Source: Monocercomonoides exilis PA203 (Eukaryota; Protista; Preaxostyla). From it: DNA of 64,000 nucleotides. The position numbers and the translations under genes were made by a program. Below, piece after piece: positions 1 through 64,000 of the stretch. Where the stretch lies: positions 682,001-746,000 of the forward strand of contig LSRY02000044.1 in NCBI GenBank assembly GCA_001643675.2, written 5' to 3'. Position 1 is the first letter of the stretch. Each line of letters opens with the position of its first letter. The notes below the pieces were generated by a model. That model saw only the letters and a program-made list of their open reading frames with translations. It ran no database searches and had not been told where the DNA came from.

Positions 1-3000
1 TGTCATATTGTTAACAATGTTCCATCAAAATTTTTCCGTGTGTTATGAAAATTCAAAAAATTGTTTTTGTTATTTTTTAAAATTCTATCTGAATACAAAA
101 CACATCGGGGAAAATACGGACTTTCAAGCTTTTTATGCACAAAGTATGAAAAAAATGATTCACTTATATCATTATGAAACTCTTCATGATTTCAAAAATA
201 AATAGATTTTCATTTTTGAAAGAAAACGCCATTGATGAAATAACAAAATGTTTTGTGATCTCAGATGTATTTCAAAAAATAAACCCTTTTTTTTCAAATT
301 TAAAGATCACAAAAAGTTCATCGAAGGTGCATAATTTTTATTTGAAAATGCTTGAAGTCAAATATTTTGTCCCACATAATCTTTAATAATTTTCCCTTCT
401 GTTATAGATTATGTAATATAGAATAATAATGAGTTTAATTTTCATTTGGGCGATTATTTTTGAAATCATGTTTTTTCTAACAAAATTCTTGGTTTTAAAA
501 TTTCTAATGAATATTTACAAACGAACATTGAAAAGTTCAATTTTTTTTAAAAAAAGATATCTACATGGGTAATTATTTTTGGGATCATACTTTTTTTCGG
601 TGTAAGTTTAAGATTATGAAAAAACAGTTTTCAAACATCAAAAATGCTTTCAGGCATCATGAATAATATCAATCATCAACTTTCAAGTCAACAATTATAA
701 AAACAAATAGTTTTTATATGATTATTATTTGATGACCATTATAAAAAACGCAACTTGTTTGATATTTGTCTTTTTTGATGAAAAACAACTTTTACGGATC
801 GCACATATTACATGAATGTTTATAATCTATTATGATGATGTTGCGCTATCCAAAAGAATGCAATCATTTCAATTTGGAAAATTTTTGTCAAATGTTACTG
901 TTTTGTATAATCGTGAACAAAAATGAAAAACAAAATCACTTTATTGTTTGTTTCAAATATGCAGCAACACTATCCATTATTGTATCAAACTTTGCAATAA
1001 ATTGAGTGTCAGTTGTTTAAAATCTTATAATTCTCTCATTTAACCGAATGTTATTGTTGTTATAAAAGTTTCATTGAATTCCATATATTTCTCGTTTTCA
1101 TTTTTTCTTTTCTTTAAAACTGGCATTTTATTCTTCACAGTAATTATTGATTCGCAGTTTAAAAATGTTAATCATGTTTTTTTAAAAATTATAATTTGTC
1201 TGTGTTTCTAAGTCCAAAAGAAAAATTGTAACAATGTTGAATTTGACACTCAATTTATCTTATAAATTAATTGCAAACAGTTCTTTTCAAAGCGAGACAT
1301 TTTGAGATAATTTTACTCCATAAACAGTAAAAATAAAGTTCTCCTTATGATCGCATTTCTTTTTCTTTTCTTTTATCTCTCACTCTCTCTTTTTTTCTTC
1401 TCCTTCTTTTCTTCAGTGCCTTCCTTGGCCTTCTCTTCTTTTCTGTCTTTCGCTTCTTTCTCATGTTTCTCTTCTGGCTTTCCTTGCTAATCTTTTTCTT
1501 TTCCATCATCTGGGCTATTTCCTAAAATTACTTATCTTTTTGCTCTTCTCTCTTCCTCTTCTCTTTCTTTAATTTTTCTGTTTTCGCTTTCTCTCTCTCT
1601 TTTCAAGCCGCTCCACATGGTTTCCTTGATACACCTCCAGAAGCATCAATAACGATGATATTGAGTGCAGATCCTGCCAAATCGGTTGTTCAAGCCTCCT
1701 TTCTTCTTCCTCGCTTTCTCTCCCTGCCTCTCTTTCATCCCTTCTTCAATGGTTTCCATGAATCATCACAGAAAAAAAGTGGTGCACGTGGTGTGCTCAT
1801 CTGCACCTGGAAAATGAATAGTTTTGGTGGCAGAAGGCCAAGAAGTGTTTGTTGAAAATTTTATTGTTTTCCATTTTTGGAGAAAAGAAGGAAGTGAAAT
1901 TGTATCTTCGTTGGAAGGGCAGATGAAGCGAATTTGCGTGATGAGAGCGGCTTGAATAGCTGAGATGTCACGCAGGAGATGAGATAGGGAAATTGCATAT
2001 TCTGAAATGAGTCAAAAAAGTTCATGGATGAGAAAGAAGAAGAAGAAGAAGAAAAGTGATAACAACAAATATTTAAGTTGTTTCATGAAAGCACAAAATT
2101 ACTAATAAGAAAAACAAATATATTCTGATCCTTCAGTACATATATATAAAATAAAAAGTTTCGAAAATTACACTTAACAACTCCAAAAAAATGCTAATAT
2201 AACCAATCACGCATATTTCACATTTCTGTTCGTCTGTCTTTGCCACATCTCCTTTGAAATCCAGTCATAATGAGAAATACGTAAAAACTGAAAAGTCAAT
2301 CAAATTAACAGAAAACTTCTGAAGATGTTTGTTTTTGATGACCTCAAATTTGAAGCATCAGCAGAAGAAAAAGGAGAAGAAGAAGATATTGGATATGCCT
2401 GAGAAGTTTTACTGTTCGGGGAGCTCACAATCTGTGGCAGCTTATCGTTCTGAACAAACCCTTTGCTCTTCTCGTTCTCCTTCTTCAAAATCCTCTTTTT
2501 CTCTTCTATGCGTCTCCTTAACTCCGATTTCTAATTCAACTTCGCAGTCATCTTATCGCCTGTTTTTTCTCCTTCATTCAGCTTCCTCAGCTCCGCATGA
2601 AGTTTTTCCTTTTTCTTTTCTGTCTGCTCTTTCCTGAACCTCTTCAACTTCCTTGTCACTTTTAATAATTCTCCAGTCCACTTTGCCCTCTCCTGTTCCA
2701 CAAATTATAAAGAATAGTATCAGGTACTGCTTCATAACGGACACAAGCTCGTCCACGTGGGAGATTATCTCTTGAAAGTTGACAAGTTGAATTTTGTTGA
2801 CCAAACTGGTTTTTTCACCTTTAAGGAAAGATGTTGCCTTGGCTGCTCATAGATGATATTGAAAATTGAAAAAGTGGATGGAAGCGAGGTTGGATGAGAA
2901 ACGGTGTTCACTTATATGTCTTGTGGGATGCTTTTGCCGTTTGCGACTTCTGAGACACATCTGCAAAAGGATGAACTGTGACAATAATTTTTGAAGTATT

Positions 3001-5012
3001 TGACTTTTTTGCGTTCTTTGCATTCTCCTTATTCTCTCTCTGCATAATCTCTCGTTTGTGCTCCTCAATCATCATTCTCCTCTTTTCTTCGTTGTTCCAT
3101 TCCAGCTTTTTCATTTGCTCCTCAAAACGCTATTCCTCTTAGAATATCATCGTTAGCGATAGCATTGACAACAAGTGAGTCAAATGCAACGTAAGTTTCA
3201 TTTTGGAAAGTGCAAAAATATTGTGCCTTAACATAGGTTTATACATATAATGCTTCAGGTTCGTATCAATCTCCTTCTTCTCATGCATCTGCTGCTTTTT
3301 GGTCTTCAGCTTCTCCTCTCCATCATCCTCCTACAGCCACAGTTAGTCAACAAGATTCTTTTTTTCCACTTCTTGTTATGTTTGCTTCCACGAAGCCACT
3401 TCGATTGTCTTGTCGTCTTCTCTCCTTCTGCCTTTTTTCCGTTCGCTTTGCACCGACCGCAGTGCCCTCATCTCATTCACTGCCTCGTGGTGTTGTAGCT
3501 CGATTTCTGAGGACTTCTTCTTTTTTTTTCTCTTTCTTTATCATTCATTATTTCTCCTGAGCAATTTCTCAAATCGCATTGCACTCATCTCACGTTGTCG
3601 ATCTCTGTGAATGTCTTTCCTAACAATCTGACAGAGAAAATTTGAAAATCTTGACGAAAAAGGATTGACGCCTGCACCGTTATCGTATCGCTGATGCTGC
3701 AACATTAGATTGTTTTCTTCTTTGGAATGAAGAGGAGGAGGAAAATATAGGAGGAGGAGAAGAGGAGGAGGAGAAGAGGAGGAGGAGAAGAGGAGGAGTA
3801 GAAGAGGAAGGAGAAGGAAGAGAAGAAGAAGAAACCAGATTATTTGAGAATACAACTTAAGTTAGATCAGATGGAGAAGAAGAAGACGTTAAATTTCATT
3901 ATTGAAGTTGTCATAAGTGAACTTTACAAAGAAGTTGAACACTATCACTCACAAAACGGGAATTAAGTGACTTTCCTTGAAATTAATAATATTCAAATAA
4001 CATTTATTCTTATCATCAATAAAAGCAATTCAGATCACATATATGCAAAGAAAGAAAAAGAAAGAAAAATCTTTTTATGAATATTTGTGTAAATGCTCTC
4101 AAACAAAAAAACGAAAGAAGGATGAATAAAGCTTAATTAGCTTCATGATAAATCGAAGCTATATGATGTCAATAACAAACTTCGTTATTAGATTTTCGTT
4201 GATTTTTCTGTGATTTGAACATAATATTCAAAAGCCATGTTTTCAATTGGATGCTCATCTTTGGACTTTCCTTCGCTCTCTGAATTCTGTTCTTTTTTTT
4301 GGATTCTTTTTTCTCCGTTCCTTTCTTCGTTCATTTTCACTTCTTTCCTTATTAACAAAATATTCATCTTAGCATTCAAAATCTTCTTTGCATTTAAAAG
4401 TGAATTTCAAAAAATATTTTGGTCTATATTGAAGTGTAATTCATCATTTAGGCAATATTTATGAATCTTTGTCAGCGTTTTTTCGCGCTTCAAAAACGCT
4501 TCGCAGGCATTTCGATTTTCTAAAAAGAAAGCGTTACAGCAAATTGTTGAAAAGCAACAGTTGCATTTATAAATCATTCACAATTGATTTTTTAAACAGA
4601 ATATTTCATTGTTGCTATGAAAACAAACTTTATGAATTAGCTTTTTGATCAATGTCAATAGATAAATCATTCTATGATTTGCTTCTCAATTTCAGTTTAT
4701 ACAAATATTATCGTTAATTCAAAGCTAAATCAACGAGAGTTCTGGTTTTTTTTCTACGCACTTTAAATTACTAATCCAATCTGCTCTGAAAATGTGTAGA
4801 AAACTTGTGAATTATAATTCAATATTAACATAATACATTTCTTGATCTTTTCACTGAACAAAAGTTAATTGAAAAATGAATAATTTTAATAGAAAGCAAT
4901 GTGATACATAAAAATAAAACATCAAATGCCGACATTTGAAAAACAGAAAAAAATAAAACAAATGAAAAAAAGAATTTCAATATTGAAACGAATTTATTAA
5001 ATGATTGTCTAC

Positions 5013-5131
5013 CCTGGGAGGCTGATTCTGGACCCAAAGCCTTCAAGGGACTGTGCTGGACCGGTCACAGCACAGTCCCAGGACGGAATCAGCCTAGCCT
5101 CATTTATTTCGCTCAAGAGCGAAAATTGAGG
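5013..5131. other. GC-rich multi-hairpin element downstream of the transposase stop
   Basis: GGGACTGTGCTG(5047-5058)/CAGCACAGTCCC(5068-5079) encloses palindromic GACCGGTC. Outer stem AGGCTGATTC(5019-5028)/GAATCAGCCT(5086-5095). Second hairpin CCTCA..TTTCGCTC-AA-GAGCGAAA..TGAGG (5098-5131). Confidence 0.75.
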
Positions 5132-5255
5132 TACCAGAAAGCATTTGTTGGAAGCAAATACTTAATGGCTTGAGCAGCAGACGAATCAAAAAACGTCATT
5201 CGTTTCTATATAAAATTCAACAAAAACAAAATTACTCATCAAAAAGACCAGAACT

Positions 5256-8200
5256 TTAAAAACAAATTGTATCCAATTTTTCCCTATCATTTAATAATTT
5301 TCTTGTAGCATTCCCTATTTCAAACATTTCTGTTTTGCGAGAATATTTTTTAGAGGATTTTATCATCCTTTCATCTCTTATGCTTTTTTCAAGGAAGTTC
5401 ATTAACTCTTTTCCTCGGGAATCTTGTGGTGAACACACAGATCTGAAAATTTGATGACCTCGTTTCTCATAGAACAAATACGTCTTTATGGACTTCGCTT
5501 CAATTTTCCTCCATCGTATTTTATTTCCAGAAGAGTGTCTGAGTTAATAAAGAAATGAAGAAAATAAAAACAAAATTTACATAATTGCATCACACTTGAC
5601 AAAATATCGCGTTGTCTTTTGATAATTATCCGAGTTGTTATGGAGGGAATCATATGAGTCATCTGTATGGTCTTTCAGAAATTTAATAAGTTCATCAATA
5701 TTATTAAGTGAAGGTCCATTGGGCAAGTTATTTTTCACACAGTTTGTCAGATTCCCGAATTCTCCGTCACATTCACTTTTTCCATGTTTTTCACAGAAAA
5801 AGGAAAGAGTTGTTCGTTTGCCTTTGACGGGAGAAGAGTTGTCAGAAAGGAGAAAATGCATAAGCTGGGAATTCCGAAAGTGTGGCCCTGTATCACATGC
5901 AAAATGAAGAGTTTGCTTGTCTTTAACGATTTCATTTTCCAAAACTTGCTTCAAACATTCAATGGTGAAACGGTAGTCGTGAGAAAGAGCGTTTGAGAAG
6001 AAGTTAAAAATGTGCTTTTCTTTGTCTCCTTTCTTGTTAACAATGTAAACAATTACACAAAAATGTGTGATTTCCTCTTTTTCGTAATAATCTCGACTTA
6101 TTTGATTTTTGCAAATAGGAAGCGTCCAATTCTCTTTGAAATCGAACAAAACCAACGCTTCCGAAAATGAAATGTTCTTTTTGATTTTATGGAAGTGTTG
6201 ACGTTGATTTGACGCCAGAAAACGATGTTTTTCAATAAGTCTTATTGTTTGTTGCTCTTGATCATTCAATGTTTGTGATTTTGTTTTTAGATATTCTTCT
6301 TTTTTCTTCAGATGATTGAACATTTCACATAAGTTGCACAAGTCAGTTCGCCTGGAAGCCCTTTTAAGGTGTTTCGTCTTTTTGTAGAAAGAACTTTTTG
6401 ACATTTTAATATTCGTGGTTTCCATTAACTTTCTGAATAGCTGCGCTTTTGTTGAATTGATGATACGAACTTTTTGTTTTTTGATATGTGAATAAGAATT
6501 GTTTGGAGAACCATGAAAGAATGGATTATTGACGACTGCATTTTGTGAATCTTTATGTCGATTATTGTGAAGGGTTGAAAAGTATCGATTAGGATTTGTT
6601 GATCTGTTTTTTGTTTCTCTCAATTGGCTGGATGAAATCATTTCTGGAAAGAGAGATTGTTTTCCATTTGGTTTTGTAGATGCGGTTGAATTATGAGTGA
6701 GATGATTATTAATTGTTGTATTATTTGTTTCACAGTCTTTTGAGTTCGTTTGATAATTGCAATTAGAAGAAAACTCGTTAGAAAAAGGAAGAAATGAAGT
6801 ATCAATTTCAGATGTGATGGAACATCCGGAATGTCGATTTGATAAACCAAATAAGGTCGATTTTTTGTGGTGATTTTCTGACGAAGAATGGACATTAGTA
6901 ATTTCATCATCATATATTACTGAATGTGAAGTGGAATGATGTGGATTTGTCGTATTAGGATGAAGTGAATAATAAGGATCTTGTAATAAACCATTACAAT
7001 TAATGCAAACCGAACGAACATTTGTTTTCTTCTGATTCATTGATGAAATATTATTCGAAAAAGAACTTCCTTGATGTGATAGTCCCAATTGAAACAAATT
7101 TGGTGAAGCAATATCGGAAACAGGAATGCATCCACGATTCTCCTGAGAGTAAACAATCATAAACGGAATTGAACCTTTGTTTATGTGAGAGTTTGTTTCT
7201 GTTGTAATTTCATTATTAATGAAGGATATTTCTCCGTCGTTACAAATATACCAACAATCTTTGTATGATGCACATTTTGGGGATGGGCATCTGCTTCTAC
7301 ACATTGCATAAAAATGTCCGCAATCTTTCGATCCTCGATAAAACAGGACTGCTATCAATCGATAATTGTACATATTTTCTGAATAAAAAGGAAAAGCCTT
7401 AATTGTTTCTTCATTCTTAAAAAATGAAATTTGTAATGGAATGTTGTATATTTTCTTTTGATCAAATTTATCAGATTCAAGAGTGATTGTTAAAATATGA
7501 GGGAATTGAAGGATATTCATTATTGAATATTGATCTGTATTTTTCTGACATCTGAGACAAAAGGCCTCTCTGTTGTTTGTATTTGTTTGACCTGATGAGA
7601 ATGATTCATTAAATTCCGAAATGACATCTGAACCGTGAAGTCGAATTAATGGAGTTGATTCACAAATTCCATACTCATATGATCCACATTCACAACATTT
7701 TCTTGGAAATGATTGGTTCGTTCTCATTTGGTTTGCTAATGCTGGTGTTATACATATGAGATCCTGGTACATATTAAAAAATGTTTCATAACATTCTTGT
7801 TGTTCACCCTTTTTCAGTCCATGCCTTTTTTCCCAACATCTCACAAAAGGCAAGGACCAAGATTGTGGGACATTATCATTGTTTATGTTAACTGATAAAT
7901 CCAAAGGTTGGACAATGTCCAGCAAACGATGCAAATAGTGTGAAATCCTTCCTTTTCGAGTACAAAATCGTTCTGAGTGCAAATAAATAGAACGGAACAC
8001 TTGTAGCATTGCAGCGAGATAACAAGTGTTTCCCAGGTTTGGTAACGGACAATAAGTATTGTTTTCTCTCAGTGTTCCAGTTTGTGCAGCGTGCTGATGA
8101 TTCTGTGAACAGCATTCGATGATTGAGCTGCAAGAAGAAATTGGGCCTTGACTATTCTTTATCGAATTCTCATTGGTTTCGTTGGAATAATGCAGTTCTT

Positions 8201-9228
8201 CATTTTTTTCAATCTCCATATTATCTCCATTATTGATTTGTGATGCTAATTCTGATAAATCCAAATTTATTTCCGGTTCGAAGCAGCTTTCTTCATCCAT
8301 TTCACATTGAACATCCAAAAGCGAAATTTCATCATCGATCTCCATGTGAATGTATTCATTGTTTTTTGAATTGTTTGATTCTTCTGTTGTCTGCAAATAT
8401 TCGCTTCTTGTGTTGTTCTCTGTGAAATAATCATATAGAGGATCTTCATCTTCTTCCATTTCTTCACTGCAGTTGATGATTTTAAAATCATCATCTATTT
8501 CCATTGAAGATTCTGAAAGTGATAATTCTTCAACACTTTTAATTAATGAACCCAATTAGAAGACAAACTGTTATTTTGTTGTGACAACTTACAAATGCAT
8601 TTCGATGATTCGGTTGAATTTTCATTTATGAAATTAGTGAAAACTTTTTCATCTTCTGGTCTCATCTCTATAAAAATGTTTATATATGACAAAGAACAAA
8701 TTAAAGATGAACAGTTTCACATTTTTTTCAATAAAGAATTAGATCAAACTTCGTTTTGAGGGGGGAAGAGCAGCCTTTTTCGGAGTTTGAAAATCAAACG
8801 ATGTATACGAGCTATTGTCCTTTGCGTGATAATAGCTTCCATGAGAGCATTCAAAGCCCAAATCGATCAATTGCGATAGGGCATATTCCTGGCAAACACA
8901 TTTTAAAAGCGTCACTTTTGTATGAGGATTTTCTTCTCGATTATACGCAGACGCTAATCGCAAAATTACATATTGATTTCGATCTTCAGTAATCAAAAAT
9001 TTAAAAGAGTTTGACTAATATAAATATTAATACAAATAATAATAACAAACCGTTAAATATTTTTTGAATATGGGGAAATATTTTTTTACCCGTATTTGTA
9101 TGGAAAAACATGTACTTCAGCATTTCCACACAGTCATTTGCAGATTTGTTTGTTAGATACTCCCAAACATCTCTACATCTTTCGCTTTTCCTCGAGTTTG
9201 ATAAAAGAGAAAACTTGATTCGTTCCAT
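5256..9228 (-). mobile_element. Sola2-like DDD transposase gene (multi-exon) with inserted USP deubiquitinase domain
   Basis: The C-terminal part of the 992-aa ORF has DLCNLCE..H, LFDFKEN, SHD, CDTGPHFRN and FFCEKHGKSECDGEFG, matching the Sola2-type motif order as I recall it (DF.EN / HD / DG...(F/Y)KN / HGK..CDG.GG). In-frame GT-AG introns at 8984-9050, 8668-8749 and 5539-5595 join upstream exons and a last exon (5256-5538). The splice into the long ORF near 8513-8592 is ambiguous. No TIRs were found. Confidence 0.72.
7143..8045 (-). CDS. USP / peptidase C19 catalytic domain within the transposase ORF
   Basis: Cys box LPNLGNTCYLAAMLQ, QQEC.E motif, two CxxC pairs (CCEC, CLRC), His box YRLIAVLFYRGSKDCGHFYA and WYICNDG. 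The Cys/His/Asn-Asp catalytic residues are present. Confidence 0.85.
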
Positions 9229-12096
9229 GACTCAACAAAAAATAGTTTATTCTTTGTGATGACAAAGTTCCACAAATGGGATGATCTGCGAAATCTTTTA
9301 TTGTTAATAATTTTAACTTTTTAAAACGAACATCAATGTGTGGAAAATGAATAAAGAGCACATGTATTTTTTGAATTGATGGATATTGAACACTTTTCAA
9401 ATTTAAAGTATTAGATTTTATTAAACGTTTTCACTGAGAATTTTCTTAATTATTAGTTTATCCTGACAAATATTCCTTGAACGAAAGGGGAAAAAAATAT
9501 GTTTCTTCAGAACGAAAGGTTGCACCGATACAACTTTTGAATGAAACCAGGTTTGGTTGCTTCAAACGATTTTTATTTAAAGAAATGCAAATTTTCACAT
9601 ATTCTCCTTTTTATTCCCTTTTGTGTCATTTCAATTCGGCAAAAGTGAATTGCAGAGATTCCAATTTAAAAAGCAACAATTATAGAAAAAAATACTGGCT
9701 CTTGAAAAAGATGTGCTTATATATAACGATTTTCGACAAATAAATCACATGAATATATTTGCTCAATCAATTGCTGAAAATACATCCAATGTTTTCTTAT
9801 CAATCCACAGTTTTCAGGCACATTCAAATTCATTTGTTTGCTCATTTATGATTTTCTCTCCTTTGAATTAGTGCTTCTTTATACTTCATCTGCAACCAGA
9901 CATCCTCTAAGTTAAAAATTTCCTTAGGCTATAGAGAGAATATTCGAAAAACCTTACAGCGCAAACAAATTAATATTAAAAGTAGTTCACTCAGTGAGAG
10001 CAATGCTGAATGAGAGATCACCAAACAGATAAGAATGAATATTTGAGGAAGAAACGTGCCTAGAAGCAGTTATGCAGATGATAAAAAGCAAGAGATATCA
10101 AAACTTGATGAACGACATTATATGACTCCAACGAGTGCAGCTGAAGCAGGAAGGGAAGAACAATGAGGAAGGAAGAGAAAGAGATAATAGCAGAGAGGGA
10201 AAAGAGGAAGAAGAGAAAAAAAAGGAAATAAAAGAATTGAAGTTATATACCGAGATGAAAAGTCGAACAAAGTTGCTGGACATATATCGGAATATGGAAG
10301 AATTGAAAGTTTTGTCGAGTATTCACAAGAATAATGTGAAAAAGTTTTGATACTGTCTATTTATATGTTTTAGAAATGCTTTTAAGGGAAAGTTGAAGAA
10401 GATGTGATTGCAGAAGAAAATAAAGAAAAAATGGAGAAAAAGAGGAAGAAAAAGAAGCGATTAAACCGATAAATGAAACAGCAACGCATAAAAAAAGTTC
10501 GTTCAAATGAAAGTGGTGAACAGCAAAGCCAAAGAGAATGATCGAGAAGATCTGGATACATCGCAATCCATCAATTTCTTGATCTGATAAAAACATCGAC
10601 TTTTTGCATTTTAAAACATATGCTTTTATCAATGAAACTTTGGATTCATTCCTGTCGAATTTTTGGTAGTTTTCGCATGAAACAAGCGAAAATACAAGTT
10701 ATTCTCATTCATCATCATCGTCAACAATTGGCTCATTGCCTTATCATTACTCTTCGCCAAGCAACATGAATGCACGAAATTCTTCATTCACTTCTTTTTC
10801 TCCTTCTCCTTCCTCCTTCATCATCATCATCATCTTCTTCTTCTTATCAGCATTCTTCATCAACCATTTCACTCAACTCACATTTTCCTTCATCAAAATT
10901 CATTTTTCTTTCACAATTATCGAAAAAATACTTTTATCTACTATCATATTGCAACCTCATCTTCAAACAAACTTGTTTCTTCCTAAGCCAATATTGCTCA
11001 ATTGCAGAGCTTCAGCAGATAATTTTTTCACAACTCTTCCACAATCACGCTACTCTTTCATCTTCCATTCGACTATCATTCATTTCTGAGCTTCAGCTTC
11101 CTTTCAACTTTCAATCAACAGTCTATCTGTATCAAAATAATCATTCTAAAATGGCTGAACCAACTTCAAATTATTTATTCAACCTCAAAGGGTTCTGTGA
11201 AGCATTGTGTTTACAGTTGGAATTGCTCTCAATTTGTGATTAGAGTTTTGTTGCAAGAATTTGGTTTATTCTTGTTTACTGATTTTTTAATTGTTCTTTT
11301 CAAACTTATTGAATTTTTGGACATGTTAAATATCAAAATAGTCACAAAAAAATAAGCTTCAATGTTGATTTATGATCATTTGGATGCATTTTTAAAAAAT
11401 ACTAAAATAACAAATAAACAATTGAAAAGAGATATTCACAAAAGTCACAAATCACAAATCTGAACGATCAATAAAACAAATGAAATGGCATATGCATGAG
11501 TAGTCAATTTTATTGTTTATACTGTACACTCCTCGAAAGAACTGAAGAAATCTGATATACACTTGTAAACTTTATTGATGTTTACTTAGTCAAATACAAA
11601 CATTCTGTTATGTCTCCTTTTATTTTGCAATCAATAAAATCGGAATTTTATGAATATTAACTCTACAAAGTTCGATATCATCCAATTTGCAATGATATTT
11701 CAAAAAAAGAAAAAAAGAAAGAAAAAGAAAAAGGAAAACACAACGAAGTTTCATCATTTTGATGTGAATAACTTCATCAACTGTTTAAACTTTCTGATGC
11801 GAAAATTGAAGAAATCAAAGTGAAGCTTGTTGGTCAACTTTTAAAAAATTATCTCACATCTCTTACACATTTTTATTTCAGGAAAACAGCACAGCATTAT
11901 TCTTGTCATTCTATTTTTTTTTTTGACTTCGTCTTATCCAACTGAAGCAGAACGTAGATCTTCTTCTCCATTCAGGAGGCAGAGCAGCGAAGAGAAGAAA
12001 GCGGAAGGAGATGACAAGTAATTATCGTCTTCATCTTCGCCTGCAATTAACTCTTCGTATGCGTCTGCGGTGGCGTCATACACGTCTGTAGCAGCG

Positions 12097-15000
12097 ATGG
12101 ACGATATCGATAGACGGATGCGGATTGCTGTGTCAGAAGAAGCTGGGGCGCATGCAAATCAAAGGAATTCGTAATTAAGGGAGCAACAGACGCTTCAAGG
12201 AATATGTTGTGGCTCGGCGGGGAGTGCTGAATGGAGGTGTTACGTGTGCACACGATGTGATGCTTTCTGTTCCGTTTGTTGGTCAGGCTCCATCGCTTGC
12301 AGCATTTGTGAGCACGAAGTCGGGGAGAAAGCGGATCGTTGCAGCAGCAGATGTGAATGCGCTCACATCGATCTGCGATCAATTTGAACCGTCGCTGCTG
12401 CCGTCGGTGATAGCGCGGCTGGTGTTGCAATCGCTGCAGTCGAGGCATGTGGTGGAAAAGCTGGAAGGCAAAGGGATGGGATGAAGGAGAAGAGGAAAGG
12501 AGTGAAGATGAAAAGATTGAAGAGGAAGAAAAGGAGAGAGCGAAGAATGAGAAGAAGAGGATTGAGAAGAGACTGGTTTCGCTGACGCAAATGATCGGGA
12601 TAGAGCGGATTGTCTCGCTGCGTGATGTGAGCGAAAAGATGGTGATGAAGGAAGAGAAGGCGATTCTGTAGGCTGATTTTCCTTGTGGGGAATATGAGCT
12701 GTTAGAGTGGGCGACGGGGTTGCGGACGTCTATTTCGCTGAATGAGCCACGGAAGATGGCTGAAAGCAACAAGAAAGATGGAATGAAGGGGGAAAACATG
12801 AGCGAAAAATGGAAAGAAGAAGAAGAAGAAAGCGATTGTGGGATGAGGCAGGACAACACATCGCTTCTATGTGGTGTGCGGAGGATCGGGCGACGAGGAG
12901 GTGATGCGGCAGTGGCGATTGTGGGGGTTAGGCAGATGAGAGAAGGAGCGGAAGCCGGGAACGTAGAGGTGATTTTGAGCAACTGCACAGCGATGACGCG
13001 TGTGCATGTGTTTGGGAGTGTGTTTGCGGGGGCGATTGATGCAGAGAAGCAGCTGACGTAGCTGAGAGAGGGGATGCAGGCCGAGGTGCAAACAGCAAAG
13101 GTGGTGGGGTCATTCTACACGTCGGACAAGAGGCTGGGCACAGAGCAAGAATGCATCCAGCGAAGACAGACGGAAGCAGAGCGCCTGGAGAACGCGCTGG
13201 ATACGCCTTCTGTGCTGATGCATCGGGTTGTGACGAAGGAGACTTTAAGAAAGGAGGCGAGCGCATTTGCAGGGGATGCGATCTGCGGAGGAGCAGCGAG
13301 CGGAGAGATGATGGCAGACATGATGGCGAGGAAGCGGAAGAAGATGATGATGAACGGGGTGATGGAAGGGGGAATGGGAGGAGTGCGGAACTGGAGGAGG
13401 AGCCTGGCAGACTGGAAGAACATCGACTTTTTGGGGGAGACGACGACAGTTGTGCTGAACGAAGCACCAGGGGAAGGGAAGAGGAGGCGTGTGGTTGTCC
13501 AAATGGAGGTGATTGCAGGGAAGGGGCAGAGCACTGTGACAGTGGTGGCGACAGACGATGAGCATGTGGTGGCGAAAGTGGTGGGGGTGGATCTGAGTTT
13601 GTGCGGAGGGAGAAGGAAAACGGAGGGAAGAGAAGGAGGAGAAGGAGAAGAAGGAGAAGGACGATTGAGGGAAATGCGGCTGATGAATGTGTTTGACCCG
13701 AAGAAGCATGTTTTTCAGAAGATGCACTCGGCGCTGATTCTGCCAGAAAAAGTGCTGAGAAGCAGATGTTGGGATGCAGGCGATGAGAAGGATGAAGAAA
13801 AGAAGGAAGAAAAGAAGGAAGAAAAGAAGGAGAAGGAGGAGAAAATAAAATCAAGATGTGAATGTGAATGTGCCAGTTCAAATGGGAAGAAGACAGGAGG
13901 AGTGTCATTTAAGAAAGCATATCTTTCGAAATGTGTTGCGACGCGGAAGATAAAAGATCTGTCGACATCTTCATATGAAAGCTACAGTTGCTTTGGGGGA
14001 ATTCTTCATCTGCTGAAGTGCGTGATGAAGGCGAAGGCGAAGAAGAATGAGGGAGACGAGGCAAAAGTGAGAGCATTTGATGCGTGGTGTAATGCGTTTG
14101 AGGAGCTGTACAAGTTGGATGATGATGATAATGAGGATGAGGATGAAGATGAAGAAAAAGAAGAAGGAGAAGAGAAGAAGAAGAAATTCCGAGAGCTCTG
14201 TGATCGTTACAGCGAATTTGCATGTGAGAAAACGAATATTCTGCTGTTCAAAAAGGCGCCAAAATTCTTTGCGACAGCGGTTCGGCCGAGTTTGGCGAGC
14301 AAAAAGGAGAAGACGGTGGTTGACCACTATCTGCTGGGCACGGAAGATGTGGAGCTGTTTGAGGAATATGCAGAGCCAGCTTTGTTTGCGAAGCTGAATG
14401 CAGTGGAGCAAGTGTTTGTGCTGGCGAGGCTGGTGGAGCTGGGGCAGAAGGCGAAGAAAAGGGAAGAAGGAAAAGAAGGAGAAAGAAGAGAAGGAGAAGA
14501 ATTGCTGGAGAGGAGTTTGAGGAGGTGTGTGGCGTTGGTGGAGAAAGTGGAAAATCAGCTGAGGTCGCAGCTGATAGACAAGAAAGAAGAGGAGAAGGAG
14601 TTTGAGAAAGTGCTTCCATTGGGACTGGATGATGGGGGTTTCATTGAGGCAGAAGAAGAAGAAGAAAGAGGAAGAAAGAGCAGTGTGAAAGGAGCATCGG
14701 GACGAGCATTCAAAGAAGGAGGAGATTTGGGGAAGATGGTAGTGCAGGTGAGGACGATGCAAGGGAAGATAATTCGAGTTTGCGTGACGAAGGAGACTAC
14801 GGTGGAGGAGCTGAAGGAGCTTATGCAGAAAAAATTAGGGATTCTGCCTGACATGCAGAAGATTGTCTTCAACGATGTGCAGCTGAGCGACACGCGCACA
14901 ATGAGCGGGTGCTTCTTCCGGAACAACGACGAGCTGAAGCTGATGCCGCGTATGCTAGGGGGTGCAACAGATGTTCAAGGGCAGATGGGGCAGATGGGGC

Positions 15001-16330
15001 AGATGGAGAAAGGAGCGATGCCTGGAGCGAGAATGGCAATGCTGATTGTTGGGATGGCAAGGGCAGGAGCAGGAGCAAGAGCAGGAGCAGTGGCAAGTGC
15101 AGGATTAGGGTCGAGGCCGAGAATATAGATGCAATCGAATGCATGGCAGAGGATAAGCAACGCTGGTGCGATGCCTCGTCGGGCAAATGACTTTTGTGGC
15201 TCTTTCTTAATGGATATTCGATCAAATCCTCAGATGTCGATGCCTATGGGAATGCAGATGGAATCAGAGTATATGCGTAATGTTTTCACTTCTGCTTCTT
15301 GTGTTTCTTGAAACTCTTTTGGAGATGATTAACTTTGTTCCTGGAAAGAAGAAAAGATAATGCCAGTTGCGAAGTTCCAGCAGGTGGAGAACATGAAGGA
15401 ATACCGAGAGAACCAATATCATCGTGTGGTGTCATCTCATTCTGTGCTGGTTGAGTGGAACCATTTCTTCCTGGACTATGCGCGGTATCTGTTTGGATGT
15501 GTCGGGGAGGAGGTGGGCAGGGATACGCGTGAGTGTGGGAGGTCTGTTCCTTTTGTGTCAGCGAATGTGATTGAATGCACCGATTCGTTTGCATCAGCAG
15601 CGTTTGCAGCTGCGCTGACAGATGTTTGTGTGCATCCTGTTTGCGTGGAGAAGGCGACTGAGATGAGTTGAGGAAGGGCGAGTGTGTCTATTAGGAGCAT
15701 GACACAGCCGCAGTGCTGTTTGTGAAGGAGATGGAGGAATTTGAGGGAGTGAAGGAAGGAATAGAAGGAGAAGAAAAAGGAGAAGGAGAAAAGGAAAGAG
15801 AAAGAGAATAAGAGAGACAAGCGAGGAAACAAGGGCTGTAGTTGAGTGGCTTGGGGAAACGAGTGGAGATGAAGCAGGTGGTTGTGTAGAAGTTTGGGTG
15901 TGATGTGAGCGAAGAGTGGGAGATGAATGAGGAAGGGCGGAAGGCGAGGAAGTGTGTGGAGAAGGAGAAGATGCTAGCTGTGCGTGTGTGTGTGCGATGT
16001 GGTGCTGACAAACACGACGTCAGCGCAGATGTCGGTACAGGTGCTGATGCAGGTGCCAGGACGGTCGATTGTACTGCAAAGGGGCAGCGCGACGAGGACA
16101 CAGAGCGTTGTTCCTGGTGCGTGTGGGATGCAGACGGTGTCGTAAGAAGTCTATTTCCCGGAGAATGGGGAGTTTGTGCACTATCCGGTGTTGGTGGCGA
16201 TGCGGGGGCGGAATGTGTGCTGCAGCCGAGATGGAATGCGCCGTGTGAGGGTGGAAGTGGAAGGTGTGGCTGGTGATAAAGAGGAAGCAAGCTTGCCATA
16301 GGAAAAAAGATGTTGCCATATGTGTGGAAT
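12097..16330 (+). pseudogene. Decayed giant gene resembling the Dictyostelium AbpF / related bacterial protein family
   Basis: Motifs YSEFACEKTNILLFKKAPKFFATAVRPSLASKKEKTVVDHYLL, LFAKLNAVEQ, YRENQY..NHFFLDYARY..PFVSAN and YFPENGEFVHYPV (about 16148-16187) match the family as recalled. In-frame stops at 12669, 13059, 15126, 15309 and 15669, plus frameshifts at both ends. Confidence 0.6.
14736..14963 (+). CDS. Ubiquitin-like domain (76 aa, ends LGG) embedded in the AbpF-like frame
   Basis: MVVQVRTMQGKIIRVCVTKETTVEELKELMQKKLGILPDMQKIVFNDVQLSDTRTMSGCFFRNNDELKLMPRMLGG aligns without gaps to ubiquitin (MQIFVKTLTGK..GIPPDQQRLIF..LEDGRTL..LRLRGG). Confidence 0.88.
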
Positions 16331-17625
16331 ACAACATCACCAGCCGAGTGCAAAAAGTTCGAGAAGAAGAAAAAGTCGACACACTCGATCCGTTCGTTCG
16401 AACAGGTTTCAAAGATGGTAGGGCAGCGCTGATGAACGAGTCTAGATGGTTGAATGCAGAAGACGGAGACTCTAGAGGGTTGATGCTCACGCTAGTTGCG
16501 CTTTACATTTTTTGATGTTCTCTGGGTGACTTCTTCAAATACACTCCATTCAATATCAACATCTTGTTCAACTTCATTTTTTAACTCTTCTTGAACTCTT
16601 TCAAATGCTCAACCCACTTGCTCCTTCCGGCTAAATATTCTTCATTGTCTAATTAAAAATGTTCAAAATTGTTATTGACAACATGAAATATTTCCCTCTG
16701 AAAAATCACTTATTGTTGTAATAGTTATATGCAGAAGTTATATTTTTTTGAGAATATTGCAACAAAAAAAACGAATTCAAAAAATCAAAAAATAAATTAA
16801 ACTTTTAAGAAAAAACAAATTACAAACAACCAATTATAAAAATGCTTTTTTTGCTCAAATTTCAGTGAGATGAATAAGCTTATACAAAACGTTGATATCA
16901 ATTCTGAGATTTGAAAATTTCTGATTGAATAAAATTTTATATACGTGTCTTAATATTTAATTTTCTCGAAAAAGAATTGAAACATTCATTGTAAATTTTA
17001 TAAACATCTATTTTCAAGATGGATCAAAAAGAAAAAACTCTAATTCACCAAAAATCAGCAATTGTAATTCTTATGAGATCAAAAAACATAACTTTTTAAA
17101 TCTGAAAAATTGTCGACCAAATGAAGTTTGTGACATGTTTTTAAATATTATCATGATAACATTTGTTATTCTAGAATAATAGAAACTGAATGAAAAAAAA
17201 CAATGTCAATGTTTCAAAATTATGATAAAATGCGACCATTCAAGTTAAAAATAAAGGATTTCGAAGAGTTTCACGAGAGATTTTATCTTTATTGATTTTA
17301 AGATGTTTTCCGTTCATATTCTTCACATGTTGATTACTTTCGAACCGAAAAAAATCAGACCGAAAATTTTGACAAAAAAAGTATGATCCCAAAAAGAATT
17401 ACCCACATGTTAATTTCAGCTTTAACATTTGTTTTTGAAACGGCTTTGATGAAATTTAATTATCAAAACACAAAATCTTTTCCTTATATCAAACAACCTT
17501 TGAGAAATCAACACCCCGAAATAATCAATGATTTCAAAGATAATAATTATTAATAAGTTTACTCGTTTATTGAAATTTAATGATTACAAAAAACGATCCA
17601 AAATTTTTAAGCAGATTGCGCAAAA

Positions 17626-17955
17626 AATACCGGACAAGATCGATTTCTCGATTACCGCAAGAGGAATAATTCAGACAATTTTCCTCAAAATATATCTCAT
17701 CAATACAATCTCATTTGACATACAAGACTTTCAGGACAGCTTGGCTTGAGATCAAAAAAAAATTATAATTAAAATCTGGGAGAAATTGTATTTTAAGTTT
17801 CTTTGAGATTTCATATTTTTATTTTTTGAACACAAATGAGGCTATTTAGAAAGACTGGTTTATTAAATGAGTTCACATTAAAGAGATATATTTTGGGAAA
17901 AATCAAAAGAATTATTCATCTTGTGGTTATTTAGAAATCGATCTTGTCCAGTATT
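17626..17955. repeat. Imperfect 73-bp inverted repeat pair (degenerate MITE-like relic)
   Basis: 17626-17698 vs reverse complement of 17883-17955: about 60/73 identities by manual alignment, ungapped. Confidence 0.7.
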
Positions 17956-20048
17956 CCTCTGTAATATGACAAGAGAATATTGAAACAATGACAAAATGAC
18001 CGACAAGATGTGTGATTATTTTTTAAACATATTTTCTCTTTCAAAATATTTGGTTCGAAAATTTCACTTGAACATCAAAAAAATAACATTGAAAAATGAA
18101 AACACTTCCAAAAAACATCATTATCTTTATTTGAGCAAAAACAATTGTCCATAATTCAGTTGAAATGAATCCAGCATTCGAATTCTCAACCTCTTTTCAA
18201 AGGATAACAACCTATGATAAACAAATTCCCCGAAAAAAGTTATGATCTCAATAATTATCACCCAGATATTTATGATTTGTCAATAATGGTTATTCATGAC
18301 GATTTCACAATTCTTTCTTTCAATAATAATAAATTAAAAAATTGAAATACAACAATACTTATTATTTAGAAAAAAACAAATTTTTAATAAAGATGTTCAA
18401 GTTCATAACATGTTATTATTCATGATAGGAAATGTTTGTTGAGGAATATTTTTGTCACAACTTGTTATTGACTATTAGTGACAGTCACTTACAAAAAGGG
18501 AATATGAAAGATATTTCAGTTGCTATCAATTAATCTTTTCAAATATGCAATGCAAAGTTTCAAGTCGTTTTCTTTTAATTTGTTTTATTTATTTTAAATT
18601 TTAATTATTTTATTTTGATTTTAATAATTTTGTTTTAATTTTAATTTTTAAGCCTTTTTCTTTTCTTTTCTTTTCTTTTCTTTTTGTTTTTTGTGACGGA
18701 CAAATGATTTTCCAACTTGTCATGTCACAGAGGTATATTGACTTATTTTTTTGCGACATCCGGTATTTTTGAACAATCTATATTTGGAAAATAAAAAGTC
18801 GATCTTATTTGTGATCATGATTATGTGAAAGTATAAATTGAAAGCAATTCTTAAACGGCATTTTTTTGAAAAAAAGAGAAGAAAAGATTCAAAGACACTG
18901 CAAATAGAGTTATAATTGATGAAATTTATTTTCCAGAAAAAGTTAATTCATGTTATCAAATATTATTTCGTTGTGCTGATAAAAATCCAATAATTATTTC
19001 TGACCATTTATTGAACAAGAAATAATGTTTGAAGCACTGAATATTTCATCTCAACATGTGCTTGATCTGAAAAAATTTCAACAATCAAAGTGATTTTTTT
19101 TATCACAAGTTTTTTCTTAATGTTGATTTATACGGTTGTTTTTTAATCAAAGAAAATGCAAAAGAAATTGAAATGAAAAATTCGTTTCATATATGTCAAA
19201 AGCCGATTTTTTATGAATAAGATAAGCAACGATGTTTTTTGTTAAAGTTTTCATTTTTCTGTATTCATTAACAAATGTTCAAAACCAAATTGTCATCACG
19301 AAATTTTTGTTCGAAAAATTTTGTTTTCAAAAATATTCACCAATCTCCAAAAAACAACTGGGACAAAATTTAAGGCTTTTATATTTTCGTTCAACACAAT
19401 ATTTTCTATTAAATTTATAAAAGTTATTATCTTTTGAAAACATGCAATTGTTGAATATCCGGGAAAAATAAAACTGAATTTTCATTATCGTTTTTGGCAA
19501 TAAAATCTTTAAGCTTTCACACTTTACAAATAAGAATATTCTATCCAATAAAATGGAAGATGAAGTGCATTGTGGAAAAACTTGATGGATTAAAAGCAAA
19601 AAATGATCAAATAATGCTTATTTTTATCAAACCTGGATACTTTTCATTTTCCTCTTTTCAAAAAGAATAACCCATCTTTTCATAAATAAAACGAATATAA
19701 TATGATAAAAACTTTTCAAAATATGCATTTGTGTTAAAAGAAAAGGTGTGTGATAATGGAAAGGAGAAAGACGGATCAAACCCTGAGTAAGGAGAAGATA
19801 AAAATTCAATAAGTCCTTCACCTGTTTTCCACCGATAAAAAAAAACTTCAGTCATACCTAAAACAGTTTTTTATCTTTCTAAAACAATTCAATGTTCTTT
19901 CTTTCTTTCTTTCTTTCTTTTTTGGAAATATTGAATTGATTTTTTAATGTTTTTTAAAAACATCAAATTCCAATTTAAATTGATCTTATGCACTTTAATT
20001 TATTTTTAGATATTTTTGGTGATTAAATTTGTTTTTTAGTTGCCAAGA

Positions 20049-23000
20049 ATGTCAGCAACATCTGAAAAGAAGAAGAAAAAGAAGGAGTCTCAAAAGGAAG
20101 ATGCACCTCAAAGTCAATTCCTTGGTCACTACCAGCTTGGACAAGTGATCGGAAAAGGAGCTGCTGGTACAGTTTATAAGGCCATTAATATTCTTAATGG
20201 CGATTTTGTTGCTATCAAAGAAATTCCTATTACGAATGTTTCGGAAATTGATAATATTCAATATGAAATTACTCTTTTGAAAACTCTTAAACACCCAAAT
20301 ATCGTGAAATACTTGGATACAATTAAGACAAAAGATAATTTGAATATTATTACTGAATACGTAGAGAATGGATCCCTTCAATCATTGGTAAAGAAATTTG
20401 GAAGAATTCCAGAATCATTAGCAAAATTATACGTAAGTCATGTATGAAATATGCTTATTTTACTTTTTGCGGTGAATAAGCCAAATAATGATTTTTCTTT
20501 AACTGTAGACTTTGAATGGACTTATTTATCTTCATGATCAAGGTGTTATCCATCGAGATATTAAAGGTGCAAACATTCTTGTGGCAAATAGAAGTGGTCA
20601 TGTGAAACTGGCTGATTTTGGTGTTTCAACGAAAATATCTGAAAAAGGGAAAACTGGAGACGATGACGTTGCGGGAACACCATATTGGAGTTTGCGATAG
20701 TTTCTGTAAAAATTTATTTGATTCATATATTTGCATAATTATATGAATAATTTCATTTTTCAATATTCATAATTTTATCATTTCTTTGTGTTTTATGAAA
20801 TATCAATATAATACTTATTTTTCTAGTGGCGCCCGAAATCATTGAGCTATCTGGAGCGCAGTTAGCTTCTGACATCTGGTCACTTGGCTGCACAGTGATC
20901 GAGCTGCTGACTGGTGCGCCTCCATACTTCGATCTTGCTCCATTCCCTGCGCTGTACCGCATCACACAAGACGACCATCCGCCTCTGCCGTCGGGTATCT
21001 CACCTGCTCTGGAGGACTTTCTGATGAAGTCGTTCCAGAAGAACCCGTCACTGCGTGCCACTGCGAAGCAGCTGATGATGCACCCGTGGCTGGCTGGGGG
21101 ACCTTCCCCTTCGACAACAGGAGGGGGGTCAGGCATTGATATGTATCAGAAGATCATGGAGTTCAAGAAGAAGTACCTGCAGCACACAGAAGGGTCGGCA
21201 GCAGCGGAGGAGGAGAAGGAGCTGGACGAGTTTGAGGATGAGCCGACGGAGGAAGAGAAAGAAGAAGGATTTCCGAAGCCGAAAGACGAAGGGGACAACA
21301 ACAATGACGATGACGACGATGATCCGTTTGCTGGCATTGATGACGACGATGATCCATTTGGTGATGATGATGAGAAGCCAGCTTCATCATCATCTTCTTC
21401 TACAAAAGCTAAGCCTGTGATGGCCACGTTTTCATCACCCGAAGCGATGGTGGCAGCACTTGGCGCAAAAGCATCCTCTTCGCTTTCTTCGCTTGCGTCT
21501 TCGTCTTTGTCCTCTTCCACGTCTTCGACTGCTTCTATCTTGTCCACCGCTGCCCCGCCTGGCACAGACACTGCTTCTTCGTCGTCTTCCAAAAAGAGCT
21601 GGTCGATTGCTGATTTTGTGGAAGATGGAGATGACGACGACGACTTCGGAGATTTGGAAGGGAGCGATCTTAGAGCGAGGTTTGAGGAGAAGAAGAAGAA
21701 AGAAGAGGAAGAAGAGGAAGCAGGGGGAGACTTCACAGAGATGGCAGAAGACGACGACTGGGGCGAAGACGATGCGCTGGCGAATCTGGAGACGACGGTG
21801 ACGAACGACGCAGGGATGGACGAAGAGACCGAGGCGAAGAGAAGAGCGGAGTGTGATGTGATTGACGAGGCACAGAGGCTGATCCAGCAGCTGGACACGG
21901 GTGTCTCATCGCAGCTGGGCGACCAGCTGGTGAAGCCGCTGAAGAGGCTGAATGAGCTGGTTGAGCGGTCGATTGTACCGCTGAAGGAGAAGCTGATCTC
22001 GTGGCACGCCGTGCTCCCGCTGATGGAGATTGTCGATCAAGAGTCGCCGAATGTGAAGGTGGCAGTGCTGATGCTGATGAACTCGCTGATCAGAGACAAT
22101 GCGCAGATGCAGAACACGATGGGGATGATGGGTGCGTTTCCTGTTGTGATCTCAAACGGATCGACAAAGCAGCCGCTGGCTGTGAGAGAGGAGGCGTCGA
22201 AGTTTGTGGAGACTTTGCTGATCAGCGGGGGGGAATCAACCATTCAGATGTTTGTGGCGTCTCGCTGCTTGGCGGGGCTGTGTGACATGCTGGATGCAGA
22301 GTGGAAGACGTCAAGGACACTCGTGATGAGAGCAGTGCGGTGTGTGTATGTGCTGCTGGCACACGACAAGCTAAGGGACAAGAAAGGGAAGAAGGACGGA
22401 AAGGGCAAAGGAGGAGGGGCAGGTGGGTACAACGCGAGTGGGGTGATAGCAGCACTGACGAATTCGATCACTCTGAGTGGGACGGGGCTGGTGAGTGTGA
22501 ACACAGGAGACTCACAGAAGCCGATCTTGTTGAGGAATGACCTGTGCCGGCTGTTCTGCAAGAGCAATCTTCTATCACGGCTGACAAGACATCTGAAACA
22601 GATGAACAGCGATGCACAGCAGGCGATGAAGCTGAAGGACGTGCCGAGCACTCAAAAATCACTCAAAATCACTTCTTCCTCTTCCTCTTCTGCTTCTGCT
22701 TCTTCTTCTTCTGCCAACTCATCTTCCTCAGTGGACATTACTCTCTCGACAGAAGTGTATGACATCCTCTTGAAAACAGTTGAGATCATCTCCATCTTTG
22801 CCAACAACGACAAGGCAGTTTCTGTTTATCTGTCTAAATCAGACACCCTTCCGCCGCTTTTGGATGAGATTCCGCGCATTCCGGATGCGAACATGCAGCT
22901 CAACCTCGTCACGTCCCTCCGCTTTGTGTGCATGAACCAGGATGCGATGGTCTCTTTAGAAGCAGGCGGGGTAATTGATACGCTTGTAGCCTACTTCCGG

Positions 23001-23738
23001 CTGATGAAAGAGAACTCGAAAGTGCAGAACCAGCTGGTGATGGCAGTGTTTTACTTGTCTCTGCTCTCTCCGCGCCGTTGCGAGCTGTTTGCTGTCAGTG
23101 GGGTGATTCCCATTCTGCAGTCGTTTGTGACGTCTGGCTCGGCTGTAGCGCAGCTGGCGCTGACGGTGCTGCTGACAATGCCACGCGCAGGGAGCAGGGG
23201 AAGGGCGAAGCTGTGGGAGGCAGACGGGGTTGGCTTCTATCTGTCGCAGATCAACACGCAGAGGAAGACGTATTCGGAGACATCGGTGTTTGAGGTGCTG
23301 TCGACGTGGATGTCGTTTGAGAAGGAGAAAGTGGGCACGTGCTTGGCGCAGGAGCAGAATCTGAAGCGTCTTCTTTTGCCGTTCACCAGAGAAAACACCC
23401 AGCTGACAGTGAATGAGCTGTCCAAGCTTCTCCCCAATCTGCAGGAGATGCTGTCGATGTCGCCGACTCTGAACACGGCGGTGGGGAAGTGCCACGAAAT
23501 GTGGCTGTATCTGCTCTCTCTCTTCGACGACGCTGTTGTCTGCCAGTCGGCCCTTCTGCTGAACTCGGCTGTGCGTATTGTCAGCCACCTGTATGAGAGG
23601 CATTCATCGCCCAAGGAGCTCATCTCGTCGTACAAACTGTATCCTCTCATGCAGCGCCTGCAGAAGGACCAGCACATCATGGTCGCTGAACTCGCCAGCA
23701 AGCTACTTGTGGCTCTTGGCGCGAATGACGTGATTTAG
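20049..23738 (+). CDS. STE-group Ser/Thr kinase, Cdc15/Cdc7(S. pombe)/SepA/MAP3K-epsilon type, with C-terminal ARM-like region
   Basis: Exons 20049-20441, 20509-20689 and 20827-23738 splice in frame. Motifs [40 protein letters not shown] and [14 protein letters not shown] are followed by an acidic linker and a helical repeat domain. Confidence 0.93.
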
Positions 23739-24257
23739 AACTGGGAAGTGATATTAATAAATTAATGTATAAATAAATAAATAAATAAGTGCAAAAAATT
23801 AATGTGATTGTTCATTTGAAGATGAAGGTTTAACAAGAAGGCATTTTGGAGTTGGCGGACAAGAATATTCAATGAAAGTTCAATTCTTATCTCTTTATTA
23901 TTTATCCCCATCATTTCAATTAGTTAATCTCTGTATTCTCTTTATATTAAAAAGTTGTAATTTTTTATTTATTTATTATAATAATTTTTTCTTTTTAAAT
24001 ATATTTCCTTTAAATTTAATTCGTGCTATATGGACAAAGATATTATGATTTGAGCTTAAATAATTTATTTTTTATTGCATATTCACAATTTGTCTTTAAA
24101 TACTTTGAATATTTGTTAACCTTTTTTTTTAATTAAGTTTTTTCATATCGCATTACTCTTTAATATTTTTTTAGTGTTTTAAAGTTGATAATACAGTACT
24201 TCAAATGAAATTTGAAAAATAATTATCTTTATTGATCAATAACCCCTCATAAAATAT

Positions 24258-27200
24258 ATGTCTAAATTGGCTGAAAATACAAATTCATTTCCTTTTTTGT
24301 GGAGTTCAAAAGATAGAGCCCAATCAAGACATGCTTTATTTTTAAGAGAAGATGATATGGATTTCCAAAAGCCGGGGATTGATCAATTTCTTCTCAGAAA
24401 AAGAGATGACAAACGTTTTACATTTTTAAAAAATAGACGGAAAACAAACCGAGATAAAAATCTAGTTAACGAAGATTTAAAAAGTAATATATTAGGTTGT
24501 CTTAATGAATTAACATCACCCGTTCCTACCGTTTCAAAGCAAGCTTTAACGTTAATGAAAGAAATGTTTAAAGGTATTTTGCTTTTTTCAATTATAAGTG
24601 TTGAAATTAATTTCATGTTTTCAGATAATGAAAATGCCATAGAAATATTCCTTGATTTTGATGGAGTTTCTGCGATTTCTTCAGTAATTGAAAATACTAC
24701 AGATATATCAATAATTGTGTGCTCGATTTTATATTTAAATTCAAAAATATGTGTTATATTTGTTTATTTTTATTTAAGAATTTATGCATAAAAGTACTGA
24801 GCATTTTATGTATGCATACATCTAGTTCTCATTTATTATAATTATTTTTATTTTTCATTATTTTAATTATAATTGAAATGAATTAACTATTAATATTTAG
24901 GTGTGAAAACATCAAAAGGTTCACGTGCAGTGGGCTTTAGTGGATTAATTCCTCGAGTTCAAAATTACATTCTAAGCTCAATTGACATGGAAGTGCAAAG
25001 TCATGTTTGCAAATTATATAATTTTGAATACATAAATTGCATTCTTTCATTCAGAGTTTGCATTTACTTTCAGCCATTGCCGCAGACAGTGAAGAACTTT
25101 GCAAGATAGTTATTTCAGAAGATCTTATTCAGTTTTGTGTAAAAACAATATTTGATGTATGCAGCGTTAATTCACAACTCTCAAAAAAATATGGATCTTC
25201 AAAAAAAAACATTGAAACATCTTCTCTGAGCACAGTTCAAGCAGCTGAAATTTCAGCATATTATCAAAGTTTGTACGTTATATATTTTTGTATTTTATTT
25301 TGTATGGTATTTTATATTTTTATTAATGTAATATTTTGTAATGAATGGTATTTTGTGAATTTATGCTTCAAATTGTATTATTTGCTGAAGGTCAAATTTT
25401 ACTAAAGAAGAACAATCTGGTGGATGTCAGCATTGAGTATTTGCTGATGACTTTCACTGTGTATAAATCAATGCATAAATTGGATAAAATGAAAACGACT
25501 TATCAGCCATTGATTTGTGCATTGGGATATCTAATTAAGCTCAGCGGAAAACATTTTTATCACGATTCTGTTGCGCTTCTTGGATGCATTTCTATGTTAA
25601 ATTGCACATCTTTAAAAAATGTACGCTTTGCATTAATATTTTTTTAAAGTCAAATTTTTTATTTCACATATATTAAATATTTATATTGTTTTTTTATATC
25701 CATTTATTTATTTACGTTTATGGGTGCATAGAAAATAGCAGATGAAGATATTCTCGGAGAAGTGATAGATATAATGTTGTACCACCAATCTTCCTTCGCA
25801 TCCAATTTTTTCCTGTCATTACTTAATTCATTTGCAGTTTTGGAGCCAAGTAACAGCTTGAAGGTATGAGAAATATTTTGTGAAGTGATTTTGTGATTGA
25901 TCATAGAACTATTGCACCAAAATGAATATATTTTGTAAAAATAAATCAGCGTTTTTTCTTTTTCTTTTTCTTTTTCTTTTTCTCTTTTTAATTTTAATTT
26001 TTATTTTTTCACGTTCGTTTGGATTACTTGAAATTTTTATAATGTTTTCAGAAATACTTCATTTTTCATTTTCATTATCTCTTTTATCACCGTTCACTTA
26101 TAGGATTTATATTCAGACAAATGCTTCTTGCTTCTCCACAACTATCTTCACAGCTCAAACAAGAAAGTTTCTTCATATGCAATTGAGGTCTTGTCAAACC
26201 TGGCTGCTACAAAAAACGCCAAGTGCTCCAAACTGCTTCTGGACTACAAAAGCGCTCTTTTCATCCGCTGTGTCTGTGCTGGCGTTGTTTGCTTGGAAGA
26301 CGACGCTGCGTCGTGTGCAGACTGCATCTCCTTCACACGAGGAAGCAATTCAAGCACGGCAGGCACAGCTTCTTCTTTCTCTATAGCTGCCTCTTCGCCT
26401 GATCTGTACTCTTCTCTTTCCCACCATTTCCTTTCATTCACTGAATACTATCTCGGCTGTGAAAGTGCCGCATTCTTTTTGTTCAATAACGCATGCGACA
26501 CAGCAATTAATGTGTCGACGCTTATTCAATGCAAAGCGCACGTCGCCTTGTGCAATATCCTTCGTTATCTCCATGCAGAGCCTTGCCACAAAGCACTGCT
26601 GACTCTGCGCCATTTCTTTCGCTTTGCTGCGAGAATCGAAGAAGACGAACGAAGTGACATTGAACAGCTGCGCATGGTACTGCGCTGCAACTCAGCTGGA
26701 CGTTCGATTGCAACAGAAAGCGAAGACGGGAGAAAGAGGGAAAACACAAGAGATTGTTCAGAAGAGATGAGTGCGGATGAGGATGATGAGTTGAAGGAAA
26801 AGAAACAAGAGCGTGACGCAAAAAAGTGTTTTGCTGGAGCAACAAGAATGGAAGATGAAGGTAAAACTTCAGCAATGCAACAAGATGTTGAATACGTTTC
26901 TTGCTTCTCATCTTCACAAATACAAAGCATTCACCCTTCATCAAACGTTAATACATTAGCATTATCAAATCCTTCTATTCCATCATCTTCATTGCTTTCT
27001 CCGTTTGTGCCTGCATCTGTCTCTTCTTCTTCTCCTTCTTCTCAATTTCCATCAAGGGATAGTTATCATGGAGCTGTTCAAGCCAAAACTGAGAAGGAAG
27101 AAGAAAATGATTCTGAAAGTTGTAGTGAATCTGATACTTCTTGTTCTTCTTCAAATGCAAGTTGTTGCCATGACTGCAATAATGAGTATGACGATGAAGA

Positions 27201-27558
27201 AGAAGATGATGATAGGGAGAGTGCTAAAAAATGCATGATCGAGTCTGTGAATTTTGGATTAAGAGAAAAAAGTGGTGAGAATGAAAGCGTTCTTGACTTG
27301 CTTCAAACAACGATGCAGAAGTTGCTTAGCGATTTAGAGATCAACGGAAGATGGAGAGAAATAGAAAAGTTTCAATCATCAAAGCACGATACTATTAAAA
27401 ACATTGCAAACGAAATTATGACGAAATATTTGAGTTCCATCTTTGAAAACGATGAAAACGAAGAAAACGAAGAAAAAGAAGAAGGTGAAGATTTGGACGG
27501 AGATCTTATTGTTGATGACATTTCAAACAAGATTAGATGTGGCACAGCAAGTGCCTGA
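24258..27558 (+). CDS. Multi-exon armadillo/HEAT-repeat protein (loosely importin-alpha-like)
   Basis: A series of short + strand coding segments separated by AT-rich GT-AG introns, ending in a 476-aa ORF with helical repeat signatures (AIEVLSNLA, AAFFLFNNA, IEKFQSSKHDTIKNIANEIMTKY). Exact exon limits were not resolved. Confidence 0.6.
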
Positions 27559-28023
27559 CACTTCTATGCTGATGAAATTATGTCTTTTAAGTAATGCAAA
27601 ATTCCATTTAAAGAACATGGATGTAAATTAGATTATACTGCAATGGAAGGTTTCAATGAAACTTTTAAAAAGATTCTTTTAAACGCAAATGTATAGAATT
27701 GATAATAGCGTGATTAGTTCTCATACAAAACAACACATTATTTGAAATATAGCAAACTTTTTTATGAAATAACCATTTATTTTGTATAAACTTTCAAATG
27801 TTTTAAAGTTTTAATGTTGAATCAGTTGAAATTTATAAAAAATAATAATAATGAAATACTTATAAATCTTCAAAGAAATGTCATTGCTAATTTCATTATA
27901 ATGATTTTATTTCAGTAAACATGAAGGTTATTTTTTTAGAAATATTTTTTTGAACATATTTTGTGCTTTGAACCAATTTTTTCAATAAAAATTAAGTAAA
28001 AAAATATGTTTTTTTTTTTTTTC

Positions 28024-28648
28024 GTTAAATTTGAAAGGACTTTTACCAGCCAACCAGGCAACACCTATGAAATCGGGGACATGTTTCAAATAGTTTTCAC
28101 CAAGATCTATCTATTTTTAATATTTTTTAATAAACAAATTTTTCGTAATATTTTTTCTCATTTCATTTTTTAACAACAAGTTAAAAAAAAAATGTAAATT
28201 TCTTTGAAAATATAATGAAATGCTAAAAATAAAAATAGAATATGTGAATTAAACTCTTTCATAATGATGTGTTTTTAAAAATTAAGTTATTCAATTGTCG
28301 ATTTAACATTAACACATCAGAATTTCAAAATTGGAATTACCGATTTTTTCGAGTTGTGACCATTTAGTAACTCAAGATAAACACTTAAAAAATTGGAACA
28401 AAAATCATGATGAAAGAGTTTAATTCACATATTCTATTTTTATTTTTAGCATTTCATTATATTTTCAAAGAAATTTACATTTTTTTTTTAACTTGTTGTT
28501 AAAAAATGAAATGAGAAAAAATATTACGAAAAATTTGTTTATTAAAAAATATTAAAAATAGATAGATCTTGGTGAAAACTATTTGAAACATGTCCCCGAT
28601 TTCATAGGTGTTGCCTGGTTGGCTGGTAAAAGTCCTTTCAAATTTAAC
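28024..28648. mobile_element. Foldback/MITE-like element: 239-bp inverted arms with 147-bp spacer
   Basis: 28024-28262 is the reverse complement of 28410-28648, with no mismatch found by eye. Non-coding; flanked by poly-T on the left and poly-A plus (GA)n on the right. Confidence 0.85.
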
Positions 28649-28657
28649 AGAAAAAAA

Positions 28658-28665
<8 letters not shown>

Positions 28666-28694
<29 letters not shown>
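28666..28694. repeat. (GA)n microsatellite
   Basis: About 14 AG/GA units visible directly. Confidence 0.95.
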
Positions 28695-28697
<3 letters not shown>

Positions 28698-29799
28698 TTT
28701 CTTTATGTGCGGGAAGCAAAAACTCAATACAAACTGTAGTAAAAATGTGTTAAACTTATAAAAAAAGTTTTTTGAAGAACTGAAAGCCAATCAGCGCTTT
28801 TCTGAAGTTGGCAAGCAAAAACAAAAAAATGTTCATGCAAAATATATATATATATATATCATTTTAAAGATGACACGCTGTAAATGCAAATTGGGAAATA
28901 ATGAATTCAACGATTATATAAAAGTATAATATGACCTGCAGAATCAATTTTCTTTTATGAAATTGTTCACAAGCGGATGTTTTCCTAATTCATAGGGACA
29001 CTTGATTCTAATTTCTTTTTTGCATTGAGATTAAAAAACGAATTTTTACACTTTAATAAAACAACAATCAACGAAAAAATACGTATTTGATATTGTATCT
29101 ATTTCAACACAGTAGCTTTGACATTATCACAAAAAGGAGTGTTTTGTTCATCTTTGCATTATATGCAAAAAAGAAAAGATGGATTTCTTTATATTTCACA
29201 TTATGATGATTCTTTTTGATTTCATATTTTTTCCAATCAAAATTATCGAATAAACAAGTTGTCGCAAATACTTGAAATCAGTTTTAGGTTTTTTCAGAAA
29301 TCATTTATGAACTTTTCTGTCTTTCTATTTCCCTTTGTGGAAAATCTATTGGTTTGAGAGAAACCAGGAAGTTCAATGTTTTTAAAATACGAATAAAAAG
29401 GAAATAATTGCAAATTCGATGGCTACCGACTAAATCATCGAAAAAGATTTCAAACCAGATGAGTTTGTTAAATAAAAACTGCTTTGTTTTTAAAAAATAT
29501 TATTAACCTTTTTGAGACCCATTAGAATTTTGTTACAAATTCAAATAAAGATTGCTTTTATACTGAAATATCACAAGAAAATGTTTCACACTGAACTTTT
29601 CGTATTATTGCATCTTCTTGTTTCAATTTATCCCTTCATTTTTTCAAGATTAAATAAATTCAGTCGTTGATCTGATGTATTACAATGGAAACTTCTGAAC
29701 GCATTTTTTCTAATCTCCTCAACCGAATAATTGAGTCATCTGATTACCGCTTGCTTTCATCGCCTTCGAAAAAATATTAGAAATAAAAAAGAAATATTC

Positions 29800-30950
29800 A
29801 GTTTCGTAGAAGACTGAAGTGGGATCGCATGCCATCTCCAATAAAGCTTGGGAAAGGGGAATGGCTGCGTTGAAGGCAAAGCATCAAATTGGTGTATCTG
29901 GTCGGCCTTCGATTGTAGCGAGAAAACAACTTGAAACTGTTGAAAATCAAGCTGTTGCTTTTCTTTCGGTACAAAAAAAAATCAGACAAAAAGACATGCA
30001 TGCTATAGTTATGAAACTTGAATTTTTAATTATCCATCAATTTTGACTTATACAAATTCAGGAGGTTTTGATTTCAGATCGTGAAAGAGGGGAAGAAAGA
30101 AAAGAAGTGAATTCGAAATTTGAATATGATTTGATCTAAAGGAGCGAAGTTCCAATGGAAAGTCTATAAAGACACATAGAAATTGCAAAAATCAACGCGC
30201 AATCTCATGAGACTGCATATGCATGGTTCGAAAAATTGACAACTGCCATTTCATCTAAAAAAACAAGTTCCTCCAATATCTGATATTTTGATAAATCTTC
30301 ATTAAGAATTGGGAATGGAACAGAGAAATTAGTGGTCTGCTAAAAAAATAAAATTCCACCCTCTCCTTCTCAGTTGCCAAAAACAGAAAACGCAACTATT
30401 TGTATATGTGCATGTGCTCACCGATCACATTTTCCTCATATAATGATTTTCCTCCCGAAAAACGATACCACAGAAATTTTCTTTTAGGTCTTTAATTAAT
30501 ATTTCTTTGATAGGTTCATCATCAAATTGAATCACTTCGGATTTGTTAAGATTTATTATGATTTAGAATTTGTTTTCTTTAATTTCCGATAAACTGAAAA
30601 TGTCCCAATCAAAAAGCGACTTTTTTATTAAAAAATCACAGATCTCACGATGATCCAAAAATTCTAGTTTTTGCAGAAAAACCAATATTATTATCGAGTT
30701 TTTCCACCCAAAATGATACACTTTATCCAACCTTGCAACTATTGCGTGCTCTCCAGATTCAGACAAGTTTCACAAAACTCTTTTGTTGCACCCACTCATT
30801 TTTCGACTTCTTCGTATCGTAAAGCTTTGGCTGATGTTTTTCCATAATCTTTATCCGCAACAAATTATTGTTCAGAGAGAAAAACAGCATTTCTGTACAC
30901 AGGAGTTTATCCAGTAGCAGCTGCACATGTGCTTTCTTGTGTGAGCTGTT
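29800..30950 (+). pseudogene. Decayed pogo-like (DDE_1) transposase
   Basis: Fragments ISNKAWERG..IGVSGRPSI, AQSHETAYAWFEKL, YFDKSS, ENATICICACA, IQPC and GVYPV are collinear with the transposase at 61402-62656 (ISRHSLKRA..VGKPGR, FNLDETS, NSTCIVFLTSA, LQPND, GLHPL). Many stops and frameshifts. Confidence 0.65.
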
Positions 30951-32098
30951 CGATTCAAAATATTTTGTGGATCTATATGTGGGAAATAAAACTAGTACCA
31001 ATTATGAGACCACAACAAACAAGTTTTCTACTTAGGGAACAACATGCATTTGAAAGACTATTATATGAAAGCGTGTGACCTATTTATAAAAAATTCTTTT
31101 GATAATAACTGTGCATCAGAAAATCATCCATTCCCAAAAAAAAAATGAATTTCAAAAATAATCACACATATTGATTTAAAAATGATTTATCATATTTTTT
31201 AGTCTCAATGAATAAATGAACGAATCAATCAATCAAACGTCTTATTTCTGTTCATGCATTATTATACAAAATACATAATTTTCATAATCAAAAGCAATGA
31301 TATGGAAAAATCAACCAAAAAGCGGATCAAGGAAATCAAACATTTGAAATGCAAAAAAGAAATTGTGATCGAATTATTGCACTTTTGACAAAAACAAGCA
31401 GCAAAAATAGATTGGCGAAAAAAAAAAGAATAATTGTGAGGAAAATTGACAAAAAAGTCAACGGAATTCCTGAAGATCTCAGCAAAAAAACAAAGACAAA
31501 GACAAAAACAAAATAACAAACAAATAAAAAGAAAGCGAAATGTCAGAAACATAGATAAATAGATGCATACAATAATGTTGAATTGTAATCTTCAAAAAGA
31601 AATATATTTCGATGTGAATAAGAAAGATCAATGCCACAAAAAAATATTTACAGCAATTATCTAAAAAAAAACAAAAAAAAAAAAAAAAAAAGAAAGAAAA
31701 ACAAGATTCATCAATCACCATTCAAAAACAAAAACTGTTTTGCTTGCGAAAAAGTCAAACAAACTGGACAAAACGAAAGCATTCGCATTTCAAACACTCT
31801 CCAAGAAAGATCTTCGTCAATCATCAAATCAAAAATTGTAACTGCATATCAATTCTTGTTGAATCGTTAAACATCAACAAACAAATAAATAAATTAAAGA
31901 ACCTAAAAAATCACAAAAAAAAAAAAAAAAATAAAAATAAAAAAATAAAAAAAAAATACATATTATGACAATAATCATTTTTAAAACTGAATATTTATCC
32001 GATATTAAAAAAAAAAAAAATCACTCTTTAATTTCAATACATAAATAAATCCTTACAAAACACATTGTAAAAAACAAATTACAAAAATAGAGTGAATG

Positions 32099-35000
32099 CT
32101 ATTTGCCATTACGAGCCACCTCTTCCCCAACATCTTCCTTTCCCTCTTCTTTCATCGCTCTCTCCACTTCGCAAATTCCCTGTACTGCCATGTTTCTCAC
32201 TTCACCACAATCACCACGACCACCACCACCATCATCGTATGTTTCCCCTTCCTCAATGATCGAGTCCGAAATCGTCAGAATCGCTGCTCCTGCTGGAAAG
32301 CGTTGAATGAACTCTCGCTTCAAATCTGCCAAGCCCATCCGCTCTGCTGCTTCTCGCGATGTGCAACAACGTACAATTCCTCCCAACGACGATCTCTCAA
32401 TCAAACACATATTCGGCAGCTCCCCTTCTTTTATCTTCCATCCTGCCACCTCTGCCGAATACTCCCCAAACGGAATCTGCAAACTCAGGCACTCCCATAG
32501 CATTATCCCAATCGAGAACACAACTGACTGCCTTGTTGCTTCCATATTCTTGTTCCCCAGCAGCTCTGGCGCCTTCCACCTCAAGCACTCCTTCCAGTTG
32601 TCCGGTTCATCCTCAAACGCCGGAGATGGCACAGACTCTCTATCATCATTGCTCACAGACGAGCAGTCTGATGTGGAGGCTGACGAGATGGATGATGAAT
32701 CAGAGTCATCATCTGATGAACAGTCCGAATGAAGCGCAATGCTGATTACCATCCCTTCCCCAAACAGCACAATATGCGGACTCAGATTCTCCAGAGAGGA
32801 AAGCGGAACTTCCATTTCATCAAATGAGTGGAGTGCCCCATTCGCCACCCAGAACAGAACAAGAGCTGATGTCATCTCTCTCTGTTCAAGACTCTCAATT
32901 TCCATCTCCTTCTTCTCGTTCCGCCCATGCAGCAGCATGAACAGCGAATCTCTCAAGTCCACAATCAGCTTCTCAAATGGAGATGAACAGGCCATCGCAT
33001 CCACCAGATTCGACATCGATGAGGTAGTTGGACTCACATCTTCAATTTGCACATATGAGGTTTCTGTGCCTGTGGATGAGAGGGATAGCGATGGTGATCT
33101 CTTCCTCAACTCTTCAACCTCCTCCTCTTCTTCCTTTTCATCAACCTTCTCCAGTGCCCAATCAGGAATCTTGCCCGAATCCTTTCCAAGAATATATTCA
33201 GTGGAGCCACTCTCAGCCAACAAATACTCTTCTGATTCAGAATGCACCATTGTCTTCACAAACACTCTCTTCTTTGCGTTCTCTTCGTTCTTCTTCTCTG
33301 CTCTCCTCCACTGCTCCTCATGTGACATATCCATCGTCACCATCTCAAACGCCTTCGGATCCTTCTTGATGTTGTCATCAACAATCTCTTTGTATTTTTT
33401 CGCCTCTTCCTTTGCCTTTCTCCACCGAACAACAAAAATTACAAATCCTATTAGAACAACCAATAATATCACAACCAACACAACAACAATGATAATCCAA
33501 TAAGATTTCCCTTCTTTTCCTCCTTCAACAATCCTTTCATCTCCTTTTGCCTTTGATTCAATCTCACTTTTGTTCTTCAGTATAATTGATCCTGTTGATG
33601 CTGGAGATTCTGTGTTTCCAAACAAAATATACATACTCACTTCTATTTCATCTCCATAATTGCTAATGAAATCTTTTGCCACACTTCCCTCAACTTCTCT
33701 TTCTGAAAGGAATCCATTTGAATCAAAATCATGTTTTTCAATCTCTTTCTCTTCTCCAAGACTCTTCACAATTGAAAATGAAAGATTGCATGGAATAAGA
33801 AGCATCCCTTTGAATGTCAGCTTCATTCTGTTTGCTTCTTCTTTTGTTTCCACACTCTCCAACACAGGAATAAAGAATGATGAATCTCTCTCAGAAGCAA
33901 TCCCTTCAAAACTGCACCCTTCATTCAACATCCAAAGTGATGTATTTGGCAAAACTCCATCTCCTCCTTTCAAACTCATCACATTCAATGTTCCTGAATC
34001 TGAGCAGATGATATTTCTTCTCAATGATGGATATCCTTCAATGAATGGATTGTTGTTCTCAAATCTTCCATCATTAACAGTCATTTCCCTTCCACTCATT
34101 GTGATTCCACCTTCTGGTGAATTCGAGATTGTTGTGTCTTTCATCATCACAGAACTCTTCACAACATCCACAAGAGATCCATCCCATTTGCAAATATCTT
34201 CTTCTGTATTTGAATTCTTTTCATTTTTCCCCTTAGAATTCCCATTAAAAATGCAACTGTCCATTTTCACATCCAAACAATCCTCCAATTTCATCAATTT
34301 GCCTTTTGTGGTCTTTGAACTAACTCCACCCATTGTGCAATTTGTCAACTGAATTGTCTTTTTCATTGTCAGGCAAGATATCAATGATTCTTCATTTCCT
34401 TCAACTGAAATGTTTTCTGCGTTGAAATCCTTGGTTGTTAATTGCCCGCATTCCTTTATATTTATCAAAGAAGTTTTTATTGTTGAATTGCTGATCTCAA
34501 ACAGATAAATCACTGATGGAAGTGATGATGATAGATATATTGAAGATTTTTGAAGAATGAGATTTGATATTGTGCATCCATCAAGTTGTAATTCTCCTTT
34601 TCTCATCTGAATGATGTGAAATGGAATGTTTGCATATTCTGCATTTCCTTCTTCATTAGATTGTTTTGAACTGAATGAACAATTTATTATCTCAAGAATT
34701 CCTCCTTCGGGTGATATTAGTGATTCGTGAGAAGAAATGAAATACGAATTAAACACAAAATTCACTCTCACCAACGATACAGTTTCTCTTGTTGAAATCA
34801 AAGAATCCTTTGTTCTTTCAATGTTTGATTTCACTTCAACTTTGCACATTTCTCTGTTCTTCGAACTCAGACTCATCTCCTCCAGATTTATTTCTCTTCC
34901 AATCACACTCTCTTCAACAATGAATATTTGGCTCACATATTCAGATGTCAAATGCACAAGCCCATGCTCAATTGAATAGCATGGAAGATCATTTGTTCCA

Positions 35001-38000
35001 CATTGCTTCTCATTCGATCCATTCACACTGCTCACAATGATTGTGTCACTCTGATGGATCGTAACAAACTCAATCAGATTCGTATCATTAGGATATTCAC
35101 AAGAATCTCCCCCATAGATTGCATTAATTCGTGAGTAATGATTCTCTCGAAGATCAAACTGAAATTGACTTTCATTGATCTGGGATGGGATGTTGAAACA
35201 TTCAATGAAAATGTCATTTCCCACTCTTGCTGTGTTTGAACTGAATTTCATTCCAACAAATGTGAAATTCAAATCCCCTCTTTCCTTTGTTTCCAAATAC
35301 ACTCCTCCTCCTTTCCCTGTGCTGTTGCTGCAGCTGCAATGGCTGATTGTTGAGTCAATCATCTTCATTGATCCAGATGCACCCAATGTGAAGAATATCG
35401 CTCCTCCTTTTTCACTCAATTCTGCTTTGTCTTCTGTGATGTTGCTCGAATTCACAACCAAATAAATTTTATTCTCACTTGCAGATTCCAAAATGCTTGC
35501 TCCATTGTCACTTCTCTTCACTCCTGAAAATGATGAATTGTCAATCTCGATATTTACACATTCTTCATTTATCTTTGTTGGTGTATTGGCTTCTTTGATT
35601 GATAAAATGCATCCTCTGCTTTCATTCAACGATTCCACTCGAACATTCACAAAATGGCAAGTAATTCCAGAATCATGAATGACAAATATGCTGTTTCCAA
35701 CATTGTATAATTCCATCGACAAATCATTCACTTCCACACCACCTCCAATCGCATCCACAAACACACAATCAAATCCATTGTTCACTTCCGCTTCTGAATG
35801 GAATGAACATCCAGTTGCCACCAAATCTCCATTTATATTTGAAATAATTGTTTTAGCAGAGTTGTCAAATCCCGATGCCAGTTGAAGTTGGATATTCGTC
35901 AATTCAAGATGTTCATCATTCACCATGAAATATTCCAGTTGACTTCCAATTGCCTTTTCAAAATTCAATATCGCTTTCACATTCTCTTCTCCCATCTTCA
36001 CACTCTTTTTGATCTGATAATTGGACAAGTTGAATGAATCTTGAATAACTGTCGATCCTTCAATCTGAATTGTTTTCTTTCCATTCCCCTCTTTCATGTT
36101 TTCCATCCCTTTCCACATCGTTTGGCATGGCTCTTCCTCACTTCCACAACGTGCAACATCAAATCCTTCTGATGAGATAAATATCTCAAATGAGCTGTAT
36201 GAAACCAGAAACATGAACAAATCCTTTTCTTCATGAAAATCATCACTTCCCGCAAACAAAGTTTTATCATCTATCATTGATGAATAATCGAAGGCAAATG
36301 TCTCATTTGTCACAGAAGAATTAAAATCCTTTCCCAAAATGAACATGTTCTTCCCATATTCTGCCTCATTCCCATCAAATATCAAATCTCCTGATAATTC
36401 AAATCTTGCATCTGCATCCACCAATGAAAGAAATATCCCTCCTCCTTTCCCTTCACTTCCACTTGTTGATGGTGCACAACACTTTTCAAATCTTGTTGAT
36501 GAGACATACAGTTCAGACGGATTCTCCAATGAAACTAACAGCCCTCCTCCTCTTTTTCCATTCTCTCTCACCTCACATTCAAGGAATGTGCAATTCTCAA
36601 TTCTCATTGTGTTCTTGCTTCCATCAACATTCGAGCTCAAACAAAGGCATCCACCATCTCCTGCTCCTCTCGTGATGTTCTCAAATGATGTATTCTTCAA
36701 TGTGATTGATGAACACTTCTCAATCTGAATTGCTCCACAACTTGGCAGATCACAATTCAAGACTGAACAATTCTTGATTGTGACTGAGCTGTTTGTGGCA
36801 ATCTCAATCAATCCACTCACTTCATTCGTTCCTGTTCGATTCACAACCACTTCATCCATCAGACATTCACAACTTCCATTCACAACAATCACACTTCCCA
36901 CAAATCTCACTTCCCCCACATTCCCTCCACATTTCATCCCAAATATCTCCACTTTCCCTCCACTTGCACTCGCAAACACATAATTCGCAGAATTCACCCC
37001 ATTTCCCATCTTTATCCCGCAATCAGCAAATCTCAATGTCCCTCCTGAAGAATGAACAAATGATGATCGCTCTCCAATCGATCCTCCCAATTCAAATAAT
37101 ATCCCTGTCAATGTTGATGAAACACTGTTCATCACAAGTGCTTCTTGTGTTTTTGTTTCTGTTGCCTCGATTTTTATTCCAACATCTTTGTTGCTCGAAT
37201 CAAACTCATATGGCTGTCCATCCAACTGAACTTCTTCATCAAATGAAAATGTGCTTGTCAGTCTGATCATTCTCTTTGAAATCGGATATCGATATTCACT
37301 CGCTTCCCCAATTGTTCGGCATGGATAATCTTCATATCCACACAGTCTGAATTCACTTCCTTGTTCTCTCCCACTCACATATGCCGGTGATGAAAATGTC
37401 CGAAGAAACACAACAAGTGGAACAATCAGCTCTGGCTTGTTTCTTTCTCTTCCACAAAGTTCATTCAAATCTGCAACTTTAATTCCAATTTCTGGATTGA
37501 ATCCAATTGATGTGCTGTTGATAACAGTTCTCAAATCCTGTGCTTCTTCAAATAAATTCTTCCCTTTCCATGCATTGCACTCACTGAATGTCATGCTCTC
37601 CAATGAAAATGTTCCCATTTGATCGGCAAGTTCAGCAAACATCCCTCCTCCCATTCCTCTCCCTCCATTCTCAACATCCTCTGATGGCACAACGCATCCT
37701 GATAATTTCACTCCTTTCACTCTCAATGTTCCTCCACTTCCAACTGATATCATCATCCCTCCCCCTTTCATTCCATTTCCACCTGAGCATCTTGATGAAA
37801 AATTGCTTTCTTCAATTTTCACATTCCCATTAACCCCCATCCCAACATTCAAACATCCCCCTCCTCCATTTCCACCTGCAACTTCCACCTCCACTCCACT
37901 CACTCTGCTGTTCAAAATCTCCAATTGAACTCCACTTGTCATCGTTATTGGAGATTTCCCATTCATCTTCAGCGTCACTCCACTTTCCATCACAAATCCA

Positions 38001-41000
38001 TCAACAATCAGATTCCCTCCTGCCATCTCAATGATGCTGTATCCGATCTTTCCATCAGTCAATGCCCCATTCTCAAATGAGACTGAACAGTTCGTCACAC
38101 TGAGTGTTGATGTTGAATGGATGAATGCACTTCTCCTTGCTTTTAACTGACCTTTCACAACAAATGAAAGTCTCCTCATTGTCAGTGAACTCGAACATCC
38201 AACAAGCCTATCTTGTGTGGCTGATCTTCCATCACTCACATTCACTCCCATCCTCTCTCCATCCTCTGATGATGATGACACTATTCTGCCTGAAATTATC
38301 ACACCAAATGATGTTGGTCCTGTTATTTCCTTCGTTATTGACGAAGATGAGACAACCTCGATTTCATTCACAGTGCTGCTCAATCTTGAGTTCGCACAAT
38401 AATCAATTGTCAAACACCCAAACCCTTCAAATCCACAATGATCGTGATCCTTCCCATTTCCTCCACTCCCATCAACAATCACTTTTGTTCCCATTGTGCA
38501 TAAATACACAAACAGTGGAATCACTCCACTTTCATTCCCATCCTCGCTCCCACTCAACCTCAATACATCTGATGGAATGGTGCTTGTATCAAAAAATGCA
38601 AATGAGCTGGTATTCACTTTTGACTCCAAAAACACACCACTCCCACAATCAACAAACACATCCTTCCCATATTCTGCCACATTCCCACGATCTTTCGAAA
38701 ACTTCACATTCTGCCCAATTGTCAATCCACATCCTCCACTCTCCATCAGCACAAACATCCCTCCTCCTCTCCCTCCATTTCCCCCACTTCCCCCATTATT
38801 CTCTGCCTTATTCCCATCAATCACACTCGTTCCATTAACATCAAATTTCCCGCTTCCTTGCAAGCAGGCAAAAATACCTCCACCATTCCCAGTTTTGCAC
38901 ACACATTCCTCAATTGTTGTGTTCCACACCACAAATGTCTCTCCTCCCTTCACACTCTTTGCCATCACCACTCCATCTCCTTCTGTCCGATTCACATTCC
39001 GAATTGTCACATTCCCAAGCAAACTCTCTCCTGATGACGATCCGGCTGATAATGGTTCAGAAAACAGAGGCTGTAATATTTTTATATTTTCAATCTCCAC
39101 ATCAATCGTCTTCAATTGCTTCAGCGCCACTTCAAACACAGATGCTGATATAACACTCCCTCCTGATGTTGAAGAGTTGAGCACCACATCCTCCAGCAAA
39201 AGAGTCCCGCTCCCCAATGACACCACAAACACACTTGGCGATGGGCTTCTTGTCGCGTTGTGATCAATCCCCACATGCCCCACCACCAGTTGGCCAGTAG
39301 ATATGCCAAACAGCGTTGTCGAAGTCGAAGAAAGTTCACTTGTCCCAATCACACTCACTGTCTTCCCTTTCCCCAAAACAGAAATCTTCTTTTCCTCAAC
39401 ACTGATCGTCACCCCTTCACTCACATGCTTCCCACCCAGCAACGTGATTGTCGAGCTCAGCTGCGCCATGCTCAACCCCACTGCATGTCCCACTGTCTTG
39501 CAAGGTGCTGCCTCGCTCATCCCACACAGATTGTTTGCGTCATCCCCACCCACCCCAACATACCGATCCTTCATCCCTTCCTTCAACCAATCCTTCTTTT
39601 CTGTGTGCTGAAACACATAACTGGTCGACTGCAAATATGTATAACAAATTCTCTTCTCATTTGTATTCGTTGTGTATGATTCATAAAACGGGTTATTCGA
39701 TTTTTTAAAAATATTATAATAGTCTTGAAAGCAAACATCGTGGCCATATGGAGTGGAGGCGTTGCAACTGCAATCGTGGAAGAAGAAGAAATAGCAATAA
39801 GTGTTGTTGATTGGTGCTTCCGATTGATAAGGTACAATAAACAATCCTCCGCCATATGATGCCGCAGAACACGAAATAAATTGGACACTTCGCATATTAA
39901 ATGCAGTCGGAACATTTTGACAGCCAATCCCCCCACCATATGAACCTGTGAGCGCACACGAAGTGAAACAGCACTCAAACACACAAGCACTCTCTCCTTT
40001 CCCACTTTCTGTTTCAAAGCATTCAGTCCCCAAAGCGTTGAAATTTTGAAAATAAAGCCCCCCTCCCCAGTCGTTTGCTTCACAATTCTGGAATTCGCAA
40101 CCACTGATCCTGAAACATGACGAAATTGATTCAGAATACATCCCTCCCCCTTCATTTTTTTTGGCAGTGCAAGCATTGAATGAGTTGTTCTCAATCTTGA
40201 CTGAATTGATTGAATGACAAAAAATTCCTCCACCGCCATAATGCGCATAGCAGTCGTTGAACGAACAAAATTTCACTGAAAGTGTTCCTGATGCCTTATC
40301 ATTCATGTAAATTGCTCCACCATTTGAAGTTCCATCTGAAAAAGAACCACTTGTCCCAGTAGCACTTGACCCGTTCCACACGCACCAAGTGAATGAATTC
40401 GCCCCATTGTCTGCTATCTGCTGTCTCGCTGGTTTCGACGGATTCCCTTCACTTCCACTGATTGCAACATTCCCTGATCGATAGCACCTGGCAAATGAGG
40501 TGTTCGAGGCATCCAAAGACGATGAAGGGCTGTTCAGCGAGGGGACAATGCCCCCATCATACACATCCCACACTGATGAAAATGAGCATCCACTCATCAA
40601 AAACACTCTTTCGCTCAGCCCTTCACCCAGATGTGTTGTTTTCTGTGGATTTGTGGAGATGTTGAAGAATTCTAATTGGGAAAGAGAAACAAAGTGCGAT
40701 GAAATGAATGTGGCTGAAGACACACAAAATGAAGAGAAATGAGAAGAACAAACAGAAATGTGGCATTTCTCTGGAATCTCTCCTTCCACTGCTTTTGAAG
40801 AGAAAAGTGGAGGAAATATCTGTTCAGTCAAGGATGAGGTTGAAGTTGAAGACGATTTGAGGGAAATGTTGGTGAACAATCCACAGCTCCCACAAAAATC
40901 AAAGGGGGGCGTCTCTCTCTCAACTCCAACAACACAGCCACTCACCTCAACAAAACTTCCATCTGATGCCCTGAGCACACTCTCCCCACCCATTTCCCTC

Positions 41001-41425
41001 AATCCCAATGAATTCAGTTTCAGTGATGAATTGACCCCAACAACACTTCCCTCAACCCCACTCCCACCACACGCACCCTCCTTTCCCCACATTTTCCACT
41101 CATCACAAAAACCCCATTTTTCACATTTCCCAATCTCTCCACCTCCTTCATTCCATTGTTTTGTGCATTTCTTCAACATTCTCTCTTCTTTCAAGGTTTC
41201 TCCTACTCCACCTTCTTTTCCTTCAATATGTGTGTCAAATAAATTGTCATCTCCAATTTTGTTGTTTTGAGCCTTCTCTCGCCATGTGCCTTCAGAATAA
41301 TCCAATTCTCCTTCTTTCGCTGATTCCTCAACAAGTCCTACTCCATCGCTTGTAGCACCCTTGCACACGCACCTCACACTAATTATCCACACACAATAAA
41401 ATATTCCTGACAGCACCAATACCAT
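32099..41425 (-). CDS. Giant single-pass receptor-like protein (3108 aa): signal peptide, beta-helix ectodomain, TM helix, degenerate kinase-like tail
   Basis: Hydrophobic N-terminus, many FxxCxA..GGG(I/L) turns, five CG-x4/5-(P/G)C module heads, TM WIIIVVVLVVILLVVLIGFVIFVV followed by RWRK. Kinase C-lobe remnant RWKAPE..VFSIGIMLWE..IPF with no HRD or DFG. Intronless ORF. Confidence 0.9.
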   Translation of the reverse strand: MVLVLSGIFYCVWIISVRCVCKGATSDGVGLVEESAKEGELDYSEGTWREKAQNNKIGDDNLFDTHIEGKEGGVGETLKEERMLKKCTKQWNEGGGEIGKCEKWGFCDEWKMWGKEGACGGSGVEGSVVGVNSSLKLNSLGLREMGGESVLRASDGSFVEVSGCVVGVERETPPFDFCGSCGLFTNISLKSSSTSTSSLTEQIFPPLFSSKAVEGEIPEKCHISVCSSHFSSFCVSSATFISSHFVSLSQLEFFNISTNPQKTTHLGEGLSERVFLMSGCSFSSVWDVYDGGIVPSLNSPSSSLDASNTSFARCYRSGNVAISGSEGNPSKPARQQIADNGANSFTWCVWNGSSATGTSGSFSDGTSNGGAIYMNDKASGTLSVKFCSFNDCYAHYGGGGIFCHSINSVKIENNSFNACTAKKNEGGGMYSESISSCFRISGCEFQNCEANDWGGGLYFQNFNALGTECFETESGKGESACVFECCFTSCALTGSYGGGIGCQNVPTAFNMRSVQFISCSAASYGGGLFIVPYQSEAPINNTYCYFFFFHDCSCNASTPYGHDVCFQDYYNIFKKSNNPFYESYTTNTNEKRICYTYLQSTSYVFQHTEKKDWLKEGMKDRYVGVGGDDANNLCGMSEAAPCKTVGHAVGLSMAQLSSTITLLGGKHVSEGVTISVEEKKISVLGKGKTVSVIGTSELSSTSTTLFGISTGQLVVGHVGIDHNATRSPSPSVFVVSLGSGTLLLEDVVLNSSTSGGSVISASVFEVALKQLKTIDVEIENIKILQPLFSEPLSAGSSSGESLLGNVTIRNVNRTEGDGVVMAKSVKGGETFVVWNTTIEECVCKTGNGGGIFACLQGSGKFDVNGTSVIDGNKAENNGGSGGNGGRGGGMFVLMESGGCGLTIGQNVKFSKDRGNVAEYGKDVFVDCGSGVFLESKVNTSSFAFFDTSTIPSDVLRLSGSEDGNESGVIPLFVYLCTMGTKVIVDGSGGNGKDHDHCGFEGFGCLTIDYCANSRLSSTVNEIEVVSSSSITKEITGPTSFGVIISGRIVSSSSEDGERMGVNVSDGRSATQDRLVGCSSSLTMRRLSFVVKGQLKARRSAFIHSTSTLSVTNCSVSFENGALTDGKIGYSIIEMAGGNLIVDGFVMESGVTLKMNGKSPITMTSGVQLEILNSRVSGVEVEVAGGNGGGGCLNVGMGVNGNVKIEESNFSSRCSGGNGMKGGGMMISVGSGGTLRVKGVKLSGCVVPSEDVENGGRGMGGGMFAELADQMGTFSLESMTFSECNAWKGKNLFEEAQDLRTVINSTSIGFNPEIGIKVADLNELCGRERNKPELIVPLVVFLRTFSSPAYVSGREQGSEFRLCGYEDYPCRTIGEASEYRYPISKRMIRLTSTFSFDEEVQLDGQPYEFDSSNKDVGIKIEATETKTQEALVMNSVSSTLTGILFELGGSIGERSSFVHSSGGTLRFADCGIKMGNGVNSANYVFASASGGKVEIFGMKCGGNVGEVRFVGSVIVVNGSCECLMDEVVVNRTGTNEVSGLIEIATNSSVTIKNCSVLNCDLPSCGAIQIEKCSSITLKNTSFENITRGAGDGGCLCLSSNVDGSKNTMRIENCTFLECEVRENGKRGGGLLVSLENPSELYVSSTRFEKCCAPSTSGSEGKGGGIFLSLVDADARFELSGDLIFDGNEAEYGKNMFILGKDFNSSVTNETFAFDYSSMIDDKTLFAGSDDFHEEKDLFMFLVSYSSFEIFISSEGFDVARCGSEEEPCQTMWKGMENMKEGNGKKTIQIEGSTVIQDSFNLSNYQIKKSVKMGEENVKAILNFEKAIGSQLEYFMVNDEHLELTNIQLQLASGFDNSAKTIISNINGDLVATGCSFHSEAEVNNGFDCVFVDAIGGGVEVNDLSMELYNVGNSIFVIHDSGITCHFVNVRVESLNESRGCILSIKEANTPTKINEECVNIEIDNSSFSGVKRSDNGASILESASENKIYLVVNSSNITEDKAELSEKGGAIFFTLGASGSMKMIDSTISHCSCSNSTGKGGGVYLETKERGDLNFTFVGMKFSSNTARVGNDIFIECFNIPSQINESQFQFDLRENHYSRINAIYGGDSCEYPNDTNLIEFVTIHQSDTIIVSSVNGSNEKQCGTNDLPCYSIEHGLVHLTSEYVSQIFIVEESVIGREINLEEMSLSSKNREMCKVEVKSNIERTKDSLISTRETVSLVRVNFVFNSYFISSHESLISPEGGILEIINCSFSSKQSNEEGNAEYANIPFHIIQMRKGELQLDGCTISNLILQKSSIYLSSSLPSVIYLFEISNSTIKTSLINIKECGQLTTKDFNAENISVEGNEESLISCLTMKKTIQLTNCTMGGVSSKTTKGKLMKLEDCLDVKMDSCIFNGNSKGKNEKNSNTEEDICKWDGSLVDVVKSSVMMKDTTISNSPEGGITMSGREMTVNDGRFENNNPFIEGYPSLRRNIICSDSGTLNVMSLKGGDGVLPNTSLWMLNEGCSFEGIASERDSSFFIPVLESVETKEEANRMKLTFKGMLLIPCNLSFSIVKSLGEEKEIEKHDFDSNGFLSEREVEGSVAKDFISNYGDEIEVSMYILFGNTESPASTGSIILKNKSEIESKAKGDERIVEGGKEGKSYWIIIVVVLVVILLVVLIGFVIFVVRWRKAKEEAKKYKEIVDDNIKKDPKAFEMVTMDMSHEEQWRRAEKKNEENAKKRVFVKTMVHSESEEYLLAESGSTEYILGKDSGKIPDWALEKVDEKEEEEEVEELRKRSPSLSLSSTGTETSYVQIEDVSPTTSSMSNLVDAMACSSPFEKLIVDLRDSLFMLLHGRNEKKEMEIESLEQREMTSALVLFWVANGALHSFDEMEVPLSSLENLSPHIVLFGEGMVISIALHSDCSSDDDSDSSSISSASTSDCSSVSNDDRESVPSPAFEDEPDNWKECLRWKAPELLGNKNMEATRQSVVFSIGIMLWECLSLQIPFGEYSAEVAGWKIKEGELPNMCLIERSSLGGIVRCCTSREAAERMGLADLKREFIQRFPAGAAILTISDSIIEEGETYDDGGGGRGDCGEVRNMAVQGICEVERAMKEEGKEDVGEEVARNGK

Positions 41426-43964
41426 GTCTGTCCAATTGTTATCTTTTCTTTTTTCTATTGCAGACTAATATGGGAACTTCAACAAAAAATATCATTCATC
41501 TTTTGTTGAATATCATATTTTTATATAAAAATAAATATTCTCCTTTGTTATTTTTCAACATTTATTTATGATCCGATGAATAATAGTGAATAATTCGTCC
41601 ATTTTTGTTGATTTTCTGATATTTCAGCCGTCACTCTCCGTCCAGCGATATCTGCCTCTGAGATGGAACAACATATGATTTGGAGCATATAATAACGATG
41701 GCTGTATTTTCATGAGAAAAGGCAATTGGGAAAGAAATGAATGATGTGAAGATTGATGAAAACAGATGAATGGAAGAGGAATGAGCGATGGAAGTTTTGT
41801 GATTCTGCACCACATATAAAAGTATGTCTTTTGGTGGAATGTTTGTGATATTTTTATTTGAAGGGATTTTCGATGTTTTGAAAGAAATGATTGTTTTTGC
41901 CTCGATTGGCTGAAATGGACACTTTCACAAAAGGGATGGGCTGCCTGAAACAAGGTTATATGAGCATTTGGGTTGGGTTTTTGATGTGTTTTTCTCGCAG
42001 ACAGAGATGGAATTTCAGTTCAAGGGAAAAAGACCAAAATGTGGAATGAGTGAAAATGGATATTTTTTTGTTGAGTTAAAGAGGATGCAGGATAGGATGC
42101 AAATTGCTATTGGTTTGCGACAAACTCTGTTTTATTCGAATCTTTTCATAAAAAAATGAATTTGTTATTTAATTTTTTCAAATGATAGGATTTTGGAAGT
42201 TATTTGACAAATGGCTGATGCATTCTGTTTACAGGGAGAATTTCTTTTTTGGAGAAATGTATTGAAAAGGAAAATGAGGAGGAAGAATCAGATTGAAAGC
42301 TATTTTTTGATTGGAATACTGTTGAAGAGAAGGACAAACTACAATGATGATTAAGAAAGAAAAGAATGGAAAAAGATGATTCCATTGAAACAATTCTTTC
42401 GAACGTTTTTGGATCATCGTACATCAGCATCGTTTTGGAAGAGGAGATGGGTTTATGTTCACTCATTAACATATTCTCAGAAGCGACAAAGATATGATTG
42501 AAAGGAAAAGTATTTCTTCTTCTTCTTTAAACGCACATCAAACATCGTCATCTTCCTCCATGCACAGCCTTCTTTGTCATCATATGCTTTATCAGAAATG
42601 ATACAAAGGGAAAGATTATCTGGCTGATCTATGAGAATTCAAGCCATTCCATTTGTGATTGAGCTGCTGAGAAGAGGAAAGAGGAAATAGAAAGAAACAA
42701 CATTTTTCATCATGTTGCTTCTCATTGGCAGCTGCACATCAATTCCTTGAGGCCACAGCCTTTTGCGATTGCTTTCTTCTTTCATCTGCGCTGCTCTCCT
42801 TATTTTACTCTTTCTTCTTCTTCTTCTTCTTCTTCTTCCACAATCCCTTCCTTCACTTCTTCATCTCCTCCTCCGGTCTCCGTCCGTTTTATTCCTCGTT
42901 CTGCTGCATCTTCTTCCTCCTCCTCGTCTGCATTCACAGGAATGGAAGGGGCAGAGAGCCAGCTGGAAGAACAGGCAGATTTGGACACGACTTTTCTGAT
43001 CCCGCCGAGAAAGAAGCGGAGCAGCGAGACAAGAATTGTTGCTATTTCTCCACTTGCATCATCATCAACACTATCATCTTCTTCTTCATCTTCATCTTCA
43101 TCATCATCTTCTTCTTCTTCTATCATCATTTTCTTCTTCTTCATCCTCATTGTTGTCTCGTTTTCTGCTCCCTCTTCCGTTTCACGTGTTTTTCGACACT
43201 TCATCAGCCTCATTCCATTTCCCTCCAGCCATCGGTGCAGCGAGCGAGGCCAACGACCGTGGTTGCAGTGGCGTGAGGCGGATGAGCAGGAAGGGAGAGG
43301 CAGAGGGAGTTGAGGGCGCGGAGGAGTGTGTACGAGCAGGGCAGAAGGGCGGAGGTGGGATGGTGGGCTGCTGCAGAGGCGCTGGCAGGAAATGCGAGGA
43401 CGAGCATTTGGCGAGGCAGTATTGTGTTTGCGAGTTCTTTTTGCAGTCGTTCAGAACAGTTCCGTTTTTGATGGAGAAGCAGACAGGCAGTTCTGGGTGT
43501 GTGATTGGGCTTGAGGAGAGAGGGGCGGGGAAAGGGAGTGGAAGTGTGTTATGTTTTGAAGGTGAAAGGAAAAGCGGAATGGCAGCAGCAGCAGCAACGA
43601 CAACTATTTCAACAATCTCAACAGCGTTGGCGGTACCTGCTTCTTCTCCGATTGCTTCTTCACTCTTTTCGAGTGGCTCAGCGGCATTTGCCAATTCCGC
43701 TGCATCTTCATCTCCACCAATTTCTGTACTTCCTTTTTCCCCTGTAAATGCTTTAACTTCTTCTTCTTCAACTTTATCAATGTTATCATCATCATCATCT
43801 TTTTTTTTTTCCCCTCTTCTCCTTCTTCTTTTCCTTCCTCTTCTTCCTCTTCCTCTCCTTCTTCCAACACACAAACAGATCCCTTTGAGTTTCTCTTCAT
43901 TCTTCGCTCTTTCGTCCGCTCTCCAAACGCACATCTTCTTTACTCCTCTCCTTCTGCTTCTCTT

Positions 43965-45296
43965 ATGCTGCCTTCTTCTTTTCCTTCTTCTTCTTCTGCT
44001 TCTGCTTCTTCCTCTTCCTCTTTTTCTCCTTTAAATTCTTCTTCTTCTTCCTTCACCTCTCATTATTCCTCATCCCAGCCATTAACACCCTCATACTCTC
44101 GAAATGCCTTCACAAATGCTCCTCTTTCTCCTTCTTTCCATTCCTCTTCTCTTGCTGACTCACCCACAAACAACAATGCTGATGATATTCATTTCCCTTC
44201 TTCTTCTCTTTCCAATTTCACTTCTTCTTTTTCTTCTCTGCCTTCTTCTTCTTCTTCCTCCTCCTCTTCCACTTCTTCTTTGTCTTTGTCTTTGAGCAAT
44301 CAGAACTTCGAAAATATTTCATTTCCTTCTGCTTCTCTTTCTTCATTCATTTCAACTTCTCCTTCTCAAACACAATCAGCTTCATCATCATCATCATCAT
44401 CTTCTTCTTCTTCTTCTTCCTCTTCTGATTTGACTGAATACGCACCTTCTATCGCGAATGCAGCTGAATCAGCAGAAAATGCACAAACACCATCTGATTC
44501 TTCTTCTTCTTCTCAGAATGAATTCAATGAAGATCAACAGAATGAAGACATTCCTATGCATTCTTCACCTTCACCTCCTTATTCTCCTCCCCTTCAAACT
44601 TCTTCTTCTTCTGAATCTTCTTCTTCTTCAACTTTATCAATTTCATCATCATCTTCTTCTTCTTCCTTTTCCTTTTCCTCTTCGCCCTGTTCTGATTTGG
44701 AGCAGCAAAAGAAGACGTCTCCATCAAATTCTTCATCTTCTCTTATTCCAAGCGACTTCCTCTTGTTTTGGCGTGTTGTCCCTTCTGATGAATCAACCAA
44801 CAGCTCTTCATCTGAACAATTAAGCCCTTTCTCTTCTTCTTCTTCATCTTTTTATTCTTCATCTTCCTCTTCTTCCTTCTCCTCCTCATCTTCTTCTCTT
44901 TCCCCCTTCTCTTCTCTCCTTTCTTCTCTCTCTCGCTCCATCTCTTCCTCCATTCCACACACCGCCTTCGCCCGCGCCACTCTCTCAGTCCCCTGCGACG
45001 AAAACAGCATCCTCTCCTTCTCTGCCTTCCTGTCTCTCCTCTCTCTCTTCGAATACTCCGTCGCCCAGCCTCTTCTCCAGCTCAACATCATCCGGAGAAT
45101 CATCCGAATTCTCCGGGCAAACAGCAAAAACCCCCATTTCGCGTCTAAATTGGGCACAACTGAGACGCTTATGAGGTTGTTCCCTGATCTGAACGAGGCA
45201 GTCAAGAGAGAATGCATCGAAGTGCTGGCTGTGCACACGCGATGCTCATTGAGCGACCAGAGCTTGGGTGGAAGCTCGCAAATGAATTCTTCTCTG

Positions 45297-45327
<31 letters not shown>

Positions 45328-46418
45328 CTTCTTCTTCTTCTCCTCCTCCTCCTCCTCCTCCTCCTTTGCATTCTTCTCTGTCTCTGCCTTATTCTTCGTC
45401 TTATCTTCCTTCTTTTGCATTGGCATTGAACTTCGCATATCCTTCTTTTTCTCCCTTCCACCCTCTTTTCTCTCTCCCTTCCCACCACTCAACACTTGCG
45501 TCTTCATCTCCTTTATTCAATTCTTTATCTTCTTCCTCTTCTTCTTCCTCTTCTTCCTCTTCTTCCTCTTCATTTGCCTCTAAGCAAAGAATGCTCTCCA
45601 CTCTTCGCAACACCAAAATTGTTGAGCGTGTTTCTTCTCTTCTCGCCTCTTTGGTTGTTCTTTCTGTTTGTGTCAGCCCTGACTATCCAAAAGAATGCGC
45701 ATGGAGCAGCCTGAAGCAATTCTGTGATGATTCTCTTGATGAAGAGAAGGGAAATCTACCTTCTCTCAAGCTGAAAAGCTCTGCTAGTGAATGTTTGATT
45801 AATAATTCTATTGGAAATTCATCAACAGGATTGAATAATTCTTCATCATCTTCTTCGTCCTCCTCCCCCTATTTCATCCCCCCCACCTCCTTCTTCCTCC
45901 ACACCGCCAAGCATCTCCGCTCTCTTTACTCCCGCCACGGCATTTCCGTCCGTCCCGACGAGTTCCCTTTCATTGAGATCGTCACAGACACTTTTGACCT
46001 GGTCTCTTCCTCAATCATCCGAAGAGACATCGGCAGAATCGAAGCAGACGTCGTCACTCACACTCACAATGCTCCTTTCGACTCGCCTTTTTCGACCATT
46101 TCTGCTGCCACCTCGTTTGTGGACCCGGTTTCTTTGGCTAATTCTTCTTTTCCCTCGCCTTCTTTGTCTTCCTCTGCTGCTTCATCAGCTGATGGAAATG
46201 TTGATTCTTCTTCTTTGAATTCTACGTCTTCTTCTCAAACTTTTCATTCTTCTTCATCTTCTTCTTCATCTTCTTCGCTTTCTTCGCCTTCTCTGCCTAA
46301 CCAAGTGCTTCGAATTCTTCGTCTTCATCTTCGTCATTTTCGCCATTTTCTTCATCAAATATTTGGAACATTTGAATTTTTATCTTACGAAAGGGCATAC
46401 ATAATTATCTGTTTTTGA
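43965..46418 (+). CDS. Ser-rich low-complexity hypothetical protein, probably part of a larger disrupted gene (about 42700-46420)
   Basis: 817-aa ORF with poly-Ser tracts separating short helical-looking blocks. No family recognised. Confidence 0.45.
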
Positions 46419-47851
46419 AGGGAAAAGCAGAATAATCACAAAAAGGAAGCCAATGAACTGCGGATATTCATATGCACTGATTAATCACAACTCTTCGTTC
46501 ATTAATTTTGTGATTACGATTCTTAGCCACAAGTAAATTAGCTTTGCACATGTTTTAATATATCTTTTCGATGATATCATAAGAAGCCATATTAATAACT
46601 ATGAAATAATTATCGGATGATTCTGGATTTATCTTTCGTGTTTATTCTCCTTCTTCTTCTTCTTCTTCTGTATCACAAACTTTTTCATCGCCATTCCGCA
46701 CGATTCAGACATCGAGCACATCGTTTGGTTCCTCGTTGGCCACAAAAGATGTTATGATGAGCATGTTTGTTGCCAGAGCGAATAAGTGGCTGAAGATGAA
46801 AGCACTTCTCATTCTGGCAGCGCAAAGCAAAGAGCATGAGATAAAGAATGAGACAAAGAATGCAAAAGAGGAAGAAGAAGAAGATGATGATGACGATAGA
46901 AAATAGAAAAGATAAGCTGTTTGGCAGGACAGAAGAAGGAGAGGACAATTCAAATCCGGAAACAGAAGATGGCAAAGAAGCGAACAAGAAGTCACAGCTG
47001 AGAGCATGCGAGTAAGAAGAGCCCGACCATTTTGCTGGCACTTGAGGAATTATCATTCGACGCGTGTTGAGGTTGTTGCGGAATCGTCCTTCATCAGCAA
47101 AGTGTTGCAAAGATTTTTCAGAGTTTCACAGCAGATATACAGTCATCTGCAAGGAATGCGTACCTTTCGCTATGCTTTTCATCGCCAGGTGCTGCAACGC
47201 AGCCCTTCAGCCGTGATGATTTTCTTCAAAGCCGAACTCAAGAGCAGTTTTCGATTGATATGACTTAAATACTGCACCAATATCGACATATTCTTTATCT
47301 TTTTGAATTTGTGTTGCTTTTCATGATTAAACTGAAAATTTTTGTAAAGAAAGTGTTTGCAGCTCCAACATCTTCATTAAAACAAATGCAATAAAACAAT
47401 TTCAAGTCCTTGCCAATTATATTCGAATGAACTCCAAGTTTTTCTGATAAAAAAATGAAATCGAAGTTTTTGACAGAAACATTTAACTTCAAAAATAATC
47501 ACACTTTTATATTTTCTTATAATAATGTTAAATTTTATTTGATATGTAAGCAAAAAAATGATAAAAACTCTTATCTTGATAAATTTTATTTGTTAATGCA
47601 ATAATACAGTTTTTTTAAAATAAAGTTGTTAATAAAAATCAGAAAAATATAAAACTTGAATGAATAAATAAAATCAACAAAGATGACAAGTAATTACGTT
47701 TGTAAACTGATATTTTGTTTTGATTTTTTTCAAATTACATACATTTTTTAAAATTCAATTTTAAAGGAAATTCTTTTTTTTTTTGAATTTTTGAACCATA
47801 ATTACATTTCATTTTTATTTGTTTCTATTTTTGCATCATATCACAGCCAAT

Positions 47852-50800
47852 ATGTGCGTGATTCAGATGATGGTTGCTGTTGCAATCACCATTATTAAAA
47901 ACGAAGGAAATTGCCAGAAGGTGATAACCGATCCATCGCATGACACATTCTGTGAACAATGCGATGAAAATTGTCTTATTGAAGGATGCATTTCGAAAAC
48001 GGGTATGAAATCGGTTGCATTTATATAAATATATATTTGATAACTGTAATTTTGCTTTAGTTGAAGTTTCTGTTTTCGATGGGAAAGAGCTGCTCGATAA
48101 TAATCATAATTACAAAAATGGCGAAAAAGGAAAAGCCAACAAACATCCAAAGAACAAGGCTTTCATTCCTTTACGTGCATCAACGCGTTTGGGGCAGATG
48201 TGCGAAGAAAGTGGATTTGAAGGAATTTTGAGATTGATTAATTCTTCAGCTGAGTTGAAAGGGATGATATTAACGAGACATGATTGTTGGAGTGTGGTAC
48301 GTGGTTTGAGGGGGAGTGTGGTTGCGGTGAGGGGATGTGGTGTGGAGATGGGGAGAGGCAAGGAGGTGGGGGTGTTTATGCTGGGCGGGTGCAGAGGAGT
48401 GTTTTGGAACATCACGCTGAGAGGGGTTGGAAGGGGAGGAAATGTGTGTGGGAGACTGTTTGGAGGAGAGGGGAGGATGGGGCAGACGAGGAGTGGGAGA
48501 GAAGGTGGGGAAAGAGGGGGAGGATGGGGTAGAGGAAGCGGAAGAGATGAAGGAGGAGAGAGAGGGGGACAACGAGGAGGTGGAGGAAGAAGAGGTGGAG
48601 AAGGAAGAGGAAGTGAAGGAAGAGGAGAAGAAAGTGAAGGAGGAGGGAGTGTATTGGTGAGCGAGTCCGATTTCCCATCTTTTTGTGTGTCTTCAGCCCC
48701 GTTTCTGGCACCTCCTCTGACACCCCTTGTGACACTCACCCGACTGACCTTCTTCAACATCTCCACAAATCCATTGAAAACAACACATCTGACTGAAGGG
48801 CAGATCCAAACCTCGTTTCTGATGAGTGGATGCACATTTTTATCGGTATGGGATGTTTATGACGGGGGCATTGTCCCTTCACTCAACAGCCCTTCGTCTT
48901 CCTTGGCTGCCTCGAACACCTCGTTTGTCAGGTGCTATCGCACTCAGAATGTTGAATATACAGGGAGTGAAGGGAATCCATCGAAACCAGAGAGACAGAA
49001 TCAGACAGATGATGGGATGAATTCGTTCACTTGGTGCGTGTGGAATGGGTCAAAAACTACAGGAACAAGAGCTTCTTATACAGATGGAGTATCGAGTGGA
49101 GGGGCGATTTTCATGTATAACCTGGGATCGGGAACACTTTCAGTGAAATTTTGTTCTTTCAATGACTGCTATGCGCATTATGGTGGTGGAGGAATTTTGT
49201 GTGTTTCAATAAATTCCATCAAAATCGAAAACAACTCATTCAATGCTTGTACAGCAAAAAATAACGGTGGTGGTGGGATATATGCTTATAATATAGAATT
49301 ATGTGTAAGGATCAGTGGGTGCGAGTTCCAGAAATGCAAAGCGAATAGCTTCGGAGGAGGTCTTTATCTTTATACTTTTAATATTTCTGGATCTGCCTGT
49401 ATTGGAACAGAAAGTGGGAAAGGGGAGAGTGCTTGTGTGTTTGAGTGCTCATTCACTTCGTGCTCTCTAACAAGTCAATATGGCGGAGGGATGTACTGTG
49501 TAACTGTTCCAGCTGCATTCAAAATGAGGAGCCTCCAATTTATTTCGTGCTCAGCAGTTTCATATGGTGGAGGACTATATCTCAAGCCATATCAATCAAT
49601 CGCTCCAAGCAACAACCTTTATTGTTATTTTTTTTTCTTCCATGATTGCAGTTGCAACGCCTCCACTTCATATGGCCATGACGTGTATTTTTATGATAAT
49701 TTCAATCTTTTTTCGTCAAACAATCCGTTCTATGAATCGTACACAACGAATAGCAATGATATGAGAGTGTGCTATTTTTACGGAAGTTATCAGTTTTCAG
49801 AAAAGAAGGATTGGCTGAAGGAAGGGATGAAGGATCGGTATGTTGGAGTGGGTGGGGATGATGCGAGCAATCTGTGTGGGATGAGTGAGCCTGCACCGTG
49901 CAAGACAATGGGGCATGCAGTGGATGTGAGCGTTGCCCAACTGGGCTCAATAATCACAGTGCTTGATGGGAAGCATGTGAACGAAGTGGAGTCAATCAAT
50001 GTTGGGGGAAAGAAGATTTTAATTGTTGGGAAAGGGAAGGAGGTGAGCGTGATTGGTACGAAATCTCTTTCTTCGTCTTCTACAACACTTTTCAGTGTGA
50101 CGAGCGGACAGCTGGGCGTGGAGCATGTGGGGATCGATCACAACGCGACAAGAAGCTCATCACCAAGTGTGTTTGTGGTGTCTGTGGGGAGCGGGACTCT
50201 TTCGCTGGAGGATGTGGCGATCGACTCTTCGACATCAGGAGGGGGTGGAATCTCGTCATCTGTGTTTGAAATGGTGTTGAGGCAGATGAAAATGATTGAT
50301 GTGGAGATCAAAAATATGAAAATGAGTCAACCTTTGTTCTCTGAACCATTATCAACAGGATCGGCATCAGGAGAAAGTGTGCTGGGGAATGTGACAATTC
50401 GGAATGTGAATAGGACAGAAGGAGATGGAGTGGTGATGGCAAAAAGTGTGAAGGGAGATGAGACATTTGTAATGTGGAACACAACAATAGAAGTATGTGA
50501 GTGTGCGAATGGAAATGGTGGAGGTATTTTTGTTTGGTTGCAAGAAAGCGGGAAATTTGATGTTAATGGAACGAGTGTGATTGATGGGAATAAGGCAGAG
50601 AATAATGGGAGAAGTGGGGGGAATGGAGGGAGAGGAGGAGGGATGTTTGTGTTGATGGAGAGTGGGGGATGTGGATTGAGAATTGGGCAGAATGTGAAGT
50701 TTTCGAAAGTGAAAAAGAATGTGGCAACATATGGGAAGGATGTGTTTGTTGATTGTGGGAGTGGAGTGTTTTTGGAGTCAAAAGTGAATACAACTTCATT

Positions 50801-53800
50801 TGCATTTTTTGACACAAGCACCATTCCATCAGATGTGTTTCAACTGAGTGGGAGTGAAAATGGGGAAGAAAATGGAGTGATTCCACTGTTTGTGTATTTG
50901 TGCACAATGGGTACAAAAGTGCTTGTTGATGGGAGTGGAGGAAATGGGAAGGATCACAGCCATTGTGGATTTGATGCATTCAAGTGTTTGACAGTTGATT
51001 ATTGCACGAACTCAAGAATGAGCAGCACTGTAAATGAAATAGAAGTTGTCTCATCTTCGTCAATTGCCAAGGAAATAACAGGACCATCATTTGGTGTGAG
51101 TATTTCAGGCAGAATAGTGTCATCATCATCAGCGGGGGAGAGGATGGGAGTGAATGTGAGTGATGGAGGATCAGACACGCAAGACTGGCTTGTTGGATGT
51201 TCGAGTTCACTGACAATGAGGAGACTTTCATTTGTTGTGAAAGGTCAGTTGAAAGCAAGGAGAAGTGCATTCATCCATTCAACATCAACACTCAGTGTGA
51301 CGAACTGTTCAGTCTCATTTGAGAGTGGGGCATTGACTGATGGAAAGATCGGATACAGCATCATTGAGATGACAGGAGGGAATCTGATTGTTGATGGATT
51401 TGTAATGGAAAGTGGAATGACACTGAAGATGAATGGGAAATCGCCAATCACAATGACAATTGGAGCGCAATTGGAGATATCAAACAGCAGAGTGAGTGAA
51501 GTGGAGGTGGAAATGAATGCGGCAGGTGGAAATGGAGGAGGGGGATATTTGAATGTTGGGATGGGCGTTAATGGGAATGTGAAAATTGAAGAAAGCAATA
51601 TATCCTCGACATGCTCAGGTGGAAGTGGAATGAAAGGGGGAGGGATGATGATGTCAATTGGAAGCGGAGGAACATTGAGAGTGAAAGGAGTGAAATTATC
51701 AGGATGCGTTGTGCCATCAGAGGATATTGAGAATGGAGGGAGAGGGATGGGAGGAGGGATGTTTGCTGAACTTGCCGATGCAACGGGAACATTTTCATTG
51801 GAGAGCATGACATTTAGTGGGTGCAATGCATGGAAGGGGAAGAATTTATTTGTGGAAGCTCAGGATTTATCGGCTGTCATCAACAGCACTTCAATTGGAT
51901 TCAATCCAGAAATTGGAATTAATGTTGCAGATTTGGATGAACTTTGTGGAAGAGAAAGAAACCAGACAGATGTGATTGTTCCACTTGTTGTGTTTCTTCG
52001 GACATTTTCATCTCCAGCATATGTGAGTGGGAGAGAACAAGGAAGTGAATTTAGATTGTGTGGATATGAAGATTATCCATGCAAAGGAATTGGGAATGTT
52101 GGAGAAGTTCAGTTTCCGAGTTCAAAGAGATTCATCAGACTGACAAGCACATTTTCATTTGTTGAAGAAGTGAAGTTGGATGAATAATCATATGAGATTG
52201 ATTCGAGCAACAAAGATGTTGGATTGAAAGTTGGAGGAACAGGAACAAAAACACAAGAAGCGTTGGTGCTGAACAGTGTTTCATCAACATTGACAGGGAT
52301 ATTGTTTGAATTGGGAGGATCGATTTGGGAACGTTCATCATTTGTTCATTCGACAAGTGGCACATTGAGATTTGCTGATTGTGGGATAAAGATGGGAAGC
52401 GGGGTGGATTCTGCGAATTATGTGTTTGTGAGTGGGAGTGGAGGGACATTATTCATTTCAGGTTTTAGTATGACTCATGTGAGATTTGGAATGAATCCAT
52501 TTATTGTTGTTGATGGAAATGGGGGTGCTTCGATTGAGGATTCGTTGCTTGAGAGTGTGGAAACAACAAATATGAAGGGATTGATTGAGTATTCATCATC
52601 ATCGAGTTCATTGACGATTGGGAATGTGACAGCACAAGAATGTGTGATGGGAGGGGAAGGACTGACATGGGATGATAATGGAAAAAAACTGGGGATGAGG
52701 AATTGCACGATTATGAAAACTCGCAGTTTGGAGGGAAATGGGAGCGTTGTGAGTGGAGAAGTTGGGGATGGATGTGCTGTTGAAGTGAGTGATGTTGTGA
52801 TTGAAGGATGTGGAACATTGAAGGGATGTGGAGGAGGGATGGGTGTGATGTTGAAGGGAACAGGAGAAATGCGTTTGGGGAAGAGTGGAGTGGTGACATT
52901 ATTTGAGAAATGTTCAGCTGGTGGTGAAGGATCAGTTGGGGGATATGGGGGAGGAGTGTTGCTGAGATGCGAAAAAGGAGGAAGCGACTTTGTGATGAGT
53001 GGATTGACATTTGGAAGAGGTGAGGGAGCAAACACAGCGGCACATGGAGGAAACAATGTGCTTGTTGAAGGAACAAGTTTGCCACAGTTGGTGAATAATG
53101 TTTCATTTGACTTCTCATTTGAGATTGAAGGCGAAGGATTCAACATTAAAGATCTTATGGGAGCAGAAAATGGGAATGAGATGAGATTGATTCCAGTTGT
53201 TGTGTTCTTTCGAGAGAAGCCGAGTGTTGGGTATGTGAATGGGGGAAATGGAGGGATGGACTATCATAAGTGCGGATATGCTGACTTTCCATGCTCCACA
53301 TTGACATATGCAGGAACAAATCTATTTGGCACATCGCCAGCAACACTGAAACTTGCTGATGGAAGTTTTATTTCCGATGAAATGACACTCAACACTCAAG
53401 AAATGAACATTGATGGAGATATTGAAAAGGCAAAGATTGGAATAAGCGAAGGAGGAGAAAACGTATTTTTGATAAAGAGCGAACGAGCAGTATCGTTTTC
53501 GTCATTGGCATTTTCGATTTCAACATTTGCCGAATCAAGAAAGGAGTATGTATTTCTGTGCGGTGCAAACACATTGAGATTTGAAGGATGTTCATTTGGT
53601 GCAGAATCAGAAGAGATTGGAATTGGATTGATTTGCGGGAAAGGAGGGAAAGTGGAGCTGGTGAAATGTGAATTTGAAAACATTCAAATGACCAAAACAG
53701 GGATGGTGACTTTTGATGGAATAGGGGTTGGAGGATTGATTGATGAGGTGATTGTGAGGAATGTGACAAGAGAAAATGTGGGAAGGAGCTTATTTGAGCT

Positions 53801-56800
53801 GAGAAATGGAGGAGATGTTGAGGTTAAGAACACAACGATGAATAAATCGAGTTTTGAGAATGGAAATGAGATTGAGATTGGAGAAGGGATTAATGCGAAA
53901 ATCTGGAACTGCACATTCAAATCAATTCAGAGAGTGAATGGGAATGGAGGGGTGTTGAATGGGAAAGTGGGAAGTGGTAAGTGTGTGGATATTAACAAAT
54001 GCGTGTTTGAGGAATGCAGATGCAATTCAGTGAGTACAATTGGGGGAGGGATTGTTCTGATTGTGGGAGATGGAGGAAAACTGTTGTTTGATGATAACAA
54101 GATGAATGGATGCACAGTTTCAGAGAGAACCGGAAAAGGAGGAGGGTTGCATCTGACATTTGAAACAACGAATGCAGAATATTCTATGAAGAATGACACT
54201 TTCACGAACAATGTGGCAGAAAAAGGAGAAGATGTGTATTTGGTGTGTGGATCACCATGGAGGATGCTTCTTCCAGCGTTGTGGGAAGGGACAGCCACAA
54301 GAGTCACAGCAGAAAATAAGATGTGGGTGCTTGAGTCATCTGAACCAAGAAAAGAAGACTCACTGATCAATTATCTGTTTCCAAGATTGGGAACGGATTT
54401 GTTTGTGAGCAATGCTGGAAACGGATTATCAAGTTGTGGAGCGAAAGAAAATCCTTGCTCGTCTGTTGATATTGGGTTTGATCGGTTGAAGGATGAGATA
54501 GAGAGGATTATGCTTGTTGGTGCTGCTTCAGTGAGCAAGACGATCAACAGAGGTGGGAAAGGGCTGACAATCAAAGGGAATGAAGAAACGAGAGAACTGG
54601 TTGTTGAAGAGGGAGGGAAATTTGAATTGACAGAAGGAGATGGGCAAACACATTTGACTTTGTCACTTCTTCAGATTTCGCTTCCATGCTCCTCCACTGC
54701 AAGTGCGACTGGTGACGAATCGATTATGGAAGCGAGGATTGGGGAATGTTTCATTTTGGATTGTTTGTTTTCAGGAGAAGAAGGGAATTCAAATGTGAAT
54801 GAGTGTGGGAAGTGGATAGTGATTGGGAATGGAGGGGTTATTCGAATAGAGAGAACAGAAATGAATGGGATAAGATTCGAAGGATGTGGAATTGCACAAC
54901 TGGGAGGAGGGAATGTGTTATTTGAGAACTGTTCATTGAATGGGATTGAGACCAGTGGAGGAGGAGTGATTGTGGGGAATGGTGGATCGGAAGTGACATT
55001 GAGGAACATGACAGCATTGGGGTGTGTTGTGGGAGCAGGATCGCTGATAACATCGAATGGAGGATCGAGTCTGAGAGTTGATGAAGAAAGCAGATTTGAG
55101 AATATTGATACAGAAAGTGTGAGTGGAGGGTGTTTGAAGAGCGAGATGAAGCTGAATGATTTGCTTGAAATGGGATCATCATCCATATTGAAATGCTCTG
55201 CGAATGGAAATGGAGGAAGAGGAGGAGGAATATATCTGAATTTGAGTGACAATTGTGTGAATAACTTTGTGTTGACAACATTGACATTCGAAGGCAATGT
55301 TGCAACTGAGGGAAGGGATTTGTTCATTTCTTGCAAGAAACTGAATGAAACAGTGACGAAGGAGAGGTTTGGATTTGAATACAAATATGAAAATGGAGAA
55401 AGAGAAGGAGAAGGTCAGGCAGTTGATATGAAAGGGGTTGACAGAGATCATTTTGAGGAGAGTGTTGATCTTGGGCTGTTTCTTGTTGAAATGAAGGGAA
55501 TGGAGGTGTGTGTGTCGAGGGAGGGGTATGACACATTGGGATGTGGGAGCGATGGATATCCATGTGAATCGATGTGGAGTGGAATAAGCCACATTGACAG
55601 AAGTGGGACAGAAGGAGAAAGGAAAGTGAAAGTGAGGGATGAAGGGACAATTGAAGATATCTATTCATTCACAGATGCACTTGTGATTGATGGGTGTGTG
55701 AATGAAGGAGATGAAACCAAACACAAGCCTATTCATTTTGAAGGGACAATCAAAGGGAATTCTGCATCATCATCTTCATCTGTTATTTCATCAACTGCCT
55801 CACTCAGCTTATTATCTTTGAAGTTACAAATTCCAAGTCAATTTGAGCCAAGCATGAATACACTGATCTCATCGAGTGGGATTCTTCAACTTGAAAGCTG
55901 TTTATTTGAGATTCGATCATCAACACACACTGTTCAATACTCGTTGATAACAACAACCAGTGGAAGTTGCACATTGAAAGGATGCAGTTTGACAGGGCCA
56001 TCATTTGTCAAATCTCCATTGGTGATGGCTTCTTCTGTTTTTATTGAAAGCAACAACTTTTCAAACATTGTGAACACTGGAAGCGGTGAAGGAGGCATTG
56101 CAAAAGTGACATTGAAAGGGAATGAAAAACTGGAAATAAAATCAACAAATGTGTCATCTTGTTCGCTTTCATCAAGAAATGGAAAAGGAGGATTCTTGTA
56201 TTTGGATTGTCAAAACTGTTTAAATGAAAAGCCATTTCTTTTGGAAAGCGTAACATTTGAGAACAACACAGCATCCAATGGAAAGAACATGTTCATTTTG
56301 GGAAAGGATTTTAATTCTTCTGTGACAAATGATTCATTCAACTTCGATTATTCATCAATGGCAAATGATAAAACTCTGTTTGTGGGAAGTGATGATTTTC
56401 ATGAAGAAAAGGATTTGTTCATGTTTCTGGTTTCATACAGCTCATTTGAGATATTTATCTCATCTGAAGGATATGATGTTGCACGCTGTGGAAGCGAGGA
56501 AGGGCCATGCTTCACAATGTGGAAAGGGATGAAAAACATGAGAGATGGAGATGCTTTGAAAACAATTCAGATTAATGGATCAACAATTATTCGAGATTCA
56601 TTCAACATGTCCAATTATCAGATCAAAAAGGGTGAAAAGATGGGAGGGGAAGATACAAAAGCAATATTGAATTTTGAAAAGGCAATTGGAAGTCAGCTGG
56701 AATGTTTCATGGAAAATGATATTCACCTTGAATTGATAAATATCCAACTGCAACTTGCATCTGGATTTGACAACTCAGCCAAAACGATTATTTCAAACAA

Positions 56801-59800
56801 AGGAGGAGATTTGGTGATAAGTGAATGTTCATTCCATTCAGAGGCAGAAGTGAACAATGGATTTGATTGTGTGTTTGTGGATGTGATTGGAGGAACTGTG
56901 GAAGTGAATGATTTGTCGATGGAATCGTGCAATGTTGGAAACAGTATTTTTGCAATCGACAATGCTGGAGTTTCTTGCCATTTTGTGAATGTTCGAGTGG
57001 AATCGTTGAATGAAAGTGGAGGATGTCTTCTTCTGATCAAAGGAACTGAATTAACAACAAAGATAAATGAAGTGGGTGAGGAAATGAGTCTCAACATTGA
57101 TAATTCGTCATTTTCAGGAGTGAAGAGAAGTGACAATGGAGCAAGCATTTTGGAGTCAAAGAGTGAGAATAAGATTTGCTTGGTTGTGAATTCGAGCAAC
57201 ATCACAGAAGACAAAGCAGAATTGAGTGAAAAAGGAGGGGCAATATTCTTCACATTGGGTGCATCTGGATCAATGAAGATGATTGACTCAACAATCAGCC
57301 AATGCAGCTGCAGTTTCAGTTCAGGGAGAGGAGGAGGGGTGTATCTGGCGACAAAGGAAAAAGGAGAATTGGATTTCACATTTATGGGGATGAAATTCAG
57401 TGACAACAGAGCAAGAGTGGGAAATGATATTTATATTGAATGCTTCAACATCACATCGCAGATTAATGAAAGTCAATTTCAGTTTGATCTTCGAGAAGGC
57501 AACTTCAATCGATTCGATGCAATCTATGGAATTGATAGTTGTGAGCACAAAGAAGATGCAAATCTGATTGGATTTGTGACTATCCATCAGAGTGACACAA
57601 TCATTGTGAGCAGTGCGGTTGGATCGAATGACAGACAATGTGGAACAAACACACTTCCATGTGATACAATTGAGCATGGGCTGGTGCATCTGACATCTGA
57701 ATATGTGAGCCAAATATTCATTGTTGAAGAGAGTGTGATTGGAAGAGAAATAAATCTGGAGGAGATGAGTTTGAGTTCGAAGAGCAGAGATTTTTGTGAA
57801 GTTGAAGTGAAATCAAGAATTGAAAAAACAAGAGAGGCTTTGATTTCAACAAGAGAAACAGTCTCATTGATGAGAGTGAATTTTGTGTTTGATTCAAATT
57901 TTGTTTCTTCACATGAATCACTGATATCACCAGAAGGAGGGATTCTTGAAGTGGTGAATTGTTCATTTGACTCAAAACAATCGGCTGGAGAAGGAAATAT
58001 AGAATTAGCAATTATTCCATTTCACATTATTCAAATGACAAAAGGAGAATTACAACTTGACGGATGCTCAATATCAAATCTCATTCTTCATGAATCTGCA
58101 TTATCTCTATCATCATCACTTTCATCAGTAATTGATTCATTAACGATTTGCAATTCAACAGCTAAAACTTCTCTGATTGATATTTATGAATGTGGAAAAT
58201 TAACAATCAAAAATTTCAACACAGAAAATATCACAGTTGAGGGAAATGAAGAAACATTAATATCTTGCTTGACAATGAAAAAGACGATGCAATTGACAAA
58301 TTGCACAATTGGTGGAGTCAGTTCACAGACAACAAAAGGGAAATTGATGAAATTGGAGGATTGTTTGGATGTGAAAATAGACAATTGTGTTTTTGATGGA
58401 AGTGTAAAAGAAAGAAATGAGAAGAATTTGAATGTGGAAGAAGAGATGTGCAGGCGGGAAGGATCTCTTGTGGATGTTGTGAAGAGTTTTGTGATGATGA
58501 AAGATACAACAATCTCAAATTCACCAGAAGGTGGAATATCAATGAGTGGAGGAAATGTGAATATTGAGATGGGGTTATTTGAGAACAACAATCCATCGAT
58601 TGAAGGATATCCATCGTTGAGAAGGAATATCATCTGTTCAGATTCAGGAACATTGAATGTGAAGAGTTTGAAAGGAGGAGATGGATTGGAGGACAATACT
58701 TCTCTTTGGATGTTGAATGAAGGGTGCAGTTTTGAAGGGATTGCTTCAGAGAGAGATTCGTCATTCTTCATTCCTGTTTTGGAGAGTGTAGAGGTAAAAG
58801 AAGAGGCAAATAGAATGAAATTGACATTCAAAGGGATGCTTCTTGTTCCATGCAATCTGTCATTCTCAGTTGTGAAGAGGAAGGGAGAAGAGAAAGAGAT
58901 TGAAAAACATGAGTTTGATTCAAATGGATTCTTGTCAGAAAGAGAAGTTGAGGGAAGTGCGACAAAGTATCTTATCAGCAACTGTGGAGATGAAATAGAA
59001 GTAAGTGTGCATGTTTTATTTGGGAATGCAGAATCTCCTTCATCAACACAGCCATTTATTCTGAAGAATACAAGTATTTCTCCACCAAATGATAATGAAA
59101 GAATCTCAAAGGGAGGAAATAAGAATAACAATGGAAATTTGAATATGTTTGAATGGAGTTTGTTTGCCTTTATTGGGTTCGTTGTTGCTTTTTTAATTTT
59201 TGTTGCTTTGTTTGTTGTGGTGGTTGTGCTTTTGCGAAGGAAACTGAGGGAAGCCGAAAAGAAAGTTGAGAGAGAGAGATTAGAAACTGAACAGATAATG
59301 GGGAAGATTGAGAGGAGAAGAAGGGAAAACAATGGAAGAAGCTTTGAGATGAGCGAAATGCCATCAACATTACTGGAAGGGATGACGAGCCAAATTCCGC
59401 TTCTCATTGACAACGATGAAGATCTTCCAGAGCCTCCTCCGATGAGCAATGAAGAAATTCTGAATGAAAATGATCTTCCAGATCTGGAACCACCATTAGC
59501 ATTTTCAGAGAATGCTTCTGTTCCTGGAATGCAACAATCTCATTCATTCAATGTGATATCAGCAAAGAAGCCATTTCGAGAGAAAGAGAAAAAGAACGTC
59601 AAAACATTGCACTCAGTAATTCATTCAGTGCAAGGTAATTTCACACTGGGAACAAGAGCGATGGATGTTGTTGATGGGAAGGAAGTGGTTTTGGCGGTGG
59701 CAGAGCTGTTTGAGCATTTGATTTCAGTTGGAGACGAGAGAGTAGGGATGATGGGGAGGCAGCTGTGCCCGTATTCAATTTTTGTGGAGGAAGGAAACGA

Positions 59801-60143
59801 AAATGAAATATACCTATTGACAGAGGAATTGGAGGATGAAAAGGAGAAAGATGAACTAAAGCGATGGAAGGCACCTGAAGCGGGAGATGAAGAAGAGGGA
59901 ATTGAAAAGGCTGCTGTTTTTTCACTTGGACTAATTCTGCATGAAATGACAACAGGCGAAGTGCCATTGAGCGAGTGTGATGCAGAAGAAGCACAGGAGA
60001 TGATGAGAGATGGAGTGCGACCACTGACAGAAGGAATCGAAGGAGAAGACATGGTTGAGCTGATGGAGAAGATGTGGGCAGATGAGCCAGATTACAGACC
60101 GAATTTGGCTCAAGTGATCCGCTTTCTGAAAGTGCTTGATTGA
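47852..60143 (+). CDS. Second giant beta-helix receptor paralog (about 4070 codons), interrupted by one in-frame TAA at 52185-52187
   Basis: Probable first exon 47852-48002 and intron 48003-48060. ORFs 48015-52187 and 52224-60143 share one frame and are collinear with the 3108-aa paralog across the stop. Eight CG..PC modules, TM near 59153-59233, tail with RWKAPE..VFSLGLILHEM..VP. Confidence 0.88.
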
Positions 60144-60915
60144 TTGTTCTGATGCTTGTGTGTTTGATTTTCTTGTTTCTTTGTTTCCATCATATCAAAT
60201 TGAACTGTCTATTTAAATTCAAAATAATTATATTCTGCTTTGTTTTATTGTTGAATGAGCTGCATTTTATATTTAACAAATGAAAGTTATTTTTCTTTTT
60301 ATTAAGTTTTTTATATGTATTCTTCTTCTATCCTTTTTCTATATGTTTTTAAATGAGAATTTCAACATTAACATATGCATTTATGAGATAAATTTAAAGA
60401 TATATTTTGAAAAATCAATTTGAAAAAGAAAAAAAATTAAATAATAAGAATAACATTACAAAAAATCAGACAAATATCCCCATCACAACTGACAATCTGA
60501 ATATGACAAAAAATTAAAATGAAACACAGTTGAAAAACTGAGAAAGCACATTTTGTTTTCTATATCTTTCTCTGACTATAAAAAGTGTCTCTTTAAACAG
60601 AAATGAAGCAAAACACATATTTCTTCACACTTTTTTGAGCGAAATATTTTATTTTCTTTTATCCTTTATTTTATGCCCGCATTTTAAAAAACATCATTAT
60701 TATTGTCTTCACATTCATTGTTTTCAAACATTTTAATCAAATAATTAAATTTTTGTTGAGTGAAATTTGAATAGCGATTCAAATATCTGTCCGCACTCAC
60801 GAACATACACAAGAATGTTTGGCATATTCACAGAGAATGGGGCAGCTTTGATCTAACCCAGAATTTTTTTATTATTAGTGTAAAAATTCCAAAATAATCA
60901 CTGTATTAATTGCTT

Positions 60916-61050
60916 GGTTTAGGTTTTAGGGTTAGCGTAACAGATCTTGGGTTGAGGGTTATGTTCCCGCTCTTCTTTTTAGGGTTAGCACTTATGAAAA
61001 CTTGATCTTTTTTGGATTTTAAGGGTTAGGGTTTAACCAGGTTTAAGTTG
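60916..61050 (+). repeat. Degenerate telomere-like (TTAGGG/TTTAGG) repeats
   Basis: GGTTTAGGTTTTAGGGTTAG, GGGTTGAGGGTTA, TTTAGGGTTAG and AAGGGTTAGGGTTTAA are clustered within about 135 bp. Confidence 0.6.
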
Positions 61051-61078
61051 AGTCATAAGAAAGAAAAGCTGGGCTTTA

Positions 61079-62733
61079 GTCGGGGAGTTAACCCGCTCAG
61101 GGGAGTTAACCCGCTCAGATGATCATAGAAGTCAGAACATTTATCCTTTTACAGTTTTCATTTTTCTCTTCGAAAACAAACAAAAATCGTTCGTTGTAAC
61201 ATTATAGCAGAATGTTTGTAGAAAAAATCTAATAAAGGATGAAAAATTATAAACAGTGGATAAAAAAGTTGAAAAACTCTATCATATAACAATATCTGAC
61301 AAATCATCAAAACTGAGCCAAATTTTCCCAGATATTGCTCCTTTCGGTGCCCTGTTTGATGATGAAGCAATTTCTGCCCATTCTGGAGGCTTCTCTGGAA
61401 GTTAAGCAAGAACAGCATCTGGATTTAATGGATGAAGGCCTGTCACTCTCCAGCTGGCTTTTTTTGTAGATGGAAACGAAGCCATTGCAATTGCTTCCTT
61501 TAAAACGGAAATAAATTCTTTTCTTCTTTCGCTAGCCGTGTTTGTTTTCCCACATTCAGTTGACTTTTTGAAACATTTTTTCATGTTTGCAAAATTGTAC
61601 TGATCGTTGGGTTGCAGCAAGTGAGAAGTTTGCGAGGGGAGTTGGATAAGATCGATTAAATTATCTTTGCATAATTTTACGATCTCTGTGGAAAAATGTT
61701 CTGTTCCTCCATCCATCACCAAAGCCGCGTGATTGTGTTGTAGTCCGATGGAGATTCGCTTTTTGTTTATGCTCGGAAGGATTGCTTTTTGAAATACTTC
61801 AAGAAAGCATGCAGTTGTCATGTGTCCAGTTAAACATGGGATGAACACCTCATTTTCTATTGTAGCTTCAACATATTCTTTTGGAATTGCAGAATATGGA
61901 ATAAGAATAGTAGTTAAATATCTCACTCCATCTGCGCTTGTGAGAAAAACAATACACGTTGAATTTGGCAACGAAGGCTCTGGAATGATTGGCTGAACTG
62001 AAGAAGATGACGGAACCACGACATCTTCTGAAGATTTTGAAAATAAAGTTGATGTTTCATCCAAGTTGAACAACAATTGAGGTGTAGTTTTCACTTCGGA
62101 AAAGAACTTTGCAACTTTTCCAAAAAAGGGACCTATGGTTTGCTTCGAATTATGTGCAGCACGGCCTATTGGTAACTTTGTTGCTTTTTTCAGAGCAAGT
62201 TTCGGATATTTTTCAATAAATCTCTTTGGCCAGTGTTTGTCTACAGATTTGACTTCTTCTTCTTCAGTTCTTTTATCTCTTCCAATTTCATTTGCCTTCA
62301 AATAATAAAAAATTAAAAATACAATAATTCGAATGCTTACAAACCATTTCCGCTATATCTCTCATTGAATGGAAAATTCCTTTATCTGCATCGACTTCCA
62401 ATCGGACAATTAACCTTTGTTCGTCTGTTTTTGAAAAAAGAAAAAGTCTCCCGGGTTTTCCAACAACGCGATTATTATTTTGAGCTTTTTCTGCTCTTTT
62501 TAGAGAATGTCTGGAAATTAAACTTGCTTGTTCAATTTCCGCCTTTTTGAATCCGCAAATAAGATGCAAGTGAATACCTTTTTCGTGAGGAGTTTCCAGA
62601 AGCCTTGCTTCGCTGGATGCTGCAATTCTGTGGATCTCTTGTTCAATCTTTGACATTTTATTCCAAACAAATAATGGGTTGATTTTTGATCATCTGAGCG
62701 GGTTGACTCCCCTGAGCGGGTTAACTCCCCGAC
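61079..62733 (-). mobile_element. Complete pogo-like (Tc1/mariner superfamily) DNA transposon with 47-bp TIRs and TA target duplication
   Basis: TIRs 61079-61125 and 62687-62733 (one mismatch), each holding two 18-bp units GGGGAGTTAACCCGCTCA. TA at 61077-61078 and 62734-62735. Confidence 0.92.
61402..62656 (-). CDS. pogo-like DD35D transposase (2 exons, 401 aa)
   Basis: Exons 62656-62345 and 62295-61402, 49-nt GT-AG intron. Catalytic FNLDETS, LVMDGG and LLQPND with 35 residues between D2 and D3. Confidence 0.9.
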
Positions 62734-62738
62734 TAAAA

Positions 62739-64000
62739 GTCGGGGAGTTAACCCGCTCATGAAAGGTTGAAAAAATGTGATAAAGATCATTTCGTTTATG
62801 TCGTAGCAAAAAACAAAAGTCTTGAGATTGGATGCATCCAGCGAAGCGAGGTCGTTGACAGATCCACATGAAAAGGGATTATGCTTGCAATTAATTTGTG
62901 GACTTTCGAAATCAGCTATTGAAGAAGGAGGAATAATTTCAAGACATTCATTGAAAAGAGCTGAAAAAGCTCAAAATGCAGGTCGATACATTGGTAAGCC
63001 TGGAAAACCAACAATATTCACAAAATCTGATGAGATACGAATAATTACCAGATTGGAATTTGATGCGTCGAAAGGAATTTATCATTCCACACCAGAAATT
63101 GCTAAAATTATTAGTATTTTTTCATAGTTGAGTTTTTTTATAGTTTTTTTTTTTCATTCATAGGCGAATGAAATAAGAGCTGAAAAGAGATCTGAAGAAA
63201 ATGAAGTTAAATGTGTTGATAAGCATTGGACAAAACGGTTTTTTGCTAGATATCCGGATCTCATTCAGAAGCCTCCAAAGCAACTGCCAGTTCACAGGGA
63301 GTTGCAAACATCCAAACAGACAGTGAAACCATTTTTAATCATGATTGAAAAATTCTTCAAAACGGTTTGTATCATCCCACAATTGATTTTTAATTTGGAT
63401 GAGACTTCAACGGTGTTTTCTGAGATTAATCCTTCTGTGGTCATTCCTATTCACACATCTTCATCGCCTATACAGCCTGAACCTTCATTGCCAAGATCAA
63501 CAAGCATCGTCTTTCTGACAAGCTCGGATGGAGTCAGATATCTCACACCTATCATCGTTCCATATTCAAAAATTCCAGAAGAATTCAAAGAAGCAACGAC
63601 AGAAATGGAGGTATACACACCTAGCGAAAATGGCCATCTTTCTTCAACAGCATTCTTCGACGTTTTTTCAAAGGCTATTCTTCCTAGTGTTTTGAAAATA
63701 CGTATAGCCATCGGAAAACCACATAATCACGCTGTGCTTATCATGGGCAGTGGCACAGGACATTTTTCACCTGAAATGTTAAGAATTTGCAAAGATAATT
63801 TAATAGATATGATCCAACGACCTTCTCACACCACACATATACTTCAACCTAACGATCAGTACGTGTTTGCAAATATGAAGAAATGCTTCCGAACTGGGTG
63901 GAAATGCGGAGCCGTAATTAACGCTGCTGATCGAAGAAAAAAATTTGCTTCGTTGCTGAAGGAAGCAATTGCCATGGCATCTTTCCCATCGACAATAAAA
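62739..64000 (+). mobile_element. Second, inactivated pogo-like element (runs off the window end)
   Basis: Starts with the same terminal 21 bp. Homologous frame from ATG 62798 has TAG at codon 3 (62804), the equivalent intron donor reads AT instead of GT (about 63109), and the second catalytic Asp is lost (MDGG to MGSG). FNLDETS and LQPND are retained. Confidence 0.88.

Follow-up and report, generated by a model that had tools for sequence, protein, structure and literature searches.

Two giant receptor-like genes, A and B, lie head-to-head in a 64-kb window of the Monocercomonoides exilis genome (the window being the whole stretch of DNA analyzed). The outer parts of their products share a scaffold of common motifs, from which they depart at recurring positions around GGG turns. 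An earlier note on this DNA regarded this as a hypervariable, aromatic-rich beta-helix face in a receptor pair. The locus raises the question of whether the variation is confined to one side of the domain, and whether it reflects recognition of ligands or the drift of residues under little constraint.

Gene models, topology and cytoplasmic tails

The features of the two genes are given below, with positions counted from the first letter of the window.

32099-41425, minus strand: gene A, a single open frame of 3108 aa with a signal-like N-terminus
33428-33502, minus strand: gene A transmembrane helix, by prediction
32312-32596, minus strand: gene A kinase C-lobe remnant (Pfam), C-terminal half of the kinase only
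47852-60143, plus strand: gene B as a whole, corresponding to the public model MONOS_3938
47852-48002, plus strand: gene B exon 1, with a hydrophobic N-terminus
48003-48060, plus strand: gene B intron 1, 58 nt, GT..AG, in-frame splice; same junction in MONOS_3938
48061-60143, plus strand: gene B main reading frame (ORF list, translation and k-mer comparison with MONOS_3938)
52185-52187, plus strand: in-frame TAA of gene B, where paralogs have CAA or CAG at the aligned position
59154-59234, plus strand: gene B transmembrane helix, by prediction
59832-60128, plus strand: gene B kinase C-lobe remnant, Pfam profile positions 159-258 only

Both proteins show type-I topology, with a hydrophobic N-terminus, a large ectodomain and one transmembrane helix each. 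The N-terminal signals were judged from hydrophobicity, and the hydrophobic N-terminus of gene B exon 1 may be a signal peptide. The main frame of gene B is predicted to encode a giant type-I membrane protein. In MONOS_3938 the stretch 52120-52215 of this gene (96 nt, GT..AG, in frame) is removed as an intron; an RNA joint across it was not seen among the short RNA-library contigs. For searches gene B was split at the TAA into separate pieces, and in scripts the stop was written as X or N.

Short contigs identical to gene B were found in four metatranscriptome runs of one study, at 48060-48304, 49028-49133, 49533-49751 and 51419-51534; they stand for presence in the libraries only, not for level, exclusivity or the status of the stop codon. 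One contig matched perfectly from 48060, the predicted splice acceptor, with 16 unmatched letters preceding. Many further RNA pieces came from conserved paralog segments.

The cytoplasmic tails of A and B look like dead kinases at the level of sequence. In 9 of the 9 tails examined, the Pfam kinase profile was covered at positions ~158-258 only. Regular-expression searches of 98 transmembrane-bearing relatives detected the HRD motif in none and the VAIK motif in none, a DFG-like motif in two and the APE motif in 89. The tails are therefore considered kinase remnants, with nothing but the C-terminal half left. A complete receptor protein kinase, as the literature annotation to the TKL group would have it, was ruled out, as only the C-lobe is present and HRD and VAIK are absent. 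Since the catalytic half is missing, signalling by the proteins that carry the heads would need partner proteins docking on the half-kinase tail. In genome papers the family appears simply as the organism's largest 'tyrosine kinase' family, with 332 genes (PMC6759080).

Fold of the head and its kinship with Pmp repeats

The head forms the membrane-distal, outermost domain of a giant type-I membrane protein. Its predicted structure has seven coils, each 28 residues long, wound into a right-handed parallel beta-helix and built on the plan GG[GA]-hydrophobic, x14, F-x-x-[C/N] and then 4-6 residues. The hydrophobic residue after GG[GA] was taken as the coil anchor, and offsets are counted from it. 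The heads and their variable corners are positioned as follows.

48858-49898, plus strand: gene B head beta-helix, 347 aa; the flagged stretch 49020-49820 is its seven-coil core
39503-40561, minus strand: gene A head beta-helix, 73% identical to the B head
49089-49121, plus strand: coil 1 variable corner, offsets -6 to +4 around a GGA-I anchor, by register analysis
49176-49208, plus strand: coil 2 variable corner, by register; domain positions 108, 116 and 117 with P(beta>alpha) > 0.9
49260-49292, plus strand: coil 3 variable corner, by register analysis
49344-49376, plus strand: coil 4 variable corner, by register; positions 163, 172 and 173 positively selected in the site-grid model
49473-49505, plus strand: coil 5 variable corner, by register; site-grid positions 207, 208 and 215
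49557-49589, plus strand: coil 6 variable corner, by register; site-grid positions 236, 241 and 243
49665-49697, plus strand: coil 7 variable corner with a degenerate GGG (G-H-D), by register; site-grid position 279

AlphaFold2 with a paralog alignment predicted an all-beta coiled core with pLDDT 70-94, the flanks being poor and the overall mean 58, and DSSP on this model placed the beginning of a strand at every coil anchor residue. An exhaustive VIA-align comparison gave Z 16.6 with 238 residues aligned at an rmsd of 3.9 Å, and all of its best 50 matches were right-handed beta-helices. Foldseek against the PDB gave weak beta-helix matches, none of them significant. Conservation among paralogs (dN/dS ~0.2) extends to the inward motif residues, to many cysteines and to two sides of the helix out of three.

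A search with the head profile collected 2278 proteins, of which the distant ones align through profile positions ~125-230, the coil region. These distant matches, reached by the head profile at E 1e-37 to 1e-40, are rich in PF02415 Chlam_PMP repeats. Relatives were found in the oxymonads Streblomastix and Blattamonas, and one is a Tritrichomonas 'polymorphic outer membrane protein'. The likeness to Pmp beta-helices proposed in the earlier note is thus borne out both by the fold in AlphaFold2 and VIA-align and by the PF02415-rich profile matches. PF02415 itself was detected at E<=1 in none of 61 heads, and the full A and B proteins were likewise without a match; no Pfam repeat families were found in the heads. 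A relaxed pattern, GG[AG][ILVM]-x12-23-Fxx[NC], occurs 9-10 times per protein, five times within the head, and the strict GGA[ILV] only twice per protein.

In chlamydial Pmps the T3 loop closes with the GGA and leads into a short PB1 strand; the residues of the motifs are turned inward, and T3 is the most variable part (PMC11166332). The M. exilis head appears to share with them the right-handed beta-helix coils, the GG[A/G]-hydrophobic corner with F-x-x-[N/C], the spacing of 14-18 residues and then 4-6, and the concentration of variability in T3. In contrast to Pmps, the heads have GGG in place of GGA and mostly Fxx-Cys in place of FxxN; they fall below the Pfam threshold. Unlike the Pmp autotransporters, the M. 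exilis proteins have no C-terminal beta-barrel or Pmp middle domain, and carry a transmembrane helix and a kinase remnant instead; they are also eukaryotic and present in hundreds of copies. As the PF02415 threshold is missed and the autotransporter parts are absent, they are not strict members of the Pmp family. A literature search returned no paper that connects Monocercomonoides with ectodomains of the Pmp or beta-helix type.

The variable stripe and the mosaic ancestry of the pair

The two genes are not a pair in any exclusive sense. The head was matched at a minimum of 117 scored places in the genome with 67-85% identity (2026 first-look candidates), and more than 110 named MONOS_ proteins matched it in a protein search, so the description as a receptor pair is too narrow. 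The head-bearing giant surface proteins constitute a family of hundreds of members in M. exilis. The sample comprised 71 of the at least 117 heads, 62 of them unique, and 61 paralog heads entered the register and composition analyses. All 71 sampled copies of the head were full length without frameshift, and about half belong to truncated copies. Head-only truncated copies form arrays (C42 at 125-605 kb, C80 and C71). Copies with a common truncation junction have a dS of ~0.5, yet their scaffold dN/dS is 0.15-0.22. The family as a whole is very large, with many members clustered and partly broken.

Across the 61 heads, entropy peaks at identical offsets around every GGG. Six offsets per coil are variable (-6, -5, -4, +1, +3 and +4), which over seven coils gives 42 sites. 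Random anchors reached the observed register variance in only 1 of 5000 trials, and the autocorrelation peaks at lag 28, so that uniform variation along the domain is refuted and a periodic pattern takes its place. Copies are 43% identical at the 42 sites vs 82% in the rest of the helix. Tyrosine makes up 26% of the residues at these sites vs 3.7% elsewhere, a 7-fold enrichment, and reaches 40-48% at three registers, while FWYH together account for 32% vs 14%; serine, asparagine and aspartate are also common. The variable sites are aromatic-rich, as the earlier note had stated. The 61 copies carry 58 distinct signatures at the 42 sites.

Because the same register recurs in stacked coils, the variable sites would make one stripe along the rod. 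The stripe would consist of the T3 loop before GGG, the outward PB1 residues at +1 and +3, and the beginning of turn T1, as mapped on the model and on the Pmp repeat. It probably lies on one side of the rod, judging by the register, the predicted strands and the geometry reported for Pmps. On the other two sides the outward positions have a register entropy of 0.1-0.7. The varying share amounts to only ~12% of the head positions, and the remaining exposed surface is conserved. Variation on one face, as had been proposed, agrees with this arrangement, in that the sites occupy one register in all seven coils, which would be one side in a solenoid.

The pair itself shows the same pattern. The six shared scaffold motifs and the three contrasting stretches after GGG that had been read from the letters are all present in both translations. 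Of the 42 register sites in the flagged stretch, the two genes differ at 26, compared with 47 of the 225 other sites (odds ratio 6.2, p = 2.7e-7), and the clustering of differences in register around GGG, first noticed in these two genes, holds at the same offsets in 61 heads. Even so, 64% of the A/B differences in the flagged stretch fall off the stripe sites. The term hypervariable does not suit the domain, for this reason and because the head is the most conserved outer part family-wide: among 29 long members its entropy is the lowest of the compared outer region (0.6-0.95 vs 1.2-1.8 downstream).

The earlier note had further described the downstream modules as much more similar than the head. 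For this pair the description is accurate, the A/B identity being 70-78% in the head and 80-96% at 50340-52400; in the N-terminal and cytoplasmic regions it is 4-40%. As a general statement it fails. The contrast could mean that protein change in these receptors has been faster throughout the head than in the modules downstream of it, and the identities taken by themselves would fit this. But A/B dS falls in parallel, from 0.5-1.3 across head and neck (48858-50340) to 0.10-0.26 at 50340-52400, a three- to five-fold drop, and dN/dS keeps its level, omega in the head being no higher than downstream (0.12-0.33 in head and neck vs 0.24-0.49 at 50340-52400). Among 28 relatives of gene B, gene A ranks 16th-18th in the head and 1st at 51108-51857, and for other segments of gene B the nearest relatives are different again. 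The family-wide entropy runs in the reverse direction, and in 28 long genes the M0 omega is alike across the compared segments (head 0.33 vs 0.31-0.39 in the others). Faster evolution of the head as an explanation of the A/B contrast is refuted by dS, M0 omega, entropy and the ranks of relatives, and we give it almost no credence. The contrast is due to mosaic ancestry, since dS falls in parallel. Genes A and B are mosaics, and their downstream similarity stems from common ancestry in the recent past and not from a slower rate of protein change.

Selection on the stripe, competing readings and known systems

A one-ratio codon model gave an omega of 0.34 for the head. In a site-grid codon model, with the likelihood computed by pruning (sum over internal states), 231 of the 347 sites were under purifying selection and 26 had P(beta>alpha) > 0.9; allowing beta>alpha improved the fit by 2*delta lnL = 146. 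In 29 phylogenetically independent pairs the stripe omega was 1.04 (0.89-1.22) and that of the remaining helix 0.21. Register +3 was the sole one clearly above 1, with dN over the domain dS at 1.51 (1.27-1.78); with its own dS the ratio was 1.9-2.7, in truncated as well as long copies. The dN/dS of the stripe is therefore not well below 1, being ~1.0 overall and >1 at +3. Among the 28 long genes, the head showed a positive-selection class (2*delta lnL 40, 20 sites), whereas two downstream modules of the same genes showed no such class (2*delta lnL 4.8 and 0.5). Selection on the stripe is probably relaxed constraint mixed with diversifying selection, the latter clearest at PB1 position +3.

The main rival is relaxed constraint alone. 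The stripe would be the one exposed side free of packing contacts with modules or partners and, as the only unconstrained side, would drift neutrally, with no role in recognition. A dN/dS of ~1 for the stripe as a class could arise in this way, as the interval around 1.04 includes 1. Many of the sites with P > 0.9 in the site-grid model owe their standing to low synonymous-rate (alpha) estimates, with beta below 1. Site tests from codon models without recombination are possibly inflated as well, given mosaic genes and a star-like paralog tree with poor support. Neutral sites should however reach background composition, and the tyrosine content of the stripe stays far from it. The excess at +3 over the synonymous rate in independent pairs, seen in both classes of copies, and the lack of a positive-selection signal in identically tested downstream modules also speak against drift as the whole explanation. 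We regard it as a real possibility, though not a likely one.

Host antibodies or other antagonists might instead have diversified the stripe as the exposed epitope of an abundant coat. Gut parasites offer the model for such evasion in their families of variant surface proteins. The signature of selection would be the same as for recognition, and the large number of copies, many of them clustered and partly broken, would be in keeping with such a coat. M. exilis also lives in an animal gut (PMC12308965). Against this, conservation of most of the exposed surface around so narrow a variable share suits escape from epitope recognition poorly. The family-wide RNA contigs suggest, as weak evidence, that many members are expressed and not one, and M. 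exilis is regarded as a commensal. We consider evasion improbable.

The reading we prefer, and consider slightly more likely than not, is that the stripe would be a paralog-diversified ligand-contact surface on beta-helix receptor-like proteins with dead-kinase tails. The stacked stripe would contact ligands, probably surface molecules of gut bacteria or of the host, and hundreds of germline copies would provide different specificities. The in-frame stop of gene B and the truncation of half the sampled head copies speak against this reading. A bolder form of this reading would make the heads a germline 'paratope library', in which each tyrosine-rich stripe has its own specificity and the truncated arrays serve as secreted binders or donor cassettes. 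In the donor-cassette version, segmental gene conversion from truncated copies could produce new mosaic receptors such as gene B. We think this bolder form unlikely, and put it forward as speculation.

If the stripe binds, a gut flagellate without mitochondria would possess a recognition repertoire that is inherited and very large, carried on a Pmp-type beta-helix, a scaffold otherwise known from bacterial adhesins. The largest M. exilis "tyrosine kinase" family would have to be seen as receptor-like proteins whose tails are dead half-kinases. The stripe is also a small and defined experimental target, with 42 swappable residues.

Binding by the stripe would add a further solenoid solution beside the plant LRR receptors and the lamprey VLRs. 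In plant LRR receptor-like kinases and resistance-gene LRRs, replacement changes are found on outward residues of one strand per repeat. Plant LRR receptors likewise combine a solenoid ectodomain, a single transmembrane helix and a kinase or pseudokinase tail in large, clustered and recombining families. They differ from the M. exilis proteins, in which the scaffold is a beta-helix by prediction, the tail is a C-lobe only and the stripe is found on the N-terminal module only. Lamprey VLRs have the same combination of a constant solenoid scaffold, diversity on one face and contact residues rich in aromatics, serine and asparagine. VLR diversity is assembled somatically from cassettes, whereas every M. 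exilis variant is a separate germline gene, with germline mosaicism as the only kind seen and no sign of programmed rearrangement. The TMKs of Entamoeba histolytica, also a protist gut dweller, form a large family of type-I receptor kinases and pseudokinases with cysteine-rich repeated ectodomains. These ectodomains are of the CXXC-repeat type, many members keep catalytic motifs and some are implicated in phagocytosis; in M. exilis the ectodomains are predicted Pmp-type beta-helices and are far larger.

Truncated head-bearing copies

Dozens of cut-down copies carrying the head, which is the outermost beta-helix domain of the family proteins, are present elsewhere in the M. exilis genome, on contigs C42, C80 and C71 (sampled loci L002-L030 and L058-L070):
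C42:125000-605000, cut-down head-bearing copies
C80:1.79-1.96 Mb, cut-down head-bearing copies
C71:60-67 kb, cut-down head-bearing copies

The open frames of these copies are 430-750 aa long, and the copies terminate at three recurrent junctions, 72-173 aa past the head. Inverted pairs with identical arms were a frequent layout (L011/L012, L020/L021, L022/L023 and L026/L027). The copies do not look like decaying pseudogenes, because among those with a common junction the dN/dS of the scaffold, the conserved part of the head beta-helix, stays at 0.15-0.22 despite a dS of about 0.5.

Differences between genes A and B

The entire 5' part of gene B is of the C42 type. A low-complexity stretch upstream of its head is common to gene B and the C42-type copies and is absent from gene A:
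48400-48650 (+), Gly/Arg/Glu-rich low-complexity stretch

Gene B also possesses about 1100 additional ectodomain-module residues compared to gene A (52446-56279). The cytoplasmic tails of the two genes (59000-60143 (+) in B and 32099-33600 (-) in A) were highly unlike, with 4-36% identity and a dN of 0.7-1.0.

The frame of gene B is interrupted by a stop codon at a place where the paralogs have CAA or CAG:
52185-52187, in-frame TAA of gene B

The public model of gene B, MONOS_3938, takes out a 96-nt in-frame GT..AG piece around this codon (52120-52215), and the counterpart of the piece in gene A is coding. The piece is possibly a former coding stretch which is now an intron, or else an annotation work-around.

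Surroundings of the pair

Another open frame of 817 aa, whose product is mostly serine runs, is situated between genes A and B:
43965-46418 (+), serine-run open frame

The blocks 12001-16000 and 32000-60000 showed a GC content of 40-50% whereas the spacers had about 30%, and the coding strands of these blocks possess a strong G-over-C skew (GC skew +/-0.3 to 0.5).
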